Positions 1 through 64,000 of a DNA stretch of 64,000 bases are shown here, piece by piece. The notes under the pieces are model-generated. The model was given only the letters and a program-made list of their open reading frames with translations, was not told where the DNA came from and ran no database searches. Where the stretch lies: IMG/VR virus record IMGVR_UViG_3300045988_176782, positions 103,279-167,278 of that record; one strand, 5' to 3'. A program made the translations under genes and the position numbers. The stretch is from a virus. Position 1 is the first letter of the stretch. Each line of letters opens with the position of its first letter.

Positions 1-891
1 GTGGAAAAAGAAGTAGGAGATAATTTTCTTCGTAGTAAAATCTATACTACAACCTCCGGAAAACACCTACTTTTTATTAAACTTCTCGCCGCCGCAACAA
101 TTACACTAAACATTAATGCTTCTTTTGTTGATTGGGGCGACGGCACACAAAGTACTACTCTATCCCATACCTATTCTACTGCCGGCGCATACACTATAAA
201 ATGTGATGGTACAACACTAAAGGCAAACTTCATTTCTCCTAACAGCATTTTATATGAGGCGCATTTTGCAAAAGGCTTAACCACCATACAACAAAATGCC
301 TTTTCCAATCAAACTTTTCTCCAAATTCTAACGCTGCCTTCTTCTTGCACCAATATCGCTGCGGAAAATGTATTTAACGGTTGCGTTAGTTTAAATGCGT
401 TAGTGTTTCCAGCTAATTGTTCTATTACAAAGTTAAATGCTGTAAAAGTTTAGAATATAATTTTGCCTTCTACAATTTCTGAACTACCTTCTTCCTACAA
501 CAATAGTAATCCCTCTCTAAAACAAATTACTTTGCCTGAAGGTATAAAGGAAATTCCCGCCGCGTCCTTTTTGTATAATTATGGTTTGGAGCAAATTCAT
601 TTACCTTCTTCTTTGGTTTCTATTGGCTCCAATGCCTTTAAAGGATGCGCGAATTTACAAAAATTGGAAATCCCGCAATCAATTACTACCTTAAGTGTTG
701 ATTGTTTTAGGGATTGCACTGGCTTACTTTCTATTAAATTAAAGTCTCCTACGCCTCCTATTCTCCAAAATGGGCTTGTGTTTGATAAGTCAGCTTGTCC
801 CATTGTTGTGCCTAAAGGGACACTTACTACCTACAAAAACGCAACAAATTGGATATTACTCCAAGACCGCTTAAAGGAGGCCGTGCAATGA
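1..891 (+). CDS. BspA-type leucine-rich-repeat protein, 5'-truncated at window edge; one in-frame TAG (451-453) read through
   Basis: ORFs 1-453 and 463-891 share one frame and are joined by TAG. Repeated units such as LPSSLVSIGSNAFKGCANLQKLEIPQSITTL are typical of BspA-like LRRs. Stop is TGA 889-891. Confidence 0.7.
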
Positions 892-1061
892 TACAACAAA
901 AAATATATTCAACAATTCCACTTATTTACGAAACTAAAAGTGACCGTAATATGTGGATTAAAAGCGAACTTTCTGGCGCACTTTATGTTATTGCCTATGA
1001 CCCTATTCCAAAAAAATATAGCGAAACGGAGGAACCAATAAATGAGTCAACGAGTGATTGA
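888..1061 (+). CDS. hypothetical small protein (57 aa)
   Basis: ATGA start/stop overlap with the upstream gene; intact ORF; no motif recognised. Confidence 0.45.
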   Translation: MIQQKIYSTIPLIYETKSDRNMWIKSELSGALYVIAYDPIPKKYSETEEPINESTSD

Positions 1062-1707
1062 CCTTGCTAAAAAGATTTCTCCTCCTCTCCCTTGGGGTAA
1101 TTAGGGTGAGGCAGGAGCGACAGATTTATTCTTAGATATAAGTGAATTTTATATGGCCGATCCGAATGGGAAAGCCATTGTTACTTTTACCCGTCAAGAT
1201 GGACATACTTACATACACAAATTTTAGTTAGAAAATAAAAACCTATTCATAACCTTAACTGCTACCGATACACAATTAGTGGGGAAATGTGAAGTTTAGA
1301 TTAATTGGCTTTCTAAAGGGAACCGATTAACTAAATCTTATAATTATAAAAGTTTTATTCTCCCCGCTGCGTCAGAAAAGCCCTTCCCATTAACAGAAGA
1401 AAGTGTTGCTGCTTTAGATAATTTGCAATCTTATATTGAAGATGCCAAAAAAATTCTTGAAGAAGCTAAACTTAAAAAACAAATTATCTTCTGTGATGAA
1501 CTTCCATTGGAAGGTTTGAGTGAGTTTGTCTATTTACTATCAAAAGATAAAGGATTATATTATTGGTCTGATGGCTGGTATTTGCTTAATCCTAAAAGTT
1601 CTGGCGGCGGTTTAGGAGATTATGATTTTGTTTTTGGCGGCAATGCTGAAGGTCCCACAAATGAAAGTCAGTGGATTGGAGGTACTGCTAGCCAAGTAGA
1701 CCCTTAA
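1042..1707 (+). CDS. virion/baseplate-like protein, three in-frame TAG (1102, 1225, 1297)
   Basis: ATG 1042 follows GGAGG. ORF 1423-1707 is in the same frame. The N-terminal WGN*GEAGATDLFLDI resembles the BppU-N type 'QGD' motif. Confidence 0.55.
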
Positions 1708-1727
1708 TTCTTCATTGAGGTGATATT

Positions 1728-2987
1728 ATGGCAATAAGTCTTAACACCAGAATTTGCCTACGCAATGATACGGCAGCTCGCTGGGTTGAAGTAAACCCTA
1801 TTCTTAAAAAGGGCGAAATTGGCGTAGAAAATGATACTGGTAAGTTTAAAATTGGTAATGATGAAAGTAATTGGAACGACTTAGATTATGCCAATAGCGG
1901 CTCTGATGTATCTGTTGCCGCGCACTATGAAGGTGAAGCCGCAGAAGGCGAAACCGATGAAGCTGTTATTGCTCGTGTTATGGGCGCAACTGCCCCTGCA
2001 AATGACGACATTTTTGTTGTAAAACGTGTAATTAACGGCGAAAAGAAATCTTACACTTCTTACGTTTACAATGGCACTGCTTGGGCTGCGATGGATGGCA
2101 ATTATAATGCTAATAATGTGTATTTTGATGCTGATTTTGTCGCAACAGAAAAAGTTGGTACTATTACCATTCCCGCTTCTGGCAGCGCCACTGTAACAGC
2201 AGCAGGCAAAAATGTAAAAGAAGTATTGGCTTCTATTCTTGCGCAAGAAAAGAATCCTACTGTTACCCAACCCTCTGTTTCTGTTAATATAACTAATTCT
2301 ACCAAAGCATTAGAAGTAGGCTCTAAAGTAATTCCTACCTATAAAGCTACTTTTAATGCTGGTTCTTATTCTTATGGCCCTGCTACTGGCATTACTGCAA
2401 AGACTTGGGAAATTACCAACTCTGTAACTGATGAAACATTAAATACTGCCGAAGGTTCTTTTGCAGAACTAACTGTGGCAGACAACACCAACTTCTCTAT
2501 CACTGCTAAAGCAACCTATGAAGGTGGCGCAGTTCCCAAAACCAATATCGGCAATGAAAAACCCAATTTAGCTATCGCGGCTGGTTCCAAGAGCGCCGTT
2601 AGTTCTGCTAAAATTACTGGCTATCGTAATTTCTTCTACGGTTTTGTAGCCTCTAGTTCTGCCGATGTCCCTGTTGATAGCGCGCTAGTTCGTAGTTTAA
2701 CTGCTGGCGGCGCTTATAATGCAAAAAAATCCTTTACGATTAAAGCTGCAAACACTGCTGGCGCAAAGCGTATTGTTGTTGCGATTCCTGCTAACTCTAC
2801 TCGTAGCGGCTTAATTTCTGTTTCTCTTGATAGCACTATGAATCTTGACATTACTGCTGAATATAATCAAATCGCTAATGTTAATGTTGAAGGCGCTAAT
2901 GGTGCTACCGCAATTCCTTATAAGGTTTGGGTATATGAACCTGCTGAATTAGGCAGCGACCAAATTCAAACCATTACTTTAGGTTAA
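1728..2987 (+). CDS. tail-fibre-like protein with Mtd_N/hyaluronidase-type N-terminal domain
   Basis: N-terminus LNTRICLRNDTAARWVEVNPILKKGEIGVENDTGKFKIGND matches the RIQLRRDT..W...NP.L..GE motif of phage fibre N-domains. GAGGTG RBS. Confidence 0.7.
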   Translation: MAISLNTRICLRNDTAARWVEVNPILKKGEIGVENDTGKFKIGNDESNWNDLDYANSGSDVSVAAHYEGEAAEGETDEAVIARVMGATAPANDDIFVVKRVINGEKKSYTSYVYNGTAWAAMDGNYNANNVYFDADFVATEKVGTITIPASGSATVTAAGKNVKEVLASILAQEKNPTVTQPSVSVNITNSTKALEVGSKVIPTYKATFNAGSYSYGPATGITAKTWEITNSVTDETLNTAEGSFAELTVADNTNFSITAKATYEGGAVPKTNIGNEKPNLAIAAGSKSAVSSAKITGYRNFFYGFVASSSADVPVDSALVRSLTAGGAYNAKKSFTIKAANTAGAKRIVVAIPANSTRSGLISVSLDSTMNLDITAEYNQIANVNVEGANGATAIPYKVWVYEPAELGSDQIQTITLG

Positions 2988-3001
2988 GGAGGTAAGTGAA
3001 A

Positions 3002-4603
3002 ATGGCTGAAATTAAAAAGGTATTTAATGCGTCTTCCTTACCTATTGCGTTTTCTCGTGGTAATCCTATTCCAATTGACAAGAGTTCTGTATGGTACTCT
3101 AAAACGGATATGGAAAATTACGCTAAAACTGGCGCAACCGCTTATGTTGGTCAAATTTTAGCATTAGTTGATGACGTAAATAACACTTCCACTGCATACA
3201 TTATCACCGATACTACTGGCACTTTAAAGGAAGTAGGCAGTGCAACTATAGGTGATAATAAAACTATTGTATTAAACGAAGGTGCGCTTTCTTTAAAAAA
3301 CTGGGGCGTTGAATATTACCGTTGGGTAGATGCAGTAGGAGAAGAAGGGCAAGAAGGCTATGTTGCTGGGCATCATGAAAAGCAAATCGTTGATGAAACT
3401 CACCCTTGGATTGCTGGCTTAGAGCCTAAAGCAATCGCAGGCATTGATGGCACTTTTGAAATTGCTTGGTATCAGCCTTCTACTACAACTGTTGAAGGTT
3501 TAAATTCTGCTATTGGTTCTTTGCAAACTTCTGTAAATGAAATTAATAGTGCATTAGGTAATGCTGAAACTGCAGGCACCATTCGCGGTGATATTAAAGC
3601 TAATAATGATGCTTTAACCACTAAGCTCGCTCTCGCCGGTGGCACTATGACTGGTGATATTATCCTAACCGACGGCGGTAAAGCTATTTCTGATACTGCT
3701 GTTGCTGGTTTAATCGCATCTGCTGGTCATATTAAGCGCACAATTGTAGAAGTTTTACCTGAAGCCTCTACGGCTAATGCCAATACCATTTATATGGTTA
3801 AGGATGCTACAGTTACTTCTGGCGACGCATATAATGATTATATGCTTATTGACGGGGCACTAGTCCAAGTCGGCGGCACAAGCGTTGATTTAAGTGGCTA
3901 TGCTACTACAGAAGCAGTAAGTGAAGTTCAAACTGCTTTAAACAACCATAAAGCTGACACAACTCTACACATTACTAATGAGGAACGTTCTGCTTGGAAT
4001 AATAAGGTTGATAAGGCAGAGGGAAAATCTCTTGTTGCAGATGAGCAAATCACCAAGTTATTTGGTCTTGCTAACATCAAAACGATTGGGAAGAACCTTT
4101 CTCTTTCTGAAGATGGTGTTCTTGCTGCATTAGCAGAACAATATACTCTTCCTGCTGCAACCGCTAGCGACCTTGGTGGTGTCAAGAAGGGTGATGGCCT
4201 TTCTATTACCACTGAAGGTGTTTTAGCCGTTCAACTTAACACAGAAAAAGCCAACGGTCTAACTGTCAGTGCGGATGGCCTTGAATTAGCTCTAGCTTCC
4301 AATACTACCGCGGGTGCAATGAGTGCTGCCGAACATGTAAAGTTAGCCAATTTGGTAGAAAATGCACAAGCAAATATCATTGAGGGTGCTTTATTAGGTA
4401 CTGTTGCCGCAACAATTGATGAGAATAAGAATCTTGTTATTCCTGTTGCAACAGAAACCGCGCTTGGCCTTGTTAAAGGTAGTAAGGAAGATAATGAAAT
4501 TACAATCCAAGGAAATGGCGAAATGGAAGTTAATCGTCTTTCTGTTGGTAAGTTATTTGTTCCAGAAAATGAAGAGTTCATTATTAATGGTGGGAATGCT
4601 TAA
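3002..4603 (+). CDS. tail fibre protein
   Basis: AAGGAGG lies 9 nt before ATG 3002 (GTG 2996 is too close to the RBS). Ala/Thr/Gly-rich fibre-like sequence in the structural operon. Confidence 0.6.
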   Translation: MAEIKKVFNASSLPIAFSRGNPIPIDKSSVWYSKTDMENYAKTGATAYVGQILALVDDVNNTSTAYIITDTTGTLKEVGSATIGDNKTIVLNEGALSLKNWGVEYYRWVDAVGEEGQEGYVAGHHEKQIVDETHPWIAGLEPKAIAGIDGTFEIAWYQPSTTTVEGLNSAIGSLQTSVNEINSALGNAETAGTIRGDIKANNDALTTKLALAGGTMTGDIILTDGGKAISDTAVAGLIASAGHIKRTIVEVLPEASTANANTIYMVKDATVTSGDAYNDYMLIDGALVQVGGTSVDLSGYATTEAVSEVQTALNNHKADTTLHITNEERSAWNNKVDKAEGKSLVADEQITKLFGLANIKTIGKNLSLSEDGVLAALAEQYTLPAATASDLGGVKKGDGLSITTEGVLAVQLNTEKANGLTVSADGLELALASNTTAGAMSAAEHVKLANLVENAQANIIEGALLGTVAATIDENKNLVIPVATETALGLVKGSKEDNEITIQGNGEMEVNRLSVGKLFVPENEEFIINGGNA

Positions 4604-4666
4604 TTATTAAATTAATTATTCTCTTTTATAAAATACTTGCACATACACAACGAGGTGTAATTATTT

Positions 4667-6523
4667 ATGGCTGAACACATTTTAAATACACGGATTACTC
4701 TAAAGTATGATACTTATGAAAATTGGCAAAAATCTACTTTAGTTCTGAAAGCTGGCGAAGTTGCAATCTGCGCAGTTCCAAGTGGTGTAACTGTTGAAGG
4801 CATCGCTAAGCCACCCGCCGTTCTTCAAAAAATTGGCGATGGTGTAAATGTCTTCAAAGATTTACCCTGGCTTCAAGCCGTTGCTTCTGATGTTCATACT
4901 TGGGCAAAAGCAGCGAGCAAACCTACCTATAAAGCAGATGAAATTACTGGCTTAGACACTTACATTACTGGTCAGATTCAAGATACTGATACTCAATATA
5001 CAATTGTTAAAGGCGACAACGATTATACATATAAGTTAATGTCTCGTGCTAAGGGCGCAGAGAATTACTCTACTGAGGTCGCTACTTTATCCATTCCCGA
5101 CCCCAGCGCGGATATTAATGTTCTTAAGGCCCTAGTTGGTGATACCGCAGTCGCTACTCAAATTAGCGAGGCTATTGCTGCTTTAAAACTAAGCGATACT
5201 TATGAGCAAAAGGGTGCTGCCGCAGCTGTAAAGACTGCTTTATTAGGCGACGCCGCGGAATCTTATAATACTTTAGGTAAGTTAGAAGATGCTGTAATTG
5301 CTGCGAAGGCCTCTGCCGATGAAAAAACTACTATGGCTGCCGTAGAAGCCAAAGACTATGCCACTAAGACAGAAGCCCAAGGCTACGCTACTGCTGTAGT
5401 TGGCGCGGCTGCAGATACCGTAGATAAGGACACTGTAAAGGGTGCCAAAGCTTATGCTAAGGGCCTTAATGATGCCACCAACACTCGCGTAGAAGCTCTA
5501 GAAACTGCCATTGGCGAAGGCGGCTCTGTTGATTCTCAAATTGATGCTAAGATTGCAGAACTGGATGCGGCAGAGGTTGCTGTTGGCACAGGTGAAATTA
5601 TTGAGAAGATTTCTCAAACCGACGGTAAGATTTCTGTAAGTAAGCGCGCTTTGGCTGCAGGCGATATTCCCACAATTGAACAGAATCAAGTGAATGGCCT
5701 TGCTGGCGCTCTGGCCGCAAAACAAGATACCTTGGCCTTCCAAAGCGACAACTATGATAAAGAAACAAATAAGGCCATCACTAAGAGCGACTTAGACACA
5801 GCTATTGCGGGCTTGACAGGCGTAACTCACTTCAAGGGCGTAGTAGAGAATCTACCTGTTTCTGCTGAAAACGGCGATATTTACATCAAGACTGATGGCA
5901 CTGAGCATATTTATGTAAAGCCTGATGCCGCGACAGAAGGCCGTTTTGAAGAACTGGGCGATCAAAATTCCCATATCAAGCACGGCACTGTTGTAGATAG
6001 CGATATTGCCGCTAATGCTGCTATTGCTCAATCCAAGATTGCCGGTCTAACCGATGCCTTAGCCGCAAAGGCTAACACTGCTGACCTTGGTACCATGGCC
6101 GTAGAAACCGCCACAAATTATATCAAGAAAACCGAAGCTTCTGGTTATGATGATATTCTAACCACTGCTGTTGCTGGCACAACTTACGAAACCAAGAAAG
6201 ATGCTACAGCTAAGCTAACCGAAGCTAAGGGCTATGTTGATACTGAGCTTGGTAAGCTAGACCTTACAGAAGTTACTGCTGGCCAAGGCACAATCATTGG
6301 AGCGATTTCTCAAACCGATGGTCTTATTAGTGTATCTACTCGTGAATTAACTGCTGATGACATCCCTGTTTTAGCACAAAGCAAAATCACTGGTTTAGAG
6401 GCCGCTTTAAATGCGAAGGCAAATGACGCTGATTTAGCAGCAATTGCAAAGAGCGGCTCTACTGATGATTTGATTCAAGGAACAGATACCTTAGTCTTTA
6501 ATTGCGGCGGTGCGAATGCGTAA
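4667..6523 (+). CDS. tail fibre protein, Mtd_N-type N-terminus and internal duplication
   Basis: N-terminus ILNTRITLKYDTYENWQKSTLVLKAGEVAI. The segment G.IIe.ISQTDG.ISVS.R.L.A.DIP...Q....GL..AL.AK occurs twice (about 5590-5720 and 6290-6420). Confidence 0.7.
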   Translation: MAEHILNTRITLKYDTYENWQKSTLVLKAGEVAICAVPSGVTVEGIAKPPAVLQKIGDGVNVFKDLPWLQAVASDVHTWAKAASKPTYKADEITGLDTYITGQIQDTDTQYTIVKGDNDYTYKLMSRAKGAENYSTEVATLSIPDPSADINVLKALVGDTAVATQISEAIAALKLSDTYEQKGAAAAVKTALLGDAAESYNTLGKLEDAVIAAKASADEKTTMAAVEAKDYATKTEAQGYATAVVGAAADTVDKDTVKGAKAYAKGLNDATNTRVEALETAIGEGGSVDSQIDAKIAELDAAEVAVGTGEIIEKISQTDGKISVSKRALAAGDIPTIEQNQVNGLAGALAAKQDTLAFQSDNYDKETNKAITKSDLDTAIAGLTGVTHFKGVVENLPVSAENGDIYIKTDGTEHIYVKPDAATEGRFEELGDQNSHIKHGTVVDSDIAANAAIAQSKIAGLTDALAAKANTADLGTMAVETATNYIKKTEASGYDDILTTAVAGTTYETKKDATAKLTEAKGYVDTELGKLDLTEVTAGQGTIIGAISQTDGLISVSTRELTADDIPVLAQSKITGLEAALNAKANDADLAAIAKSGSTDDLIQGTDTLVFNCGGANA

Positions 6524-6530
6524 TTAATAT

Positions 6531-6561
6531 GGGGAGGAATTTTCCTCCCCTTATTTTTTTT
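6531..6561 (+). terminator. intrinsic terminator
   Basis: GGGGAGGAAT/TTTCCTCCCC hairpin followed by a T-run. Confidence 0.8.
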
Positions 6562-7014
6562 AAAGTGAAGACTTATTGTTTATTTTTTATTATAATTATT
6601 AAAGTTTGAATTTAATAAAATTTGACTTTTATGGAAATTTAATATACACTAATTAAAAAAGAAAATGATAGACAATTGTAAATACAAATTTGATTTAAAA
6701 AAAATTTTCCCTTTGTAATTTAATTAATTCTTTTGAGTCACTTAATAAGAAAATTAAATTCGTTAAATTAGTGAAGGAAAATATTTTAATCTTTAAAGTC
6801 TATCTTCTCCGTCAAAAACGGCAAATAAAGGATTTATAAAAAGTTTCTTTTATAGAAGAATTTATTAACAAACAAAATGTTCTATTAGAATGATTACTTA
6901 TAAAATTTAATTAATTTTGGCTAGAAGAATTCTTCTTGCCGCATATTTGAGTTGAAAAAAGATACTCAAAACAAATACTCGTTCTGAAAGTGACGAACAA
7001 AAGGGGTAATTTGT

Positions 7015-8136
7015 ATGGCAGAAAAAATATTGCAAACAAGAATTTAGTTAAAATATGATACTGAAACCAACTGGAATAAAGCTACAAATTTTATTCCTAA
7101 AGCTGGCGAAATTATTTTATATTCTGATGGCGGCGGTACTGGTATTCCTAAAATGAAAGTTGGGGATGGAAGTACAAAAGTTGGAAATTTAAAATTTCTT
7201 AAAGGAGATGGAGAATATCTAACCTCTGTCCCTGCTGGGACTTGGACTTGGACTAATGGTACATCTGCAGGGCCTACTGCAAAATTAACTATTGACTCTA
7301 ATGCAACAACTATCGGCGCAATTCCAGCTGCTTCTTAGAGCCAAAGTGGTATAATTACAACAACTTCTCAAGTCATTTCTGGTAATAAAGCTATGTTAGG
7401 TAATTTTTCTGTTGGTAGCAGAACTGATGCAAATTTATATACTTTAAATATTAGTCGTAAAAGTGCTTCTGATGCATCTTCTATGCTGTTTTAGGGCTAT
7501 ATTAATGAAACCGCAAACAATTTTCAAATGTGCATTTATCGTTATGGAATAGATAATACCGAAGCTTGGCGTTTAATTCTAAATTTTTTAAATGGAACAA
7601 TTACAAGTGATTCTACTACTCCAATTACTCTTGGTTCTGCGGACATTCCTTGGACTGCTGTTTATGCTAAGAAATTTGTTGGTGGTGAAGCCACAACTTC
7701 CGTAGCAGGTTTGATGAGTGCAGAAGATAAAACTGCCCTTGATAGTTTAAGCGCTGTTTTTGGTGGCAGTTCTTCTAGTTCAGCTGGCACAAAAGGTCTT
7801 GTTCCTGCTCCTGCAAGTGGGCAACAAAATTATGTTTTACGTGGCAATGGCAGTTGGTCTCAATCTGTTGTTTCTACTACTGCGACACTAACTGCCAATG
7901 GCTGGTCTTCTTCTACACCACACACTCAAATCATTAGTGTTAGCGGTATTACTACGAATTCTAAGGTAGTAATTGATGTTAATTTAAGCGGACAAAGTTC
8001 TGACAATATTTCTAGTATTCTTGAAAATTGGAGTAATGTTAATGATATTCAAACTAATAGTGGCGCATTAACAGCTTATTGCTATGGTGATGTTCCTACA
8101 GTTAATTTGCCAATTAATATTATTGATATTAAGTGA
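7015..8136 (+). CDS. tail fibre paralogue, three in-frame TAG (7045, 7336, 7492)
   Basis: ATG 7015; ORFs 7153-7338 and 7528-8136 are in the same frame. N-terminus MAEKILQTRI*LKYDTETNWNKATNFIPKAGEI is paralogous to genes 1728, 4667 and 11208. Confidence 0.7.
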
Positions 8137-8145
8137 GGTTAAGTT

Positions 8146-9261
8146 ATGGGACAATGTTTAATTACACGTCGTGGTGGAAAGACATCTGTAAATACTGACT
8201 TGCCTGCTTTAGATAATAATTATCCTCAAGATGTTATAATTTGGGGAGGAGAAGCAAATGCTTCTTTTAAAGTTGTAATTAGTCGGGCCGGAACCGACAC
8301 AAATTATGCCTATCAATGGTTTAAGGATGGTGCAGTAGTTGGGACTGCTGCAACATATTCAGAAACGACACCTACTGATTATGGTTCTCACACTATACAA
8401 TGCGTTATAACTACCTCTTAGGGAATTATATCTTCTCGTATTGCCACTTATATTGTAAAGAATCCTAATTTCTTATATTCATACACTGGTAATATAACTA
8501 CCGGTTCCAATAATACCTTCTATCTTACTACAAGTGGCACCTTAAATATTGCTAATTATGGTAAAAATGAAGATGGAATGTTTGATATTTTTCTCCTTGG
8601 TGGCGGTGCAGGTGGAGCTGTTACTGGCCTTGGTGGTGGCGGTTATTATACTATTACTTCAAAGAAGAAATTAGAAAAAAACACTAATTATCAGTTTATC
8701 ATCGGTGCAGGCGGCGCGGCTGGTTCTTTAACTGCGGCAGGCGGTAATGGCGGCTCAACTACGACGACTATTAGCAATATTAATGAAGGAGCGGGCGGAA
8801 AAGCTGGCAACAGAGTTGACGCATATATTAGTTGTACTTGCCAAAGTCCTAATGGCACAGCGGGTAATATTTACGAATATAGATATGGTTATAATCAAGA
8901 TACAGGTGTTTATACTATTACAAATCGCAGTTCTGTAGGGAGCGGAAGTCGGACTTTAAATTTATTATACCCATTAAAACAAGTTTCTGCTTTATATAAC
9001 GGCTCAGCTATTAATGTTTATCTCGCTCCAAATAAAATTGCTTATTGGTGTTATATTACAGAGCAAAAGACCATTTCTAGTAATAATGCAACTGCTGGTG
9101 CGGGCGGTTCAATAACATATATATTTGGAAGTAACTCTAATCTTCAGGTTAGCGGTCCAGGCGTGTTTAACAGCAATGCTGCTTTACGTTATGGCTAGGG
9201 CGGTAATAATAATATTTTAGCAGGTAAGAATGGACTAGCCGCGATTAGGTTTAGTTCATAA
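8146..9261 (+). CDS. Ig-like plus glycine-rich-domain tail protein, two in-frame TAG (8419, 9196)
   Basis: ORFs 8146-8421 and 8578-9198 are in the same frame and continue to TAA 9259-61. The YQWFKDGAVVG...HTIQCVIT Ig-like unit, GGGAGG tracts and ...GLAAIRFSS end parallel the next gene. Confidence 0.65.
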
Positions 9262-9271
9262 GGAGTAAAAA

Positions 9272-10315
9272 ATGAGTTCTTGTTTATTAGTGCAAAGTCT
9301 TAAAGAAAAGAAAATCCCGCCTACTTTATCACCTTATCAGCCTGCTAATGCCACAGCTTGGCAAGGTGATTCGGCAACTTTTTGGGTAGAAATCGCCACT
9401 CCTGGTGTCCCTGCGGAATATACTTATCAATGGTACCGTGATGGAGCAAAATGGTCCGGAGCGACAAAAGCAAGCGTCAGTTGGAGTAGTGCATCTATTG
9501 GAGTGCATAGTATTTATTGTATAATATCTAATGCCGCTGGAGAAGTAACAAGTCGTACAGCCACATTGACGGTAAAGAACCCCAATATGACTTACACCTA
9601 CACTGGCGGCCATGAGAAGATCGACGACGGAAGCGGCAACTGGCGCATCAAGTTCAAAAGCAGCGGCACGTTGAAATTTACCAACCTTGGCAAGTGGGAC
9701 GGCAAGCTGGACGTGTTCTGCGTGGGTGGAGGTTGCGCAGGTGGTAGCGGCTACTGGGACGCAGGCAACGGCTACGGTAAAGCTGGTAGTGGTGGGTACA
9801 CCACAACCCAAAAAAGTGTCCAATCAGCCGCAAATGTCTCTTATAACATTGTTATCGGTGCAGGTGGACAAAGTGCCTTTGCGTCTGGTGGAAACACTAC
9901 CGCTTTTGGTGTGGCGGCTGGTGGCGGCACGAAGCTGGGAGGTGGCAGCGGCGGCGGCGCTTATGGTAACAGAGAAGTGAACAACGGCGGCTCGGACGGC
10001 GGCAATGGCGAACCGCAGAACGCCGCCAACATCGGCATTGACCATTGGGGTTCCCCCGGCAAGGGGCAGGGAACCACGACCCGCGAGTTCGGCGAATCCA
10101 CCGGCACCCTCTACGCGGGCGGCGGCGGTGCTGGCGGAAACGGCTCCGCACAGGCCCATGGCGGCGCTGGCGGTGGCGGAAATGGCGCGTGGAATGGGCA
10201 CCCACAAACAAGTGGCACGGAAAACACCGGTGGCGGTGGTGGTGGCATGTACTATGGCCTAACTGTCCTGGGCAAAGGTGGTAGTGGCATAGTCGTCATA
10301 CGTAATCACCGATAA
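9272..10315 (+). CDS. Ig-like plus glycine-rich-domain tail protein (paralogue of 8146-9261) with a GC-rich C-terminal half
   Basis: YTYQWYRDGAKW...IYCIISNAAGEVTSRTATLTV followed by GGGxGG tracts ending GSGIVVIRNHR. Intact ORF. Confidence 0.75.
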   Translation: MSSCLLVQSLKEKKIPPTLSPYQPANATAWQGDSATFWVEIATPGVPAEYTYQWYRDGAKWSGATKASVSWSSASIGVHSIYCIISNAAGEVTSRTATLTVKNPNMTYTYTGGHEKIDDGSGNWRIKFKSSGTLKFTNLGKWDGKLDVFCVGGGCAGGSGYWDAGNGYGKAGSGGYTTTQKSVQSAANVSYNIVIGAGGQSAFASGGNTTAFGVAAGGGTKLGGGSGGGAYGNREVNNGGSDGGNGEPQNAANIGIDHWGSPGKGQGTTTREFGESTGTLYAGGGGAGGNGSAQAHGGAGGGGNGAWNGHPQTSGTENTGGGGGGMYYGLTVLGKGGSGIVVIRNHR

Positions 10316-10336
10316 ATGGTGGTAAAGGAGTGTTTG

Positions 10337-10612
10337 TTTATGAATTATAATTATGCTTTAATTTCTGACGGTGTTGTGCAAAATGTTATTTCGCTTTATC
10401 CAGGAAATGCGAAAGAATTTCCCACTGCAGTTCCTTTAGATGATTATCCAGTTGCAATTGGAGATACTTATGATGGAACTTATTTTTATCGTAATAATGA
10501 GCAATTAAAAACTGAAAAGCAATGTTTTCAAGAAGAAAATACAAAACTTGTCGCGGCTTTTTCAGCTTTAGGCTTAGATTTTAATTCTATGGAGGAAACA
10601 ACAAATGAGTGA
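10337..10612 (+). CDS. hypothetical protein
   Basis: AAGGAG RBS before ATG 10337 (ATG 10316 is also in frame). Confidence 0.5.
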   Translation, partial: FMNYNYALISDGVVQNVISLYPGNAKEFPTAVPLDDYPVAIGDTYDGTYFYRNNEQLKTEKQCFQEENTKLVAAFSALGLDFNSMEETTNE

Positions 10613-11012
10613 TAATCGTTATCTTGATGCTATTTTAGAATTATGCGAAGCTATGAAAAAAGCGGGTTTTTTCTTAACTGATGAGCAAGCATTAGAAGTA
10701 CAAATTATCTATCCAATTTGGACTTCTACTGGTACTTACGCAGTAGGGGATAGAGTGCGATATAATAACGCCCTTTATCGTTGCCTTATCGCTCATACCG
10801 CTCAAGAATCTTGGACTCCTGAAGCCGCAGCTAGTTTGTGGGCAAAAATCTTAACTGACCCAAGTGGTGGGATTTTACCTTGGGAGCAACCCGACAGCAC
10901 TAATCCATACAAGAAGGGTGATAAGGTTACTCATAATGGTAAAACTTGGATAAGCACAATTGATAATAATGTATGGGAACCAGGCGTTTATGGTTGGGAA
11001 GAAGTTCAATAA
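10605..11012 (+). CDS. carbohydrate-binding (CBM5/12-like) protein
   Basis: Two units of the type Y.vGD.V.YNn.lY.C..AHT....W.P....SLW (GDRVRYNNALYRCLIAHTAQESWTPEAAASLW; GDKVTHNGKTWIST). Confidence 0.55.
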   Translation: MSDNRYLDAILELCEAMKKAGFFLTDEQALEVQIIYPIWTSTGTYAVGDRVRYNNALYRCLIAHTAQESWTPEAAASLWAKILTDPSGGILPWEQPDSTNPYKKGDKVTHNGKTWISTIDNNVWEPGVYGWEEVQ

Positions 11013-11014
11013 AT

Positions 11015-11043
11015 TTGATTTTTTATAAAATTTTCTTTATAAT
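11015..11043 (+). promoter_or_regulatory. sigma-A-type promoter TTGATT-N17-TATAAT
   Basis: -35 at 11015-20, -10 at 11038-43. Confidence 0.6.
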
Positions 11044-11097
11044 ATAATTAAAGAAAAATGAAATTTATTAGCATTATTTACTTATTTTATTAAGTCA

Positions 11098-11133
11098 AAC
11101 GCCGCAGCGTCTTGTTCATTCTGCGGCGTTTTG
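11098..11133 (+). terminator. terminator-like hairpin inside the leader of gene 11208
   Basis: AACGCCGCAG...CTGCGGCGTT plus TT, located between the promoter and the RBS. Confidence 0.55.
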
Positions 11134-11207
11134 GCATCTTTATTCTGAAAAGATGAATAAAGAAATTACCAATCGTCTGAAAAGACGACGATTAGGAGGT
11201 AATAATT

Positions 11208-13403
11208 ATGGCAAAACAACTTAACGCTCGTGTTCAAACTAAACGAGACACAGAACAAAATTGGAATTAGGCAATTAACTTTATTCCTAAAGATGGCGAA
11301 ATTATTATTTATAAAGCTGATACAACCGCGGAAGAGCTTCAAACTTTTTATGAAGCATATTTGGCGGAAGTTGAAGCACTAAAATTAATTACCAATACTT
11401 CCTCAACCGAATATCAAGAACAATCTGTAAAAGTTTCTGAAGCTCTCGCCACCTATAATAATCGCTCTACACGAATTGTGCCGCGTTTTAAAGTAGGAAA
11501 TGGAGAAAAATATTTAAAAGATTTACCTTTTGTAAATGACCCATTTGTAATTAAGGAAGAAGGTAAAGGTCTTTCTGAATGTGATTATGATAAGCGTGCT
11601 CACGATATTATTGAGAACTTAAAGCAATTTGAAGATAATAATACCGGTGAAGTTTAGTATACTGACACAAAATATACTAACGGCGTCGGATTGGGGCTAT
11701 TAGAGGATACAATTCCTTCAACTTCTCAAACCCATACTTTCTACAATACTGGTATTGTTTCTATTCAAGAAAGCGCCATTAATGGTAACATTTCTGTAGC
11801 TCGTGGTAATTCCAGCACCGATACCACTGTAAGTGATATTGCAATTCACGGTTTAACTCAAACTGCTTATACTTTACCTGAAACTTTTGCTACAGCAAAA
11901 GCGGGCGAGCGCGCAATGACGGCATTGCAAAATGTCGCTACTCCTTTTGAACCAGTAAGCGTAAAAGATTTAACAATTCAAAAGTTGTTTGATTTAGGTT
12001 TCTTAAATACATCTTCTATTCCTGATTCTGCCGCATATTTACTTTCAGACGAAGGAAAAGCTAAAAAAATAGAAGAAATTCCAAGCTCCGAAAACGGTAG
12101 TATAAGTTATTTAATTTTTCTTGGCCTTTATCCATATGATGTCGCCGCACAAACAATGCTTCGTGGTACAGTTAATTTACAAAAAATGGATGAGGATGAC
12201 AATCTAATTAACCTCTATGCGCCTGTAATTGGATTGGGCAAAATGGCTTATATTGATGAAGTTAATGCTTCCAATATTAACTTGGATACTTTGCCTATTA
12301 TGACAGGTGTTAGGAAAGTTGAAACTACTGATGAAGATGGCAACATTACCGAAACAACTTATCTTTCTGGGCATAAAGGTTTGGTTCCGACTCCAACAGA
12401 AAACGATTATGGCAAAGTTCTATTTAGCGATGGCTCTTGGCGACCAATTACAGATATTGCGATTAACATTGGTGATATTCCTTCTGGTTTAGCAACCGAT
12501 AATGAAGGTAAAATTTATAATAATGGTATATTAAATTTAAGTAGTGAAGAAAATATTATAAACTTTACTCAACTTCAATTAGATGAAGCTACTCAAAAAT
12601 ATCAATTAGTTTCCTATCAACTTGAAATTCCCGCAGCGGTATCTTGGACTTCAACACTTACGAGTGGAGAACAAATTGGCACTTTAACTATTAATAACGC
12701 TGAAAATATTTTATATGCTCCGGTTGCATCCGACAGAGTGGCAAAAGCAGGAGATACAATGACCGGACGATTAATTTCTCCTGCGATAGAAATTCGCAAA
12801 GACGCTTGGCCATAGCTTCTATTAAGCAATGCTTCAGGTGGTCCTCGTGGAATGATGTATGTAGCAACCAGTGATGGTAGTGTGGGTAATTTATATCTTA
12901 GAGCATATTCTTCTGACACAGAATATTCTCAAGCTTATTTAACAACTTCTGGAACTTTTTCCGCACCAAGTGTTGAAGGCGCAGTCTTTAACGATTACGC
13001 AGAATACCGTGCTTTAAAAGACCCAATTGAATCCTACGAACCAGGTTATTGTATGACCTGCAATAGAGATGGAAAACTTTTCCGCACTTCTTCTCGTATG
13101 CAACATTGTGAAGGCATTACCTCTGATACTTTTGGTTTCTCTATTGGCCGCACAGATGAAGCTACTGTTCCTCTTGCAGTTGCAGGTCGCGTACTAGTAT
13201 ATACTTCTGAAGACCCCTCTACTTACTATACTGGTCAAGCTGTTTGTGCTAGTAGGGGTGGCCGCGTTTCTAAAATGACAGATTCTGAAATTGCTCAAAA
13301 TCCTGACCGTATTGTTGGAATAGTAAGTGAAGTTCCTACATATGAAACTTGGGGAACAAATAATGTTAAAGTTAATGGTAGAATTTGGATTACAGTAAAA
13401 TAA
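11208..13403 (+). CDS. tail spike/fibre with Mtd_N-type N-terminus and Peptidase_G2-like C-terminal autoprocessing/chaperone domain; three in-frame TAG (11268, 11655, 12813)
   Basis: ORFs 11361-11657, 11691-12815 and 12852-13403 are all in the frame of ATG 11208. The C-terminus FNDYAEYRAL...TVPLAVAGRVLVYT...GQAVCAS...IVGIVSEVP is like the phi29 pre-neck appendage C-terminal domain. Confidence 0.7.
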
Positions 13404-13452
13404 ATTTGCCTATAAACAAAAATTATTGTAAAATAATTTTGGAGGATGAAAT

Positions 13453-14910
13453 ATGAAACAAGTAAATATTATTGTAAAGTCTTCTGTGCAAGAATAGGAA
13501 AAATTTATTGGAACTTATCCAGAAAAAAACCTATTAACAATTGATGCAGAAGGACAAATTATTCAAGATGATGTAATTACTCACGGTATAAAAATTGGTG
13601 ATGGCGAAACCAAATGGGATGATTTACCTTTCTTGAAGTTGCCGCCTGATATAGCGAATGATTGGAAAGTTTTAGCAGAAAGCGCGACCAATGGCCAACT
13701 TGTGACCTTACCTGATTTGAATTTTGCATATTTATTAATTGACGCAGAAAAACTAGATAACGCACAGTATACTGAAATTGTAAATCAAATTGCTTCTCGT
13801 AATATTGGTTTATATTTAGCCGCGGCAGAATCAGAAAAATCATTATACCCTGATGGAAGTCAAATTCAAAATTATGCTCTCACAATCAACACAGACGAAG
13901 ATAAACCATTCATAACTCAAGACCCAAATGGTGCAACTGCCACAAATAGTATAGTAGATAGGTTTATTTTTAATACTTCAAATGAATCCAAGTATAATAA
14001 AATTGAAGTGAAATTAAAAGATAGTGAAGCGCAAGAAAAAATTGAACAGCTTAAAGCTACGGTAGATGATAAATTTACTACTTTTTCTGAGCAAACTAAA
14101 AAAGATATTGAACAAGTAAAAAAAGATATTAAAGAATCCACCTATATTTTTGGTAGCAATAACATCCCCGAAGGAACCACAAGTGGCCTAATTCCTTTTC
14201 CTGAAGTAGAAAAACGAACAAAAGATTACTTCCTTTCTGGCGCAGGGACTTGGGAACAAATCATTCTTACCGCTGATAAAGTAAAATACACCACTCCGAC
14301 TGGTAGCCAAACATATGTTAAAGATGTGTTAGATGATTTATTGAGCGGTGCTAGTCTAAGTTTTGCTCAAGGTAGCGCGACAGACCGTCAGGTATTTATT
14401 GTTGGCGCGACACAAGAAGGTTTGAATAATAAAAAAACTACATTAAAATATAGTCCAAGTGTGTATCTTGACTGTAAGGATAATGTACTATATGGCGGCG
14501 CTTGGAATGATATTGCTGAATTTAGGGAGTCTTTTGATTCTTATGTGGCAGGAAACTGTGTATATGAAACTGCACGAGGCAAATTGATGATTTCTGATAA
14601 GCGTATGATTCCAAATAGTTATATTGTATCTGACACTTATGGTTATGCTTTGGGTGAGAAAGATATTGATACAGTTCCTGTTACTATTGCCGGTAGAGTT
14701 TTGGCTTATTATTTAGAAGATAAAAATGAACTAAAAATTGGTGATGCTGTATGCAGCGGTCCAAATGGTGCAGTTTGTAAGATGAAGAAATGGGAAAAAA
14801 TTTTACATCCTGAATGTATTATTGGCTATGTAAGTGAAATTCCTCAATATGAGATTTGGGGCCAACATAATACTTCTGTGCGCAATCGTATTTGGATTAA
14901 GGTGAAGTAA
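13453..14910 (+). CDS. second tail spike/fibre with Peptidase_G2-like C-terminal domain; one in-frame TAG (13495)
   Basis: GGAGG RBS and ATG 13453, same frame as ORF 13633-14910. The C-terminus WNDIAEFRES...TVPVTIAGRVLAYY...GDAVCSGPNG...IIGYVSEIP is paralogous to 11208-13403. Confidence 0.7.
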
Positions 14911-14911
14911 T

Positions 14912-15604
14912 ATGGTAGAAAAAATTACAGCTTCTTGGTTTAATAGAATTATTGATGCCATTAAGCGTTTAAAGAATTTAGGATTTGCTTTTTCTACAGA
15001 AGGAGTCCCAAATAAAATTACCATAAATTCAGATGGCACAACAGGAAAACTTTATACTCCTTCTGACTTTAGTGCGATTAATGCAATAATTCAACGAATG
15101 TCAACAGATGAATACTTACAGCAAACAAATAACGCTTCTTATCCTGCACAACAAATTTATTATAATACTGTTTCTGTCGGTAAGCGTGGGCAAAGACCGT
15201 TATTAGATTGGAAAAATCAATTAGATAGAACGGTTGATTCTTGGCAATATATTACTTGCTATCACGGAACTGCAAAAACGAATGGTGTAAATAGCGTTGC
15301 GTGCCAGCATGGGGCGAATAGTAATGGTGATAATACGAATGGTTATTGCCAAAGAGGATTAACTCCTTGTGACCATGGAACTAATCATGTTTGTAATACT
15401 AATTATAGTAGTCAAGGTAATAAAGGTTGGCATACTAAAACTTGCTCCAACGCCACCGTAAAAGATGGAAAAGGCAGCAACACCAATGGTATGTATTCCC
15501 CTAACGGCACAAATAGTAACGGTACTTTTGCTAACACTTGTCCTCACGGAGATTGTCAGCAAGGTATCGATATTAACATTCGTTATAAAACAACACAAGG
15601 ATAA
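14912..15604 (+). CDS. tail-fibre-associated protein with Cys/His/Asn/Gly-rich C-terminal region (candidate radical-SAM substrate)
   Basis: N-terminus KITASWFNRIIDAIKRLKN. C-terminus has 8 Cys in CxHG-type motifs (CYHG, CQHG, CQRG, CDHG, CPHGDCQQG) amid N/G/S/T. Lies directly upstream of two rSAM genes. Confidence 0.6.
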   Translation: MVEKITASWFNRIIDAIKRLKNLGFAFSTEGVPNKITINSDGTTGKLYTPSDFSAINAIIQRMSTDEYLQQTNNASYPAQQIYYNTVSVGKRGQRPLLDWKNQLDRTVDSWQYITCYHGTAKTNGVNSVACQHGANSNGDNTNGYCQRGLTPCDHGTNHVCNTNYSSQGNKGWHTKTCSNATVKDGKGSNTNGMYSPNGTNSNGTFANTCPHGDCQQGIDINIRYKTTQG

Positions 15605-15613
15605 AAGAAAAGA

Positions 15614-16954
15614 ATGAATAAAAATTTAAAGCATACTGTCTTAACTTTATTTCCTTCCGCAGTTTGTAATTTAAACTGTACATACTGCAACATTAGTAAA
15701 AATAAGGCTCTAATTGAAATTGATAAAGAATTGAAAGATTTCTTTAACGACCCAGATTATATAATGCAACGAGTGCATAAGTATTTTGAACCTTGTGCTC
15801 TTACCACATTAGAAACCTGGGGCGGCGAACCTTTTCTCCATATGGATAGAATATATAAGGTATTGCCGCGACTTGTGGAAGATTATCCATATTTACAGAA
15901 TTTCTTCAGTTCTACAAATTTTTCTTTTTCTACTTGGATAGAACAATTTTTTGGCCTGATGCACCAATTTAAGCAATGGCCAGACCGTCAATTTAATTAC
16001 AAACTCCAAATTTCTTGTGATGGCCCAACTGAATTAAACGATTTGGGGCGCGGAAAAGGCACAACTTTAAAGTGCTTGGAAAATTATGCCAGATTGGTTG
16101 AGTCTTTAGAAAAGAGATTGCCTGCTAATATCAATCTTTCTATTGTTCCTAAGCCTACTTTAAATTTAGAAACAGTTCGTTTATTAAATACAAAAGAAAA
16201 AATTATAGAATATTACCAATTCTTTGAAGATTGTTTTATTAATTTAGTTAATAAGTTGGAATTTAATAATGTTCAAGCTTACACAAACACTCCGAATATG
16301 GGCGTTCCTTGTCCAGCAACAAAAGAGGACGGGTTATATTTTGCTAAGTTTGCGAAAAATTGTGCAGAAGTAAGCAAACACGCAAAGAAATACTTCAAAT
16401 ATTATACTAATGTGCGACCTTTTTCCATATATCAAAAACAAACGAAAAACCTAACTTTCTATCAATCCTGTATTGGTTGTGGTATGGGATATTCTAATAT
16501 TGGACTTTTGCCGCAAGACAAAATTTCAGTATGTAATGAAGGATTTGTTCAAACTGTAAAACAATATAATGAACTACGCTCTCAAGAGCAAGAAAGCGGC
16601 ACAATTGAAAAGAAAACTCGTCAATCAAAAAATCAACATCATCTATGCTATAGTGATGATGAATATGAGAAGTTTGAAGAACAAATGTGTAATTTCTGTT
16701 ATACTGCAAATACATCAGTTTTGGTTGGTTTATGCAATCAAATCACTCTTTTGGCTTTAAGCGGCCAGATTGATAAACAATATATACAGCAATCTAATGC
16801 TCTTCACGCCGCACAAGTTTTAGCAGGAGAATACTTTTGTTTAAAAGATAATTATGACATTACAGGATCTTTTTCTCTTGTTCCTGTAGGGTTAATTCGT
16901 TTATTATTAAATGGTGCTTTGCCATATTTGGAGAATAATGATGAAAACATTTAA
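15614..16954 (+). CDS. radical SAM protein (peptide/protein maturase-like)
   Basis: CNLNCTYC (CxxxCxxC) near the N-terminus; additional C-terminal Cys cluster SCIGCGMG...VCNEG...CNFC. Confidence 0.8.
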   Translation: MNKNLKHTVLTLFPSAVCNLNCTYCNISKNKALIEIDKELKDFFNDPDYIMQRVHKYFEPCALTTLETWGGEPFLHMDRIYKVLPRLVEDYPYLQNFFSSTNFSFSTWIEQFFGLMHQFKQWPDRQFNYKLQISCDGPTELNDLGRGKGTTLKCLENYARLVESLEKRLPANINLSIVPKPTLNLETVRLLNTKEKIIEYYQFFEDCFINLVNKLEFNNVQAYTNTPNMGVPCPATKEDGLYFAKFAKNCAEVSKHAKKYFKYYTNVRPFSIYQKQTKNLTFYQSCIGCGMGYSNIGLLPQDKISVCNEGFVQTVKQYNELRSQEQESGTIEKKTRQSKNQHHLCYSDDEYEKFEEQMCNFCYTANTSVLVGLCNQITLLALSGQIDKQYIQQSNALHAAQVLAGEYFCLKDNYDITGSFSLVPVGLIRLLLNGALPYLENNDENI

Positions 16955-18338
16955 AGAAGAAAATAACGATTTTTTAAAGTTTTTGTTAAATGAAAGGTTT
17001 TTTAAGAATTGGAAGAAACCTTCAAATAATGGCAAAGACTTACATTCTATTTCTCAAATTGAGTTTTATATTACTAACCAGTGTAATCAACATTGTGAGT
17101 ATTGTTATTTATATAATAATTACAATATCTATCCAAAAGAAGCCACAGAAGCAAAAACAATTCTTAATAATCTAACTATGGTTTTTAATTGGCTTATTGA
17201 AAATAATTATTATATTCAAACTATTGATTATTTTTCTGGCGAAATTTGGCATACTCAATTAGGATTGGACATTTTGGATTTGACCTTTAAAGCTTTACAA
17301 AATGGTTTGCAAGTTAAACGAATAATGATTCCTACAAATGGCTCATTTATTATGAATGATGCGGTTAAACAGAAAATTCAAAACTATATCAATGCTTTCC
17401 AAGACCTTGGGACAAGTCTTCAACTGTCTTTTTCCATTGATGGTAAAGTAATTGACAACTTGAATCGTCCACGTAATGACAGTTCTAAATTATATACTGA
17501 CGAATTTTATAATAAAGTATTTGATTTTGCTTATCATAATGATTTTTTCTTCCATCCAATGGTTGCTGCTTATTCTATTGAAAAATGGAAAGAAAACTTC
17601 TATTGGTGGAAAGAAATGTGCCAAAAATATAATTGGTCAACTCATTATCGTGTAATGATGTTGGAAGTGCGCAATGATGACTGGACGGAAGAAAAGATTA
17701 AAACTTATTGTGATTTTCTTACATTTTTAATGGATGATTTTAGAGAAGAAAATCCTCAATATGCTTCAATAGAAAATTTTTCTGAATTTATCTTTGGTAA
17801 ATATATAACACTAGAAGAAAACTATACTTACCTTCCTTGGGTACTTGCGCTAACTTCCGATGTTTTTTCTTGTACAATACCGTGTCAATTATGTATTCGT
17901 TTAGGCGATTTAGCTTTGGCACCTTGCCATAGAACAGCATACGATAAATTTATCTATGGCTATTTTCAAACTCAAAATGGTCGCATCGTAGACATTAAGG
18001 AAAATAATTTTTATCTTGCTGAACGATTTCTTTATATGAGCAATATTTACGCTACTCCTCATTGCGATACTTGTGTGTATAATAAGTTCTGTATAAAGGG
18101 ATGCGCAGGTTCACAGTATGAAAATACTGGAGATTTATTCTTCCCTATTCCCTCTGTATGCAAATTAGAAAAAGCAAAAATTAATACAGCAATTAACTAT
18201 TATCAAAAGAATGGCATAATTGATTACTACAAAAATCTTCCTATTGACCATTTTATGTATTCAAGTGCCTCAAGACTTTTAGGAGAAATTTATGCTATTC
18301 AAAAAGAAACCGAAACTTATTCAATCTCTAACTCTTGA
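16938..18338 (+). CDS. radical SAM/SPASM-domain protein
   Basis: CNQHCEYC motif. C-terminal CTIPCQLC...APCHR...HCDTCVYNKFCIKGCAG is SPASM-like. GGAGA RBS before ATG 16938. Confidence 0.85.
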   Translation: MMKTFKEENNDFLKFLLNERFFKNWKKPSNNGKDLHSISQIEFYITNQCNQHCEYCYLYNNYNIYPKEATEAKTILNNLTMVFNWLIENNYYIQTIDYFSGEIWHTQLGLDILDLTFKALQNGLQVKRIMIPTNGSFIMNDAVKQKIQNYINAFQDLGTSLQLSFSIDGKVIDNLNRPRNDSSKLYTDEFYNKVFDFAYHNDFFFHPMVAAYSIEKWKENFYWWKEMCQKYNWSTHYRVMMLEVRNDDWTEEKIKTYCDFLTFLMDDFREENPQYASIENFSEFIFGKYITLEENYTYLPWVLALTSDVFSCTIPCQLCIRLGDLALAPCHRTAYDKFIYGYFQTQNGRIVDIKENNFYLAERFLYMSNIYATPHCDTCVYNKFCIKGCAGSQYENTGDLFFPIPSVCKLEKAKINTAINYYQKNGIIDYYKNLPIDHFMYSSASRLLGEIYAIQKETETYSISNS

Positions 18339-18531
18339 ACAATCTTGTCAAGGACAATTAACTACTACGGCGGAAAAAGTAGATATATATAGTGATGATA
18401 CTGTTGTTCGTTATTATACATATTCTATTCGTCATTTTGATAATATTGATGGCATTACGCCGCTTAATTATGTAGGACAAAAAATTTATAATCAGTTAAC
18501 TGGGTATAAAGAGGAATTGACGAATTCCTAA
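18292..18531 (+). CDS. hypothetical small protein overlapping the end of the rSAM gene
   Basis: AGGAGA RBS before ATG 18292; 79 aa; last ORF before the operon terminator. Confidence 0.35.
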   Translation: MLFKKKPKLIQSLTLEQSCQGQLTTTAEKVDIYSDDTVVRYYTYSIRHFDNIDGITPLNYVGQKIYNQLTGYKEELTNS

Positions 18532-18692
18532 AATCAAAATAGATGAGACGATATTATAGCAGTTAAGTTTATTATCCAATTCACGGGAAAGCGCTTAACA
18601 GTCGCAGAAGAAAAAATAAAACTTCTCTTCTAGTGTCGGCTCAATTGATTTATCTACGGCGATTTTAACAGGTGGTAATTCCATTACGAATT

Positions 18693-18723
18693 AAGAGGAC
18701 AATTTTGTCCTCTTATTTTTTTT
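18693..18723 (+). terminator. intrinsic terminator ending the structural/rSAM operon
   Basis: AAGAGGAC/GTCCTCTT hairpin plus a T-run. Confidence 0.8.
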
Positions 18724-18749
18724 ACAAAAAAGAAAATTTCGTGTATAAT
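18721..18749 (+). promoter_or_regulatory. promoter TTTACA-N17-TATAAT
   Basis: -35 at 18721-26, -10 at 18744-49. Confidence 0.6.
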
Positions 18750-18776
18750 ACAATTAACAAAGAAAGGAGCAAAGAT

Positions 18777-19091
18777 ATGAGACAAAAACATATAATTGAA
18801 TTAGAACACGAAGATTTTCAATATTTATTAGAACATTGCGCAGAAAAGCTCTGGATATCTAAATCAAATAAAACATATTATCTTGTTATTCGCGGCTCTG
18901 AGCTGTGTCCGCATTGTCATCAAAGGACAGGTTATGGTGTTGTAGGAGAATATAATAAAATTGTTTGTCCGCAATGTGGTTTTGAGAGAACATTAATTGT
19001 ATTAGATGATGGGAATGCAAACGTAAATTTAGACCACATAAAGGCAAGTTCTTTGCTTATTTTCAAAGACAAAGGAGTACGTCATGAATGA
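18777..19091 (+). CDS. zinc-ribbon protein
   Basis: CPHC...CPQC; AAGGAG RBS; N-terminus ELEHEDFQYLLEHC is paralogous to the next gene. Confidence 0.55.
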   Translation: MRQKHIIELEHEDFQYLLEHCAEKLWISKSNKTYYLVIRGSELCPHCHQRTGYGVVGEYNKIVCPQCGFERTLIVLDDGNANVNLDHIKASSLLIFKDKGVRHE

Positions 19092-19539
19092 TTACCATAT
19101 TACATTAAAACACGAAGATTTTATGTATCTTCTTAAACATTGTACTTATCATCCAAAAGACAACTTGCAGCCTATAGTCGTCCTTGATAGTAATATTTGT
19201 CCAAATTGTGGGACTGAAGATGCCTGGCATTATGATAATAAGTCATTAACTGTCTCTTGCGCTTCTTGTGGGCATAACCGTACTAATATGTATCTTTCTG
19301 GAAGTGCGGTTCCCAGTAAAGAGGGCGGTGGCGGTGAAGTTGGATGGATGATTCCATCGGTAATTTTTCTTGATGAAAACGATGAAAAATATTTTAAGAA
19401 AATTTGTAAAAAAGCACGAAGGGAAGTATTTGTATGGAAAATCAAAAACCAACCCTCATTGTTATGGTCGGAGTTCCGGGAAGTGGTAAAGATTACCAAA
19501 TTGAAAATAGTGAATTTCTTTACGCAGATGGAGAAGTAA
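19084..19539 (+). CDS. zinc-ribbon protein (paralogue of 18777-19091)
   Basis: TLKHEDFMYLLKHC, CPNC...CASC. Confidence 0.5.
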   Translation: MNDYHITLKHEDFMYLLKHCTYHPKDNLQPIVVLDSNICPNCGTEDAWHYDNKSLTVSCASCGHNRTNMYLSGSAVPSKEGGGGEVGWMIPSVIFLDENDEKYFKKICKKARREVFVWKIKNQPSLLWSEFREVVKITKLKIVNFFTQMEK

Positions 19540-19967
19540 AAAGAGAGGTCATAAGTCGCGACCTCGTGCGGTATGGGATGGTAAGGGAAGATGAAGAATA
19601 TTTTTGTCGTGAAAAGGAAGTTTTTGAACAATATATTCTTCAAATTTCTAATGCTCTTTCAAATAATAAAATTGTAATTGCAAATGCCACTCAAGCTAAT
19701 TATGGTAGCCGCAAAAAGCTTCTCCACGCTGTTGATGAAAAGTTTGGTCGCGATTACAATATTGTTATGTATTGTATTATTTGCGATTATGAAACTGCAG
19801 ACCGTCGTAATAAGCAACGTGAAGGTAGAGCTGTTGTACCAAGCAAGGCTATGATGGAAATGTTTAATAATTTTTCTGTGCCAAATCTTAAAGAAGATGA
19901 TAGGATTGAAAAAATTATCATTGAATGTTATGGTGCGTGTAGCATTATGCGGCGACAGAAAATTTAA
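19434..19967 (+). CDS. P-loop kinase-like protein (polynucleotide-kinase-like candidate)
   Basis: TLIVMVGVPGSGKD Walker-A-like motif; about 177 aa; directly upstream of a metallophosphoesterase. Confidence 0.55.
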   Translation: MENQKPTLIVMVGVPGSGKDYQIENSEFLYADGEVKREVISRDLVRYGMVREDEEYFCREKEVFEQYILQISNALSNNKIVIANATQANYGSRKKLLHAVDEKFGRDYNIVMYCIICDYETADRRNKQREGRAVVPSKAMMEMFNNFSVPNLKEDDRIEKIIIECYGACSIMRRQKI

Positions 19968-19985
19968 GGAAAGGAGAAAGAAGAT

Positions 19986-20777
19986 ATGAATCAAGTGTAT
20001 TTTTCCTCGGATTTTCATCTGGGGCATTTGCGCGAATTTCTGTTTAAGCCTCGTGGTTTTTCTTGTATCGAAGAACACGACCGCAATATTATTGCAAATA
20101 TCAATAAGGTTGTCGCAGAAGACGATATTCTTTATATTCTTGGCGACCTTATGTTAAACGATAACGACAAGGGAATAGAATATCTAAAGCAAATTAAATG
20201 CCAAGATGTCCGTGTTGTGCTTGGCAATCACGATACGGATAATCGTAAGACTTTGTATGAATCGCTTCCTAACTTTACTATTCTTGGTTATGCTCATCCA
20301 TTTAAATATAAGAAGTGGCGTTTTATGCTTTCTCATTATCCAATGGCTACAGCAAATTATGATGATGATGAAAAGCCTTATTTGAAGGTGCATAATATTT
20401 GCGGCCATAGCCATACCAAGAATCGCTTTGACGATAAGACTGGCTCTTATCATGTGGAGTTGGATGCGCACGAAAATTTCCCTGTGAGTATTGATGAAAT
20501 TATTTCTGATATTAAAAATCGTAAAGAAATTCAAAAAGTAGATACAATTATCCCTTACGAATGTTATACTACACACGAACACAGCCCTTTCCGTTTTGAT
20601 GGTAATTGTCCTCATTGTGGCCAGCCACTTATGATTAATAGATTAAATCTACACGATATGGAAGTATGCCTTGACTCTTATAAGGGATATTCTTATCGTT
20701 TTAATGGACATTTTGTATGTGAAAATTGCGGAAAAGAAGTTAATGAATTTCAAACTTATTGGGGTGAGTTAAAGTGA
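19986..20777 (+). CDS. calcineurin-type metallophosphoesterase with C-terminal zinc ribbon
   Basis: SDFHLGH, LGDLMLND, LGNHD and GHSH motifs; CPHCG...CENCG. Confidence 0.8.
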   Translation: MNQVYFSSDFHLGHLREFLFKPRGFSCIEEHDRNIIANINKVVAEDDILYILGDLMLNDNDKGIEYLKQIKCQDVRVVLGNHDTDNRKTLYESLPNFTILGYAHPFKYKKWRFMLSHYPMATANYDDDEKPYLKVHNICGHSHTKNRFDDKTGSYHVELDAHENFPVSIDEIISDIKNRKEIQKVDTIIPYECYTTHEHSPFRFDGNCPHCGQPLMINRLNLHDMEVCLDSYKGYSYRFNGHFVCENCGKEVNEFQTYWGELK

Positions 20778-21064
20778 AGCGGCGAAAGAAAACGGTTGGA
20801 ACAAAAGTTTCTTCAGAAATTAAAACGCTATATAATAATATTATTAGAACCCATATTGTTTTATTGCACAAAACGAATAAATATGAATATTATTTTAGTC
20901 AAATATTTAATGATGCGCAATTATTAGAACTATTAAGCTTATTTAACAAGCATGGATTCCAATCCACCGCGACTCGTATTGCGTCAGTTCAAGGAACAAG
21001 TTGTAATAATTGGTTATTTCACATTACTTGGGAGAAAGGAAAAATTGATTTATGCTTAGAATGA
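20774..21064 (+). CDS. small early protein, member of a tandem paralogue array
   Basis: About 96 aa; C-terminal pattern L...GF......I.W shared with neighbours. Confidence 0.5.
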   Translation: MKRRKKTVGTKVSSEIKTLYNNIIRTHIVLLHKTNKYEYYFSQIFNDAQLLELLSLFNKHGFQSTATRIASVQGTSCNNWLFHITWEKGKIDLCLE

Positions 21065-21345
21065 CTGCACATGACGCTTATAATGAAGCAACGAGACAAG
21101 AAGATGGTTTTTTCTCTACTTTATATGAAGCTATTCAAGACAAAATTCTTGAAGCTACAAAAAAGAAGCAATTGCAAATGACTACACCTATTTATGCTTC
21201 TTTGGAAGAACTTTTTGAAGCTTTAAATATGCTTGAAAATGATGGATTTCAAACAACTGTTAGAATTATTAAATACGATGAAAAGCAACTTCCATATGTT
21301 GAAACAAGTGTTAGCGTTAATTGGTGTAATGAATTCCGTGATTAA
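21052..21345 (+). CDS. small early protein, tandem array member
   Basis: MTAHDAYNEA...LENDGFQTTV...VNW. Confidence 0.55.
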   Translation: MLRMTAHDAYNEATRQEDGFFSTLYEAIQDKILEATKKKQLQMTTPIYASLEELFEALNMLENDGFQTTVRIIKYDEKQLPYVETSVSVNWCNEFRD

Positions 21346-21365
21346 AACAAATTGGAGATTAATCT

Positions 21366-21638
21366 ATGAAACTACCAACAGCACAAGAAGCACGGGCGTG
21401 GAGTAATTATAAGTATGACGACCCGTTTATGTATATCTTAACAAAAATTTATGATGCGATTTCTAAACATCAGACTTCTACATTAATTATTTTTTCAAAT
21501 AAATACGCAAATGATGAATTAATGACACTTTATGTTGCTAATTTAGAACACAATGGTTATTCTGCATTTTACAGTAAATGGGAAGGTTTATATCACTTAT
21601 ATATTAATTGGTATGGAGAAGAAAATGATACAATTTAA
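21366..21638 (+). CDS. small early protein, tandem array member
   Basis: PTAQEARAWS...LEHNGYSAFY...INW. Confidence 0.55.
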   Translation: MKLPTAQEARAWSNYKYDDPFMYILTKIYDAISKHQTSTLIIFSNKYANDELMTLYVANLEHNGYSAFYSKWEGLYHLYINWYGEENDTI

Positions 21639-21891
21639 ACCAGCGATATATGCTCGTCAAGCAACATTAGAAGCCTTAAAAGTTGAAGAACTTGCAAAAG
21701 AAATTCAAAACAATATTAGTGCTGCTGCGAAAGCGGGCCAATGGAAAACCTGTTGTATTAATCCTAATTTTGGAACTGAAGTATGGATTTATCTAAGACG
21801 CTGTTTAGAGGCCCAAGATTACATTGTTGGTGAAATTGCAAAAGATTATGAACTTGTTGGTCTTGAAATTAAATGGATGGTATATAAATGA
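21625..21891 (+). CDS. small early protein, tandem array member
   Basis: GGAGA RBS before ATG 21625; ARQATLEAL...LEAQDYIVGE...IKW. Confidence 0.5.
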   Translation: MIQFKPAIYARQATLEALKVEELAKEIQNNISAAAKAGQWKTCCINPNFGTEVWIYLRRCLEAQDYIVGEIAKDYELVGLEIKWMVYK

Positions 21892-22196
21892 ATTGCATTG
21901 AAGAAATTTTGGGCCACGATTTAATGACTGCCGATGAGGCTTATCATTCCACAATATTTGATTGTAGTTTAGAAACATTAATATCCATTGTAGATAAACA
22001 AATTCGCGCAGCAGTAGAAATGCGGTTAGATCATGTTAAAATTGATATGTCAAACTTTTATAGCTGTGAAATTGAAAGGATGTATTATATACTTAATGAA
22101 TATGGTTATGAAGTAAAAACAGATAGTTCTTACAATCTTATTATTACTTGGAATAATAAACATTTTGACAAGGATTATGGTGAAGATGATGATTAA
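21888..22196 (+). CDS. small early protein, tandem array member
   Basis: MTADEAYHST...LNEYGYEVKT...ITW. Confidence 0.55.
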   Translation: MNCIEEILGHDLMTADEAYHSTIFDCSLETLISIVDKQIRAAVEMRLDHVKIDMSNFYSCEIERMYYILNEYGYEVKTDSSYNLIITWNNKHFDKDYGEDDD

Positions 22197-22440
22197 TGCA
22201 GACCAAGCAAGAGAATTAACCAAAGAAAGAAAAACTGTAGAACTTGACCGCTTTTTAAAAGCAGTAGAGGAAGCAGTTATCGCTACTGCAAACATAGGCG
22301 GACATATCTGTTATGTGGATATTAATAAATATGAGTATAATCTTATTAGTTATGCGCCAGAAGTATTGCAAAATTTAGGTTATGAAGCAAATTTTGAATC
22401 TGATCATCAACAAACGACTTGCTTGGTGGTGAAGTGGTAA
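22186..22440 (+). CDS. small early protein, tandem array member
   Basis: INADQARELT...LQNLGYEANF...VVKW. Confidence 0.55.
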   Translation: MMINADQARELTKERKTVELDRFLKAVEEAVIATANIGGHICYVDINKYEYNLISYAPEVLQNLGYEANFESDHQQTTCLVVKW

Positions 22441-22646
22441 TGGATAGCTTAGATAAGCGCTTTTCTAAAGAAGAATTGAATTATCTTGATGTTTTTCTTT
22501 CAGACAAAAATAGTCCTGAAGAAATTCTTCAGAAACTTAAAGAACTTAGCATTTCTCCCCTAAATCCTAATGGTACTTTTAAAACTTTTTTCACTCTCAC
22601 TGAAGAAATTATTAATGCTTTTCATCATAATAAAATTGACAATTAA
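22440..22646 (+). CDS. hypothetical protein
   Basis: TAATG overlap with the upstream gene; 68 aa. Confidence 0.45.
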   Translation: MDSLDKRFSKEELNYLDVFLSDKNSPEEILQKLKELSISPLNPNGTFKTFFTLTEEIINAFHHNKIDN

Positions 22647-22687
22647 TAAATTTTCATATATAATTTTCTTGTAAGGAGTTGAGAGTT

Positions 22688-22846
22688 ATGACTTATGAAG
22701 AATTTGTCTTATGTAAAGTGCCAAATATTATTTCTTGTGAAAATTGCCCATATTATTCAAGTATGTGTCCACCTGTTAATTGTTTAAATGATTTTGAAAG
22801 TGAAGGCATAATTTGTGAAAGGTGGCTTGCTTTAAATGAAAAATGA
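22688..22846 (+). CDS. small Cys-rich protein (52 aa)
   Basis: AAGGAG RBS; MTYEEFVLCKVPNIISCENCPYYSSMCPPVNC. Below the ORF-track length cut-off. Confidence 0.45.
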   Translation: MTYEEFVLCKVPNIISCENCPYYSSMCPPVNCLNDFESEGIICERWLALNEK

Positions 22847-22997
22847 AAAACTACCTGTAAAGCCCTGGGAAGAAGTTTATCAAAAAATGCGGCGGCAATG
22901 GCCAGAAGGTTTTAAGCCCGCTACAAAAATTGAAACCGATAAACGCAAAAAGCCACCCAAGCACAAGAAAAGAGAGGAAGAAAATTATGAAGGATGA
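22836..22997 (+). CDS. small basic protein (53 aa)
   Basis: ATG overlaps the upstream stop region; Lys/Arg-rich C-terminus. Confidence 0.4.
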   Translation: MKNEKLPVKPWEEVYQKMRRQWPEGFKPATKIETDKRKKPPKHKKREEENYEG

Positions 22998-23346
22998 TAA
23001 ATTTTGGTGGGATTTATCTGGATTAGCAAAGCGGCAATATAAGCAGGAACGCCTTAAGGAAGGCATTAGTGAATATGATTGTTGGGATTTGGATGATTAT
23101 TTAATTCATATTATTATTGTTGGGTTAAAAAAACTTGCAAATACAACTATTAGCTATCCTGGATTCGCGCCATATGAGACTCATGAAAAATGGGTAGAAT
23201 ATCTTCAAGACTTAAGCAAAAGATTCCAAGAGTATTCTGAAATTGATTCTTTTGACTATTATCCTGACCGTGCAGACGAGTTAGTTGAAAAGCGTAATCA
23301 ACTCTTTTTGGAGTTAAGTAAAGTTTTTCCTATGTTATGGAATTAA
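22987..23346 (+). CDS. hypothetical protein
   Basis: ATG 22987 within ORF 22930-23346; translationally coupled to the upstream ORF. Confidence 0.5.
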   Translation: MKDDKFWWDLSGLAKRQYKQERLKEGISEYDCWDLDDYLIHIIIVGLKKLANTTISYPGFAPYETHEKWVEYLQDLSKRFQEYSEIDSFDYYPDRADELVEKRNQLFLELSKVFPMLWN

Positions 23347-23361
23347 AAGGAGAATTGAATA

Positions 23362-24270
23362 ATGATTTGGTTTATTTTAGCAGTATTGGCATTAATTGCG
23401 GCGATTATTATTGCTATTCTACGATATCAAGGAGCGAGCATCATTACTTTTGGGGCAGCGTTCCTATTCGGGATTTTATCAATTATTGCAAGTGTGCCTG
23501 CGGGTCATGTAGGTGTTGTATCTACTTTTGGTAAAGTAGATGAAAATGCTCGTGAAGCTGGTTTGTATGTAAAGGCGCCTTGGAGCTTTGTTACTCAAAT
23601 GAGTATTCAAGAACAGCGTTATGCTTTTGATACTGTAGCTTATAGCTCTGATATTCAAGAGGCCGCGGTTAAGGGCAGTGTTAATTATATCATTGATAAA
23701 ACTGCCGCCGTCAATCTATATCGCACAGTTGGTGTAAATTATCTTGAGAAATTAATTGCTCCTCGTGTTGCGGAAAGTTTGAAAGACGTATTTTCTCATT
23801 ATCGGGCGGAAGAGTTAATTAGTCAACGTGATTCTATCTCTAAAGCTATTTGCGAAAAAATGAATAAAGAATTAGAAGTATATGGTATCACAATTGTTGG
23901 ATTACAAATTGAAGACATTGATTATTCCGATCTTTTTACTTCTGCGATTGAAGCTAAACAGGTTGCGACTCAAGAGAAGTTGCGCGCTCAAACTGAGCAA
24001 GAACGTGTAACGATGGAAAAGGAAGCTCAACTTGCTCGTGATAAAGCACAAGCCGAGACTGATGCAGAGATTAAGCGTATTAATGCCCAAGCAGAAGCAG
24101 ACCGTGTAAAGATGCTTGCAGATGCAGAGGCAGAAGCTAATAAGAAAATTAGTGAATCTTTAACTGAAGACCTTATTAAGTATACCCAAATTTCCAATTG
24201 GAATGGTGTTATGCCTACGACAGTTGTTAATGGTAATAATACTATGCCTTTACTGTCTATTGGTGAATAA
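23362..24270 (+). CDS. SPFH/Band-7 (prohibitin/HflK-C-like) membrane protein
   Basis: N-terminal TM segment, then PAGHVGVVSTFGKV...GLYVKAPW and a C-terminal charged coiled region. Confidence 0.8.
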   Translation: MIWFILAVLALIAAIIIAILRYQGASIITFGAAFLFGILSIIASVPAGHVGVVSTFGKVDENAREAGLYVKAPWSFVTQMSIQEQRYAFDTVAYSSDIQEAAVKGSVNYIIDKTAAVNLYRTVGVNYLEKLIAPRVAESLKDVFSHYRAEELISQRDSISKAICEKMNKELEVYGITIVGLQIEDIDYSDLFTSAIEAKQVATQEKLRAQTEQERVTMEKEAQLARDKAQAETDAEIKRINAQAEADRVKMLADAEAEANKKISESLTEDLIKYTQISNWNGVMPTTVVNGNNTMPLLSIGE

Positions 24271-24277
24271 AAATTTT

Positions 24278-24306
24278 GGAGTGCGAAAGCACTCTTCTTT
24301 TTTTTT
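24278..24306 (+). terminator. intrinsic terminator
   Basis: GGAGTGC-GAAA-GCACTCT hairpin plus a T-run. Confidence 0.75.
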
Positions 24307-24333
24307 GACAAAAATAAAAAATTTTTATATAAT
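24305..24333 (+). promoter_or_regulatory. promoter TTGACA-N17-TATAAT
   Basis: -35 at 24305-10, -10 at 24328-33. Confidence 0.7.
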
Positions 24334-24359
24334 ATAATTATCAAGAAAGGAGAGAAACT

Positions 24360-24665
24360 ATGATAACGGTTCAAACAGGCAAAGAATACTTTAAACATAT
24401 TCAAGGAAAACAACTTCAAATTTGTGAATGTTGGACTTGCCGCAATTTTGAAGGCGAAAACAAATGGTGTGGCCATAAAGGTATTGAAGTGAATTATAAT
24501 ACTGTTAAGGCCGATTGTGAATATTTTGACATAAAGGAATATTGCGGCGATTGTAAATTTTTCTTAAAGCGCTTTTCTTGTATTAAATATCCACATTGCA
24601 CCATTCAAACTACCGATCACGCTTGTAAAAAATTTAAACCTAAGGATAAGGAGATTTATGTTTAA
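24360..24665 (+). CDS. Cys-rich hypothetical protein
   Basis: Intact ORF; multiple CxxC-like pairs. Confidence 0.5.
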   Translation: MITVQTGKEYFKHIQGKQLQICECWTCRNFEGENKWCGHKGIEVNYNTVKADCEYFDIKEYCGDCKFFLKRFSCIKYPHCTIQTTDHACKKFKPKDKEIYV

Positions 24666-24855
24666 CTACGAAACGGAAGAAGCTATTCCACTAACAGATT
24701 ATACCAATTATGATTCTGAAACTACCAATAATATATGCTCTTGTTGTCTCCAATATGACCAATGTTCTGGTGATATAGATTATGGTTGGTGTGATAAGGA
24801 AGAAATCTTAACCAGATGGGACGCAAAAGCTTGTAAGTCTTATAGAAAATTGTGA
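24658..24855 (+). CDS. Cys-rich hypothetical protein
   Basis: Intact ORF overlapping the upstream stop. Confidence 0.45.
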   Translation: MFNYETEEAIPLTDYTNYDSETTNNICSCCLQYDQCSGDIDYGWCDKEEILTRWDAKACKSYRKL

Positions 24856-24864
24856 GTTGATACT

Positions 24865-25077
24865 ATGCGCGCCGATTTTAAAGACCGTAATAGTCATATG
24901 CGTTTTTATTCTGACATTATGAATAAACAACGCACATATTTATTAGATTCTCATTTTGAAAATGTAAATGGTTCTCGTTTTGTTTTACTAACACGAGACA
25001 AAAAACAATTAAAAGATTTTTTTCATAGATGTATTGAAATTATAGAAAAGGATGAAGCAAATGACAAAATTCTTTAA
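24865..25077 (+). CDS. hypothetical protein
   Basis: Intact ORF only. Confidence 0.4.
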   Translation: MRADFKDRNSHMRFYSDIMNKQRTYLLDSHFENVNGSRFVLLTRDKKQLKDFFHRCIEIIEKDEANDKIL

Positions 25078-25525
25078 AACTTGGTGGAAAGTTATTGTAT
25101 GGGTTTTTGTTGCAGTTCTTTTGCTAATTCTTTCCTCCTCTGCTAAAGGTGAAACGTTATATTGTACCGCTTCTTCACTCAATGGTCGCGCCTCGCCGTC
25201 AATAAATGCACGAGTAGAAGCCCATTTTGAATATGGAGACAAGTTAGAGGTTATCGGATATAATGTTAATTGGATTGAAGTTGAAGGCGGCGAAACAGGA
25301 ACTGTTTTTGTGAATGCCAAATATGTTGCTTCTTCTTTAGAAAAAGTAAAATACCAAAATACTTCTGGCGGTCGTGTTATTATTCGTGAAGAGCCAGACG
25401 GAAAGAAAACAAATGATTGGATTAAAGCGGGAAAGAAAATTACCATTTCTGTCGAATTAGATGGATGGGGTTATATTGCTGACCGAGGATGGGTTAATTT
25501 GAGTTATTTTAGTGAGGTGGAATAA
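25052..25525 (+). CDS. membrane-anchored protein with two SH3b-like domains
   Basis: N-terminal hydrophobic segment WKVIVWVFVAVLLLIL. Two units of the type LNGRASPS...G.KLEVIG....WIEV and GGRVIIREEPDG...I.AGKKI.I....GWGYI..GWVNL. Confidence 0.55.
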   Translation: MKQMTKFFKTWWKVIVWVFVAVLLLILSSSAKGETLYCTASSLNGRASPSINARVEAHFEYGDKLEVIGYNVNWIEVEGGETGTVFVNAKYVASSLEKVKYQNTSGGRVIIREEPDGKKTNDWIKAGKKITISVELDGWGYIADRGWVNLSYFSEVE

Positions 25526-25626
25526 TGGGTAATTTTGGGTGGATTTTGTGTGCTGGTTTTATTTTATTGTTTATTGCCTATTTATTTATTGATGATAATG
25601 ATAGTAGGAGGCCGCCGAAGATTTAA
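25525..25626 (+). CDS. small membrane peptide (33 aa)
   Basis: TAATG overlap; MGNFGWILCAGFILLFIAYLFI. Confidence 0.35.
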   Translation: MGNFGWILCAGFILLFIAYLFIDDNDSRRPPKI

Positions 25627-26046
25627 ATGTTTTGGTATATTATTGGTAGTTTGATTATAATTTATGTGGGTTTTACAATTTTTTCTGATAAATATTCAGG
25701 CTGGGTAACGAATACTGCTTTATTTGCTTTTGCTATTATTGGGATAGTTGCGCTATGTTCGTTTTGGTCTTTAATTAGTTCAGCAATTCATGAAGAAACT
25801 CATCCTGATTTAAATACATACACTATTTCAATAATTGAAAAAATTCCTGTTTATGCTACAGATGGTTTATTGGTTTATCGTACAGCTAATGACACAAAAG
25901 ATGTTTCTGCAGATAGTTATATATTTGCAGATGTAGAAAAACCTTATTTAGAAAAGACAATTTATTCTTATAACTCTTTTTTCGTTATGTCTTGGATGAG
26001 CACAATAACTAAAACTGTTTGCTATTTGCCAGAGAAAGGAATTTAA
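25627..26046 (+). CDS. membrane protein
   Basis: Two N-terminal TM segments; paralogous layout to the next gene. Confidence 0.5.
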   Translation: MFWYIIGSLIIIYVGFTIFSDKYSGWVTNTALFAFAIIGIVALCSFWSLISSAIHEETHPDLNTYTISIIEKIPVYATDGLLVYRTANDTKDVSADSYIFADVEKPYLEKTIYSYNSFFVMSWMSTITKTVCYLPEKGI

Positions 26047-26047
26047 T

Positions 26048-26458
26048 ATGTTCTGGATTATTCTTTTTGTATGTTTAACTATTGCGTTAATTACAATAGA
26101 TATTTGCACTCATGGACGTAGTGAGGATTTTTTACAATTCTGTTTTCTAGTGTTTTCTTTACTTATTGGAACTCTTGCAATAATGTATAGCCTTGAAGTG
26201 CATCCACCCGCAGGCCAATGCGAAATTGCAGAAATTACTAGAATTAAAGTCATTAGTGTTGAAGGCGCAATTTTAGCTGAAGATGGCAATATTTATAAAG
26301 AAATTGATCGTTGGGAATATACCAATGAAGCGAAGCCATATGTAATTAATTATAAATACAAATTTAGCGATTTCTGGCATTTACCGTGGTATAGTGATTG
26401 GAGCGAAATGGTTTTATATGTGCCGATGCAAACAACAGAAGATAGTTTAGCTGTGTAA
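26048..26458 (+). CDS. membrane protein (paralogue of 25627-26046)
   Basis: MFWIILFV... with two TM segments and a similar C-terminal domain. Confidence 0.5.
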   Translation: MFWIILFVCLTIALITIDICTHGRSEDFLQFCFLVFSLLIGTLAIMYSLEVHPPAGQCEIAEITRIKVISVEGAILAEDGNIYKEIDRWEYTNEAKPYVINYKYKFSDFWHLPWYSDWSEMVLYVPMQTTEDSLAV

Positions 26459-26480
26459 TTATTACACAGCTTATTTTTTT
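26450..26480 (+). terminator. intrinsic terminator
   Basis: GCTGTGTAAT/ATTACACAGC hairpin plus a T-run. Confidence 0.75.
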
Positions 26481-26507
26481 GACAAAAAGAAAAAATTTAT
26501 ATATAAT
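26479..26507 (+). promoter_or_regulatory. promoter TTGACA-N17-TATAAT
   Basis: -35 at 26479-84, -10 at 26502-07. Confidence 0.7.
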
Positions 26508-26526
26508 ATATACAGAAAGTGAGGTT

Positions 26527-26784
26527 ATGAAAGATATGAAGTATTATTGTGTTGATGAAAATTCTTTGGAGTATTTACAGAGTGGCCTGGGAATTTTAGT
26601 AAAGATTACTGATGCTAATAATCAAAAGACTTGTAATTATGGATACGGGGTTTTTGATGTTCAAACACACAATGTATTTATGTTTAAGGAAGTTTTCAGG
26701 AAAAACCACAAGAGTTTTATTCAACTAAATTTGAAGAAGAGGACTAAGCTATGGAACGAATTATTACAGCGGCAGTTAAATTAA
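26527..26784 (+). CDS. hypothetical protein
   Basis: GTGAGG RBS before ATG 26527. Confidence 0.45.
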   Translation: MKDMKYYCVDENSLEYLQSGLGILVKITDANNQKTCNYGYGVFDVQTHNVFMFKEVFRKNHKSFIQLNLKKRTKLWNELLQRQLN

Positions 26785-27053
26785 GTGTAAAAGGTGAAGA
26801 AAAATTCGTTCCTTGCCATCGTCATAGTGATGCCTACTTTATTTGTAAAGAATTTGGTATTAAATATGATGCTGATTCTACTGTTGAGGGTTTTATAGCT
26901 TATGACGAAGAATTTGATAAACCTACTCGTTTTGTTAATAGAGTAGAAGCGCTCCTAATTGCTGAAAAAGCAAATCAACTACGAAAAGATGATTTAGATT
27001 ATTTTGGTTATAAAAGAAATGGTAATGCACTGTTTTCGGAGGATTTGTGGTAA
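26751..27053 (+). CDS. hypothetical protein
   Basis: Intact ORF. Confidence 0.45.
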   Translation: MERIITAAVKLSVKGEEKFVPCHRHSDAYFICKEFGIKYDADSTVEGFIAYDEEFDKPTRFVNRVEALLIAEKANQLRKDDLDYFGYKRNGNALFSEDLW

Positions 27054-27481
27054 TGGGAGAAGAAGTAATTCATTTACCTTTAAAGGAAATTGACCCATTA
27101 TGTCGTAGAGCTATAATTTTATTTAACTTACTTGGACTAAAAACTCAATATTGTTGTTCTGGACATACAGATAAAGAATATTTAAATCGTTGGTATATTA
27201 TTTTTGATGAATGTGTAACTGATGACCAAATTTCCGCGTTTCAAATGGATATGTTTCATTATACTCATAAAAGTTTTCCTTTAATAAAAACTTGGACAGT
27301 AAATAGTAATACCAATCAGCCTTGTATGCGTTGGATGTGGACAGAAAATACGAATAAATTCGCGATAGAAAACCAACGGATAGCTTATTGGAAAATAAAG
27401 AACTTACAATTATTAGTTGTTTTAAGAAATAGACTTGGCGGCTTAAAACATATGGATAAACTTAAAATATTTTGTGATTAA
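27053..27481 (+). CDS. hypothetical protein
   Basis: TAATG overlap start at 27053. Confidence 0.45.
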   Translation: MGEEVIHLPLKEIDPLCRRAIILFNLLGLKTQYCCSGHTDKEYLNRWYIIFDECVTDDQISAFQMDMFHYTHKSFPLIKTWTVNSNTNQPCMRWMWTENTNKFAIENQRIAYWKIKNLQLLVVLRNRLGGLKHMDKLKIFCD

Positions 27482-27493
27482 GAGAAGAGAGCT

Positions 27494-27703
27494 ATGGATA
27501 ATGAAATTAAAACAACTTGTCCAATTTGCGGTCAAGCCGCGGGACAACCATTAGTGCTTTTAAAGAATCTTCATCATACTCAAGTTTTATATACAATAGA
27601 TTGCCAACCTCTTTGTTCTTGTAAGTGGTGCGGCGCCATTTTTGTCGGAACAAATGATATGAATGAAAAATTAAAAACTATGATAAAAATTGACGTAAAT
27701 TAA
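27494..27703 (+). CDS. zinc-ribbon protein
   Basis: CPICG...CSCKWCG. Confidence 0.45.
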   Translation: MDNEIKTTCPICGQAAGQPLVLLKNLHHTQVLYTIDCQPLCSCKWCGAIFVGTNDMNEKLKTMIKIDVN

Positions 27704-27720
27704 AATTTAATATATAATAT
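27692..27720 (+). promoter_or_regulatory. promoter TTGACG-N17-TATAAT
   Basis: -35 at 27692-97 (inside the end of the upstream CDS), -10 at 27715-20. Confidence 0.65.
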
Positions 27721-27748
27721 ATCCATAAGCTAATAAAGGAGTGGTGTT

Positions 27749-27949
27749 ATGGACTTAATCGGAAATGAAGGAATTGCCTATTTCCATAAAATAAAAGACC
27801 CAAATAATCATCATGGAGAATTAATTCGTTGTGATTTTTGTGGTGAAGTGTCCGAAATTTACACTGAAATTTGTCCATTTTGCCACAGACGATTTGTAAA
27901 TAAGAAAGATAAAACACTTTATATTTTTGGAGAGGAAAAGGAGAAATAA
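27749..27949 (+). CDS. zinc-ribbon protein
   Basis: CDFCG...CPFCH; AAGGAG RBS. Confidence 0.5.
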   Translation: MDLIGNEGIAYFHKIKDPNNHHGELIRCDFCGEVSEIYTEICPFCHRRFVNKKDKTLYIFGEEKEK

Positions 27950-27950
27950 T

Positions 27951-28538
27951 ATGAATTTCAATACTACTAATATGTTTAACGGAATGTTCGGTAAGATTGC
28001 TTCTGGTATGTGCCGGCTTAGTATGAGCGGCGAGATGGCAATCAAGACTTCTCAGGGTTATAAGACTTATGATGTAGAAACTGGTCATCTAACTAATTGT
28101 GATAGCTTTGTTTTTGATATTGGTGAAGATTTTTTCTTTCTAATTCCTACTAACCATCTTGAAAAGGGCGATGTTATTCTTGCTGGTGGCAAGCCGCGTT
28201 GTGTAATTGAGGTAAAGAATAACGAAATTAAGACCTTCTGCTATGAAGATTCTACTATTTCTACCATTGTTCCTGAGCATCATGTGTTTATGGGCAAGAC
28301 TTATTTCTATGGTAAAATTGTTTCTCTCTTTAATCTTGGTGGCAAGGATAAGGGTATGAAGAATATGATGAAGTATTATATGATGTCTAAAATGTTTAGG
28401 GGTGACAATCCTTCTTCTGACCCTATGAGTAATATGTTGCCTATGATGATGTTTATGAATAGTAATATGGGTGATATGTTTGATGGCATTGGAGAAATGT
28501 TTGACTTCTCTAATGATTCTACCGAAGAAGATAAGTAA
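27951..28538 (+). CDS. hypothetical protein with Met-rich C-terminus
   Basis: ATG 27951; C-terminus MKNMMKYYMMSKMF...MLPMMMFMNSNMGDMF. Confidence 0.5.
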   Translation: MNFNTTNMFNGMFGKIASGMCRLSMSGEMAIKTSQGYKTYDVETGHLTNCDSFVFDIGEDFFFLIPTNHLEKGDVILAGGKPRCVIEVKNNEIKTFCYEDSTISTIVPEHHVFMGKTYFYGKIVSLFNLGGKDKGMKNMMKYYMMSKMFRGDNPSSDPMSNMLPMMMFMNSNMGDMFDGIGEMFDFSNDSTEEDK

Positions 28539-28549
28539 GGAGTGATATT

Positions 28550-29428
28550 GTGGGAAGCGGAAATTGGACCTCAATGGCTTATACCTCTAAAATGGCAGAG
28601 AGAGGTATTAAGACTACACTTAATTCTGCAACTATGTCTGCCGTTGCTGACCTTAGTAGTATATCAACTTTACAATATTATACTCAACGCACTATTAGCG
28701 ACAGACTTAATCCATATCAAGTAATGCGTGAATGTGTAGATTCAAGTGAGCATCCTAATACAATTCCGGTGCTCCTTGCACTTGACGTAACTGGGTCAAT
28801 GGGCCAAACAGCAAATGCTTGCGCCGCCAAGCTAAACGAAATTATGGAACTACTTTATCGTCAAATTACAGATGTTGAATTTATGATTTGTGCTCTTGGC
28901 GACCTTTCTTATGATTCTGCACCTTTTCAAGCAGGTCAGTTTGAAAGTGATATTCGTATTTCTGACCAATTAGACTTAGTTTATTTTGAAGCTGGTGGCG
29001 GTGGTAATCGCTTTGAGAGTTATACATTGCCTTGGTATTTTGGGCTACATAATACTTCTCTTGATTGTTGGAAACGCAATAAGAAGGGTATTATTATTAC
29101 GATGGGCGATGAACCTTTGAATCCATACATGCCTCATCTAGAGTTAAATGTTTGCCTTGGTTGCCATGAGCAATCAGATATTAATACTAAAGAATTGTAT
29201 CAAGCCGCACGAGAAAAGTTTGATATTTATCATCTTTCCATTGACGAAAGAACTAGCTCTTATAATTATCATAAAAATGATGCAGATAAGATTTGGCGGC
29301 AAGTTTTAGGTGAAAATTATCGTGTAACTAATCTTGATAACCTATCTCAAACTATTTCTGATATTATTATTAATGCAAAAACCGATATGAATACTGTCGT
29401 ATCTTCCGCTGACGGTATTAGTTGGTAA
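28550..29428 (+). CDS. von Willebrand factor A (vWA) domain protein
   Basis: MIDAS-like LALDVTGSMG; downstream ...IIITMGDEP; GTG start after AAGGAG. Confidence 0.65.
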   Translation: MGSGNWTSMAYTSKMAERGIKTTLNSATMSAVADLSSISTLQYYTQRTISDRLNPYQVMRECVDSSEHPNTIPVLLALDVTGSMGQTANACAAKLNEIMELLYRQITDVEFMICALGDLSYDSAPFQAGQFESDIRISDQLDLVYFEAGGGGNRFESYTLPWYFGLHNTSLDCWKRNKKGIIITMGDEPLNPYMPHLELNVCLGCHEQSDINTKELYQAAREKFDIYHLSIDERTSSYNYHKNDADKIWRQVLGENYRVTNLDNLSQTISDIIINAKTDMNTVVSSADGISW

Positions 29429-29441
29429 GAAAGGAGAAAGT

Positions 29442-30575
29442 ATGAAGCGTTTTCAGGCAGTAATAGATTGCGGTTTTGGTGACGCAGGAAAAGGCTTAGT
29501 TTCTCGTTGGCTTGCAAAGCAAGCATTTGAGCGTAAAGAAAAAACTTTAACTGTATTTTTTAGTGGCGGTTGCCAACGCGCCCATACCACTATTGAAGGC
29601 GTTTTTCATACTTTACCTGCTGGGTTATTTTTTGACAGTGATATTCTATATAGCGAAATGTTTGTCATTGACCCTATCGCTATTTATTTAGAATATGAAA
29701 GTTGGAAGCAAAGTTTCGGGCCATTTATTGAACCAAAACTTTATGTAAGCCCACATTGTCGTGTGGTTACTCCTTTTGATGTCTGGAATAATCGTCTAAA
29801 AGAAACTCGTCGTGGCGCGCAAAAACATGGCAGTTGCGGTATGGGCATTTTTGAAACCGTATTTAGAGATAAGAGTTTATTTGAATTAAAAGCCAGAGAC
29901 CTTTCCAACCCTTGGAAACTTTGGGAACAACTAAAGAAAATTGAAGAACTTTATAGCAATTCTTGCAGTGATATGGTCTATAATGCCCACAACTTTATGA
30001 AGGCCGCGGAATGGTTTACTAAAAATGTAGAGCAATTTGAAACATATGAAGTATTAAAAAAATATGATACCATTATTTTTGAAGGAAGCCAAGGTTTGTT
30101 GCTTTCTCAAACTAATGTGGATTTCTTTCCATACTTAACTCCTGCCTCTACCGGTGTTGATAATATTGAACATTGGTTCAATTTAGGCGCGGCGGAAGAA
30201 AAAGAAATCTACTATGTTTCTCGCTCTTATATGACACGACACGGTGCTGGGCCTTTTCCAACAGAATGTAAGAAGAAAGATATTAATCCCACAATTGTTG
30301 ATTCTACTAATATTCCTAATAAATGGCAAAATAATTTGCGTTTTGGATACTATGATGTAAAACTTATTGGTGATGCTATTGTTAAGGATACTTGTAGAAT
30401 TACGAACAATAAGGTAAAATTTAATATGGTATTTACGCAACTTAACTATACTAATGGCAAAGTAAGATGCGGCAAGAATGACGATTTGGATATTAATAAT
30501 GATTTATTTTTCTTTCTCAATTTTGACCATCTATATGGTTCTTGGGATAAAGAAAATGTAGAAAGGATTATGTAA
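29442..30575 (+). CDS. adenylosuccinate-synthetase-family enzyme, short phage type (PurZ-like candidate)
   Basis: GFGDAGKGLV (cf. PurA GDEGKGK), GSCGMGIFET..RDK (cf. GIGPAY.DK), EGSQGLLLS (cf. EGAQG.LLD), YMTRHGAGPFPTE (cf. TRVG.GPFPTE). 377 aa, shorter than cellular PurA. Confidence 0.7.
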   Translation: MKRFQAVIDCGFGDAGKGLVSRWLAKQAFERKEKTLTVFFSGGCQRAHTTIEGVFHTLPAGLFFDSDILYSEMFVIDPIAIYLEYESWKQSFGPFIEPKLYVSPHCRVVTPFDVWNNRLKETRRGAQKHGSCGMGIFETVFRDKSLFELKARDLSNPWKLWEQLKKIEELYSNSCSDMVYNAHNFMKAAEWFTKNVEQFETYEVLKKYDTIIFEGSQGLLLSQTNVDFFPYLTPASTGVDNIEHWFNLGAAEEKEIYYVSRSYMTRHGAGPFPTECKKKDINPTIVDSTNIPNKWQNNLRFGYYDVKLIGDAIVKDTCRITNNKVKFNMVFTQLNYTNGKVRCGKNDDLDINNDLFFFLNFDHLYGSWDKENVERIM

Positions 30576-30577
30576 TT

Positions 30578-30709
30578 ATGATTTATTCTAAGGAAACTCG
30601 TATTGGTATGCTACAATATCGTATTTCTCTTCTAATGCGTGATGAAGTAAAGAACTTCAATCTTCTGCGTAAGACACGTCGTGAATTGCGCAAGCTACAA
30701 GAGTCGTAA
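30578..30709 (+). CDS. small basic protein (43 aa)
   Basis: ATG 30578 lies 2 nt after the upstream stop. Confidence 0.35.
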   Translation: MIYSKETRIGMLQYRISLLMRDEVKNFNLLRKTRRELRKLQES

Positions 30710-30716
30710 ATATTTG

Positions 30717-30741
30717 CCTCCTACTATCGTAGGAGGTTTTT
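30717..30741 (+). terminator. intrinsic terminator
   Basis: CCTCCTAC/GTAGGAGG hairpin plus TTTTT. Confidence 0.75.
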
Positions 30742-30768
30742 GACTTTTTAGAAAAAATTTTATATAAT
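30740..30768 (+). promoter_or_regulatory. promoter TTGACT-N17-TATAAT
   Basis: -35 at 30740-45, -10 at 30763-68. Confidence 0.7.
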
Positions 30769-30790
30769 ATATTAGTAAGGAGTTGAGATA

Positions 30791-30925
30791 ATGATTTGGT
30801 TTCTATGCGGTTTAGTATGTGGAATTTTTGTTGGGATAAAAATGTCAGGAGATGTGATTGCAAATTATTATCCTGATATTTACGATGATTTATACAATAG
30901 AATGACGAGGGATACAAAGAAATGA
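30791..30925 (+). CDS. small membrane protein (44 aa)
   Basis: AAGGAG RBS; MIWFLCGLVCGIFVGI. Confidence 0.4.
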   Translation: MIWFLCGLVCGIFVGIKMSGDVIANYYPDIYDDLYNRMTRDTKK

Positions 30926-31113
30926 CAATTAGAAGTCGCGAAGAAATGCTTGGTGAAGTTGATATGCTTAGAGGAAATATTAATCGTATTTGTGTTAGTG
31001 ATAATGTAGAAGAAATTTCCCAAATGTATCATTATGCTTTAATGCGTCTTGAAGAAATTATGAAATATAATGTACGGCGAGTTGTAGAAAGGAAGAAGAA
31101 TATTGAAGACTAA
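30922..31113 (+). CDS. hypothetical protein
   Basis: ATGA overlap with the upstream ORF. Confidence 0.45.
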   Translation: MTIRSREEMLGEVDMLRGNINRICVSDNVEEISQMYHYALMRLEEIMKYNVRRVVERKKNIED

Positions 31114-31546
31114 GAAAATTTATCTTGCCACTCCTGTTGGTGACCCTACAGAAATAAATATTCGCAGGAATGCAGAACAAGTTAAAAAAATTCTTGAATC
31201 TAAAGGGTTTGAGGTATATGCCCCCTGGCAGATGCATATACCGCGGGCGTGGGATTATCCAAATCAGGAATGGGGTTTAATGGTATTTACGGCTGATTTA
31301 CAGCATTTGCAAGAATGCGATATTGTAGTTGTATTGTCCTATGGTCGTATTGGCACAGCAGGGACGGCTTGGGAACAAGGCTTTGCTTATGCAAAGGGCA
31401 AAAAGATTCTTGTTGTAGAGATAACTAATCATATTCAAAGTCTTATGGTTATTAATGGCGCTAATGCTGTGATTAAATTCAAAGACCTTAATTCTTATGA
31501 TTTTGAAAAATTCCCCTACTGCCGCACTTTAACGGAGCAAAAATAA
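31103..31546 (+). CDS. nucleoside 2-deoxyribosyltransferase-family protein
   Basis: KIYLATPVG...CDIVVVLS...GTAWEQGFAYAKGKKILV is typical of the NDT fold. Apparent TTG start. Confidence 0.65.
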   Translation: MKTKKIYLATPVGDPTEINIRRNAEQVKKILESKGFEVYAPWQMHIPRAWDYPNQEWGLMVFTADLQHLQECDIVVVLSYGRIGTAGTAWEQGFAYAKGKKILVVEITNHIQSLMVINGANAVIKFKDLNSYDFEKFPYCRTLTEQK

Positions 31547-32184
31547 TGAATACAAAAATTACTTTAAAGAAAATTATTGGTCACCTCAGAACTATCCATC
31601 TCCATCGCAAATGGGTTAGGTATTTCTGTTTTAAATTTGGCTTATACAAACAAGGGTTATTGCACGATTTAAGCAAATATTCTCCAACTGAATTTTGGGA
31701 AAGTATTCGTTACTATTCTGGCACTGATAGCCCGATTAATGCCGCTAAGAAAGATAAAGGATATTCTGATGCTTGGCTTCATCATCGTGGTCGCAATATG
31801 CATCACTATGTTGCGTGGATTGATAACTTTGATAAAGGCGGAACTCCAATTCCTATGCCATATAAGTATATGATGGAGTTAATTGCTGACTATCTTGGTG
31901 CGGGCGCAGCATATAACAAGATTAAGTCTAAAAAGGATATTAATGAAATTTTCTATCGTAATGAGTATAAATGGTGGGAGCGAAATAAAGAGGGCCAAGT
32001 TATTAATCTAGTTACTAAAGATTGGATTGAATACTATTTAAAAAACTTTTGTATGAATTCTACTTTCCTGCAAGAGGAGCGTTGGCAAGCTTATCGTAAA
32101 ACTGGTCGCGTAGCAGATGAAATTATATATGAAAATCGTTGTACGGAAGAATTTCATAAACTAAAAGAAATCCTTAACGCCTGA
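31546..32184 (+). CDS. HD-motif protein (phosphohydrolase-like, function unverified)
   Basis: HLHRKW...GLLHDLSKY...WLHHRGRNMHHY His/Asp clusters. Confidence 0.4.
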   Translation: MNTKITLKKIIGHLRTIHLHRKWVRYFCFKFGLYKQGLLHDLSKYSPTEFWESIRYYSGTDSPINAAKKDKGYSDAWLHHRGRNMHHYVAWIDNFDKGGTPIPMPYKYMMELIADYLGAGAAYNKIKSKKDINEIFYRNEYKWWERNKEGQVINLVTKDWIEYYLKNFCMNSTFLQEERWQAYRKTGRVADEIIYENRCTEEFHKLKEILNA

Positions 32185-32204
32185 AATAGGGCGTTTTATT
32201 TTTT
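32176..32204 (+). terminator. intrinsic terminator
   Basis: AACGCC...GGCGTT hairpin plus a T-run. Confidence 0.7.
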
Positions 32205-32230
32205 ACTTTTTTAAAAAATCTTGTTATAAT
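32202..32230 (+). promoter_or_regulatory. promoter TTTACT-N17-TATAAT
   Basis: -35 at 32202-07, -10 at 32225-30. Confidence 0.5.
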
Positions 32231-32257
32231 AACTTATAAATGAAAGGAAGTAAGAGA

Positions 32258-32689
32258 ATGAATAAACGCGATACGCATATGTTTGAGTTGGCAAAATCGG
32301 AGAGCTTGTTGTCGGATTATAAGGGTTATAGTAATGTAAAAATTGGTTGTGTTGTAAGTTATAATGGCTCCATTATCGCACGAGGCCACAACACCGATAA
32401 GACCTCAACAATTCAATCTCGTTACAACTGTTTAAGATACGCTGAAAGTCCTACCCGATATTTTGCCGCAAAGGGACACGCGGAAATTCTTGCTCTTACT
32501 AAAATTAAGTATTTAGATATTGATTTTTCTAAAGTAAAGGTATTTGTATACCGAGAAACTAAAAATGGAAAGCCAGCTATGGCGCGACCTTGTCCTTCGT
32601 GTATGGGTTTTATTAAAGAATTGGGCATTAAAAAGATTTACTACACTACTGATTGTGGCTTTGCCTATGAAGAGCTTAAATATGATTGA
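32258..32689 (+). CDS. dCMP/cytidine deaminase-family zinc enzyme
   Basis: HAEILAL and PCPSCMGFI zinc-binding motifs. ATG 32240 is an alternative start. Confidence 0.8.
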   Translation: MNKRDTHMFELAKSESLLSDYKGYSNVKIGCVVSYNGSIIARGHNTDKTSTIQSRYNCLRYAESPTRYFAAKGHAEILALTKIKYLDIDFSKVKVFVYRETKNGKPAMARPCPSCMGFIKELGIKKIYYTTDCGFAYEELKYD

Positions 32690-33044
32690 TAGAGAAGATT
32701 TTAAAAATTATATTGATGGATTAGAAAGATATTATCGCAAAACAGAACCAGTTCTTGACTTACTGCGCAACACAGAAGATTTTGATGAACTATATTCTTC
32801 TGCCATTCAGTTACTGGCTCAATTGGTGGCATATGGTTCTTCCATTAATCCTAAATGGGTTTTAGATGATTTAGAGTATTTTATCTACGAATTAGATTAC
32901 GGTCGAGAGTATGAGCCGGGCATGATTACAGACGAACAATATCCAGGCAATATTGTTGATTTTTCCGATGCTGACCATTTATATGACTATTTAGTTTGGA
33001 GAGAACAAAATGCAAGTCTTTATATCCCTTCCAATGAAAGATAA
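32682..33044 (+). CDS. hypothetical protein
   Basis: ATG 32682 overlaps the deaminase stop. The upstream part of ORF 32544-33044 lies inside the deaminase gene. Confidence 0.45.
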   Translation: MIDREDFKNYIDGLERYYRKTEPVLDLLRNTEDFDELYSSAIQLLAQLVAYGSSINPKWVLDDLEYFIYELDYGREYEPGMITDEQYPGNIVDFSDADHLYDYLVWREQNASLYIPSNER

Positions 33045-33309
33045 AACGGAAGAAGAAATTAAAAATAATTTAAAAAATGCATTAGAAGAAGTGCGCTCTC
33101 TTACTTCTTCTTCTATGGAGCTATTAGATACTTATATTAATTTAGGGCCAGAAGCAGACGGCTTTGATTATATTGCAGAAAGCATTAAACTTATGAAAAA
33201 GGCAGATGCAATATATTTTTATGATAATTGGAAAGAAAGCAAGGGCTGTTTAATTGAACGAGTAGTTGCGGAACTTTATTGTCCAGATAAAATTATTCAA
33301 AAAAAATAA
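33010..33309 (+). CDS. DUF4406-like (nucleoside 2-deoxyribosyltransferase-fold) protein
   Basis: MQVFISLPM...ADAIYFYDNWKESKGCLIERVVA matches the W..S.G...E pattern of that family. Confidence 0.5.
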   Translation: MQVFISLPMKDKTEEEIKNNLKNALEEVRSLTSSSMELLDTYINLGPEADGFDYIAESIKLMKKADAIYFYDNWKESKGCLIERVVAELYCPDKIIQKK

Positions 33310-33330
33310 GAGGGCCGAAGCCCTCTTATT
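33301..33330. terminator. bidirectional terminator between convergent genes
   Basis: AAGAGGGC-CGAA-GCCCTCTT hairpin flanked by an A-run and T-rich sequence. Confidence 0.75.
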
Positions 33331-33619
33331 AAAGTTTTTCTATTCTATGAATTAGTGAATTTTTCCAGTCTTCTAATTCTTCAAGTGCAATAGATGCAAT
33401 AGAATCTGGTTCTTCTTTTGTTTTTTCCATAATTGCTTCAATTACAGCCTTTGTTTCTTTATAGTCTTTAGTTAGTCTGCCCGCTGCAGTTGTTATAAAG
33501 AACTTCATAATATCAGCCATTTCTGGTTCATTTTTTAGTTCTTCTGCATAATCTAATAACATAGCCGCGTCTTTAGTGTGGTCATTTAATATTTTATACA
33601 AATGTCCTAAAACTTTCAT
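33329..33619 (-). CDS. hypothetical helical protein
   Basis: Intact ORF, last gene of the minus-strand module. Confidence 0.5.
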   Translation of the reverse strand: MKVLGHLYKILNDHTKDAAMLLDYAEELKNEPEMADIMKFFITTAAGRLTKDYKETKAVIEAIMEKTKEEPDSIASIALEELEDWKNSLIHRIEKL

Positions 33620-34047
33620 AATTGTGCCCTCACTCTATAAACAGTTAATGCAGCATTAGTATATGTCGCAGCCAAGCCAGTATTTACAACTGTGAGAGTC
33701 TTTGGCATATTATTAGAAACAGCGCAGCAATTAGGCTGAACTTTAACTAAGGTAGCAAAAGAAAGATTTCCAATATCTGTTGCGGCGGTAGAATAAAATG
33801 TTGCCTCTGCTCCAGGATAAACCGTGCCATCAACTTCTAATTGAGCAGTAACGTTGCCAGCAGTAGAGCCTGTTATGGCAGCATCAGCGTTAAAAATTAC
33901 AAGATAATAGCCAGTTCCAGTTAAAGCAGTAGATGCGCTACCAGCAGTATGACGAACAAACTGACAAGCAGAAATAGCAGTATTATTGAAAGTTAGGGTT
34001 TCATTAACTGCAACTGCTTGGGAGGTATTGGTGTAGGTATTTAACAT
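33616..34047 (-). CDS. C1q/TNF-like (BclA-C-terminal-domain-like) protein
   Basis: ...TGTGYYLVIFNADAA...VDGTVYPGA... beta-rich pattern resembling exosporium BclA C-domains. No collagen repeats. Confidence 0.4.
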   Translation of the reverse strand: MLNTYTNTSQAVAVNETLTFNNTAISACQFVRHTAGSASTALTGTGYYLVIFNADAAITGSTAGNVTAQLEVDGTVYPGAEATFYSTAATDIGNLSFATLVKVQPNCCAVSNNMPKTLTVVNTGLAATYTNAALTVYRVRAQL

Positions 34048-34061
34048 TTTACCTCACCTCG

Positions 34062-34829
34062 TTAACCATTATAAGTATTATAGGTTCCACCGCAGCCGCC
34101 TTGAGAGTTGCATACACCGTAAGAAGGAATTGCACGAGGTTTAAGGATATTAACAAGATACTGAGTTTGGTTATATTGACTGATTTGGTTATTAGCTTCA
34201 ACAAGGTCACGGTCACGGTCAGCAAGACGGTCGCGCAGGTCTTGGATAGTGTTTTGAGTAATTAAGCCACGAGTAAGTTCGCCTTCTTGGTGAATTGCGG
34301 TAGTAATTTCACAAGTATTGCGATAGTCTTCGGCGGCGAGGTTAGAGATTAGCTGTTTATTTTCACAGCAGCATTGAGCCTGTTGCGCGGCGAGCTGAGC
34401 AATAGAGCCTTGAATGCCATTAAAGCCAGAACATAAATCACGGCCAACTTGATTAAAGCCTTGTAGGCTAGCAATGTTAGCACTATTAAAGCCTTGAAGC
34501 ATATTGGTATTGGTGGTATTAAAGCTCTGGAGATTGCTGGTATTTACAGTGCTAAAGCCTTGGCACAGAGACTGTGCGATGTCATTTAGCTGATTGTCTA
34601 AAGACTGATAGTTTAGGCCATCATACAGTTCTCCGCGAGTTAACGCGCCTTGAAGTGCGGCGTTTCCGTCGCCCCAGCCATTTCCAAACATACGGAAAGC
34701 ATACATCCAAATAAGATAAACGAAAGGGTTATTCCAGAGTCCATTCATACCGTAATCATCGCAATTACGATTTCCCATCATTGCTGCGATGTCAGCAGGA
34801 GACATACCGTTTTCTAACATATAGAACAC
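34062..34829 (-). CDS. Asn/Gln-rich repeat protein with Cys clusters
   Basis: Repeats LQSFN/LQGFN/LQGFNQ, a CCCEN cluster, C-terminal GVCNSQGGCGG. Confidence 0.5.
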   Translation of the reverse strand: MFYMLENGMSPADIAAMMGNRNCDDYGMNGLWNNPFVYLIWMYAFRMFGNGWGDGNAALQGALTRGELYDGLNYQSLDNQLNDIAQSLCQGFSTVNTSNLQSFNTTNTNMLQGFNSANIASLQGFNQVGRDLCSGFNGIQGSIAQLAAQQAQCCCENKQLISNLAAEDYRNTCEITTAIHQEGELTRGLITQNTIQDLRDRLADRDRDLVEANNQISQYNQTQYLVNILKPRAIPSYGVCNSQGGCGGTYNTYNG

Positions 34830-34842
34830 CTCTTATAATATA

Positions 34843-35061
34843 TTAAAAGCCTGAGCGTAAGCTATTAATGAAACTCATACCTTGATTAATTTCTTCCTCA
34901 CTAATTCCTTGCGCACGAGCTTGCTATTGAAGTTGGGATAACATATTATTGTTCAGTTTGGGAAGCCAAGCTTTAAATTGTTCTGGATTTATTTTAGGTT
35001 TCCCATTCTGTGGGAGTTGGTTTGCGGGCACTGGCATTGGATATTGGCTATACTGCATCAT
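34843..35061 (-). CDS. small protein, one in-frame TAG
   Basis: GGAGG RBS; MMQYSQYPMPVP...LSQLQ*QARAQGISEEEINQG. Confidence 0.5.
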
Positions 35062-35413
35062 TATTATTATTGCCTCCTAATAAAGTTTTTAACTTCTGTT
35101 CCAGCGCATTAACGCGAGCTTCTAAGTCAGAAGTTTCATTGTTGGTAGTTTGTGTTTGTGTTTGTGTTTGCGGTCCTTCATTGTAGGGCGCAATTCTGTA
35201 TGCTAAAAAGCTTGGAACGCCATTCTACATGGATTTAATATAAAGTAAGTTTTCACCTAAACAAAGTGCTAATGTGATTCCTGCACCGGCGGGAATATTC
35301 GCAACCTCAAGACTATTTTGGATTACATATACATTTCCATTAGGTTGCGGGAACATTGGTTGTTGCTATGGAGCATAATAGGGTGCGTTATTGCCAACAT
35401 AAGGATAACCCAT
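34994..35413 (-). CDS. hypothetical protein, three in-frame TAG
   Basis: GGGAGG RBS; MGYPYVGNNAPYYAP*QQPMFPQPNGNVYVIQNSLEVANIP...; (QT)n tract; ends TAA 34994-96, overlapping the next gene. Confidence 0.5.
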
Positions 35414-35546
35414 TATACCACCTCCCTTCATAGTATAAGTGAAAATAACGATGGGAAAACAAAAACTAATGATAAAATCGCATATTACATTAAAATATCT
35501 GAAATTATTACAAAATTATTGTAAATATGAAGATTTTGTAATAAAT

Positions 35547-35575
35547 TTGATTTATTTAAAATTTTTATCTATAAT
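35547..35575 (+). promoter_or_regulatory. promoter TTGATT-N17-TATAAT
   Basis: -35 at 35547-52, -10 at 35570-75. Confidence 0.6.
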
Positions 35576-35608
35576 ATCAATATTAGAAATACGCGAGGTG
35601 AAATTTAT

Positions 35609-35950
35609 ATGGTGACGCGAGCAATTTTAGTATGGCCCAATGATAGTGGTATTACAAGTACAAAATCACGAATATTTGACCATTCAGACCCAGAAAACTT
35701 TTCATATAGTGCGGCTTTGGTGGCTTTTGTTTTAACTCGTAAAAAGGATATTAAAGGTGGCACGATGTTTTTAGATGATGCGCCTTCTTTTGAAGGGGCA
35801 AAAGCGATTGTTGAGGCTGAACTTAAAAAAGTTGTTTATGCCAAGCAGGCGCTAACAGCAGATCAAATTTCTGCAATTCAACTTTTAGAACAATTTGGAA
35901 TTGAAACTTATTACAATCCCGGAATTGTGTTAGCAGGAGAGGAATTATAA
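35609..35950 (+). CDS. hypothetical protein
   Basis: GAGGTG RBS; intact ORF. Confidence 0.5.
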   Translation: MVTRAILVWPNDSGITSTKSRIFDHSDPENFSYSAALVAFVLTRKKDIKGGTMFLDDAPSFEGAKAIVEAELKKVVYAKQALTADQISAIQLLEQFGIETYYNPGIVLAGEEL

Positions 35951-36378
35951 TGGATTATCAACAAATTATTATTCTTGTTATTGGTGCGCTCTTTTTGGGC
36001 GGTTTAGGTGTTTGTTTTTATTTAGGGAAGGATTATTTAAAGTATCATAATATCTTTGCCCCTGTTCTTAAAGGTTTAGTTTCTGCCGCAAAAGCTTTAA
36101 GCGGCGCTGTTCCTGATAACCAGACTTTAAAAATCATTGCTTTTGTTATGAATGCAGCACTGGATGGCGCGCAAAGGGCGGAAGAACTGTGGCTAAATGG
36201 TGAGCTTGATAAAGAACAGCGTAATCATTATGCAAAACTTTATATTGCTGATATGTTGGAAAAGGCTGGTATTGACGTTAATGATAATATAAGTGCAATG
36301 ATTGATGGTTTTATCGCAGTTGCTTGTGCAATTTTCCCACACGGTCAGACACCAAAGACCAAAGAAGAAGAAAAGTAA
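35950..36378 (+). CDS. holin, LL-H-family-like
   Basis: Single N-terminal TM segment IIILVIGALFLGGLGVCFYL, and HYAKLYIADMLEKAGIDVN...IDGFIAVA as in LL-H holins. Confidence 0.6.
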   Translation: MDYQQIIILVIGALFLGGLGVCFYLGKDYLKYHNIFAPVLKGLVSAAKALSGAVPDNQTLKIIAFVMNAALDGAQRAEELWLNGELDKEQRNHYAKLYIADMLEKAGIDVNDNISAMIDGFIAVACAIFPHGQTPKTKEEEK

Positions 36379-36407
36379 GAGGCATTAGTGCCTCTTATTT
36401 TTTTTAT
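36378..36407 (+). terminator. intrinsic terminator
   Basis: AAGAGGCA/TGCCTCTT hairpin plus a T-run. Confidence 0.75.
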
Positions 36408-36465
36408 AAAAAACCAAAGCATAATAATTTTCTCTCTTCACTTACAAAATGAAGGAGGGATAAAT

Positions 36466-37119
36466 ATGTCTAAACAGCAAATCCCAATCAATGACCTTTT
36501 ACAATATTTGGATGAACAAGAAGAAAATAATACTATTTCTTGTGGCTGGACAATTATTGATTATATTTATGGCCATTATAATTTATTAAGTAAAAGAAAT
36601 ATACACACTCCAACGGCCTGGATTTTTTCTAACTGGTGTTTTGGAAACCATGGAACAATTTCAGAATACACTATCTTTATGCCCGGTATGTTAGTAAGAA
36701 AGCCAGGTTTATTTGGCGTTATACACGAAGGGAAAAATCTTCATAAACGAGAACAAACTTCCAATCTTTGGGTCTATTATACAGATACAAAATTTGGAAC
36801 AATTCTTGATGTTCCTTTTTACGCGCCGGAATGGGAACAATGGGGAACAATGAGCCAGATTTATGATTATTCTATTTATAAGCCTCAAAAGAATTTTTAT
36901 ATGTTAGGTAAGCGCAAACTCTCCATTGGAGACCATGGACTGGATGTTTTAATTTTGCAAATTGCACTTTTAAATTTTGGAGAATAGGTAAAGGTAAATG
37001 ATGATTATGATTTTGCCACTAAAACCGCTATTGAAAATATTTAGAAGTGTTTTTCTTTACCTGTTAATGGTATTGTGGATATTGATGATAATTTATTATC
37101 TTACTTACATAAGGAGTAA
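36466..37119 (+). CDS. cell-wall-associated protein with C-terminal PG_binding_1 domain; two in-frame TAG (36985, 37042)
   Basis: GGAGGG RBS. C-terminus GDHGLDVLILQIALLNFGE*VKVNDDYDFATKTAIENI*KCFSLPVNGIVD matches the peptidoglycan-binding repeat (FQ column = TAG). Confidence 0.65.
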
Positions 37120-37121
37120 AT

Positions 37122-37754
37122 ATGAATATAACAGTTAAGTTATATAATGATAAAAATATTAAATTCTATGGCTCTAATCAAATTACAATAGATTTAGAGG
37201 AATATTTGGTTGGATGTGTCGCGGCAGAAATAGGAAATGCACCACTTGAAGCTTGTAAGTCTTAGGCTGTGGCAAGCAGAACTTTTGCTCTAAATGCAAT
37301 TAAAAGTAAAGGTTATATCACAGATAAAAGTTCTTCTGACCAAGCTTTCAGAAGTGAGCGTTTAACGGGTTATCCTAATGTAATTTAGGCCGTTAAAGAT
37401 ACCGAAGGAGAAGTTTTATATTACAATGATAAACTCGCTAAAGCCTATTACTCTGCTTCTAATGGCGGCTATATGATTAGTGCAAAAACACGATGGGGTG
37501 GCGACCTGCCTTATTCTGTAAGTGGCGTTGATAAATACGATGATGGTAAAGGCAATGGCCACGGAGTTTAGTTGAGTTAGATTGGCGCGAAAAATCGTGC
37601 AAAAGCCGGTTTTGAATATAAGTAGATTTTAAGTTTTTATTATCCTGGGACAAATATTCATAAAATTGAAGAACAATCATATGAAATTAAAATCCCAATA
37701 ACTTCTGAATTATATAAAAATCTCTCAACTGCTGAGGTTGAAATGAGGAGGTGA
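37122..37754 (+). CDS. SpoIID/LytB-family lytic enzyme; five in-frame TAG
   Basis: LEEYLVGCVAAEIGNAPLEACKS*AVASRTFAL (cf. EEYL.GVV..EM....EALKAQAVAARTYA), YSASNGG, GHGV*LS*IGA (cf. GHGVGMSQ.GA), YK*ILSFYYPG. Confidence 0.8.
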
Positions 37755-37762
37755 TGCCTCTT

Positions 37763-38562
37763 ATGACTACAAACGAACAAAAAATTATAAATTGGGCAGA
37801 GTCCAAAGTCGGTTGTGGTTATGTATCGTTTGGGGAGCAACAGGATATGTATTAACAAAAACGAAGTTGCAAGAGTTAATCGCTCAGTACCCTCAATATG
37901 TTTCTGAATCAAAAAATAGTAAGTATCTTGGAAAGGCTGTATATGATTGCGCGTCGCTGGTTCGTTATGCTATGAAACAAATTGGCATTTCTATGGTAAG
38001 CGGCGCAACCAGCCAATGGAAGAAAACCAAATGGGCTCGTAAAGGCACAATTGATTAGCTTCCTAAAGATTAGGTTGCTTGCCTGTATCGTTGGACAGGC
38101 TCAGTTATGCAACATACTGGCATCTATCTTGGCAATGGCTATGTAATTGACGCCCGTGGTAGTAGTGCTGGAGTTATTAAGTCTAAGCTTTCTTCTTATC
38201 CTTGGACCCACTTTGGGCAGCCGCAAGGACTAATTAAAAAAAAACAAACTAACGAGGTGATAAGCGTGAATTATCAAGCAAAAGTAGTAGCAGACAGTGG
38301 CTCAACAGTTCGTATGCGTTCTGCTCCTTCTAAAGAAGCTAGTGTTTCTGCCACCATTGCTCTTGGGGCAATTGTTGATGTTGTTGAAGAAGCAGAAGGT
38401 TGGTGCGGCATTGTATATAATGGGCAGAAAGGCTATATGATGAGCCAATTCCTTGAAAAAACTAAAAGCGAGGAGGGGTTATATTATGTCCGAATTAAAT
38501 GCGGAAGTCAAAGTGAAGCAGAACAATTAGCAAACCTCTTACGACAAGCAACAACAAACTGA
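37763..38562 (+). CDS. NlpC/P60-type endolysin with C-terminal SH3b; needs a frame change near 37826-37832; two in-frame TAG (38056, 38071)
   Basis: AGGAGG RBS and ATG 37763 give MTTNEQKIINWAESKVGCGYVSF, stopping at 37853. Frame -1 continues WGATGYV...YDCASLVRYAMKQIGI...HTGIYLGNGYVIDA and an SH3b domain (ORFs 37792-38058 and 38107-38562). Confidence 0.65.
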
Positions 38563-38878
38563 AGAAGGAAAGCATTTCTGGCGTAATTTGTTCGCACGAG
38601 CAAACGAATTTAGTAAAAAAATTGCATTAATAGATACTTTTTCTTACATTGCTTTAATTATTTTGCTATTAATTATAATGTGGATTAGACCTGATTTGGC
38701 GATGTATTGTGTTCAAATTGTGCCTTATCTTACAACCACAGTAGTATCTTTGCGTCTTGCTTATGCGGGAAAAGCTTCTGTGGAAAACTGGAAGAAAATT
38801 TCTGCATCTGTTCAAACCCTTGATACTTCCGCCGATTTTAACGCGGAAGCAAAGGACGAAGAAAATACTTAGGGCTAA
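38486..38878 (+). CDS. membrane protein of the lysis cassette (holin/antiholin/spanin-like); two in-frame TAG
   Basis: GAGGAGGGG RBS and ATG 38486, same frame as ORF 38588-38872. Two TM segments. TAG 38870 then GGC TAA. Confidence 0.5.
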
Positions 38879-38881
38879 AAT

Positions 38882-38910
38882 TTGATTTTTTTAAAAATTT
38901 AATCTATAAT
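38882..38910 (+). promoter_or_regulatory. promoter TTGATT-N17-TATAAT
   Basis: -35 at 38882-87, -10 at 38905-10. Confidence 0.65.
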
Positions 38911-38913
38911 ATA

Positions 38914-38959
38914 TTTACAAAGTGAGGGAAGGAATTCTCTCCTTTGTAAATGTTTTTTT
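38914..38959 (+). terminator. promoter-proximal terminator-like hairpin (possible attenuator)
   Basis: TTTACAAAG...CTTTGTAAA 9-bp stem plus inner pairing, followed by TGTTTTTTT. Begins a few nt after the -10. Confidence 0.5.
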
Positions 38960-38979
38960 ATGAAAGAAGGATATAATAT

Positions 38980-39279
38980 ATGAAGTATTATTCTGAACAA
39001 CTATCTAAGTTCTATGACACTGCCGAAGCCTGTGAGGCCGCAGAAGTAGAAGCTAAGTCTGCTCAAGAAGCCAAGAAGGCGGCGGAAAATGATGCTAAGG
39101 CCCAATTACAGATTCAACAAGATACTGTAAATGCAATTCGTGAGCAATATAATGCTCTTGGCAAGCACTATAATGAAGAATACACTAAGCTAAGTAAGAT
39201 GCTAAGTGCCTATTCTCGTAAGTATGGCTATGTGCCTAAGGGTTTTAGTACCTTAGATATGTTGTTTGATTTGCTGTAA
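38980..39279 (+). CDS. hypothetical coiled-coil protein
   Basis: Intact ORF, AAGGA RBS. Confidence 0.5.
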   Translation: MKYYSEQLSKFYDTAEACEAAEVEAKSAQEAKKAAENDAKAQLQIQQDTVNAIREQYNALGKHYNEEYTKLSKMLSAYSRKYGYVPKGFSTLDMLFDLL

Positions 39280-39301
39280 GAAAATTTTATAGAATTAAAT
39301 T

Positions 39302-39330
39302 TTGACAAAAATAAAAATTTAATCTATAAT
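39302..39330 (+). promoter_or_regulatory. promoter TTGACA-N17-TATAAT driving the suppressor-tRNA transcript
   Basis: -35 at 39302-07, -10 at 39325-30. Confidence 0.7.
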
Positions 39331-39463
39331 ATATACAGAAAGTGAGAGAGAAATCTTTCACCAGACTGGCGATAGGAGTGGTGCTTATGAAACACGCTTT
39401 TACTCTGACTGGAGATAAAACTCCACCTCGCTATAAAGGGGAGAAGTAATTCTCCCCATACGA

Positions 39464-39553
39464 TGGCCCTTAGTTGAATGGTGACAACAGCTGACTCTAA
39501 ATCAGTAAGTGGGGTTGACCCCGCAGGTCTTGGTTCGAATCCAAGAGGGCTAA
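39464..39553 (+). tRNA. suppressor tRNA, anticodon CUA (reads UAG), class II (long variable arm), no encoded CCA
   Basis: Acceptor TGGCCCT/AGGGCTA (U1-A72, G2-U71). D stem GTTG/CAAC. Anticodon stem GCTGA/TCAGT with loop CT-CTA-AA (CTA 39497-99). 22-nt variable region with GGGG-TTGA-CCCC hairpin. T arm CTTGG-TTCGAAT-CCAAG. Discriminator A. Confidence 0.8.
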
Positions 39554-39607
39554 GGTATCAAATGGTCTGCCTTCTCGTGGCGATACTGACTGAAATAACG
39601 AAAGGCC
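39554..39607 (+). ncRNA. HDV-like (theta-type) self-cleaving ribozyme candidate abutting the tRNA 3' end
   Basis: P1 GGTATC/GATACT with G1-U. P2 GGTCT/AGGCC. P3 GCC/GGC with L3 TTCTCGT. J4/2 CGAA. The string ATGGTC..GCCT.CTCG.TGGC is close to the genomic HDV ribozyme. Confidence 0.65.
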
Positions 39608-39700
39608 TTTACAATGAAAGGGAGCATTAGAGTAATTAACTAATGAGTAATGTGCCCCATACACAAGCTTTCATATTGTTTATAATATGGGGTGAATTTT

Positions 39701-40537
39701 ATGGGATATATTTATAAAATTACTAATGATATTAATGGAAAAGTTTATATTGGTAAAACATTAAATACGGTTGAAGCAAGATGGAAAGAACATTGTTATG
39801 ATAAAGACCGGAGAAAAGTAGAAAATCGTCCGCTTTATTAGGCAATGAATAAATATGGTCTTCAGCATTTTTCTATTGAGACTGTAGAAGAATGTAAAAC
39901 TAATTTAGAAGAACGAGAAGTTTATTGGATTAAATATTATAATTCTTATATTGGTTGGCCAAATAGCAATGGTTATAACGCTACTTTAGGTGGAGATGGA
40001 AAACAATATATTAATTATGATATGATTCGTGAATTAGCAAATACAGAAAAAACTTAGGTTGAAATTGCTGCTATTGTTGGATGTAATGTTGATACTGTGG
40101 CAAAAGTTTATTTATAGGATAATCAAGAAAATTATAATTATAATAAACGGATTAGTATCGCTGTTTATCAGAAAGATAAAGATGGTAATATTATTGCAGA
40201 GTATCCAACAATAAAATCCGCCGCAGAAGCAACCTTAACTAGTCCAAGTCATATTGGACAATGTTGTGCTGGGAAACGAAAAACTTGTGGTGGTTATTAT
40301 TGGGAATATGTTAATACTAAAGAAGGTTAGACACGGCGAGCAATTAGTAATTAGCCTAAAGTAAATATCCCGCGTGAAATATTAAAATCATTAATAAGAG
40401 AACATCCTATGGAAGAAATTGGCCGTATATATGAATGTTCTGCAGCATCAATTAGACGATGTTGCGAACGGCTAAATCTTCCACGAACTAAAAAAGAAAT
40501 CAATTCTTATTCTGATGAAGAATGGTTTAAAATATAA
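39701..40537 (+). CDS. GIY-YIG homing endonuclease with C-terminal DNA-binding modules; five in-frame TAG
   Basis: MGYIYKITNDINGKVYIGKT...RPLY*AMNKYG...REVYWIKYYNS...GYNATLGG, then NUMOD/IENR-like CGGYYWEY and an HTH-like tail. ORF 39845-40057 is in the same frame. Confidence 0.8.
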
Positions 40538-40610
40538 AGTTGTTATGGTGTGAAAATCCAACCCATCAAGCCTCTTAATAATGCTCAAACCGATGGGAGT
40601 TTCATAGCTT

Positions 40611-40681
40611 AAGACGCATACAGCCAATTATTAATGTAAGTTTTTATTAGAAATAAAATAATACAAATAATTCGCGTCTTG
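40611..40681 (+). repeat. AAGAC..GTCTT element copy (E1)
   Basis: AAGACGC-ATACAGCCAAT...GCGTCTT-G followed by T-rich sequence. Confidence 0.6.
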
Positions 40682-40708
40682 TATTCATTTTCTTCTTTTC
40701 TTTTTTAA

Positions 40709-40773
40709 AAGACATATACAGCAAAAGATTTTACATCGCATAATAGTTGGCTGATTACCTACAATGTGTCTTG
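40709..40773 (+). repeat. AAGAC..GTCTT element copy (E2)
   Basis: AAGACAT-ATACAGCAAAA...GTGTCTT-G. Confidence 0.6.
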
Positions 40774-40781
40774 AAAAAAAT

Positions 40782-40810
40782 TTGACAAAAATAAAAAATT
40801 AAATTATAAT
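40782..40810 (+). promoter_or_regulatory. promoter TTGACA-N17-TATAAT driving a non-coding transcript
   Basis: -35 at 40782-87, -10 at 40805-10. Confidence 0.7.
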
Positions 40811-40816
40811 AAATCC

Positions 40817-41425
40817 ATAATAAAGAAAAGATATTTTTCTTTACTATATGATACCTCGGTGAAGAGCATTTGGCCAATGTGCCGAGAACAAACGGAAGAT
40901 AGCCAGCTCCATATGATGGATACATTATATGCCTGAGCCGCGAAAACAGTGATGTTTAGCGATAGGAGAAAAGACTCCAATATCAAGTTTGTGTGCTTTG
41001 TATTTCGCAATTTAACGCATAATTTCTCTGGAGAACACAATAGAAAGCAGGATGAATAGTCCTGCCGAATCCAAGGCGCCGTTAGCTGGTGACTGTCGGG
41101 GAAAAGATACGGCCTTGGAAACAACCACAAGTTCTTTTGTGATGAAACACAGAAATGTGATATAACAGAGGTTTGTAGTCTGAGTAGCTCAACACAGCGA
41201 ACAAAAAGATGATACAAATTGGCTATTGTTTCTAATTTGCTGAATGGCTTGGGTGAAAAGTGCGAGTAGTCAATCTCGTTAGAGCGTTGTTTGGATAAAG
41301 AAGTCAAGGAGTAGCTAACTTGGCTCAGCCTTTATCTTCTCTATGGCGGAATAAGATTGAAGAAATCACAAAGTAGGGCGAAGGTCCATCAGTTAGTAGA
41401 GAAAAATATCTTTTCTTTTTTTTAT
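40817..41425 (+). ncRNA. large (about 600 nt) structured RNA closed by a 25-bp terminal helix (ROOL/GOLLD-class candidate)
   Basis: 40822-40846 AAAGAAAAGATATTTTTCTTTACTA pairs with 41394-41418 TAGTAGAGAAAAATATCTTTTCTTT (one mismatch), followed by a T-run. No sense ORF. Many internal helices, e.g. CCAAGGC...GCCTTGG and GCAGGA..TCCTGC. Confidence 0.65.
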
Positions 41426-41442
41426 TTATGAAAGGAGATACT

Positions 41443-41607
41443 ATGTATAGTAGTAGAAGATTCTTTAGTGAAGATGCTTGGGTTGATTTTAATGAATGGC
41501 TTAGGGATTTTCACGGTGAAATTGTAAATGTAAGTCATACAACGGTTCCGATTGGAAGATTTGATTTCTGGATGGATATTGTGGTGGTTTATAAAAATTT
41601 GACATAA
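41443..41607 (+). CDS. small hypothetical protein (54 aa)
   Basis: AAAGGAG RBS; ends inside the next promoter. Confidence 0.4.
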   Translation: MYSSRRFFSEDAWVDFNEWLRDFHGEIVNVSHTTVPIGRFDFWMDIVVVYKNLT

Positions 41608-41626
41608 AAAATAATTACGATATAAT
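41599..41626 (+). promoter_or_regulatory. promoter TTGACA-N16-TATAAT
   Basis: -35 at 41599-604, -10 at 41621-26. Confidence 0.6.
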
Positions 41627-41655
41627 ATAGAAAATTAAGAAAGGAAGTTAAATCT

Positions 41656-41781
41656 ATGGAATGGATTTTAGGAATAGGTTGTTTGGCTTTTTTGTTTGTG
41701 TTGTATAAGCCGAATATTGAAAGAATGATTTACAGCATTAAAGATTGGATTGAGAAAGGAAATAAAGAAAATGACATTTGA
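41656..41781 (+). CDS. small membrane protein (41 aa)
   Basis: AAGGAAG RBS; MEWILGIGCLAFLFVLY. Confidence 0.4.
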   Translation: MEWILGIGCLAFLFVLYKPNIERMIYSIKDWIEKGNKENDI

Positions 41782-42220
41782 AACACTCCAGCAAGAAATG
41801 TATTCTGCTATGAAGTCCGGAGATAAATTTCGTAAAGAAGTTATTTCTGGTCTTATTGCTGACATTAAGCGCGTAGCTATTGATAAAAATTGTCGTGATA
41901 ATATTACTGAAGAAGTCGTAAATACAGTTCTTCTAAAAAGTCGTAAGATGGCACAAGAAATGATTGATACTTGTCCTGAATCTCGTCTTGACCTTCTTGA
42001 ACAATATAAACAAAACGCCGTAATTATGGACGAGTATGTTCCTAAGCTTATTACAGACACAAACGAAATTGCAGCGATTATTAGTCAACTTTTAGTTAAG
42101 TTTAATGTTGAACCTGTCAAAGCTAATATGGGTAAGATTATGAAACTTTGTAAGGAAAACCTTAATGGCAAAGTTGATATGAAAATTGTAAGTAATATTG
42201 TAAAATCTATTTTAGTCTAA
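41771..42220 (+). CDS. GatB/YqeY-domain protein
   Basis: MTFETLQQEMYSAMKSGDKFRKEVISGLIADIKR...ITEEVVNTVLLKS.K...E is the typical YqeY layout. Confidence 0.65.
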   Translation: MTFETLQQEMYSAMKSGDKFRKEVISGLIADIKRVAIDKNCRDNITEEVVNTVLLKSRKMAQEMIDTCPESRLDLLEQYKQNAVIMDEYVPKLITDTNEIAAIISQLLVKFNVEPVKANMGKIMKLCKENLNGKVDMKIVSNIVKSILV

Positions 42221-42236
42221 AGAAAGGAAGAGAAAA

Positions 42237-43565
42237 ATGTCTGAACATGTAGGTTATGTTGTAAAAATTAATTCATTGCGGCCTCATTCTAATGCTGACC
42301 GTCTTCAAATTGCTACTATTTTTGACTCTAATGTTATTGTTAGTCTTGATACCCATCTTGATGACATTGGCGTGTATTTTCCTTCTGATATTCAGCTCTC
42401 TAAGGAATTTTGTAAAGTAAATGACCTTGTTCGTCGTAAAGATGAAAATGGCAATCCTGCAGGTGGCTATCTTGACCCAAATAAGCGTAATATTCGTCCG
42501 TTGAAGTTGCGCGGTGAAAAAAGTGATGGTCTATATCTGCCCATTACTTGTATGATGGAGTTCTGTCCTATTTCTGACCTTAAGGTTGGCGACACTATTG
42601 GTGTTGTAAATGGGCACGAAATTTGTAAGAAGTATATTCCCCATCGCACGAAGGCATACCATTATACTGAAAAAGTAAGGAAGCAAAAGGTTAATTTTGC
42701 TCCTACCTTTTTTGAGCATTGCGATACCGCTCAACTTGCATACAACCTTGAAGCTTTCCGTGCAGGAGATGTTGTAGAGCTAACTCTTAAAATGCACGGG
42801 ACCAGTGCGAGAATGGGCTATCTGCCTTTGCTGCAACCTCGGACTTTGCTAGATAAAATTCTTCGTCGCACTCGCAAAACTTATGGAAATGTTATTGGCA
42901 CTCGCCGCGTTGTATTGGATGAAACTCATACTGGTGGTTTTTATGAGGACAATGCTTTCCGACGCCATATTGCTAAAAAGGTTGAAGGAAAACTCCATCG
43001 TGGAGAAACTATTTATGGAGAAATTGTAGGCTTTCAAGGTCCCAATGGCGCGCCTATTATGTCTTCTGTGAAAAACTCTAAAATTTCCGATAAAGCATTC
43101 ACGAAGCAATATGGTGAAGAAACTGTATTCTCTTATGATTGTAATGCTGCGAATGGTTATGAAGATGAACATCCTTGTTGTGAATTATATGTTTATCGTA
43201 TGACTATGGTAAATGATGACGGCGATGTGGTAGATTACTCTCCTGCGCAAATCCGTTATCGTTGTGAGCAAATGGGAGTTAAAGTTGTTCCTCAATTTGA
43301 AGTATTCGTAATTCCTCAAGATGAACCCCATCCTGGTGAATATGTAGTACGTAAAGTTGAAGAATACTATGACGGTCCTGACCCTATTGGTAAAACCCAT
43401 GTACGCGAAGGCGTTGTTGCTCGTATTTTGAATCGGAATAATTTTGCGGTTTATAAAATGAAGAATTGGAACTTCAAATGCCTTGAGGGTATTGTTAAGG
43501 ATGAAGCGGCAGAACCAGATATGGAAGAAGCGCAAGAAGAACTAGTGGAGGAGCAAACTGAATGA
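42237..43565 (+). CDS. RNA ligase with N-terminal OB/tRNA-binding-like domain (Rnl5-like architecture)
   Basis: N-terminus VVKINSLRPHSNADRLQIATI (tRNA_bind-like). Nucleotidyl-transferase motif I LKMHGTS (KxHG). Confidence 0.65.
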   Translation: MSEHVGYVVKINSLRPHSNADRLQIATIFDSNVIVSLDTHLDDIGVYFPSDIQLSKEFCKVNDLVRRKDENGNPAGGYLDPNKRNIRPLKLRGEKSDGLYLPITCMMEFCPISDLKVGDTIGVVNGHEICKKYIPHRTKAYHYTEKVRKQKVNFAPTFFEHCDTAQLAYNLEAFRAGDVVELTLKMHGTSARMGYLPLLQPRTLLDKILRRTRKTYGNVIGTRRVVLDETHTGGFYEDNAFRRHIAKKVEGKLHRGETIYGEIVGFQGPNGAPIMSSVKNSKISDKAFTKQYGEETVFSYDCNAANGYEDEHPCCELYVYRMTMVNDDGDVVDYSPAQIRYRCEQMGVKVVPQFEVFVIPQDEPHPGEYVVRKVEEYYDGPDPIGKTHVREGVVARILNRNNFAVYKMKNWNFKCLEGIVKDEAAEPDMEEAQEELVEEQTE

Positions 43566-44182
43566 CCTTTAGTTCGCTTTTTACTGGCTCTCTTCTTGCT
43601 GGTATTTTAATCGCTTTAGGAAATATGATGTATGTATGTATTGAGAATAAGATTGTTGCCGCGTTCTTATTCTCAATTGCATTATGCTTTATTAGAATCA
43701 AAGAACTAAATCTATTTACTGGTTCCATTGGGAAACTTTATTTTGATAAAAATTTAAAGATATACCATTTAATTTTTATCCTTTTGTTTAATATCACCGG
43801 CACAGCTATAATGCGTTTAGTGCCAAATTTTCCAGTGGATGTATATGCAATTGCAAGAATGAAATTCCTTGATGTTAGCTTATTGCGAGTTGGTTTTTAT
43901 TCTATTTTTTGCGGTATGTTAATGGTTATTGCTACAGATTCGCTAACTCCTATGTGGCTAACTATTATGTGTGTAGCTGGTTTTTTGCTTGCTGGTTTTA
44001 GACACAGTATTGCTGATAGTTGGTATTTTTGGTATTTACCGTTGGCAAACTACAAGACCGGATTAAAAGTTCTCGGTATTGAAATTTTAGGTAATTTCAT
44101 TGGCGGTTCTTTCATTGCTATTTTTATTAAAGAAAATTTACAAGACAAAGCAAAACCCCTATTAAATATAAAGAATCTTTAA
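43562..44182 (+). CDS. formate/nitrite-transporter (FNT)-like membrane protein, short
   Basis: ELNLFTGS and GFRHSIADSWYF resemble FocA ELFTGN / GFEHSIANM. Multiple TM segments. Confidence 0.45.
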   Translation: MTFSSLFTGSLLAGILIALGNMMYVCIENKIVAAFLFSIALCFIRIKELNLFTGSIGKLYFDKNLKIYHLIFILLFNITGTAIMRLVPNFPVDVYAIARMKFLDVSLLRVGFYSIFCGMLMVIATDSLTPMWLTIMCVAGFLLAGFRHSIADSWYFWYLPLANYKTGLKVLGIEILGNFIGGSFIAIFIKENLQDKAKPLLNIKNL

Positions 44183-44199
44183 TACTTTATTTAGAGAAG

Positions 44200-44230
44200 A
44201 AGACCGAGTTAATGCTCGGTCTTTTATTTA
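44200..44230 (+). terminator. intrinsic terminator
   Basis: AAGACCGAG/CTCGGTCTT hairpin plus T-rich tail. Confidence 0.75.
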
Positions 44231-44244
44231 TAAGGGAGATAGTT

Positions 44245-44439
44245 ATGGATGTTATTACTTATGCTTTATTAAGAAAAATTGAGCAAAGTGGCAGTAGCGG
44301 CGCGCCGGGAAAAAGTGCTTACGAGATTGCCAAAGAGCACGGTTTTTCTGGAACAGAACAAGAATGGTTAGAGAGCTTAAAAGCGGAATCTGACTTAGTT
44401 TTTGCTACTGATGATGACATCAGAGCTATTGTAAAATAA
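44245..44439 (+). CDS. small tail-fibre-motif protein
   Basis: GAPGKSAYEIAKEHGFSGTEQEWLESLKA motif is common in phage fibres. GGGAG RBS. Confidence 0.5.
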   Translation: MDVITYALLRKIEQSGSSGAPGKSAYEIAKEHGFSGTEQEWLESLKAESDLVFATDDDIRAIVK

Positions 44440-44453
44440 AGGAGGTTTTTAAT

Positions 44454-45257
44454 ATGGCAATGATTAAGAACGAAAATGATGGAAAAGTTCTTTTAACTAA
44501 TCATTTAGCCTTATTTTATAATTTAATTAAAGACAAATTCATTAGTCGTGATGAAATTGCAACTACTCAAGATGTTGAAAAATTATTCGCTACCTTACAA
44601 CAACTTAATACTTATGAAAAATTAAATGAAAAATTCCAAGAAGGCGGCGAAATTAAACTAACAAACAATATTATTATTCCCGCTGCGAATACAACAGAAG
44701 AAAGTCGCACAAAAATTACCAAAGATGCTTTTGTAGATTTTGGTAATAATATGGTTTTAGTTCCTGCTGAATTAGGAGGCTCTGATTCCAGTAATTGGGC
44801 AGGCTTATATGCCGATGGAGATAAAATTACTGTTATCCTAAATGGCAATGAAGGCGGTATCGCCACTGCTACAGCGACTGAAAACTTAGATTGTCCTTAT
44901 TGCGTAGGCGTATTAAATGGTGCTACTGTTATTATTAATGGTGGTCATTATAAAGGTTCCGGTAGTGCAATATATGTTCGCAATGGTTCTTGTATTATCA
45001 ATGGCGGTTTCTTTGAAGCCTATCCTTGGCAGAATGGAGTAAATGGTGAACTTAAGCCTTGGACTTTAAATTGTCAAAACGATACTTATAAGAAAGGCCT
45101 AGCTCATATTATTGTCCGCGGCGGCACCTATGTTAATTTTGACCCATCTAATCCTAAGACAGATGATGCAGAAACTTATGTTGATGCAAATTATCAGGTG
45201 GTTTCTGAAACTAAAACCAATGGAGATATTTGGTATTCTGTTGTAAAGAAAAATTGA
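44454..45257 (+). CDS. hypothetical protein (beta-helix-like?)
   Basis: AAGGAGG RBS; repeats INGGHYKG / INGGFFEA / VRGGTYVN. Confidence 0.5.
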   Translation: MAMIKNENDGKVLLTNHLALFYNLIKDKFISRDEIATTQDVEKLFATLQQLNTYEKLNEKFQEGGEIKLTNNIIIPAANTTEESRTKITKDAFVDFGNNMVLVPAELGGSDSSNWAGLYADGDKITVILNGNEGGIATATATENLDCPYCVGVLNGATVIINGGHYKGSGSAIYVRNGSCIINGGFFEAYPWQNGVNGELKPWTLNCQNDTYKKGLAHIIVRGGTYVNFDPSNPKTDDAETYVDANYQVVSETKTNGDIWYSVVKKN

Positions 45258-45282
45258 CTTTTATAAAAAATTCTTTTATAAT
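45254..45282 (+). promoter_or_regulatory. promoter TTGACT-N17-TATAAT
   Basis: -35 at 45254-59, -10 at 45277-82. Confidence 0.7.
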
Positions 45283-45313
45283 ATATACATAAGATGAAGA
45301 AAGGAAAGACGTT

Positions 45314-45631
45314 ATGAAGTTTTTATTATATGATTTGCAAACAGCTTTTGAAGCTGGCGTATCAGAGCATCCACAAGAACAGATGGGTAAATTATTTAAA
45401 GTAATTCATTGTGTTCCGCAATCAATTGGTGAATGCTGGTGGTTTTGTGTTGAAGATTATAATATAAAGCAACTTCCTCCTTATCTTACAGAAATGCGAC
45501 CATACAATCTTACTTATTGGCGAGATGGTTGTTATAAAACTTGCTCTTTTTGGCAAAAAACTAAAGGAGCTTGTTGCCATGGCGGCTGGGACTGTATAAA
45601 TAATTATAAAGAGGTAGAATCCGATGTTTGA
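45314..45631 (+). CDS. Cys/Trp-rich hypothetical protein
   Basis: Intact ORF, GAAAGGAAAG RBS. Confidence 0.5.
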   Translation: MKFLLYDLQTAFEAGVSEHPQEQMGKLFKVIHCVPQSIGECWWFCVEDYNIKQLPPYLTEMRPYNLTYWRDGCYKTCSFWQKTKGACCHGGWDCINNYKEVESDV

Positions 45632-45761
45632 TTTGGATGATTTGTATAAGATTACTTGTGAAGAATATTACAACTATATGGGATTTGATACATATGCTCC
45701 TGATTACGAAGGCGGTTCTACTGAAGAATTTGAATTAAAATTTGACGAAAACGAAAAATAA
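45624..45761 (+). CDS. small acidic protein (45 aa)
   Basis: ATG overlaps the upstream stop; ends inside the next promoter. Confidence 0.35.
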   Translation: MFDLDDLYKITCEEYYNYMGFDTYAPDYEGGSTEEFELKFDENEK

Positions 45762-45770
45762 ATATATAAT
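45742..45770 (+). promoter_or_regulatory. promoter TTGACG-N17-TATAAT driving a tRNA-like transcript
   Basis: -35 at 45742-47, -10 at 45765-70. Confidence 0.65.
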
Positions 45771-45901
45771 ATATTCAGAAAGTGAGAAACGGACAAGGCT
45801 TTGGCAAGTGAAGGAACTTTGATGTAGGAGATGAAAGTCGTTTGAACTAATAAAAAGTTCCTAATAAATTGGTGGGATGCGAGTGGTTTCTTACTTCTTA
45901 T

Positions 45902-46022
45902 GTGGGGTTAGTGTAATGGCAGCACGTTGGTTATAAGTGAGTCTTGGCAAAGAGTCATCAGCAATTATTCTTTCTTGCAGGGAGCCCGAAGGACAGGGTT
46001 CAATTCCCTTGACCCTACACCA
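45902..46022 (+). ncRNA. tRNA-like gene with oversized anticodon/variable region (about 121 nt), encoded CCA
   Basis: Acceptor GTGGGGT/ACCCTAC plus A plus CCA. U8, D arm GTGT-AATGGCA-GCAC. T-arm-like CAGGG-TTCAATTC-CCTTG. About 45 extra nt between the D and T arms; anticodon not assignable. Confidence 0.4.
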
Positions 46023-46067
46023 ACAATCATTTTGCAATTAAAGTAAAAGAAGAAAGGAAATAAGAAT

Positions 46068-46274
46068 ATGTTTGAGTATAAAGTTCGTTTTCGCAATGAA
46101 GATGGTGATATTAGTTTGTCTCATGGTGTAATCGGCGCGAAGTCTTACTCTAAAGCAGCAAAAGAAATTATAGAATATTTCGGTACAGAAATTATCACTA
46201 TGGAACTTTCTGAATTAATGAATCCTTTAGAAGAAGATGGCCTGAAAGGTTTTATGGAGGAAAATTTTGAATGA
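46068..46274 (+). CDS. hypothetical protein
   Basis: Intact ORF with RBS. Confidence 0.5.
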   Translation: MFEYKVRFRNEDGDISLSHGVIGAKSYSKAAKEIIEYFGTEIITMELSELMNPLEEDGLKGFMEENFE

Positions 46275-46603
46275 AAGTAGCAATTCTTGCAGGCAGTCAG
46301 TCTTTTTCTTATGACCAAGGAATATATGACTTTACCATTGAAGAAGTAAATAATATTGAAGAAGCTAATGAAATCGGCGCAGAAATGTCTCGTGATGTAA
46401 TTGATAGTTATCATTGTATTTCTTCTTTAATTGAAGATGCTGCTCATGACGCACAAGAAAATGGTGAAGATTATGATGAAGCATATGAAGATGCTTTACT
46501 ACAAGAACTTTTTTGGGAAGTTTTTGAGTTAAAGGATGACGCGCCAAAATCAATTAAAATTGATGAAGATTATGAAGATTTTCTTAAGAAATGGAGAAAA
46601 TAA
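46271..46603 (+). CDS. highly acidic protein
   Basis: ATGA overlap. Asp/Glu-rich (DAQENGEDYDEAYEDA..., DEDYEDF). Confidence 0.5.
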   Translation: MKVAILAGSQSFSYDQGIYDFTIEEVNNIEEANEIGAEMSRDVIDSYHCISSLIEDAAHDAQENGEDYDEAYEDALLQELFWEVFELKDDAPKSIKIDEDYEDFLKKWRK

Positions 46604-47164
46604 ATGACGCCTAAAGAATTGGGTCAATTATTTGTTGATTTAATAGAAATTGATGATAATGGTTGTTCTCCTCAAATTTATATGAAAGATTTAGTTGAAA
46701 TTGAACCAGAATTTCGTACTACTAATGGTTCTCAATGGAGCCGAGCTAATGGTTGGCTAGGAAAACAGTATTTAATTCAAAAAACTTATAAATCTGGACG
46801 AGTTGATTCAATTCAATTAGTAGGCAAAAATACTTCAAATGAAAATCATTCTGTTCCTGCAGAAGTATATGCTTATTATAAAGGAAAGCCTTGTGTTTTC
46901 ACAGGAACAACAAACAATATTGAAATTGACCATAAAAATGCTCGTTATAATAATTCAGAATATACAATGGCCGATTTTCAGCCTGTATGCAAAATGATGA
47001 ATGATATTAAACGAGAAATTTGTAAAAAATGTCGTCTAAACAAACTTAGGCCAAAAGCATCTTCTCTTGGCTTTTTAAAAGATTTTATTTCTGGCGACGA
47101 AAAATCTGAAACTTGTCAAGGATGTTATTATTATGACCCAATTGAATTTAGAAGAAACCTATAA
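46604..47164 (+). CDS. HNH/beta-beta-alpha-Me nuclease-like protein (candidate restriction endonuclease)
   Basis: NNIEIDHKNARYNN plus Cys pairs CKKC...CQGC. Overlaps the methyltransferase gene. Confidence 0.45.
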   Translation: MTPKELGQLFVDLIEIDDNGCSPQIYMKDLVEIEPEFRTTNGSQWSRANGWLGKQYLIQKTYKSGRVDSIQLVGKNTSNENHSVPAEVYAYYKGKPCVFTGTTNNIEIDHKNARYNNSEYTMADFQPVCKMMNDIKREICKKCRLNKLRPKASSLGFLKDFISGDEKSETCQGCYYYDPIEFRRNL

Positions 47165-47861
47165 AAATCAAAGCTGTTTTGAGTTCCTTCCTACTATTCC
47201 TTCTAAATCCATTAATCTTATTCTAATTGACCCGCCATATGAAATTTCTCGCGCCACTAATTTTCAAAGTGGAGAAGAAACTGGAACTGATACTGACCGT
47301 TTTCGTATCTCTATGGATTTTGGCGATTGGGATAAGAATTTTTTTGGCTTAGAAAAGGTTTTTAAAGAAGCACAGCGGATTTTGGTTGATGGCGGCACAA
47401 TGATTTGTTTTTATGATTTATGGAAAATTGAAACAATTAAACAATATTATGAAAATAATAAGTTTAAACAAATTCGCTTTCTTGAATGGATTAAAACCAA
47501 TCCTGTGCCAATTAATAGCAAAATCAACTATTTAACTAACACTCGTGAAGTTGCGGTTTTGGGAATAAAAAAATCTAAACCAACTTTTAATAGTTCATAT
47601 GATAAGGGAATTTATGAATATCCTATTTGTCATGAAAAAGGCCGCTTCCATCCCACACAAAAGCCATTAGAGTTAATGGAAGCTTTGATTCTAAAACATT
47701 CTAATGAAGGCGACACTGTTTTAGATTGTTTTGCAGGAAGTGGCACAACTGGTGTTGCTGCGATTAAAAACAATCGGAAATTTATTGGTTGTGAAATTTC
47801 TCCAGAATATTATTCTCAATCTTTGGAACGACTAAAAAATTTGACAAAAATGAAAAATTAA
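47133..47861 (+). CDS. DNA methyltransferase, beta-class (N6A or N4C)
   Basis: LILIDPPYE (motif IV) near the N-terminus, and VLDCFAGSGTTGVAA (motif I) near the C-terminus. Confidence 0.8.
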   Translation: MTQLNLEETYKNQSCFEFLPTIPSKSINLILIDPPYEISRATNFQSGEETGTDTDRFRISMDFGDWDKNFFGLEKVFKEAQRILVDGGTMICFYDLWKIETIKQYYENNKFKQIRFLEWIKTNPVPINSKINYLTNTREVAVLGIKKSKPTFNSSYDKGIYEYPICHEKGRFHPTQKPLELMEALILKHSNEGDTVLDCFAGSGTTGVAAIKNNRKFIGCEISPEYYSQSLERLKNLTKMKN

Positions 47862-47869
47862 ATTATAAT
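47841..47869 (+). promoter_or_regulatory. promoter TTGACA-N17-TATAAT for the tRNA island
   Basis: -35 at 47841-46 (inside the end of the MTase CDS), -10 at 47864-69. Confidence 0.65.
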
Positions 47870-47882
47870 TAATACATAATGA

Positions 47883-47945
47883 ACGGCAGATACAGCAAAT
47901 TTTTAAGCTTGTGATTAGGGATTACAAATGCGATTTCCTGCCGTG
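47883..47945 (+). repeat. AAGAC..GTCTT-type element, covarying variant (E3)
   Basis: ACGGCAG-ATACAGCAAAT...CTGCCGT-G: same core, different but complementary flanks. Confidence 0.6.
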
Positions 47946-47950
47946 TTTAT

Positions 47951-48024
47951 AGGCGAATAAGATAATGGTAGTCCCGCGCTCTCCAAAAGCGTTCGTCCCT
48001 GTTCAAATCGGGGTTCGCCTGCCA
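47951..48024 (+). tRNA. tRNA-Trp (CCA anticodon), CCA end encoded
   Basis: Acceptor AGGCGAA/TTCGCCT. Anticodon stem GCGCT/AGCGT, loop CT-CCA-AA. T arm CCCTG-TTCAAAT-CGGGG. Confidence 0.75.
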
Positions 48025-48029
48025 AAATA

Positions 48030-48108
48030 AAGACGCATACAGCTAATATTTTGGTTAAAAAGTTTTCTACAAAAAAGCTTAAGAGATTCAATTTCTCAAT
48101 GCGTCTTG
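48030..48108 (+). repeat. AAGAC..GTCTT element copy (E4)
   Basis: AAGACGC-ATACAGCTAAT...GCGTCTT-G-TTTTT. Confidence 0.6.
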
Positions 48109-48115
48109 TTTTTAT

Positions 48116-48190
48116 GGCTCGTTAGCCTAGTGGTTTAGGCAGTAGACTGTTAATCTACCTAGGCTGGTTCAATTCCAGCACGAGCCTCCA
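48116..48190 (+). tRNA. tRNA-Asn (GTT)
   Basis: Acceptor GGCTCGT/ACGAGCC. D arm GCCT..AGGC. Loop CT-GTT-AA. T arm GCTGG-TTCAATT-CCAGC. CCA encoded. Confidence 0.85.
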
Positions 48191-48412
48191 TTAATTCAAT
48201 AATACGCGTGAGGCCGCGGTGCATATTGGCAAGAACAAGTATCATGAACTCAGCGCCCGAAGGAGAGGTAAATATCGGTTAACTACCGAGGCGCACCTAT
48301 GTGATGAATTGGACCCTTTCAAGTTGAAAGACACCTACGAGGGAGACGACGGAATAATTGGCCGCCTTTAAACGCTTGTCCATGAAAATGGCACTATTAT
48401 TGAATATTTAAA
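48191..48412 (+). ncRNA. structured RNA of about 220 nt closed by an 11-bp helix
   Basis: ATTCAATAATA (48194-204) pairs with TATTATTGAAT (48395-405). The interior is visibly GC-richer than the genome, with several complementary segments. No ORF. Confidence 0.45.
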
Positions 48413-48624
48413 AAACTCTGTCCTCAACGTGGATCGGAAAGTAATTTGCCTATTATTATAGGTAAGTCCACGACCTGATAATAGGTAAATTATGAAGTTT
48501 GTAACAGTGTTCTTCAAAATAACTTCTGAACAGCGGCATAAGAGCCACGCCAGAGGAGCGGATTGGTGTGAAAGATAGAGAGTTGCAATTATCTATTTAT
48601 TCACAGGCCATAAAGAAGTTATAT

Positions 48625-48740
48625 GCCAAGGTAGCTTAATTGGTAGAGCAATAGAGTAAAAAGGAATCTTGTAAAAGATTTTGGCCGCGATTGTTTATAT
48701 TTGGGTCTGTGTGTTCTCGGTTCAAGTCCGAGCCTTGGCT
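48625..48740 (+). ncRNA. tRNA-like gene with a 43-nt insertion in the anticodon loop
   Basis: Canonical acceptor GCCAAGG/CCTTGGC, D arm GCTT-AATTGGTA-GAGC, anticodon stem ATAGA/TCTGT, 5-nt variable region and T arm CTCGG-TTCAAGT-CCGAG. The loop is 50 nt and contains the hairpin AATCTT-GTAA-AAGATT. The 3' loop part ATTTGGG would give anticodon TTG. Confidence 0.45.
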
Positions 48741-48747
48741 TTACCAT

Positions 48748-48824
48748 TGCGGAGTAGAGAAGTGGTTTATCTCGTCAGCCTCATGAGCTGAAAAACGGAG
48801 GTTCAAATCCTCCCTCCGCAACCA
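48748..48824 (+). tRNA. tRNA with CAT anticodon (Met or Ile2)
   Basis: Acceptor TGCGGAG/CTCCGCA. Stem TCAGC/GCTGA, loop CT-CAT-GA. T arm GGAGG-TTCAAAT-CCTCC. CCA encoded. Confidence 0.8.
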
Positions 48825-48892
48825 ATAGAACTTTGAAAAACTTTATCCTTTGCCAAGTTTACCATAAAGAGGGTTTAAAGGCGAGGTCATGA

Positions 48893-48967
48893 TGCTCAAT
48901 AGCTTAACGGTAGAGCAGCGATTTCATAAGTCGTTAGATATAGGTTCAAATCCTATTTGAGCAACCA
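48893..48967 (+). tRNA. second tRNA with CAT anticodon (Met/fMet/Ile2)
   Basis: Acceptor TGCTCAA/TTGAGCA. D arm GCTT..GAGC. Loop TT-CAT-AA. T arm ATAGG-TTCAAAT-CCTAT. CCA encoded. Confidence 0.8.
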
Positions 48968-49093
48968 AGCGCTACACAGATTCCCACTAAACTACCACTG
49001 GCGTCTCAGACCCAATAGGAGAGCGGCGATATGTAGCTTGCGGAAGCGCTATATAAGAAGCGAAGTAAGTGGTGGGCGGTTTACCGCCCGATA

Positions 49094-49167
49094 TGCGGGT
49101 GTAGCTCAATGGTAGAATTCTAGCCTTCCAAGCTGGTTACGTGGGTTCGATTCCCATTACTCGCTCC
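49094..49167 (+). tRNA. tRNA-Gly (TCC)
   Basis: Acceptor GCGGGTG/TACTCGC. Stem CTAGC/GCTGG, loop CT-TCC-AA. T arm GTGGG-TTCGATT-CCCAT. CCA encoded. Confidence 0.8.
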
Positions 49168-49431
49168 AATTGATTTCAAGTAGAACAAGTTAGCTTCTTG
49201 TGAAAGAAATCTGCGCTATGACTACGGAAGACAGCGAGTCAGGGTTTGTAGAATTTTCCATACAATTCTACCGTGAACCAGTTCAATTACTGTTGCTCTG
49301 CTCTGCGACTGCGTGAAGGTCGGTTAAAAAGGTGAAGCGGGTTATTACTGCTTCCAAGAGGAGTAAGCGGGAGATGGGCGCAAAGTCTGCGGTGAGTCTA
49401 AATCCGTGCTAGCAAAATAGACCAATATTAT
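49168..49431 (+). ncRNA. structured inter-tRNA spacer (264 nt)
   Basis: No ORF. Perfect hairpins GTAGAATT..AATTCTAC and GATTTC..GAAATC. GC-richer than the flanks. Confidence 0.35.
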
Positions 49432-49506
49432 GGCTCCGTAGTCAAGCGGTTAAGACGCTGGGTTTTCATCCCAGAGACGCGAGTTCGACTCTCGCCGGAG
49501 CTACCA
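49432..49506 (+). tRNA. tRNA-Glu (TTC)
   Basis: Acceptor GGCTCCG/CGGAGCT. Stem CTGGG/CCCAG, loop TT-TTC-AT. T arm GCGAG-TTCGACT-CTCGC. CCA encoded. Confidence 0.8.
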
Positions 49507-49511
49507 TAGTA

Positions 49512-49611
49512 AAGACACAGGTTAAACAGCAATACTTATAGTGGTTAATAAAATTTTTGTTGTATAAAATTTTTAATGGGTTCAAATCCCACAAAAGAAC
49601 CCTGCGTCTTG
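49512..49611 (+). repeat. AAGAC..GTCTT element copy with inserted T-arm-like remnant (E5)
   Basis: AAGACAC...AACAGCAATAC...TGGGTTCAAATCCCA...GCGTCTT-G-TTTTTT. Confidence 0.5.
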
Positions 49612-49617
49612 TTTTTT

Positions 49618-49708
49618 GGAAAGGTGGCTGAGTTGGTTTAAAGTGACAGATTGCTAATCTGTTGAGGGATTTTCCCCTCCGGAGGTTCAAATCCTCTCCT
49701 TTCCGCCA
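49618..49708 (+). tRNA. tRNA-Ser (GCT), class II
   Basis: Acceptor GGAAAGG/CCTTTCC. Stem ACAGA/TCTGT, loop TT-GCT-AA. Long variable arm. T arm GGAGG-TTCAAAT-CCTCT. CCA encoded. Confidence 0.85.
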
Positions 49709-49711
49709 TAT

Positions 49712-49790
49712 GTGCGCGAGTAACCGAATTGGCATAGGTACTGGTCTAAGAAGCCAGGTTTTATGAGTTTAAGTCTCACCTTGCACACCA
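49712..49790 (+). tRNA. atypical tRNA, anticodon AAG (Leu codon CUU) but short variable region
   Basis: Stem CTGGT/GCCAG, loop CT-AAG-AA. Acceptor GTGCGCG/CTTGCAC has one mismatch. Irregular D arm. CCA encoded. Confidence 0.45.
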
Positions 49791-49793
49791 TTT

Positions 49794-49853
49794 AAGATAC
49801 TAATAACGATTATTATTTTCTTTACAGTTTTTAAAGAACAAGAATGTGTCTTG
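49794..49853 (+). repeat. AAGAC..GTCTT element, divergent copy (E6)
   Basis: AAGATAC...GTGTCTT-G. Confidence 0.4.
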
Positions 49854-49858
49854 ATTAT

Positions 49859-49933
49859 GGGGCAGTGACGCAATGGTAGCGTGTTAGCTTTGCAAGCTGA
49901 AAGTTGAGGGTTCAAATCCCTTCTGCTCCACCA
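49859..49933 (+). tRNA. tRNA-Ala (TGC)
   Basis: Acceptor GGGGCAG/CTGCTCC. D arm ACGC..GCGT. Loop TT-TGC-AA. T arm GAGGG-TTCAAAT-CCCTT. CCA encoded. Confidence 0.85.
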
Positions 49934-50053
49934 GACGTGCCAGTTTCTCCGATGGCCGTATAACTTAGAAATAAGTGAAGCAGAAAGTAGCTATTTTGCA
50001 TCGGAAAGCAAGTCTCCTTATTCCTTGCCATACATAAAAGAATAAGGACGCGT

Positions 50054-50130
50054 GCGCTGATAGCCCAATTGGCAGAGGCAATAGACTTAGGATCTATTCA
50101 GTGAGAGTTCAAATCTCTCTTGGCGTACCA
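50054..50130 (+). tRNA. tRNA with TAG anticodon (Leu CUA/CUG) but class I short variable region
   Basis: Acceptor GCGCTGA/TTGGCGT (3 wobbles). Stem ATAGA/TCTAT, loop CT-TAG-GA. T arm GAGAG-TTCAAAT-CTCTC. A73, CCA encoded. Confidence 0.6.
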
Positions 50131-50133
50131 TTT

Positions 50134-50198
50134 AAGACAGTTACAGCAAATCCTCAAAAGATGCGATTGTTAAAATTACGTTATTATTTACTGTCTTG
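50134..50198 (+). repeat. AAGAC..GTCTT element copy (E7)
   Basis: AAGACAG-TTACAGCAAAT...CTGTCTT-G. Confidence 0.6.
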
Positions 50199-50204
50199 CT
50201 ATTT

Positions 50205-50268
50205 CGGGATATAGTGCGATGTGCTGATAACATGCAAGTCGCGGATTCAAATCCCGCCCCTGTAACCA
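50205..50268 (+). ncRNA. truncated tRNA-like element (CUGAUAA loop, T arm, ..ACCA tail)
   Basis: Loop CT-GAT-AA at 50224-30. T-arm-like GCGGA-TTCAAAT-CCCGC. No convincing 5' acceptor strand or D arm. Alternative long hairpin CGGGAT...ATCCCG. Confidence 0.3.
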
Positions 50269-50269
50269 T

Positions 50270-50345
50270 CGGGGAATACGTCAATTGGCAGACGGCTTGC
50301 TTTGGGAGCAAGCAGCTCTCAGTTCAAATCTGAGTTCTCCGACCA
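50270..50345 (+). tRNA. tRNA-Pro (TGG)
   Basis: Acceptor CGGGGAA/TTCTCCG. D arm CGTC..GACG. Stem CTTGC/GCAAG, loop TT-TGG-GA. T arm CTCAG-TTCAAAT-CTGAG. CCA encoded. Confidence 0.85.
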
Positions 50346-50398
50346 GAGGAATTTATAATCCTTTTTCATAACAAATGGGAGAATTTCTCCCATCTCCT

Positions 50399-50468
50399 TG
50401 GCCGCAAGTAGAGAAATGTTATCTCACCGTTTTAACGGAGTAGGCGGTTCAATTCCGCCCTCGGCCAT
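50399..50468 (+). ncRNA. aberrant tRNA-like element with a 6-nt TTTTAA anticodon-type loop
   Basis: Good T arm GGCGG-TTCAATT-CCGCC and 6-bp acceptor TGGCCG/CGGCCA. The anticodon-type stem CACCG/CGGAG (one mismatch) encloses only TTTTAA, and the variable region is too short. Confidence 0.3.
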
Positions 50469-50598
50469 TAGTCGCCCTGGCACAGGGAGAAATGTGTTGC
50501 TCGGTAGGAGGGCATCCGCGGAGAATATACTATCCTACACAAAACAAAATGGGACTGATGCAGGTCCCACTTATAAGGGGAAGTTCCCCTTTTAATAT

Positions 50599-50684
50599 GG
50601 AGGAGTGGCGGAATGACGAGACGCAGTTGACTCAAAATCAACCACGAAGAAACACTGAGAGTTCAAATCTCTTCTCCTCTACCA
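50599..50684 (+). tRNA. tRNA-Leu (CAA), class II
   Basis: Acceptor GGAGGAG/CTCCTCT. Stem GTTGA/TCAAC, loop CT-CAA-AA. Long variable arm. T arm GAGAG-TTCAAAT-CTCTT. A73, CCA encoded. Confidence 0.85.
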
Positions 50685-50690
50685 GGCCTT

Positions 50691-50765
50691 AAGACAGATC
50701 AGCAATTTATTTAGATGAATGCATTTTTCACCTCCAAGGTAGGCTCTTGGTTGTATCCTGTCTTG
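50691..50765 (+). repeat. AAGAC..GTCTT element copy (E8)
   Basis: AAGACAG-ATCAGCAATTT...CTGTCTT-G-TTTTT. Confidence 0.55.
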
Positions 50766-50793
50766 TTTTTATTTCATATGAAAGGAACTAATT

Positions 50794-51033
50794 ATGATTA
50801 GAGCAAATATTGAATTAATTACTGCTACTGACATGCGAAGTTTTATTTCTTGTGTTAATAGCGATGGCACCGCAGACAAGTATACTCTTGAGAATTTTGA
50901 TGGCAGTTATCGTGCTGATGCACGTTCTATGTTAGGTGTTGCCTACGCGACCGCGGAATTTGATAGTTTATTTCTTGTTAATAGAATTCATGATGGTGTT
51001 TTTCCAAAAGGTATTGATAAATTTCGTAAGTGA
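50794..51033 (+). CDS. hypothetical protein
   Basis: Intact ORF with RBS. Confidence 0.5.
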   Translation: MIRANIELITATDMRSFISCVNSDGTADKYTLENFDGSYRADARSMLGVAYATAEFDSLFLVNRIHDGVFPKGIDKFRK

Positions 51034-51065
51034 AGTCGTAATGTAATATTACGACTTTATTTTTT
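51034..51065 (+). terminator. intrinsic terminator
   Basis: AGTCGTAAT/ATTACGACT hairpin plus a T-run. Confidence 0.75.
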
Positions 51066-51092
51066 GACAAAAGTAAATTTTTCTTTTATAAT
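51064..51092 (+). promoter_or_regulatory. promoter TTGACA-N17-TATAAT
   Basis: -35 at 51064-69, -10 at 51087-92. Confidence 0.7.
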
Positions 51093-51113
51093 AAAAGAAA
51101 AGGAGATAAAAAC

Positions 51114-51386
51114 ATGATAAAAAGTGTGCCTATTAAATATGAAGAAAGTATTGAAGTGCAACGTTTATTTCATAAGTATAATGCATTGCTTGCAGTTTTG
51201 GCTTATATGAATGATAATAGTTCTAAATATACAGATTTTTTAGATAAAAAAGTGAATGAAGCTACCGAGTTATATATTGAATTAGAACAAGCAAAAGATA
51301 AATATGGCATGCGATATAAGCCACAAGGTGATTGGCAACATTATACTTTTGACTTTGATAATAATGTTATTATATATGAGGATTAA
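51114..51386 (+). CDS. small accessory protein of the CXXX-repeat modification locus
   Basis: AAGGAG RBS; 90 aa; directly precedes the rSAM maturase (TAAATG junction). Confidence 0.5.
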   Translation: MIKSVPIKYEESIEVQRLFHKYNALLAVLAYMNDNSSKYTDFLDKKVNEATELYIELEQAKDKYGMRYKPQGDWQHYTFDFDNNVIIYED

Positions 51387-52691
51387 ATGAAAAAGTCTTA
51401 TTTAGATTTAATTGCAACTTTATATTCAGAACCTGATTTACGAAGTTGTAGAAACATTACCTTATAGGTTTGCGATGATTGCTGTTTAAAATGTTCATAT
51501 TGCTATCAAATTCATAAAAGCCACAATTATATGACAAAAGAGACTGCAAAAGCCATTATTGATTTACTATTTAGAATGTATGATGAAGATAAGCCAGACG
51601 CATTTATCAATCATACAACTCATGGTATAATTCTTGATTTTATCGGTGGCGAGCCTCTAATGAACGTTGAAATTATGGAATTTGCTACTGAATACTTTAT
51701 TGACCAATGTTTGCAAAAAAATCACGAGTGGCTTTATAATTTTCGCACAAGTTTTGCAACAAATGGTATTCTTTATTTTGAACCAAAAGTATAGGCATAT
51801 TTACAAAAATTTCACAATTTTATTTCTATGACCGTTAGTATTGATGGCCCAAAAGAAATTCATGATATTTGCCGTCTTGACCGTGATGGTAATGGTAGTT
51901 TTGAACGAGCAAGTACCGCGGCGCACCATTATTGGGAATATTATGGAAAAGATGTCGGGGGACGAGATGAAACTAAAGTTACCATTGCTCCAGACAATTT
52001 ATCTCAATTAAATAAAATTGTAGATTATTTCTTAAATGAAGGCGTTACAGTGATTAATGCCAATCCAGTTTATGAAGTAGAATGGACAGTAGAATAGGCA
52101 AAAATATATTATAATGAATTAAAAAAATTAGCAAATAAATTGTTATTAAATTTAGAAATTAAATGTAGTATTTTTGATAGCCATTAGAACGTCCCCTTGC
52201 CTATTAGTGATAATACGAACTGGTGCGGCGGTGATGGACATATGTTAGCTTTTGACCCGCACGGAAATGCTTATCCTTGTTTGAGATATATGGAAAGCTC
52301 TTTAGGTGGAGAAGTTGAGCCTTTAATTATTGGTGATACTAATGGTATTTATAATACGCCAGAAAGTCAAGAAATTAGGTGTAAACTTTGTACATTAACT
52401 CGTAGTAATTAGTCTACGGAAGAATGTACGCATTGTTCAATCGCCGCGGGCTGCTCTTGGTGCAGTGCTTGGAATTATCAGCAATTTAAAAAGATCGGTA
52501 AGCGTAGCACGAATATTTGTTGGATGCACCGAGCCGCAGCATTGGCCAATGTCTATTATTGGAATCTTAAATACCGTTTAGAAGAAAATGAAAAAAGATT
52601 CCCAATTTATCTTGAACAAAAATATGCTTTGTAGATAATACCCTCTGAAGAATATGATTTGTTGCTTTCACTTTCTCAATGGGGAGAGTGA
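51387..52691 (+). CDS. radical SAM/SPASM peptide maturase (CXXX-repeat-target type candidate); six in-frame TAG
   Basis: ORFs 51531-51794, 51828-52097 and 52197-52412 are all in the frame of ATG 51387. ITL*VCDDCCLKCSYCYQ (CxxxCxxC). C-terminal CGGDG...PCLRY...CTHCSIAAGCSWCSAWN is SPASM-like. Confidence 0.75.
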
Positions 52692-52696
52692 TATTT

Positions 52697-53239
52697 ATGA
52701 GCTGGCTAAAAGGAGATAAAATTACAGCAGAGGATTTCATTGCTATTAAAGAAAAAGTTAAAAACGAATTAGCTCGGCGAAATGCAGAAGGAAGTGTAGC
52801 AAACTATGCAACGAGCTATACTGATATGCCTGTATAGAAAGGGAAAATAAAAGTTAGCCATATTACAGAAATTGTTGAACCATTGAGTCATATTAATAAT
52901 GTAGATTATGATTTAAATAAACCAATTACAATAAAATCTTTAACTACAATTCAAACAATGTTAAATAGTTTAACCACAGCAGAAAAGGCTGCATCAACAT
53001 TAGAAGCAACCGGGTGTAAAGCTTCCTGCACTGGTTTATGTTATACATCTTGTTCAGAAACGTGTCGTTCTTGTGGAGATAGTTGCAGTCAAAATTGTGA
53101 TACTGGATGCAATTGGACTTGTAAAGGGTCATGCCGCAATACTTGTTCTGGACGCTGCAAAGGTAGCTGTGGAACTACTTGCCAATTGGGCTGTTCTAAC
53201 AATTGCAAAGGAAGCAGTGTAGGTGGCTGTTCTGCATAA
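52697..53239 (+). CDS. CXXX-repeat protein: tail-fibre-like N-domain plus C-terminal run of 18 Cys; one in-frame TAG (52835)
   Basis: MSWLKGDKITAEDFIAIKEKVKNEL N-terminus. C-terminus CKASCTGLCYTSCSETCRSCGDSCSQNCDTGCNWTCKGSCRNTCSGRCKGSCGTTCQLGCSNNC (15 of 17 spacings are exactly CxxxC). Confidence 0.7.
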
Positions 53240-53476
53240 AATATACAGTAAATTAAATAAATATTAAGTGCTATAATGATCGAACAAAAATTTATTCCTT
53301 TAATAATTCAATATAATATATTCAATATATTAAATACTAAATTGCTTGTATTATTAGATTTGATTTTCCTAACCACAAAACCGTTGCTTTAGAATCTATT
53401 ATAAAATAAGGCATAGAATAATTTCCTAATTTTAACCTAAAACAAATTTAATCTAGGAGCTTCGTTGCTCCTACTT

Positions 53477-53550
53477 GCCGAAATAGCATAATGGTAGTGC
53501 AAGGCTCTTGTAAAGCTTAGATTTCAGTTCAATTCTGAATTTCGGCTCCA
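53477..53550 (+). tRNA. tRNA-Thr (TGT)
   Basis: Acceptor GCCGAAA/TTTCGGC. D arm GCAT..GTGC. Stem AGGCT/AGCTT, loop CT-TGT-AA. T arm TTCAG-TTCAATT-CTGAA. CCA encoded. Confidence 0.85.
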
Positions 53551-53992
53551 TTTAACCAGACTGAGAGTTAGAGGTAAATACCTGCTCGTGATGATTTTAA
53601 ATGTAATCATGAAAACCTCATAAAATATGGCACGCAGAGAGCTAGGCTCTACAATGGAAACGCTATACGAGATAGGAGACCCCTTACAGACGTAACAGTG
53701 TATGCCAAGATGCCGCGGCATAAGGTGCAATTCCTGAGTAATTGGTGTCGGCAAGTCCGAGCTGTTTTAAAGGAGCGGGCAGAGCGCAAAAATATGATGG
53801 GACAACTGCTTACCTCATATTTTGCTCAGTAGGCGGTCGTGCCGCAGGAAGGCCCACAGGTATGTGGAGTATAGCAAGTCGGGGAGTTAGATGCAAGCCA
53901 GAATTGGGTTAGAACCGACAGGGAGAATAATTCTCTAACAGAGTAAAGGTATGGATGCGGCAATGAGACGCGACCTTTACTCTTTTTATTTT
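53551..53992 (+). ncRNA. structured RNA of about 440 nt between tRNA-Thr and the DUF2828/Ro-like gene, ending in an intrinsic terminator
   Basis: No sense ORF; GC-richer than the surroundings. Long-range GTTAGAG (53566-72) / CTCTAAC (53927-33). T-arm-like GTCGG-CAAGT-CCGAG. Terminal hairpin AGAGTAAAGGT...ACCTTTACTCT plus a T-run. Confidence 0.5.
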
Positions 53993-53997
53993 AAAAT

Positions 53998-54026
53998 TTG
54001 ACTTTTCTAAAATTTTCTCCTATAAT
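53998..54026 (+). promoter_or_regulatory. promoter TTGACT-N17-TATAAT
   Basis: -35 at 53998-54003, -10 at 54021-26. Confidence 0.7.
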
Positions 54027-54087
54027 ATGTCTATAAAAGATAAGCAATAGCTCTATTGCTTCCAAAATGAAAAGGAGAAAAGAAAAC

Positions 54088-55575
54088 ATGAATAATCTAC
54101 TAAATTCCCTAAAGCAAGAAACCAACTATACCTACACCACCAATGGCGCAGTAGCGCACAAATCTACCCTAAACAAAGTCCTTGATCTATTTGCCCTTGG
54201 CGGCGCTTATCGTGTAAAGAGTGACAATGACGTTATTCTTCTCTTTAAAGAAGCATATGACGAGAATCCTGAACTCGCGCTAAAGTGCTTGTTCTTTATT
54301 CGTGATATTCGCGGCAATGGTTATGGTGAACGTCGCTTTTTCCGTGTATGCCTTCATTGGCTTGCTACACAACATCCCGAAGTTGTGAAGCGAAATATTA
54401 ACTATATTCCATTTGTTGGCCGTTATGACGACCTCTATGCTATAATGGATACTCCTTGTATGCTGGATGCTTTTACTTTCTTTGATCGCCAACTGCGACT
54501 TGATATGGAATGCCAAACTCCCAGTTTATGTGCAAAGTGGATTTGGTCAATGAATTGTTCTTCTGCCGAACATAAGAAATATGGTAAGGCACTTGCAGAT
54601 TATATGCGTTTAACTCCTAAGCAATATCGTAAGATGCTTACTGGTTTGCGCGCGAAGATTAAGATTGTTGAAACTCTAATGTCTCAGAATCGTTGGGATG
54701 AAATTCAATTTGATAAATTACCTTCTAAGGCCGGCTTTAAGTATCGTAATGCTTTTGCAAAGAACGATTACACTAAAGAACGCTATGAAGCCTTTATGAA
54801 GTCTAAGACCACTAAGGTAAATGCAAAAACCTTATTCCCCTATGAAGTCGTAAAGCAAGCTATTAACGCTGATTGGCAAGATGAACTAACCTGCAATACT
54901 CTTGAGAAGTATTGGGAGAATCTTGCTGACTATTTCAATAATGCTACTTTTAATGCTCTGGCCATTGTTGATACTTCTGGTTCTATGCGTAGTGGTGCTG
55001 CTTCCGCCGCGCCTATTGATGTGGCAATTTCTCTTGGTATGTATTGTGCGGAAAAAGCTAATGGTCCTTTTAAGAATCATTATATCAGTTTTTCCTCTAA
55101 GCCTCAATTGATTGAAATTAAGGGTGTCAATTTTGTTGACAAGGTTCAGCGTATTTACCAAACTAATCTTTGTGAAAATACTAACATTGAAGCTACTTTT
55201 GATCTTCTTTTAAATAATATTGTGAAGTATAATTTAAATGAAGAAGATATTCCAGAGTATCTTGTAATTATTTCCGATATGCAGTGGGACGAAGGGGTTT
55301 GTGAAATTCGCGGGCGATACTATATGCCTGCGGCGAATCCTCAAACTTTAATTGACCAAATTAAAGAAAAGTGGAAAAGTGTCGGAATAAGGATGCCTAA
55401 ATTAATTTTCTGGAATGTCAACGCAAAACATCCTGTCATCCCTGCTCTTGATGGAAATTACAGTTATATCAGCGGCTTTAGCCCCGCGATTTTTGAACAA
55501 ATTATGACCGGTAAAACCGGCGTAGAACTAATGCTTGAAGCACTAAGTTCTGAACGTTATAAAGACATTCATTAA
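54088..55575 (+). CDS. DUF2828-type protein: helical-repeat N-domain plus C-terminal vWA (Ro60/TROVE-like architecture)
   Basis: YTTNGAVAHKSTLNKVLDLFALGGAYR N-terminal signature. MIDAS IVDTSGSM. GGAGAA RBS before ATG 54088 (ATG 54067 is also in frame). Confidence 0.6.
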   Translation: MNNLLNSLKQETNYTYTTNGAVAHKSTLNKVLDLFALGGAYRVKSDNDVILLFKEAYDENPELALKCLFFIRDIRGNGYGERRFFRVCLHWLATQHPEVVKRNINYIPFVGRYDDLYAIMDTPCMLDAFTFFDRQLRLDMECQTPSLCAKWIWSMNCSSAEHKKYGKALADYMRLTPKQYRKMLTGLRAKIKIVETLMSQNRWDEIQFDKLPSKAGFKYRNAFAKNDYTKERYEAFMKSKTTKVNAKTLFPYEVVKQAINADWQDELTCNTLEKYWENLADYFNNATFNALAIVDTSGSMRSGAASAAPIDVAISLGMYCAEKANGPFKNHYISFSSKPQLIEIKGVNFVDKVQRIYQTNLCENTNIEATFDLLLNNIVKYNLNEEDIPEYLVIISDMQWDEGVCEIRGRYYMPAANPQTLIDQIKEKWKSVGIRMPKLIFWNVNAKHPVIPALDGNYSYISGFSPAIFEQIMTGKTGVELMLEALSSERYKDIH

Positions 55576-55601
55576 GAGAGCTTAGGCTCTCTTATTTTTT
55601 T
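55574..55601 (+). terminator. intrinsic terminator
   Basis: AAGAGAGC/GCTCTCTT hairpin plus a T-run. Confidence 0.75.
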
Positions 55602-55616
55602 AGGTGGTGAAACTTT

Positions 55617-57911
55617 ATGAGTGGAGGATTTTCTGGCGTTGGCGGCTATGCTGTTATTCTAACTCCAGAAGGCGCATCGCTATATGGCGGCGGAAATGCA
55701 AGTTTTGAAGCACTTGTCACTGCTGCAACAGGCCAAATAGATATTGAGGCAACAACATAGGAAATTCTTGCTATTTTATATTAGCAATATGAAGAACAAA
55801 CAATAATAGAAAGGAATATACGGGCAGCTTATGGCAATGAAACTATTGAAAATATTATAAAATCCTTACGCGGAGAAACTTCTAAAGTAATGAGCGGCAC
55901 ACCAGAAATGATACAAAATCTTAAGCAAAATTTGGCCGACTGGCAGAACAAAGAAAAGAGTCGTAAAGAAACAATCGCCCAAATTCGTGGAGATTCTGAA
56001 CATTATTATCAAGTTTATAATACTTTAGTAGACGGATTAGTTGCCTTAGCTAATCAATTAACTAATATGGATGAAAAAGCATTACGAACTGGTCCTGGTA
56101 TCATTGAAACATTAATTCATAAATGGGAAAATTCTTCCAGTCAATTAGAGCAAGAAGCCGCGAAAATGGCGCAATCTTTTTCCAAATTAGATTTAGATAA
56201 TGAATCATTTATTAAAGATATGAATAGTACCTTTGACAAAATTAGAGAGACAATTAACAAAGAAGACATGGCCTATTCTTATGACCCTACTTCTAATACC
56301 ACTGAACTTAAAAATCCAGAATTAACCGCGGCTATTTAGGAATTACTTGCCTTTCAAGAAAAAATCCGCAGTGATATAGATAAAAAAAGTAAACGCAGTA
56401 AAAAGAAAAAACAAAGACTTCTTGCTATGTGGAATAATATTAAATTTGCCAATTGGAATGCAAGAACCAGTAAACTTGGTCAGGCATTAAATCAAAAAGG
56501 TAAAAACGACCCAATGATAATTTTAAATAGTTTAAGGCAAAAAGTCTATGATGTGGCTAAATAGCAATTAGAGGAAAACACTGGACGAAAAGCCACAGAT
56601 AAAGAGCAACAAAAACTTCGTTCTTCAATTACAGAAATTCAAACTAAAGCTGTCAATGAGCTAAGTGAACAAACTAAAGACTATGCAGTACGGCAACTTA
56701 TTTCACTTGTATTTGGCGACCAAGCACAAATTGGTCCATTAAAAGGACTACTTGCCGAGCAATTTAAAACTGCAATGGCTAAATCCTATATACAAGATGT
56801 AAATAATTCAGTTCAGCAAGCCTATCAATAGGCCATTGGTGCAGTATGGGAAGAAATTATAACAAAGCTTTGGCTAACAGGGAAAGATACAAGAAATGTA
56901 AAAATATTAGTACCAGGCCCTGAAGACCTTAAAGACATAGTATAGTCTGATGATGATTTAAGAATAGGAACAGATATTAATGCTTTTGATAATGAAAATA
57001 AACGGTATGGCACGCAACATCGTTTAAAGCGAACGAATGAAGAAATTTTTAAAGGCTATCAAAAAAATAAGAATAAAAAAGATGCCCTTAGCGTTTCATA
57101 GCGCGAACTCAAAACTTGGTTAAAGTCAATTAGCGGGAAAAAAGATTTACCAAACTTACAAGCAAGTTTAGACAACTATTTTAATGAAAATATTATTGAC
57201 CTCCCTTCTATTCAAAAACAATTTGATAAAGTAGATAGTGTTCAAGCGGCGACAGTGGGAAAGAATCCATATTACATTGCTTTCTCAGAAAAGCAACGTA
57301 CTGCAGGTGGTATGACTGGTTCTATTGGTTTAATGGGCGATGATATTAGCAGATTTAATAATATGAAAGCTTCTGGAACTAATTTATATAGTTCTTTAGA
57401 TTTAATTAGTTAGAATGGTTCAGACAAATCTATTCCTACTGCACAAATAATGTTCGCAATGCTGAATCAATCTACTGCTTCTATATATCATGGTGATGCT
57501 GGTGTTCAGGAGTAGATAAGAAATTATATTAAAATGCAACTTGCGGCAAAAGTATTAGATTTGGCATTTAATAGAGTAAATTTTTTCTTCAATCAGCAAC
57601 AAAAAGGTATTGATATGAATCAAAAAAATACTCTATTTGTTATGAATGTTAATAATCTTTATGTCTCTTCCACGGCCATATTACGCGGCCTTATTGAAAA
57701 ATTTCAAAATTATCAAGACGTAATTGCTGACATCGTTTATGTTAATGTAGAATTTGATACTGCCCACCAAGCTTATCCCCTATGGATGACCGCGATTGCA
57801 AGTCAAGGTGGCGGCGATGCAAATCAAGCAGCCCGTTGGGGATTTGTTGCTAATCAAGTTGCTGCTAATACTAAATTGAATGTTTCTCTCAGCATTGCAA
57901 ATTTAATGTAG
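55617..57911 (+). CDS. large (764 aa) virion-type protein, nine in-frame TAG
   Basis: ATG 55617; ORFs 55890-56339 and 57534-57911 are in the same frame, and the frame stays open throughout if TAG is read as sense. Confidence 0.6.
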
Positions 57912-57928
57912 TTATTTGATTTTTAAAT

Positions 57929-57957
57929 TTGACATAAATAAAAATTTTAAATATAAT
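57929..57957 (+). promoter_or_regulatory. promoter TTGACA-N17-TATAAT
   Basis: -35 at 57929-34, -10 at 57952-57. Confidence 0.7.
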
Positions 57958-57988
57958 AAAGAAAAAAATAAGGAAGTGAACGCCTACT

Positions 57989-59236
57989 ATGAAGGCATAT
58001 TTAGCAGCGCCCATTTTTACTGAACGAGACCGAAATTTTAATTCTTATTTAGAAGCAGAAATTTTGAAAGTATGCCCTGATTTAGATTTGTATTTGGCGC
58101 AAAATAACCAAACAATTAACGATAAATCACAATGTGCAACTTCTGCTGATATTTATGTAGGAGATATTTCTCGGCTAAAACAAGCAGATTTAGTAATTAG
58201 TATTATGTCTGGAGACCTTCCTCCTATAGGAAGCTCCTATGAAACGGCGTATTTTTGTGCATTATGCGAACAAGACGACCGAAAAACTATTATTGCACTT
58301 TATGACGATAGCCGAGAAGGCAGCAAAACTTATTCTTCTGGTAAATTGGACGCAATGTTAAGTGGGATTGGCGAGAATCAATGGCCATATGTTAATTTGT
58401 TAGCAGTTGGTTACGTTAAAAAGAATGGCGTAATTTGTTCTACCAGTGAAGAACTTATTCAGCAAGTAAAGCGCCAATACGACCTTTTTACTGATTCTCG
58501 CCAAAGCGGTATTTATAAAATTACAAATTTAAAGAACAATATGATTTATATTGGTCAAACAAAAAACCTCCACGATAGGAAACTTCAGCATTGGCGACCT
58601 AGCGAACGTGAGAAGTATCGTGATGCTCCTTTATATCAAGATATGAATCAAATAGGTTTAGATTATTTTAAATTTGAGATTATTGAAAAATGTGATTTAG
58701 AGCAATTATCTGAACGTGAGCGATATTGGATTGACTACTATGATAGTTATAATTTAGGTTATAATCGTAGCAATGGTGGCTGTACTCTTGAAAATATGGA
58801 TAACTTTACAAGTAGTCAAACCACAGAAATTTATTGTTATAACTTAGATGGCAGTTTTGATAAAAAATATTGCAGTATCTCAAGTGCCGCTCGTGCTATA
58901 GGTTTTCCTCAAAGTCGTGGCGATATAAGCAGATGTGCTTTATTAAATGACAACCATCATCAATCCGGGGGAAAAATGTGGAGTTATCACTATACTGAGA
59001 ATTTTCCTCCATATCAACCTCCATTAAGGGGAAAACAGATTCATTGCTATGATTTAAAAACCAGATTATATATAAAAAGCTATGATAATGCCGTTCGTGC
59101 TGGTGAGGAAATTTTTGGGCATCGCGCTCCACATATTAATGATGCCGCTACAGGAAAGCGTTGTAGCTGTGGTGGGTATCTTTGGGCATATAAATATTTT
59201 GAACGTCTGCCAGAGAAATATCATGAAAATTTATGA
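57989..59236 (+). CDS. fusion protein: nucleoside 2-deoxyribosyltransferase-like N-domain plus GIY-YIG nuclease plus DNA-binding repeats
   Basis: N-terminus MKAYLAAPIFTERDRNFN...ADLVISIM...SSYETAYF (NDT fold). Middle SGIYKITNLKNNMIYIGQTKNL...RERYWIDYYDS..GYNRSNGG (GIY-YIG). C-terminal GGKMWSY / CGGYLWAY repeats. Confidence 0.65.
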   Translation: MKAYLAAPIFTERDRNFNSYLEAEILKVCPDLDLYLAQNNQTINDKSQCATSADIYVGDISRLKQADLVISIMSGDLPPIGSSYETAYFCALCEQDDRKTIIALYDDSREGSKTYSSGKLDAMLSGIGENQWPYVNLLAVGYVKKNGVICSTSEELIQQVKRQYDLFTDSRQSGIYKITNLKNNMIYIGQTKNLHDRKLQHWRPSEREKYRDAPLYQDMNQIGLDYFKFEIIEKCDLEQLSERERYWIDYYDSYNLGYNRSNGGCTLENMDNFTSSQTTEIYCYNLDGSFDKKYCSISSAARAIGFPQSRGDISRCALLNDNHHQSGGKMWSYHYTENFPPYQPPLRGKQIHCYDLKTRLYIKSYDNAVRAGEEIFGHRAPHINDAATGKRCSCGGYLWAYKYFERLPEKYHENL

Positions 59237-59261
59237 ATAAAGAATATGTTAAGGAGTTTTG

Positions 59262-60512
59262 ATGATGATTTATAATATTTCTGACCGCCCACCTTTTGGA
59301 AAGAATCTTCTATTCTCTCTCCAACTTGTGCTTGCCTGTTTCGTCGCAACTTGTTTAATTGCTCAAATTTGCGGTGTTTCCGCAGCTGCTGCACTTGTCG
59401 GCGCAGGTATTGGCACGATTTTTTATCTGATTATTACTAACTTCAAAAGCCCAATGTATATTAGTAGTTCTGGCGCTTTTGTTGCACCTGTTCTCGCCGC
59501 TCTAACTCTTGGAGGTTATACTGGTGCGGTGATTGGTGGAATTATTTCTTGTATTGTATATTGTATTTTTGGATACATTTTTTCCAAAGTTGATGTTGAT
59601 AATATTTATAAGATTTTCCCAAAAACTTTAATTGGCGCTATTACCGCAGTTATTGGTATTAATCTTATGCCGTTCTGCTTAACTTATGTACAAATTGCAG
59701 GTCAGACTTCAATTTGGGGCGTTGTAATTGCTTTTATTACTATGACCGCAATTGCATTAATCTCCCAATATGCTAAGGGACTTGGTAAAATTTTGCCTTT
59801 CTTACTCGGCACACTAATTGGTTATGGAGTCGCAATTATTTTAACTCTAACTGGTATTTATCCCATTGTTGATTTTAGCGTATTCCAGAATCTTAAGTTA
59901 TTCGCTGTTCCTGATTTTGGATTCTTCCATTTCTCAACAATTTCTTGGAGTGCAATTCTTTCTATTGTTGTTCTGTATATTGTTTATACCGTTTCCGCTT
60001 CTATGGAATTGCTTTCTGACCACGCCGCACTTGGTGCGATTATTGGAACAGATCTATATAGAAACCCTGGCCTAAGTAAGATTTATTTTGGTGAAGGCGC
60101 AGCTAACTTGGTTAATGGCTTATTTAGCGGATTAGGTTCATGCTCATACGGAGAAGGAATTAGCACCGTCGGGTTTTCTAAGGTAGCATCAACTTGGACC
60201 ACACTTTGGGCTGCAATTATTATGATTGTTCTTGGTTTCTTTGGTCCAGTGCAAGCGTTAATTACTTCTATTCCTTCTTGTGTATTCTGTGGCGCAGCAT
60301 TGATTTTGTATGGTTTTATCACTTGTAGTGGTATTAAGATGTTACAACAAGTAGATTTAAATAATAATAAGAACATTACCGTCGTTTCTGTTGTTCTTTC
60401 TCTAGGTATTAGTGGTATTGCCATTGGCAGCACAACCTTTGCCTTATCTGGTGTAGCACTTGCTTTAATTGCTGGTGTTGTGCTTAACTTGATTTTAAAA
60501 AATAAAAATTAA
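59262..60512 (+). CDS. nucleobase:cation symporter-2 (uracil/xanthine permease-like)
   Basis: SDRPPFGKNLLFSLQLVLACFVAT resembles UraA ERPPL...LSLQHLFAMFGAT. At least 10 TM segments. Confidence 0.7.
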   Translation: MMIYNISDRPPFGKNLLFSLQLVLACFVATCLIAQICGVSAAAALVGAGIGTIFYLIITNFKSPMYISSSGAFVAPVLAALTLGGYTGAVIGGIISCIVYCIFGYIFSKVDVDNIYKIFPKTLIGAITAVIGINLMPFCLTYVQIAGQTSIWGVVIAFITMTAIALISQYAKGLGKILPFLLGTLIGYGVAIILTLTGIYPIVDFSVFQNLKLFAVPDFGFFHFSTISWSAILSIVVLYIVYTVSASMELLSDHAALGAIIGTDLYRNPGLSKIYFGEGAANLVNGLFSGLGSCSYGEGISTVGFSKVASTWTTLWAAIIMIVLGFFGPVQALITSIPSCVFCGAALILYGFITCSGIKMLQQVDLNNNKNITVVSVVLSLGISGIAIGSTTFALSGVALALIAGVVLNLILKNKN

Positions 60513-60537
60513 AGTGCTTCGGCACTTTATTTTTTTT
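60511..60537 (+). terminator. intrinsic terminator
   Basis: AAAGTGC-TTCG-GCACTTT hairpin plus a T-run. Confidence 0.75.
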
Positions 60538-60592
60538 ACTTTTTTTAAAATTTATCGTATAATACTTATATAAAAGGAAAGGAAGTTGAACT

Positions 60593-61405
60593 ATGGATAT
60601 TATTATTGAATTAAATAAACATGCTCACAAAGCAGAAGAATATGCTCGTGAAAGAAACAATATTCCATTTATCACATTACTTCAAGGCAGTCAAAATTAC
60701 AATCTTGACGATGAAAATAGCGATATAGATACAAAAACTATCGTTGTTCCAACTTGGAGAAAAATGGTTTTGGATAAACAGCCTCTTTCCACCACTTTAG
60801 AAATGCCGGATTCTTCTCATGTAGACATTAAAGATGCACGAGAGATGATTGCTTGTTATAAAAAACAAAACATTAATTTCGTAGAAACACTATTCACAGA
60901 CTATAGCGATTTATCTTATAAAATTAATGTCTATACCGACCTCTGGAATGAACTTTTGCGACATCGTGAAGATATTGCTCACTATAATCGTTATGCCGCA
61001 ATTCAGTGTGTAAGAGGCCAAGCATATAACAAATATAGGGGTTTTAGCCATCCAAGTGAAGGTAATAAAAAAATCTTTGAAGAATATGGTTATATGCCAA
61101 AAGAACTACATCATCTACATCGTAATTTAATTTTTCTCAAAAAATATTTAAATGATATGCCATATAAGGAATGTTTAGTTTGTTCTGAAAAAGAACGCGA
61201 AATCCTTATGCACTTTAAACGAGACAAACTTCCATTTGAACAAGCCGAGAAAAGTCGTGAGTGGGCTTTTAAACAAATTGACACTATTTGTGATAACTAC
61301 TGTTTAACTCATAAAAATGAATTTAATAAGCAAACTAATGACTTCCTAAATGATTGGCTTTATAGACTATTCAAAACTGTTAATGAAAAACAAGGAGAAA
61401 GATAA
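60593..61405 (+). CDS. predicted nucleotidyltransferase (RlaP/PF10127-like)
   Basis: ITLLQGSQNYNLDDENSDIDTKTIV matches the GS..yg....SD.D signature. Confidence 0.55.
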   Translation: MDIIIELNKHAHKAEEYARERNNIPFITLLQGSQNYNLDDENSDIDTKTIVVPTWRKMVLDKQPLSTTLEMPDSSHVDIKDAREMIACYKKQNINFVETLFTDYSDLSYKINVYTDLWNELLRHREDIAHYNRYAAIQCVRGQAYNKYRGFSHPSEGNKKIFEEYGYMPKELHHLHRNLIFLKKYLNDMPYKECLVCSEKEREILMHFKRDKLPFEQAEKSREWAFKQIDTICDNYCLTHKNEFNKQTNDFLNDWLYRLFKTVNEKQGER

Positions 61406-61406
61406 T

Positions 61407-61817
61407 ATGCTTGTTAGCGATATGACAATTGAAAACTTCGCGAACTTACCAGACTTTGAAGATTTACCTGAAAGTATGCAAGTTGAAGTTGTAGATGGGT
61501 TTGTAGTAATTCCAGATGAAACATATGAAAAAGGAATTTCTGGCCGCACATTTTTTAAATTTGCATTGTGTAAAAATGAAACTCCATTTTGTATTAAACA
61601 TATTCATGCAGACATTCTTTCACTTTATGATACTGGATGGCAAGCCATTTATCTAAGTAAAAGTGGTTATATGTATTTTTATAATTATGATGCAACGACT
61701 TTTAAACGCAATGATTTTCGTTGCGGTGAAGAAAATGGTGCTGTTGGTTTAGTTGATGAGCATTCTTCTTTAAATCGTAAGAGTGATATAGTTCGTAGAT
61801 TATTATGGTCTTGTTGA
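61407..61817 (+). CDS. hypothetical protein
   Basis: GGAGAAAG RBS before ATG 61407 within ORF 61350-61817. Confidence 0.5.
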   Translation: MLVSDMTIENFANLPDFEDLPESMQVEVVDGFVVIPDETYEKGISGRTFFKFALCKNETPFCIKHIHADILSLYDTGWQAIYLSKSGYMYFYNYDATTFKRNDFRCGEENGAVGLVDEHSSLNRKSDIVRRLLWSC

Positions 61818-61864
61818 TGAAAGAGAAAAACATCTTACTACATTAGAAAGGAAAATAAATAAAA

Positions 61865-62113
61865 ATGTTAAAACTCGCACCCGCAATTGAAATTAAAGAA
61901 GTTAAAAATTACGATGAATTTGCCAAGAAAATCATTGTAAGTTTTATGATGTTTCCAAATTACGATGGGCATATTTATGATTTGGATAAAAACGCAGAGC
62001 CATTCCTTCCCACTTTTTATAAGGAGCCAGGCTTTCGTGTAATGTATAATGAAGAAATGAAGCGGCTGTATGTACAAAAATTTGAAGAAATGGAGAAGAA
62101 AGAAAATGAGTAA
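61865..62113 (+). CDS. hypothetical protein
   Basis: Intact ORF. Confidence 0.45.
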   Translation: MLKLAPAIEIKEVKNYDEFAKKIIVSFMMFPNYDGHIYDLDKNAEPFLPTFYKEPGFRVMYNEEMKRLYVQKFEEMEKKENE

Positions 62114-62831
62114 TCGTATTTACGTAAGAGGAGACACGCATGGCTCCTATGATTGGCTTGAAAAATTTTGCCAAGACGAACAAACAGACTATTCTGACAT
62201 CCTTATTCTTCTTGGCGACCATGCCCTTCGTTTTGAAGGATACAATAATCGTAGAGAAGTTCGTAGAAAAGAACAAGTGTCTAAATTTCCAATTACAATT
62301 TTTGGCTTGCAAGGAAACCATGACCGGCCGCCGCGCCCGGACATTCAAAAAACACATTGTCCTTTAACAGTCCAACCAATGCTACACGATGAAAAATATT
62401 CTAATCTATGGTATTTTTGCGAGAACGAATTTCCCGTTTGGGAGATTTATGGGAAGCTTTTTCTTGTCCTTCAAGGCGCATATTCGGTAGATAAAGAATG
62501 GCGGCAATTGATGCATTGGACTTGGTATGAAGATGAGCAGCTCACACCGGAACTTCAAAATACCATTCTTGAAGAACTAAAGAAATATCAAAATAACCTT
62601 AAATATGATTTTGTTCTTTCCCACACTTGCCCTGAAAGTTGGGAACCTACAGACCTATTTATGAAGGGTGTAATTGACCAAAGCAAAGTAGACCACCGCA
62701 CAGAAGAATGGTTAGAGGAAATTAAAAATACTATTAATTTTGACCATTGGTATTTTGGACATTATCACGATAATAGAGAAATTAATGATAAGGCGACAAT
62801 GTTGTATGAAGAAGTTAGGAGAATAGTATGA
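62106..62831 (+). CDS. metallophosphoesterase (Ser/Thr-phosphatase-type)
   Basis: RGDTHG, LLGDH and QGNHD motifs. ATG 62106 overlaps the upstream stop. Confidence 0.75.
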   Translation: MSNRIYVRGDTHGSYDWLEKFCQDEQTDYSDILILLGDHALRFEGYNNRREVRRKEQVSKFPITIFGLQGNHDRPPRPDIQKTHCPLTVQPMLHDEKYSNLWYFCENEFPVWEIYGKLFLVLQGAYSVDKEWRQLMHWTWYEDEQLTPELQNTILEELKKYQNNLKYDFVLSHTCPESWEPTDLFMKGVIDQSKVDHRTEEWLEEIKNTINFDHWYFGHYHDNREINDKATMLYEEVRRIV

Positions 62832-63100
62832 CGAAGAAGACTATCCTTATTTTAGTGTTACTAATTTGTATTTTTCTTTTTTCTTCTTGCACATCTACAA
62901 GTTATCTTAGTCTCGGTGGAAAAACTGAGTTGGATTTGCCAGAGGGCGAAAAACTAGTAGATATTTCTTGGCATTCAAGTGAAAACAATTTATGGATTTT
63001 AGTTACTGCACGAGAAGATAATGAAGAACCTAAAACTTACTATTTTTACCAATGGGGCGGCATCATTCAAAGTGGCGGTTTAACCATAAAGGAGCATTAA
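62828..63100 (+). CDS. lipoprotein
   Basis: Signal peptide with lipobox LFSSC. Confidence 0.6.
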   Translation: MTKKTILILVLLICIFLFSSCTSTSYLSLGGKTELDLPEGEKLVDISWHSSENNLWILVTAREDNEEPKTYYFYQWGGIIQSGGLTIKEH

Positions 63101-63102
63101 CG

Positions 63103-63133
63103 GAGGAAGAAATTTGACTTCCTCTTTTTTTTA
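63103..63133 (+). terminator. intrinsic terminator
   Basis: GAGGAAG...CTTCCTC hairpin plus a T-run. The -35 of the next promoter lies in its loop. Confidence 0.65.
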
Positions 63134-63142
63134 TTATATAAT
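63114..63142 (+). promoter_or_regulatory. promoter TTGACT-N17-TATAAT
   Basis: -35 at 63114-19, -10 at 63137-42. Confidence 0.6.
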
Positions 63143-63170
63143 TTCTATATAAAAGAAAGAAGGTAAAAAT

Positions 63171-63443
63171 ATGGCTAAAACAGTTTTATCAAAAGAACAA
63201 TATGATTTACTAATTAGAACTTACAATGAAAAAGGCACTTATGCTGCCGCCGCAAGAGCAGTTGGAATTTCTTCTTCTGTTGCGACAAGAATTATAAAAG
63301 AGTTTCTTGAAAGTGGCGTTTCATTAGAAGAAGAACCAAAAGAAATCCTCGCTTATTCTGGGCCGCAACCGAAAGAAAACCCTGAATATAATGACATCTA
63401 TTATTGTCTTTGGAATAATGAAGAATGGTGTGATTTAATATGA
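63171..63443 (+). CDS. helix-turn-helix protein
   Basis: YNEKGTYAAAARAVGISSSVATRIIKE. Confidence 0.55.
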   Translation: MAKTVLSKEQYDLLIRTYNEKGTYAAAARAVGISSSVATRIIKEFLESGVSLEEEPKEILAYSGPQPKENPEYNDIYYCLWNNEEWCDLI

Positions 63444-63799
63444 CAAATTATAAATATTTTAATTTTGATAAAAGCCCCTGGGTTTCTTATGAGTGTTATT
63501 TTATTTCTGGTTCTACAGAGGTTTGGGAACTTTTTACCAAATGCCCACATCACAATACTTCATTGTTTGGTATTCAAGTGTTTGAAGCTGCGTTATTTGG
63601 TTTGAAGCCAGAAGACTTTTATAACTATATTGCTTTAGTATATAATGCTCACGTGTTACGTTCTGATAAGTCAGTTTGGCGAAAAATTTTCTTTGACAAT
63701 ATTAAAGACGCAAATATCTTTGTAAAAGAATTAAATCGTAGAATGGAATTTGCGGTAAAAAATAAATTCTTTGAGGGGCAATATGGGCAAGAAGTATGA
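63440..63799 (+). CDS. hypothetical protein
   Basis: ATGA overlap; intact ORF. Confidence 0.5.
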   Translation: MTNYKYFNFDKSPWVSYECYFISGSTEVWELFTKCPHHNTSLFGIQVFEAALFGLKPEDFYNYIALVYNAHVLRSDKSVWRKIFFDNIKDANIFVKELNRRMEFAVKNKFFEGQYGQEV

Positions 63800-64000
63800 A
63801 CCTACTCCGGAATTACTTGAAGAAATTCTAACCAAATATGCTCAAAAAGGCAATTACTCCCAAACTGCGCGTAGTGTAGGAATGTCTACTTCAGTTGTTA
63901 CAAGAATTATCAAAGAAAATTATAAACCAAATGAAACTAAAATAAAACAAATCCAATTGATCTATAATGGTTTAACACCGCGAGAACCCGAAAAAAAAGA
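63783..64000 (+). CDS. helix-turn-helix protein (paralogue of 63171-63443), 3'-truncated at window edge
   Basis: YAQKGNYSQTARSVGMSTSVVTRIIKE; ATG 63783. Confidence 0.5.
   Translation, partial: MGKKYEPTPELLEEILTKYAQKGNYSQTARSVGMSTSVVTRIIKENYKPNETKIKQIQLIYNGLTPREPEKK

Follow-up and report, generated by a model that had tools for sequence, protein, structure and literature searches.

A phage DNA stretch of 64,000 nucleotides (the window) encodes an amber suppressor tRNA(CUA) that probably inserts glutamine, and its extra arm would act as a natural pseudo-anticodon, attracting the Gln-charging enzyme of the host or meeting its requirements. On sequence grounds, this tRNA is a member of a suppressor family, widespread in phages, that has a class-I-like core and in which an extra hairpin displays the motif YUGA in its loop on a covarying stem. 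Phage opal suppressors carry a Trp version of this arm, and in-frame TAG codons of the window align with Gln in homologous proteins. In its general form, the proposal is that the extra arms of phage suppressors are natural pseudo-anticodons, with UAG suppressors presenting CUG or UUG (Gln) and UGA suppressors CCA (Trp), and that these would be read by unmodified host GlnRS or TrpRS instead of, or besides, the true anticodon; we consider the case for this broader claim to be evenly balanced.

ARAGORN called a plus-strand tRNA with anticodon CTA (Table 1). The Rfam tRNA model RF00005 accepted its fold with 58.9 bits, against a gathering score of 29, and the MFE fold of the same interval is a cloverleaf (-33.2 kcal/mol, z = -2.67), confirming the clean cloverleaf with a CTCTAAA loop and anticodon CUA that an earlier note on this DNA had described. 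The acceptor stem, UGGCCCU/AGGGCUA, provides the pairs U1-A72, G2.U71 and G3-C70, and U8 and A9 are both present. The D stem, GUUG/CAAC, has four base pairs (among them G10-C25 and G13-C22) and closes an 8-nt loop, AAUGGUGA; the anticodon stem is GCUGA/UCAGU and the T arm CUUGG-UUCGAAU-CCAAG. The variable region of 22 nt (39507..39528) comprises AA (39507..39508), the extra hairpin and an unpaired AGGU (39525..39528). Its length, the GGGG/CCCC hairpin and the discriminator A73 (position 39553), all remarked on before, can be read directly from the sequence; CCA is not encoded. A feature that had been overlooked is that the loop of the extra hairpin, UUGA, itself spells a Gln anticodon (UUG, 39515..39517, the proposed pseudo-anticodon) followed by A37. 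A second, identical copy of the tRNA lies on an independent 167-kb metagenome contig (L255), and the suppressor is therefore not an assembly artefact of the window.

Table 1. Position of the suppressor tRNA, its parts, its promoter and the protein genes discussed in the text.
Feature	Position in window	Strand	Details and basis
Amber suppressor tRNA(CUA), 90 nt, 7/5 cloverleaf	39464..39553	+	ARAGORN, Rfam, MFE fold, family model R1
Anticodon CUA	39497..39499	+	Loop CUCUAAA (39495..39501); canonical 5-bp stem, one base past the D stem
Extra-arm hairpin	39509..39524	+	6-bp stem GUGGGG/CCCCGC, loop UUGA (39515..39518); fold and family alignment
Sigma-70-type promoter, upstream of the suppressor tRNA	39302..39330	+	TTGACA-17-TATAAT, 12/12; promoter scan
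Free-standing YqeY-like protein, TAG-free	41750..42220	+	Pfam PF09424, 87.8 bits; PDB 8xjg, 1ng6
SpoIID-like lysis gene, 5 in-frame TAG	37122..37754	+	Pfam PF08486, 53.8 bits
Radical-SAM peptide maturase, 6 in-frame TAG	51387..52691	+	Homologue columns
769-aa protein, 10 in-frame TAG	55617..57926	+	15 homologues

Other descriptions of the molecule were rejected. ARAGORN labelled it 'Pyl' because of the anticodon only. In tRNA-Pyl, the variable loop has 3 nt, the D loop 5 nt and the anticodon stem 6 bp, and one base separates the acceptor and D stems; the corresponding values in the window tRNA are 22 nt, 8 nt, 5 bp and two bases (U8 and A9). Allo-tRNAs have an 8/4 or 9/3 acceptor/T branch (PMC5389517), and the window suppressor is 7/5. 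The mirror reading, which takes the CUA hairpin as inserted and the YUG hairpin as the genuine anticodon arm, fails because the CUA arm stands one base from the D stem, as is canonical, and has a 7-nt loop on a stem of about 5 bp, because the YUG arm is variable in both its stem (3-6 bp) and its loop (4-9 nt), and because in-frame TAG is used in these phages.

The promoter just ahead of the suppressor tRNA has the consensus of a host-type promoter, and the leader downstream of it is conserved in the relatives L255-L263, L129, L001 and L122. In close relatives, the same slot is occupied by three tRNA designs, all of which have anticodon CUA and a YUG(A) extra-arm loop; the different tRNA found in the slot of L126, L127, L129 and L256 is possibly 8/4.

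A scan of viral contigs with a pattern that left the arm sequence free yielded 34 unique extra-arm tRNA(CUA) sequences (group A), whose counts are not independent events, the members being related by descent. A covariance model, R1, was built from 30 of the 34 without the window tRNA and its four nearest relatives. R1 matched the window suppressor with 71.1 bits (E 1.4e-17) and the other tRNAs of the window with at most 48.8 bits; other family members scored 66.6-101.5 bits, the lowest being L282:4..89, at the end of its locus. The motif YUGA is present in 32 of the 34 arms, within the hairpin loop in 31, and YUG is present in all 34. When the arms were shuffled, YUGA occurred in 5.3 on average and in 15 at most, and none of 1000 shuffles reached 32. 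Numbered as an anticodon loop, the positions around YUG show U33 in 26/34, C/U34, U35 and G36 in 34/34 and A37 in 32/34.

The consensus of the arm loop, C/U-U-C-U-G-A-A/G, copies the anticodon loop of tRNA-Gln; furthermore, the arm heptamers ctctgaa, ctttgaa, ctctgac and ttttgat are the anticodon loops of true tRNA-Gln genes in the same loci. The extra hairpin, inserted between positions 45 and 46, has a stem that is 91% paired across the family, with double changes at all three pairs (covariation). Because the motif is conserved on a covarying stem, the arm loop is taken to be under selection. The window member combines a match to R1 with a canonical CUA arm and an extra hairpin with a YUGA loop. 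Its 4-nt loop (UUGA) on a 6-bp stem departs from the typical 7-nt loop (N-U-Y-U-G-A-R) on a 3-5-bp stem, and the 7-nt anticodon-like register is missing from its nearest relatives as well: the loop has 6 nt in L102 and 5 nt in L018, and that of L056 has 7 nt but begins with UUGA.

At the acceptor end, pair 1-72 is U-A in 15 of 38 members, A-U in two, G.U in one, G-C in one and unpaired in 19, and pair 2-71 is G-C in 34 of 38 and G.U in the window. The discriminator, position 73, is either G or A, most members having G73 together with G2-C71. In a length-unbiased sample, 52 of 66 phage tRNA(CUA) sequences have no extra arm, so the arm is not obligatory; it is kept in about one in five. The exact pattern of the window anticodon and extra arm had no match in viral contigs, and Megablast of 19 kb against GenBank phages returned none; relatives were reached through proteins.

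Opal suppressors serve as a reciprocal control. Among 20 extra-arm tRNA(UCA) sequences, one of them at L182:12376..12471, UCCAA, which holds the Trp anticodon, is found in 19 and YUGA in none; CCA lies within the loop in 19/20, and the acceptors are Trp-like. Conversely, UCCAA is absent from all 34 group A sequences. A sequence rule emerges that links the suppressor anticodon to the anticodon copy in the arm, with Gln for UAG and Trp for UGA and the opposite copy in no case. In ordinary long-arm tRNAs, YUGA occurs in 3/44 Ser, 3/36 Leu and 3/18 Tyr arms, and UCCAA in none. The UCA and CUA families have a common scaffold, on which anticodon, arm loop and acceptor end switch in a coordinated manner. 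Only seven long-arm ochre tRNA(UUA) sequences were found; they look canonical and have no common loop motif.

The phage is a gut phage of roughly 165 kb, and in-frame TAG occurs in its lysis, tail and some other genes. It is present in human gut samples on contigs ERZ27229731 k119_200862 and ERZ27253213 k141_245665. Protein alignment confirms the prediction, already made in the earlier note from motif columns, that TAG is read as Gln. In the SpoIID-like lysis protein, the column of TAG48 holds Q in 80/81 distant homologues and that of TAG153 in 79/81; one further TAG, at a column with Gly in 80/81, counts against Gln. The SpoIID genes of near relatives cannot be translated to the deposited protein in the standard code, so their Q is a code-15 gene call, and it was left out as non-independent evidence. 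In the radical-SAM maturase, three of the six TAG columns hold Q in 119-120 of 120 homologues, and the related phage L001 has CAA or CAG at all six positions; the window TAGs that have no TAG counterpart in L001 correspond there to CAA (4) or CAG (2). For the 769-aa protein, 15 distant homologues were retrieved with a TAG-free 131-aa segment. TAG765 is Q in 11/15 and Q is the commonest residue at TAG241 (5/15); most of the ten TAG columns are variable and uninformative. In-frame, Gln-aligned TAG in a subset of genes and an encoded suppressor tRNA together characterise a TAG-to-Gln recoded phage (code 15).

From these sequence data, we infer that the suppressor receives glutamine, which type of enzyme would load it and that this enzyme recognises the extra arm. 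It is proposed that the CUA arm decodes in-frame TAG and that the residue inserted is glutamine. The Gln-charging enzyme needs G36. The true anticodon has U35 but A36, and the series U35-G36-A37 occurs only in the extra-arm loop UUGA. The enzyme would be GlnRS, which is present in 10 of 28 Firmicutes surveyed (PMC3927822), or, in hosts without GlnRS, a non-discriminating GluRS followed by GatCAB. The extra arm would offer a cognate pseudo-anticodon to the anticodon-binding domain of this enzyme, while the weak 1-72 pair would suit the acceptor end; with both features, one tRNA could be charged with Gln and decode UAG. In the GlnRS:tRNA crystal structure, the enzyme approaches the tRNA from the side opposite the variable region. 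This geometry counts against the proposal, as one monomeric enzyme holding both the CCA end and the extra-arm loop is hard to picture.

GlnRS identity consists of U35, G36, the acceptor stem and the discriminator (PMC9976931). By the rules for E. coli GlnRS, the window suppressor has U1-A72, G3-C70 and G10-C25 in its favour, but A73 in place of G73 and G2.U71 in place of G2-C71 (PMC9976931). The relevance of U1-A72 to Gln identity, as previously suggested, is supported. An amber tRNA-Trp is charged with Gln, and a class II amber tRNA-Ser acquires Gln identity after two base-pair changes in the acceptor stem (PMC9976931).

Alternatively, Gln may be inserted while the anticodon-like arm has another role: as a decoy or shield against an anticodon nuclease, as a handle bound by a modification enzyme or by a phage protein, for example YqeY, or in titration of host GlnRS. 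We regard this as unlikely. Conservation of the motif on a covarying stem signals selection without tying it to aminoacylation, and most phage tRNA(CUA) function without the arm. A gene for a YqeY-like protein, a homologue of tRNA-Gln-binding domains, and one for an RNA ligase lie 2-3 kb downstream of the suppressor in conserved synteny. The YqeY-like gene has its own 12/12 promoter at 41599..41626, and its synteny with the suppressor slot is kept in L001, L122, L123, L126, L127, L129, L130 and L255. Its product is homologous to the tail of GatB and to the appendix of Deinococcus GlnRS. The GatB tail docks near the variable loop of tRNA-Gln (PMC2811023); against a handle for YqeY, the YqeY domain of Deinococcus GlnRS acts in cis only (PMC1865053), and no YqeY was present in the other sampled loci of the family. 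The YqeY-like protein is a possible accessory of Gln charging; as a general partner of the family it was rejected, being confined to the clade of the window. Against any of these other roles, the arm loop follows the reassigned amino acid, with a Gln anticodon in UAG suppressors and a Trp anticodon in UGA suppressors, which fits a determinant for an aminoacyl-tRNA synthetase and which would be superfluous for a generic shield or handle.

It is improbable that the arm arose by duplication of the anticodon arm in an ancestral tRNA-Gln or tRNA-Trp and persists as a neutral relic, with charging through U35 and the acceptor end only, as in E. coli supE or su+7. The arm does resemble the anticodon stem-loop of the matching isoacceptor, as a tandem duplication would give, and CUA tRNAs with weak 1-72 acceptors attract GlnRS without an extra arm (PMC9976931). 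However, the loop is fixed while the stems differ and covary, and three unrelated scaffolds that occupy the one genomic slot have all kept the motif. The coordinated switch between the UCA and CUA families, and the persistence of the arm in a fifth or so of the sampled phage tRNA(CUA), also argue against a relic.

Charging with glutamine through the arm was further weighed against a true class II suppressor, derived from a Leu, Ser or Tyr tRNA and charged by LeuRS, SerRS or TyrRS, so that TAG would at least partly mean Leu, Ser or Tyr. The earlier note had taken the long variable region and A73 as a Leu/Tyr/Ser hallmark that clashes with Gln. Like canonical bacterial class II tRNAs, the window suppressor has A73 and a fifth helix between the anticodon and T arms, its variable arm exceeding 10 nt and forming a stable 6-bp stem. 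SerRS and LeuRS do not need the anticodon, and a canonical Ser-like tRNA(CUA) occurs in other phages (group B, e.g. L003 and L059), sometimes adjoining tRNA-Ser. The D arm of the window suppressor (4 bp, 8 nt) nevertheless departs from that of the Ser and Leu tRNAs of phage loci, which mostly have a 3-bp D stem, and from the median D loops of 10-11 nt in Ser, Leu and Tyr tRNAs. Four unpaired bases follow its arm, compared with one or two in Ser and Leu, so that the arm is not flush; its first pair is the weak U1-A72 rather than G1-C72, and its arm loop belongs to a type conserved in sequence. R1, which gave the window suppressor its high score, gave 40.6 bits to the Leu(CAA), 27.8 to the Ser(GCU) and 23.7 to the Leu(UAG) of the same phage.

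When the acceptor, D and T arms of the window suppressor were compared with other tRNAs, the closest were of class I (Thr, Ile, Lys and Asn, with an identity of approximately 0.7), and none was a Leu, Ser or Tyr tRNA. Neither the whole core nor, subsequently, these three arms assigned the window suppressor clearly to an isotype by nearest neighbour; across the family, Gln was enriched only about three-fold, with Lys and Trp next, and these results were used solely for excluding Leu, Ser and Tyr. At the protein level, L, S or Y dominates none of the 21 TAG columns examined, and six have Q in 73-100% of homologues. The window suppressor is not a class II tRNA of the Leu, Ser or Tyr type, and its core is class-I-like; we consider the corresponding charging very improbable. 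The anticodon loop does differ by one base from that of the phage's tRNA-Leu(CAA) (CTCAAAA; tRNA at 50599..50684), as had been pointed out, and this is uninformative, the remainder of the two molecules being dissimilar. Among the three explanations that the note had left open, an unusual scaffold charged as Gln is now favoured, and the columns count against part-time decoding of TAG as Leu, Ser or Tyr.

Many E. coli amber suppressors insert Lys (the Normanly/Abelson suppressor series). Charging of the window tRNA by LysRS, which reads U35 and A73, with TAG meaning Lys or a Gln/Lys mixture, would agree with its A73 and U35, with Lys tRNAs among the nearest neighbours of its core and with K ranking second among the residues of some variable TAG columns (e.g. 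40/120 at maturase column 416), but is highly doubtful, given that five TAG columns hold Q in at least 97% of homologues and no K, that the arm loop reads UUG and neither UUU nor CUU, and that L001 faces the window TAGs with CAA or CAG only.

Gut phages that reassign TAG to Gln (code 15; Borges et al., preprint 10.1101/2021.08.26.457843; Peters et al., PMC9523058) resemble the present phage in that the suppressor adjoins the lysis cassette, TAG is confined to a subset of genes (lysis, structural) and aligns with Gln, and charging by a host enzyme is presumed. These papers give the suppressors by anticodon only and leave the charging mechanism open, whereas the window tRNA has an arm with a Gln anticodon. 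A survey of recoded phages observed only TAG-to-Gln and TGA-to-Trp, and stated that the charging of the suppressors by a standard-code host was unresolved. The E. coli suppressors charged by GlnRS, namely supE, su+7 (tRNA-Trp CUA) and an amber tRNA-Ser whose 1-72 and 3-70 pairs have been changed, share CUA (U35), a weak first pair and G3-C70 with the window tRNA, and demonstrate that a long variable arm is no bar to Gln charging (PMC9976931). They differ in being mutants of cellular tRNAs that have no anticodon-like arm; the window tRNA has A73, G2.U71 and the UUGA hairpin.

In a literature search, no published description of a natural suppressor with an anticodon-like extra arm was found, the only analogue being engineered. 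In it, a copy of an anticodon stem-loop was placed at the tip of the variable arm of CUA-suppressor allo-tRNAs, and this pseudo-anticodon raised aminoacylation and specificity in vivo (Mukai 2020, PMC7590224). Those tRNAs are synthetic, with a 9/3 chassis and His identity, and were used mainly with a HisRS fusion carrying a second anticodon-binding domain; those of the phages are natural, 7/5 and equipped with Gln or Trp loops, and would need unmodified host enzymes. In the thrS operator, viral tRNA-like structures and mRNA elements that bind aminoacyl-tRNA synthetases, an anticodon-like hairpin is read by the anticodon-binding domain of a synthetase (PMC9976931). Those mimics reside in regulatory or replicative RNAs, whereas that of the window lies inside a decoding tRNA, beside a different, working anticodon.

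If the pseudo-anticodon proposal is true, a single tRNA would keep its identity apart from its decoding, and this would account for TAG-to-Gln and TGA-to-Trp reassignment on standard-code hosts. The proposal offers a concrete, testable mechanism by which the inserted amino acid may be predicted from the tRNA alone. Such tRNAs could provide genetic-code engineers with scaffolds from nature that hold identity and decoding in physically distinct parts, an arrangement hitherto obtained by design only (PMC7590224). For annotation, the results warn that phage suppressors of 'class II' appearance are not Leu, Ser or Tyr tRNAs. Even with a different role, the arm would stay a conserved feature in want of an explanation, present in about one in five of the phage amber suppressors sampled. 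In a genome scan, the family was encountered only on contigs of metagenome-assembled genomes, mostly labelled Bacillota, and these contigs are likely to be mis-binned phage.

The suppressor tRNA is called by ARAGORN with a CTA anticodon, scores 58.9 bits against the Rfam tRNA model (gathering score 29) and has the cloverleaf as its exact minimum-free-energy fold. All three agree with the clean cloverleaf and CUA anticodon described in the earlier note, which had proposed an ARAGORN run as a check; the name 'Pyl' given by ARAGORN reflects the anticodon alone. The acceptor stem (UGGCCCU/AGGGCUA) contains U1-A72, G2.U71 and G3-C70, the D arm has a 4-bp stem (GUUG/CAAC) and an 8-nt loop (AAUGGUGA), and the anticodon arm has a 5-bp stem and the loop CUCUAAA. 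These are followed by a 22-nt variable region (AA, the hairpin GUGGGG-UUGA-CCCCGC and AGGU), the T arm CUUGG-UUCGAAU-CCAAG and A73, with CCA not encoded. The hairpin-bearing 22-nt variable region, A73 and U1-A72 first pair previously reported can therefore be read directly from the sequence. An independent 167-kb metagenome contig, L255, carries an identical copy.

The earlier note regarded this architecture as a class II hallmark of Leu, Ser or Tyr tRNAs, a reading that the molecule does not support. In the same phage loci, and among the matches listed, the D stem is mostly 3 bp in Ser and Leu tRNAs, with 1–2 unpaired bases after the arm, and the D loop is 10–11 nt in Ser, Leu and Tyr tRNAs, whereas the window tRNA has its own 4-bp D stem, 8-nt D loop, four unpaired bases after the arm and a U-A first pair. 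Its acceptor, D and T arms resemble those of class I tRNAs most closely (approximately 0.7 identity), and no Leu, Ser or Tyr tRNA is among these nearest neighbours. By these features, the molecule does not belong to the Leu/Ser/Tyr type. The one-base difference between its anticodon loop and that of tRNA-Leu(CAA) is real, but the remainder of the two molecules is dissimilar. The reverse oddity to the suppressor is seen in 77-nt, class-I-shaped 'Leu' tRNAs with a 4-nt variable loop, in the window (50054..50130, UAG) and in the related phage L001 (L001:9413..9489, CAA).

Viral contigs were scanned for CTCTAAA followed by 22–36 bases and GGTTCRAATCC, leaving the arm sequence unconstrained, which returned at least 119 loci. 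On these loci and two further contig loci (L001 and L002), ARAGORN called at least 69 tRNA(CUA), at least 58 of them 84–97 nt long. Group A (at least 34 unique tRNA(CUA), window and L001 included) is class-I-like in its core, where the D arm combines a 4-bp stem with a 7–8-nt loop, AAYGGnnA; group B (at least 16 unique tRNA(CUA)) has canonical Ser/Leu-like bodies. A covariance model, R1, was trained on 30 members of group A, with neither the window tRNA nor L001 nor the three closest relatives among them. It scored the window suppressor at 71.1 bits (E 1.4e-17), compared with 48.8 bits for the next best window tRNA and 40.6, 27.8 and 23.7 bits for Leu(CAA), Ser(GCU) and Leu(UAG). The window tRNA thus belongs to a large phage family, within which its A73, G2.U71 and 4-nt arm loop are atypical. 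Family counts are taken over related sequences rather than independent events, and the viral scans give the matches listed. Among species-representative genomes, the family was found only on contigs of metagenome-assembled genomes, several of them phage-sized, and in no isolate genome; these genomes are mostly labelled Bacillota (Acutalibacteraceae, Oscillospiraceae and Erysipelotrichaceae), with one 'Mollicutes'.

Among the matches listed, the group A variable region contains YUG in 34/34 members and YUGA, the Gln anticodon plus A37, in 32/34, and the motif lies inside a predicted hairpin loop in 31/34. In 1000 shuffles of the arms, the YUGA count averaged 5.3 and never exceeded 15, so that 32 was not reached once. 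Aligned on YUG as a 7-mer, the listed arms read C17, U14 at position 32; U26 at 33; C29, U5 at 34; U34 at 35; G34 at 36; A32 at 37; and A17, G12 at 38. At least seven different pairs of complementary triplets flank the loop, and in the alignment fitted to the model the arm stem is 91% paired, with both-side changes at all three pairs. The commonest loops listed are ctctgaa and ttctgag; ctctgaa, together with ctttgaa, ctctgac and ttttgat, is also a true anticodon loop of tRNA-Gln genes in the same loci. In sequence, the extra arm copies a Gln anticodon loop, conserved on a covarying stem. The window arm presents UUGA on a 6-bp stem, which corresponds to the Gln anticodon UUG plus A37 and falls short of the 7-nt form. 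The 7-nt anticodon-like register is also missing from its nearest relatives (CUGACA in L102, GCUGA in L018 and the 7-nt UUGAAGC, which begins UUGA, in L056). A scan with arm length unconstrained gave at least 66 unique tRNA(CUA): 52 class I, 12 with a YUGA arm and 2 other long-arm molecules. As 12/66 of the matches listed have the YUGA arm and 52/66 are class I, the design is common but not obligatory, and most phage amber suppressors have no arm.

Repeating the scan with CTTCAAA, the loop of opal suppressors, recovered at least 20 unique extra-arm tRNA(UCA). Among the matches listed, CCA lies in the hairpin loop in 19/20, often as CUCCAAA, the anticodon loop of tRNA-Trp, on a 5-bp stem; the acceptors are mostly Trp-like (AGGGGCU...AGCCCCU-G-CCA). 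Among these matches, UCCAA and YUGA occur in 19 and 0 of the 20 tRNA(UCA), in 0 and 32 of the 34 group A tRNA(CUA), and in 0 and 3 members each of group B (n = 16), Ser (n = 44), Leu (n = 36) and Tyr (n = 18) tRNAs. D- and T-arm sequences are common to the CUA and UCA families; therefore, anticodon, arm loop and acceptor end have been switched together. Across these sets, the arm loop varies together with the kind of stop codon that is suppressed. No common loop motif was found in long-arm tRNA(UUA), of which only 7, canonical-looking, are listed. This matches a survey of recoded gut phages by Borges et al., in which TAG-to-Gln and TGA-to-Trp are the sole reassignments reported in phages with a code unlike that of the host (10.1101/2021.08.26.457843). 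Three other long-arm tRNAs (L021:11871..11961, L060:6213..6296 and L088:2915..3005) combine a Trp anticodon (CCA) with a Ser-like body and large D loop, and their variable region contains a Gln-anticodon-like word, GUUGAAC.

In-frame TAG is restricted to some genes, namely the tail and fibre genes, the lysis cassette (36466..38562), the GIY-YIG endonuclease, the radical-SAM maturase and a 769-aa protein. In total, 21 TAG columns were inspected in three proteins: the maturase, SpoIID and the 769-aa protein. In the maturase (120 homologues), columns 27, 136 and 342 are Q in 119–120, Q is commonest at column 416 (54 Q, 40 K), column 237 has 86 E and 21 Q, and column 267 is variable. Among 81 distant SpoIID homologues, TAG48 is Q in 80 and TAG153 in 79, Q is the commonest residue at TAG89 (27/81), and TAG168 is E or D, then Q. 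In the 769-aa protein, TAG765 is Q in 11/15, Q is commonest at TAG241 (5/15) and the remaining columns are variable and polar. Leu, Ser or Tyr dominates at none of the 21 columns. Opposite the window TAGs, the related phage L001 (maturase 78% identical) has TAG (6), CAA (4), CAG (2) and no other codon. The Q of very close relatives was rejected as independent support because those proteins derive from code-15 gene calls. Given the TAG columns on Gln and the CAA/CAG codons of L001, a Gln meaning for TAG is therefore well supported by homology; the protein columns earlier said to point to Gln do so, five being Q in 79–80/81 or 119–120/120 homologues. TAG150 of SpoIID (37569..37571) falls on a GHGV-G column that is Gly in 80/81 distant homologues; either Gln is tolerated there or decoding is not purely Gln. 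At this column, relatives with 60–85% identity have G (6) or Q (3).

An ORF adjoining the maturase (52679..53239) has a C-terminal half composed of a run of CxxxC repeats, and one maturase homologue is named 'CXXX-repeat target family' by JGI. Both genes contain in-frame TAG, and they apparently form a phage-encoded modified-peptide system.

Coordinates of features in the window and in related contig loci (L-prefixed)
Feature	Position	Strand	Remarks
SpoIID gene	37122..37754		TAG codons
Predicted promoter, perfect TTGACA-17-TATAAT	39302..39330		upstream of suppressor tRNA
Suppressor tRNA, anticodon CTA	39464..39553	+	ARAGORN
GIY-YIG homing-endonuclease gene	39701..40537		5 TAG codons; right after tRNA in window and L255
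abiF RNA motif	40562..40598		49.9 bits; just upstream of ROOL
ROOL RNA (RF03087)	40831..41406		295.8 bits; own perfect 12/12 sigma-70-type promoter, 40782..40810
YqeY-like gene	41750..42220		PF09424, 87.8 bits; TAG-free, free-standing, GatB-tail homologue; own 12/12 promoter, 41599..41626
RNA ligase gene	42237..43565		downstream of YqeY-like gene
tRNA array	47951..53550		12–14 genes; ARAGORN, Rfam
Radical-SAM maturase gene	51387..52691		TAG codons
Third-scaffold tRNA(CUA)	L126:8500..8589
Third-scaffold tRNA(CUA)	L127:10117..10206
Third-scaffold tRNA(CUA)	L129:11018..11105
Third-scaffold tRNA(CUA)	L256:7793..7880

The window is phage-like, with a GC content of 35.8% and almost every gene on the + strand, and relatives of the phage are contigs of approximately 165–173 kb, several from human gut samples. 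A predicted consensus promoter just upstream of the suppressor tRNA is kept in relatives; between it and the tRNA lie, in this order, a small ORF (39387..39449), likewise conserved, and a hairpin. The ORF has 20 codons (MKHAFTLTGDKTPPRYKGEK) and an AGGAG ribosome-binding site, and ends inside the hairpin (GGGGAGAAGTAATTCTCCCC); its peptide is conserved in L126 and L127 (MKHTFTLNGDATPPSDFEGEKK; MKYNTNLNGDNTPPDVFKEGR). The gene order SpoIID, NlpC/P60, suppressor slot, ROOL, YqeY is kept in relatives. YqeY is syntenic with the slot in all relatives examined, with the RNA ligase next in several or most, and from this neighbourhood a role for either in charging or repair of the suppressor tRNA is conceivable. 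The downstream abiF and ROOL arrangement is also kept in L122.

The leader before the slot is 96–100% identical in relatives and 87% in the most distant (L126), and the slot tRNAs differ. The window-type tRNA occurs in the window and L255. The L001 type has A1.C72, G73 and the arm loop UUCUGCG; a group I intron (L122:10043..10275; RF00028, 45.9 bits, just under the gathering score of 50) interrupts its anticodon loop after CUCU in L122 and L123. The slot, with its GIY-YIG gene and group I intron, attracts mobile elements. A third scaffold (L126, L127, L129 and L256–L263) closes a CGGC tetraloop with a 5-bp D stem and has 6 bp in the anticodon stem, 4 bp in the T stem, a non-standard T loop and the arm loop AUUGAAC or UCUGAAC. 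It may fold as 8/4, with the first pair mismatched and G73 or A73 plus CCA at the end, and ARAGORN fails to call most copies. Thus, all three scaffolds combine CUA with a weak first pair and an extra-arm loop that carries a Gln anticodon.

The group A acceptor end is a signature attracting GlnRS. Among the matches listed, the 38-member model alignment shows at pair 1-72 15 cases of U-A, 2 of A-U, one each of G.U and G-C, and 19 without pairing; G-C forms pair 2-71 in 34/38, and the group A discriminator is mostly G, with A in about nine, including the window. Gln identity resides in the acceptor stem including the discriminator, U35, G36 and the 10-25 pair; tRNA-Trp with an amber anticodon receives Gln, class II amber tRNA-Ser accepts Gln once pairs 1-72 and 3-70 are altered, and loss of G36 lowers GlnRS kcat/Km by orders of magnitude (PMC9976931). 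A Gln-charging enzyme of the host probably attaches Gln to the suppressor, with the extra arm presumably acting as a pseudo-anticodon that would make up for A36 of CUA. The arm might be docked by the enzyme's anticodon-binding domain, or the two tandem hairpins might swap their stacking upon the D stem; the stretch 3′ of the arm, AGGU in the window tRNA, is as long as an ordinary variable loop. CUG arm loops occur in 29/34 group A members among the matches listed, and Bacillus GluRS is not known to take any isoacceptor but UUG; this suggests GlnRS rather than a non-discriminating GluRS as the charging enzyme. GlnRS was present in 10/28 Firmicutes surveyed (PMC3927822). A YqeY-type domain boosts tRNA-Gln binding in cis in Deinococcus GlnRS (PMC1865053), and the YqeY-equivalent tail of GatB sits near the variable loop (PMC2811023). 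By analogy, the neighbouring YqeY could assist charging, but the other family loci that were sampled lack it.

Neither phage suppressor tRNAs nor TAG-to-Gln recoding is new, and the survey preprint leaves the charging mechanism open (10.1101/2021.08.26.457843). A preprint of 2025, reporting a screen of 213 phage suppressor tRNAs, states that phage tRNA(CUA) are substrates of E. coli GlnRS and does not mention the arm. One variable-arm pseudo-anticodon was found in the literature, and it is engineered (PMC7590224), whereas the phage arms are natural; no natural example was found in full-text literature, a coverage that leaves out most subscription journals. The window tRNA is a recoding suppressor with an apparently undescribed identity-like element.

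Group B loci (e.g. L003:2386..2472, L044:1461..1544 and L059:7318..7407) contain class II tRNA(CUA) that are canonical, Ser/Leu-like and lack a YUGA loop, and the L003 copy directly adjoins a similar tRNA-Ser(UGA); such group B tRNAs could insert Ser, not Gln, at TAG. Within the window, a 118-nt element (45902..46019) combines a group-A-like D arm with an approximately 45-nt insertion after a UUAUAA loop, scores 27.2 bits against R1 and is not called by ARAGORN. Two further tRNA-like genes without an ARAGORN call lie at 48625..48740 (Rfam, 116 nt, 48.0 bits, internal insertion) and 49714..49787 (74 nt, 39.5 bits).

What the first reader, a model, noticed from the sequence alone, without database searches (positions are those of the whole stretch)
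39554..39607. Minimal HDV-like (theta-type) ribozyme fold starting at the first base after the suppressor tRNA
The sequence GGTATC AAAT GGTCT GCC TTCTCGT GGC GATACT GA CTGAAATAA CGAA AGGCC threads onto the HDV double pseudoknot.
- P1 is 39554-59 with 39582-87: 6 bp, with a G1-U wobble at the cleavage site.
- P2 is 39564-68 with 39603-07.
- P3 is GCC/GGC, with a 7-nt pyrimidine-rich L3.
- A possible 2-bp P1.1 pairs GA 39588-89 with TC in L3.
- P4 is reduced to a 9-nt linker.
- J4/2 is CGAA (39599-39602), which puts a C at the position of the catalytic C75.

The string ATGGTC..GCCT.CTCG.TGGC is almost identical to the genomic HDV ribozyme (AUGGUCCCAGCCUCCUCGCUGGC). Cleavage 5' of G39554 would leave the tRNA ending exactly at its discriminator base, ready for CCA addition. 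HDV-like ribozymes downstream of phage suppressor tRNAs have been reported, so the class is known. This P4-less 54-nt instance still deserves testing.
Basis: partly seen in the sequence, partly recalled or inferred. Interest (0 to 1): 0.85.

Follow-up and report, generated by a model that had tools for sequence, protein, structure and literature searches.

The report
Self-cleaving ribozyme trailing a suppressor tRNA
Directly after a phage stop-codon-suppressor tRNA sits a 56-base HDV-like "theta-type" self-cleaving ribozyme that should cut the tRNA free at its last base; this class is known, and this exact sequence is already listed in a published catalogue.

Summary
Window 39554-39609 threads onto the minimal HDV-like double pseudoknot: P1 6 bp with a G1·U wobble, P2, P3, a 2-bp P1.1, a 9-nt L4 in place of P4, and J4/2 CGAA. 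It starts at the first base after the discriminator of a tRNA(CUA).

Chance is excluded:
- A descriptor scan found 0-0.07 hits per shuffled window.
- Two covariance models built from 19 other theta or minimal ribozymes each pick this site as the only significant hit in 64 kb (31.2 and 37.5 bits).

Two metagenomic relatives share the unusual 9-nt L4 but carry a completely different, still complementary, P2.

It is not new. The identical 56-nt string is row 1236 (MGV-GENOME-0377505) of Supplementary Data 4 of Kienbeck et al. 2024.

The context fits their model:
- TAG reads as Gln (9 of 9 orthologous codons).
- The recoded lysis genes lie just upstream.
- A DRB0094-like RNA ligase lies downstream.
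- This is the only one of 15 tRNAs here with no encoded CCA.

One thing is unexpected. Two ~93-97% identical phages keep the same promoter and leader but hold different amber suppressors in this slot. One is split by a group I intron and the other is a non-canonical cloverleaf.

The parts
39302..39330 (+). Consensus sigma-70-type promoter (TTGACA, 17 nt, TATAAT) that drives the leader-tRNA-ribozyme-endonuclease unit
   Evidence: 12 of 12 match. Conserved in relatives L144 and L145.
39338..39463 (+). Structured 5' leader of about 126 nt, ending in the hairpin GGGGAGAA-GUAA-UUCUCCCC (39438-39457) 6 nt before the tRNA. It contains a 20-codon ORF (39387-39449) with an AGGAG upstream.
   Evidence: MFE -42.2 kcal/mol, z = -4.6, 0 of 200 shuffles as stable. 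No Rfam family. Conserved in L144 and L145.
39464..39553 (+). Amber suppressor tRNA: anticodon CUA, 19-nt variable arm, U1-A72, G2·U71, discriminator A73, no encoded CCA
   Evidence: ARAGORN. Rfam tRNA 58.9 bits. The 3' flank is compared with the other tRNAs.
39553..39554 (+). Predicted scissile phosphate, between A39553 (discriminator) and G39554 (G1)
   Evidence: Position of G1 in the descriptor and covariance-model alignments. Cleavage itself is inferred.
39554..39559 (+). P1 5' strand, GGUAUC
   Evidence: Pairs with 39582-87. P1 covaries in relatives.
39560..39561 (+). J1/2, AA
   Evidence: Published segmentation of the identical sequence.
39562..39568 (+). P2 5' strand, AUGGUCU
   Evidence: Pairs with 39603-09 with one U·U. 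All 7 pairs show double changes in relatives. L147 and L148 have a different, complementary P2.
39569..39571 (+). P3 5' strand, GCC
   Evidence: Pairs with 39579-81.
39572..39578 (+). L3, U|UC|UCGU. U39573 and C39574 form P1.1 with G39588 and A39589.
   Evidence: Matches the invariant pattern T-(Y/G)C-NCGY of published theta ribozymes.
39579..39581 (+). P3 3' strand, GGC
39582..39587 (+). P1 3' strand, GAUACU. U39587 wobbles with G1.
   Evidence: The G·U at this pair occurs in 18 of 19 and 15 of 15 relatives.
39588..39589 (+). P1.1 3' strand, GA
39590..39598 (+). L4, CUGAAAUAA: a 9-nt linker in place of P4
   Evidence: The identical L4 is in L147 and L148. It is longer than every L4 (5-8 nt) in about 180 published final-motif rows read.
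39599..39602 (+). J4/2, CGAA. C39599 is the predicted catalytic cytosine (C75 equivalent).
   Evidence: The HDV ribozyme has the same CGAA.
39603..39609 (+). P2 3' strand, AGGCCUU
39620..39672 (+). Conserved element of unknown role between the ribozyme and the endonuclease gene (GGGAGC, hairpin, GAGUAAU, GUG-CCCCAUA-CAC, GCUUUC)
   Evidence: Also follows related suppressor tRNAs in L003, L010, L019 and L022. The consensus fold is weak. No Rfam hit.
39701..40537 (+). GIY-YIG homing-endonuclease-like gene with 5 in-frame TAG codons, co-transcribed downstream of the ribozyme
   Evidence: Pfam GIY-YIG 2e-9 and I-HmuI NUMOD-like. TAG count.
36466..38562 (+). TAG-recoded lysis cassette: PG-binding protein, SpoIID-like protein, NlpC/P60+SH3 protein. 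These are clients of the suppressor.
42237..43565 (+). RNA ligase-like protein, DRB0094-type, below the family cut-off. Kienbeck et al. report this gene family as 140-fold enriched in theta-ribozyme phages.
   Evidence: PF09414 3.2e-7. TIGR02306 39.8 bits against a cut-off of 151. Enrichment statement.

Best explanation
Window 39554-39609 is a genuine minimal HDV-like (theta-type) self-cleaving ribozyme fused to the 3' end of the phage's amber suppressor tRNA.

Proposed pathway:
1. The unit is transcribed from the consensus promoter at 39302-39330 as leader, tRNA, ribozyme and GIY-YIG mRNA.
2. The 56 nt fold into the nested double pseudoknot (P1, P1.1, P2, P3, with no P4).
3. C39599, with Mg2+, catalyses attack of the 2'-OH of A39553 on the A39553-G39554 phosphate.
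4. This releases the tRNA ending exactly at its discriminator with a 2',3'-cyclic phosphate. The ribozyme, with a 5'-OH, stays on the endonuclease mRNA.
5. RNase P removes the leader. The cyclic phosphate is opened and removed, and CCA is added by a host or phage enzyme.
6. The tRNA is charged, almost certainly with Gln, and reads the in-frame TAG codons of the lysis, structural and endonuclease genes.

Shown here: the fold is present, it is statistically non-random, it resembles the family by covariance model, the helices covary, the junction with the tRNA is exact, no CCA is encoded, and TAG reads as Gln. Inferred: the cleavage itself, end healing, CCA addition and charging.
For: - The identical sequence is catalogued as a minimal HDV-like ribozyme.
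- Every conserved nucleotide of published theta ribozymes is present.
- Shuffles give at most 0.07 hits per window.
- Covariance models built without this sequence hit only this site, full length, starting at 39554: R1 31.2 bits, E 1e-5; R2 37.5 bits, E 2.4e-6.
- Among 15 sequences retrieved by the P3/L3 core alone, 98.5% of cells pair, against 30-50% when partners are slid. P1 has double changes at 4 of 6 pairs and P2 at 7 of 7.
- L147 and L148 share P1, L3 and the 9-nt L4 but have an unrelated, complementary P2.
- G1 is the base after the discriminator.
- The other 14 tRNAs of the window all encode CCA and have no ribozyme. This tRNA has neither CCA nor any other visible 3' signal.
- TAG aligns with CAA or CAG in 9 of 9 orthologous positions.
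- Recoded lysis genes and a DRB0094-like RNA ligase are adjacent, as reported for theta-ribozyme phages.
- Four family members self-cleave in vitro, and the C-to-U change abolishes cleavage.
Against: - No cleavage data exist for this sequence.
- L4 is 9 nt, one longer than any L4 seen in the final-motif lists.
- It appears only in the list made with the first, less specific motif, whose false-positive rate the authors call high.
- P2 is comparatively weak: 5 bp including a G·U, then a U·U.
- Nested-fold predictions favour an alternative pairing of 39569-77 with 39598-605, and the fold is no more stable than shuffles. These programs cannot score pseudoknots.
- Rfam HDV-family models give no hit.
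- No CCA-adding enzyme or cyclic phosphodiesterase was found among the window ORFs tested.
- Related suppressor tRNAs manage without a ribozyme.
Confidence: 0.85

Rival explanations
1. A decayed, catalytically dead relic of a theta ribozyme. The tRNA 3' end would then be made by host RNase Z or exonucleases, and the 56 nt would be a passive trailer.
For: - The 9-nt L4 lies outside the range seen in final-motif lists.
- P2 has a U·U mismatch.
- Related CCA-less suppressor tRNAs (L010, L016) have no ribozyme.
- The site was listed only by the low-specificity first motif.
Against: - All invariant core nucleotides, G1·U and the catalytic C are intact.
- The same L4 recurs in L147 and L148 with a perfectly compensated P2, which indicates selection on this variant.
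- The sequence is identical in independent assemblies: MGV, ENA (L143) and L146.
- Published lists include members with P2 mismatches.
Confidence: 0.08
2. The ribozyme mainly serves the downstream mobile gene. It would define a 5'-OH end for the GIY-YIG mRNA, or uncouple that mRNA from the tRNA, much as HDV-like ribozymes process the 5' ends of R2 retrotransposon RNA. Trimming of the tRNA would be a by-product.
For: - The ribozyme remains attached to the endonuclease mRNA after cleavage (anatomy).
- The tRNA, ribozyme and GIY-YIG gene behave as one 1,080-bp replaceable cassette.
- L147 and L148 carry the same ribozyme subtype with no tRNA upstream.
Against: - Homologous tRNA / element X / GIY-YIG cassettes in L003, L010, L019 and L022 have no ribozyme.
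- G1 abuts the discriminator exactly, and this is the only tRNA here lacking CCA.
- The two roles are not mutually exclusive.
Confidence: 0.06
3. A chance resemblance in an AT-rich intergenic spacer, or a simple trailer hairpin or terminator.
For: - The nested MFE is no better than shuffles.
- No Rfam HDV hit.
Against: - 0 of 200 shuffles pass the strict descriptor.
- It is the unique significant hit of both covariance models.
- It registers exactly with the tRNA end.
- There is no T-run and no terminator call.
- The helices covary.
Confidence: 0.01

Closest known systems
Theta ribozymes: tRNA-associated minimal HDV-like ribozymes of gut Caudoviricetes (Kienbeck et al. 2024, PMC10879173)
   Same: Same architecture and the same conserved nucleotides. 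The cleavage site lies at the tRNA 3' end. The tRNA is an amber suppressor without CCA. The phage is recoded TAG to Gln. A DRB0094-type RNA ligase is nearby. The identical sequence is in their Supplementary Data 4.
   Different: L4 is 9 nt, against 5-8 nt in every final-motif row read. P2 has a U·U. I could not find it in the truncated copies of the final theta lists. The associated suppressor has a long variable arm.
Minimal HDV-like ribozymes from metagenomes (the drz-Mtgn series, whose motif Kienbeck et al. adapted)
   Same: A P4-less double pseudoknot of about 50-60 nt with G1 and a catalytic C in J4/2.
   Different: Those were described without genomic context. Here the context, a tRNA 3' end, is explicit.
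Genomic HDV ribozyme
   Same: It shares AUGGUC, GCCU-CUCG-UGGCG and J4/2 CGAA, the G1·U wobble, a 3-bp P3 and a 2-bp P1.1 (one search compared).
   Different: No P4 helix. P1 is 6 bp rather than 7 bp. L3 is 7 nt rather than 8 nt. P1.1 is U-A/C-G rather than two C-G. Rfam HDV-family models do not match.
RNase Z processing of CCA-less bacterial tRNA precursors (established knowledge, e.g. Bacillus subtilis)
   Same: An endonucleolytic cut immediately after the discriminator of a CCA-less tRNA, followed by CCA addition.
   Different: A protein enzyme acting in trans leaves a 3'-OH. The ribozyme acts in cis and leaves a 2',3'-cyclic phosphate, which needs an extra healing step.
T4 SegB, a GIY-YIG endonuclease encoded in a phage tRNA gene cluster that promotes inheritance of that region (from memory, not checked here)
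   Same: A free-standing GIY-YIG gene lies next to a phage tRNA gene. The tRNA region differs between close relatives.
   Different: No evidence here for cleavage specificity or homing. The cassette also carries a ribozyme.

Membership tests
Theta ribozymes (Kienbeck et al. 2024) | Segment architecture: P1 6-7 / J1/2 1-3 / P2 7 / P3 3 / L3 1+2+4 / P3' / P1' / P1.1' 2 / short L4 / J4/2 4-5 / P2' | tested here: met
Theta ribozymes (Kienbeck et al. 2024) | G at +1, paired (usually G·U) with the last base of the P1 3' strand | tested here: met
   G39554·T39587. G·U in 18 of 19 and 15 of 15 relatives.
Theta ribozymes (Kienbeck et al. 2024) | Catalytic cytosine at the first position of J4/2 | tested here: met
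   C39599. My scan also finds a parse with A one base earlier. The paper counts sequences that fit both parses as active.
Theta ribozymes (Kienbeck et al. 2024) | Conserved core nucleotides: P3 RCC/GGY and L3 U-(Y/G)C-NCGY | tested here: met
   GCC-T-TC-TCGT-GGC. Invariant columns of A1 and A2 are all satisfied.
Theta ribozymes (Kienbeck et al. 2024) | L4 length within the final (iv) descriptor | tested here: inconclusive
   L4 is 9 nt here. All of about 180 final-motif rows read have 5-8 nt. The descriptor file itself is an image and is not held. The sequence was found only in the list from motif (i).
Theta ribozymes (Kienbeck et al. 2024) | Cleavage site within ±5 nt (77% within ±1 nt) of a tRNA 3' end | tested here: met
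   Offset 0. The tRNA ends at 39553 by both ARAGORN and Rfam.
Theta ribozymes (Kienbeck et al. 2024) | Sequence-plus-structure similarity to other members | tested here: met
   Models built from 19 other members: 31.2 bits (P1+P3 model) and 37.5 bits (P2+P3 model), each the only significant hit in the window.
Theta ribozymes (Kienbeck et al. 2024) | Mg2+-dependent self-scission, optimal near neutral pH, abolished by C-to-U | not testable with these tools
   Shown for four other members only.
Theta ribozymes (Kienbeck et al. 2024) | Context: tailed gut phage, usually recoded TAG to Gln when the tRNA is a suppressor | tested here: met
   TAG aligns with CAA or CAG in 9 of 9 positions. The catalogue entry is a Metagenomic Gut Virus genome.
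HDV ribozyme and HDV-like families as modelled in Rfam 15 | Match to the family covariance models, which include a P4 helix | tested here: not met
   No HDV-family match at E<=10 in 39400-39720. P4 is replaced by 9 unpaired nt.
Minimal HDV-like ribozymes (first-adaptation motif) | Fits the relaxed minimal descriptor and is listed | tested here: met
   Row 1236, MGV-GENOME-0377505 142832-142887, identical 56 nt.

The most novel reading that the evidence does not exclude
The ribozyme is one of several interchangeable self-processing gates on the phage's code switch. In one conserved promoter-leader slot, near-identical phages carry:
- a ribozyme-tailed, CCA-less suppressor linked to a GIY-YIG gene (this window);
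- a suppressor split by a group I intron (L144);
- a non-canonical cloverleaf suppressor (L145).

On this reading the cassette is moved by the endonuclease. The ribozyme is not merely a substitute for RNase Z. It makes suppressor maturation depend on cyclic-phosphate healing and CCA addition, possibly by phage enzymes such as the nearby RNA ligase-like protein. That dependence would time the read-through of the TAG-laden lysis genes.

The slot swapping itself is observed. The gating and mobility are conjecture.
Probability: 0.15. Interest if true: 0.65.

Novelty: already known. Interest (0 to 1): 0.35.

Why it matters
As a ribozyme it adds nothing categorical. The class, its link to suppressor tRNAs and this very sequence are published.

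Its value is as a well-framed test case.
- It is a slightly out-of-motif variant (9-nt L4, weak P2), and its activity would show how far the theta descriptor can be relaxed.
- It sits in a natural three-allele series. Three phages, 93-97% identical around the locus, differ in whether their amber suppressor carries a ribozyme, a group I intron or neither.
- That series could be used to test the open question raised by Kienbeck et al.: whether theta ribozymes regulate the switch to the alternative genetic code or merely trim tRNAs.

Tried and rejected
- **Rfam 15.** Gathering thresholds over the whole window, and E<=10 on 39400-39720, gave no HDV-like family.
- **Nested MFE folding.** Folding the ribozyme alone and with its 3' flank gave z about 0.3. 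This is uninformative for a pseudoknot.
- **Megablast** of 39300-40800 against INPHARED phages gave no match.
- **IMG/VR scan for L4+J4/2 (GACTGAAATAACGAA).** 46 loci, all chance hits in unrelated sequence.
- **IMG/VR scan for CGTGGCN6GACTGAAATAAC.** No match.
- **GTDB genome scan.** One hit in a GC-rich deltaproteobacterial coding region, which is chance, so it gives no host clue.
- **Related suppressor tRNAs found via the anticodon arm.** Most have no ribozyme, so they gave no locus-specific covariation.
- **First MAFFT alignment of 40 published ribozymes.** It misplaced the J1/2 gap at the 5' end, so I discarded it for modelling.
- **Consensus fold of element X** (39620-39672). Only weak support.
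- **Search for a CCA-adding enzyme.** None among the roughly 38 ORFs scanned. Several structural-region ORFs were not scanned, and more than 100 kb of the genome lies outside the window.
- **The exact final theta descriptor** could not be read, because it is a figure.
- **Literature searches** found no report of swapped suppressor slots or intron-split phage suppressors. This is weak negative evidence.

Full report
**1. The observation**

- P1: 39554-59 with 39582-87, six pairs, the outermost being G39554·T39587.
- P3: GCC with GGC.
- P1.1: T39573 and C39574 of L3 can pair with G39588 and A39589.
- P2: 39564-68 with 39603-07 gives five pairs including one G·T. In the 7-nt register used in the literature (39562-68 with 39603-09), an A-T is added across a T·T mismatch.
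- L4: nine unpaired bases replace P4.
- J4/2: CGAA, the same as in the HDV ribozyme.

ARAGORN and the Rfam tRNA model both end a 90-nt tRNA with anticodon CTA at 39553. G1 is therefore the first base after the discriminator. The element is 56 nt rather than 54 nt. Otherwise the description is accurate.

**2. More than chance**

I wrote a descriptor modelled on the published segmentation and scanned both strands. It found this site and one AT/GT-rich hit at 41681 that lacks the L3 signature.

In 200 dinucleotide-preserving shuffles of the window, the loose descriptor gave 0.07 hits per shuffle. A version that also requires the CG of L3 gave none. That the site also lies exactly at a tRNA end is additional and independent.

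**3. Family resemblance tested independently**

Rfam 15 has no match to any HDV-type family here, even at E<=10. Those models expect a P4 helix, so this is not surprising.

I aligned 19 other ribozymes that share the 6|2|7 segment layout: 15 from the supplement of Kienbeck et al. and 4 from IMG/VR. From this alignment I built two covariance models, because a single model cannot hold the pseudoknot.

| Model | Helices | Hit | Score | E-value |
|---|---|---|---|---|
| R1 | P1+P3 | 39554-39609, full length | 31.2 bits | 1e-5 |
| R2 | P2+P3 | 39554-39609, full length | 37.5 bits | 2.4e-6 |

Nothing else in 64 kb is significant with either model.

**4. It is already catalogued**

Theta ribozymes are minimal HDV-like ribozymes whose cleavage site abuts phage tRNAs. 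A fifth of those tRNAs are amber suppressors. Four members were shown to self-cleave, and a C-to-U change abolished cleavage (PMC10879173).

Supplementary Data 4 of that paper lists minimal ribozymes found with the first motif adaptation. [quoted passage not shown] This is identical to the window.

I did not find it in the stored, truncated copies of the final theta lists. In about 180 final-motif rows that I read, L4 is 5-8 nt. This 9-nt L4 probably falls one base outside the final descriptor. The descriptor is a figure and could not be read, so that point remains open.

**5. Covariation**

*The published set.* It pairs perfectly, but it was selected by a pairing descriptor, so that result is circular.

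*IMG/VR scan on the core alone.* A less circular test scanned IMG/VR for the P3-L3-P3' core plus GA (GCCTTCTCGTGGCN6GA). This places no constraint on the P1 5' strand or on P2.
- 25 matches (14 unique sequences) fit the full fold.
- 44 matches lie in unrelated, mostly coding, sequence.

*Metagenome scan.* A scan that also required the start of this L4 returned three loci.
- One is an identical copy of the window locus.
- L147 and L148 have the same P1, L3, P1.1 and the same nine-base L4, with J4/2 CTAA.
- Their P2 is entirely different yet complementary: TGTGAGA/TCTCACA and AGTGAGA/TCTCACA.

*Counts on the 15-sequence alignment* (this sub-family, including the window):
- 98.5% of cells pair, against 30-50% when the partners are slid.
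- 4 of 6 P1 pairs and 7 of 7 P2 pairs show changes on both sides.
- P3 covaries only in the wider set: GCC/GGC, ACC/GGT, ACG/CGT.

The long-L4 form looks like a maintained variant rather than a decayed copy.

**6. Context**

*Recoding.*
- Many long ORFs carry several in-frame TAG codons.
- Nine window TAG codons fall at positions where the orthologue in a close relative has a sense codon. All nine are CAA or CAG there.
- Two TAGs of the SpoIID-like protein align with invariant Gln in solved SpoIID structures.
- So TAG reads as Gln.

*Neighbouring genes.*
- The recoded genes immediately upstream are a lysis cassette: PG-binding, SpoIID-like and NlpC/P60+SH3 proteins.
- Downstream lie a GIY-YIG endonuclease gene with five TAGs, an abiF motif and a ROOL RNA with its own consensus promoter.
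- Further downstream are a YqeY-like protein and an RNA ligase-like protein. The ligase matches the DRB0094 model weakly, at 39.8 bits against a cut-off of 151.
- Kienbeck et al. report that gene family as 140-fold enriched in theta-ribozyme phages.

*Transcription.* A 12-of-12 sigma-70 promoter lies at 39302-39330. No terminator is called between it and the endonuclease gene.

*The CCA contrast.* All 14 other tRNAs of the window encode CCA directly after the discriminator, one of them after two extra bases. None has a ribozyme. The suppressor has no CCA and is the only tRNA with a ribozyme.

**7. Mechanism**

The best-supported reading is the published one.
1. The ribozyme folds co-transcriptionally, and C39599- and Mg2+-dependent transesterification occurs at A39553 | G39554.
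2. This frees the tRNA at its discriminator and leaves the ribozyme on the endonuclease mRNA.
3. Established HDV chemistry implies a 2',3'-cyclic phosphate on the tRNA.
4. After RNase P cleavage, healing, CCA addition and charging, the tRNA decodes TAG as Gln.

All steps after the fold are inferred.

Arguments against activity:
- the unusual L4;
- the weak P2;
- a competing nested fold;
- origin in the low-specificity list.

I put the probability of a genuine, active tRNA-releasing ribozyme at about 0.85.

**8. An unexpected result outside the finding**

The RNA ligase protein led to an identical ENA contig (L143). It also led to two IMG/VR phages, L144 and L145, whose ligase is 94-95% identical.

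Their DNA matches the window at 92-97% on both sides of the locus. The match covers the promoter, the whole structured leader (z = -4.6) and the hairpin before the tRNA. Homology stops exactly at the tRNA 5' end (39464/5) and resumes at 40545, just before the abiF motif.

| Genome | Content of the slot | Evidence |
|---|---|---|
| Window | 1,080 bp: tRNA, ribozyme, element X, GIY-YIG gene | |
| L145 | 91-nt non-canonical cloverleaf: anticodon loop CUCUAAA, 6-bp anticodon stem, 4-bp T stem, CCA end. No tRNA finder calls it. | |
| L144 | long-variable-arm tRNA(CUA) with CCA, split in the anticodon loop by a group I intron (RF00028, 45.9 bits, gathering score 50, E 1e-10, full model) | |

Both relatives have TAG-recoded lysis genes. 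The three phages therefore carry three different amber suppressors in one slot, and two of them come with a self-processing RNA.

Related tRNA / element X / GIY-YIG cassettes elsewhere lack the ribozyme, and several of them encode CCA. This suggests endonuclease-linked replacement of the suppressor gene, reminiscent of T4 SegB (from memory). It also offers a natural comparison for testing whether the ribozyme does more than trim.

I found no report of this in the held literature.

**9. Verdict**

The feature belongs to a known class, and this exact sequence is already published, though not individually tested. Interest in the ribozyme itself is low. The swapped suppressor slot raises it somewhat.

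Noticed in passing
window 39464-40544, compared with L144 6989-7342 and L145 7256-7345: Close relatives (92-97% identical flanks, same promoter and leader) hold different amber suppressors in the same slot. L144 has a long-variable-arm tRNA(CUA)+CCA interrupted after CUCU of the anticodon loop by a group I intron (RF00028, 45.9 bits). L145 has a 91-nt non-canonical cloverleaf with anticodon CUA and a CCA end that ARAGORN and Rfam do not call..
   Followed up: partly
window 39464-39553 and 47951-53550: The suppressor is the only one of 15 tRNAs with no encoded CCA. The other 14 have CCA right after the discriminator (one has TTACCA) and no ribozyme.
   Followed up: yes
window 39464-39553; L144; L145; L008; L010: TAG reads as Gln (9 of 9 orthologous codons are CAA or CAG), yet the suppressor has a 19-nt variable arm like Leu, Ser or Tyr tRNAs. 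The 1:72 pair is weak or mismatched in every allele: U1-A72 here, U·U in L145, A·C in L144, L008 and L010. This recalls tRNA-Gln identity rules (from memory).
   Followed up: partly
window 39338-39463: The 126-nt leader between the promoter and the tRNA is strongly structured (-42.2 kcal/mol, z -4.6) and conserved in L144 and L145. It matches no Rfam family. It holds a 20-codon ORF (39387-39449) with an AGGAG upstream, whose stop codon sits in the loop of the last hairpin.
   Followed up: partly
window 39620-39672; L003, L010/L020/L028, L019/L024, L022: A conserved element (GGGA(A)GC, variable hairpin, GAGAUAA, hairpin with a CCCYAU loop) always lies between a long-arm suppressor tRNA and a GIY-YIG gene. 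The hairpin shows compensatory changes, but the consensus fold is weak and there is no Rfam match.
   Followed up: partly
window 39701-40537: A GIY-YIG / NUMOD endonuclease gene with 5 in-frame TAGs lies downstream of the suppressor it depends on. Homologues next to related suppressors also carry TAG: in L010, NGK-TAG-YVG aligns with NGK-CAA-YVG in L019.
   Followed up: partly
window 40562-40598, 40782-40810, 40831-41406: An abiF RNA motif (49.9 bits) and a full-length ROOL RNA (295.8 bits) with its own perfect consensus promoter lie directly downstream. Both are conserved in L144 and L145.
   Followed up: no
window 41750-42220 and 42237-43565: A YqeY-like protein (PF09424; the fold of the GatB tail that binds tRNA-Gln, from memory) sits next to a DRB0094-like RNA ligase with an N-terminal tRNA-binding-like region. 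These are possible helpers for suppressor charging or end repair.
   Followed up: no
window 29391-30572: An adenylosuccinate-synthetase-like gene. It scores far below the PurA cut-offs (90 bits against about 400) and matches the PurZ model weakly (36.9 bits). It may be a nucleotide-modification gene.
   Followed up: no
window 51387-53239 and 15605-16951: A radical-SAM/SPASM-like maturase (6 TAGs) is followed by a Cys-rich CxxxC-repeat protein (the L143 gene table flags tSAM_targ_Cxxx_rpt). A second radical-SAM-like ORF lies at 15605.
   Followed up: no
L147 about 1165-1225; L148 about 190-245; L104, L110, L113, L118: Ribozymes of the same core subtype that do not follow a tRNA are preceded by a short hairpin and the bases (A)TAT. 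In L104, L113 and L118 they lie about 200 nt downstream of a tRNA-Leu(TAG).
   Followed up: no
window 48625-48740 and 49714-49787: Two tRNA-model hits that ARAGORN does not call, one of them 116 nt long. They may be tRNAs with insertions.
   Followed up: no
window 57980-59233; 46604-47861; 54037-55572: Three further gene observations: a second GIY-YIG / group-I-intron-endonuclease-like ORF; an IceA-like nuclease with an N6/N4 DNA methylase; and a DUF2828+DUF7788 protein.
   Followed up: no
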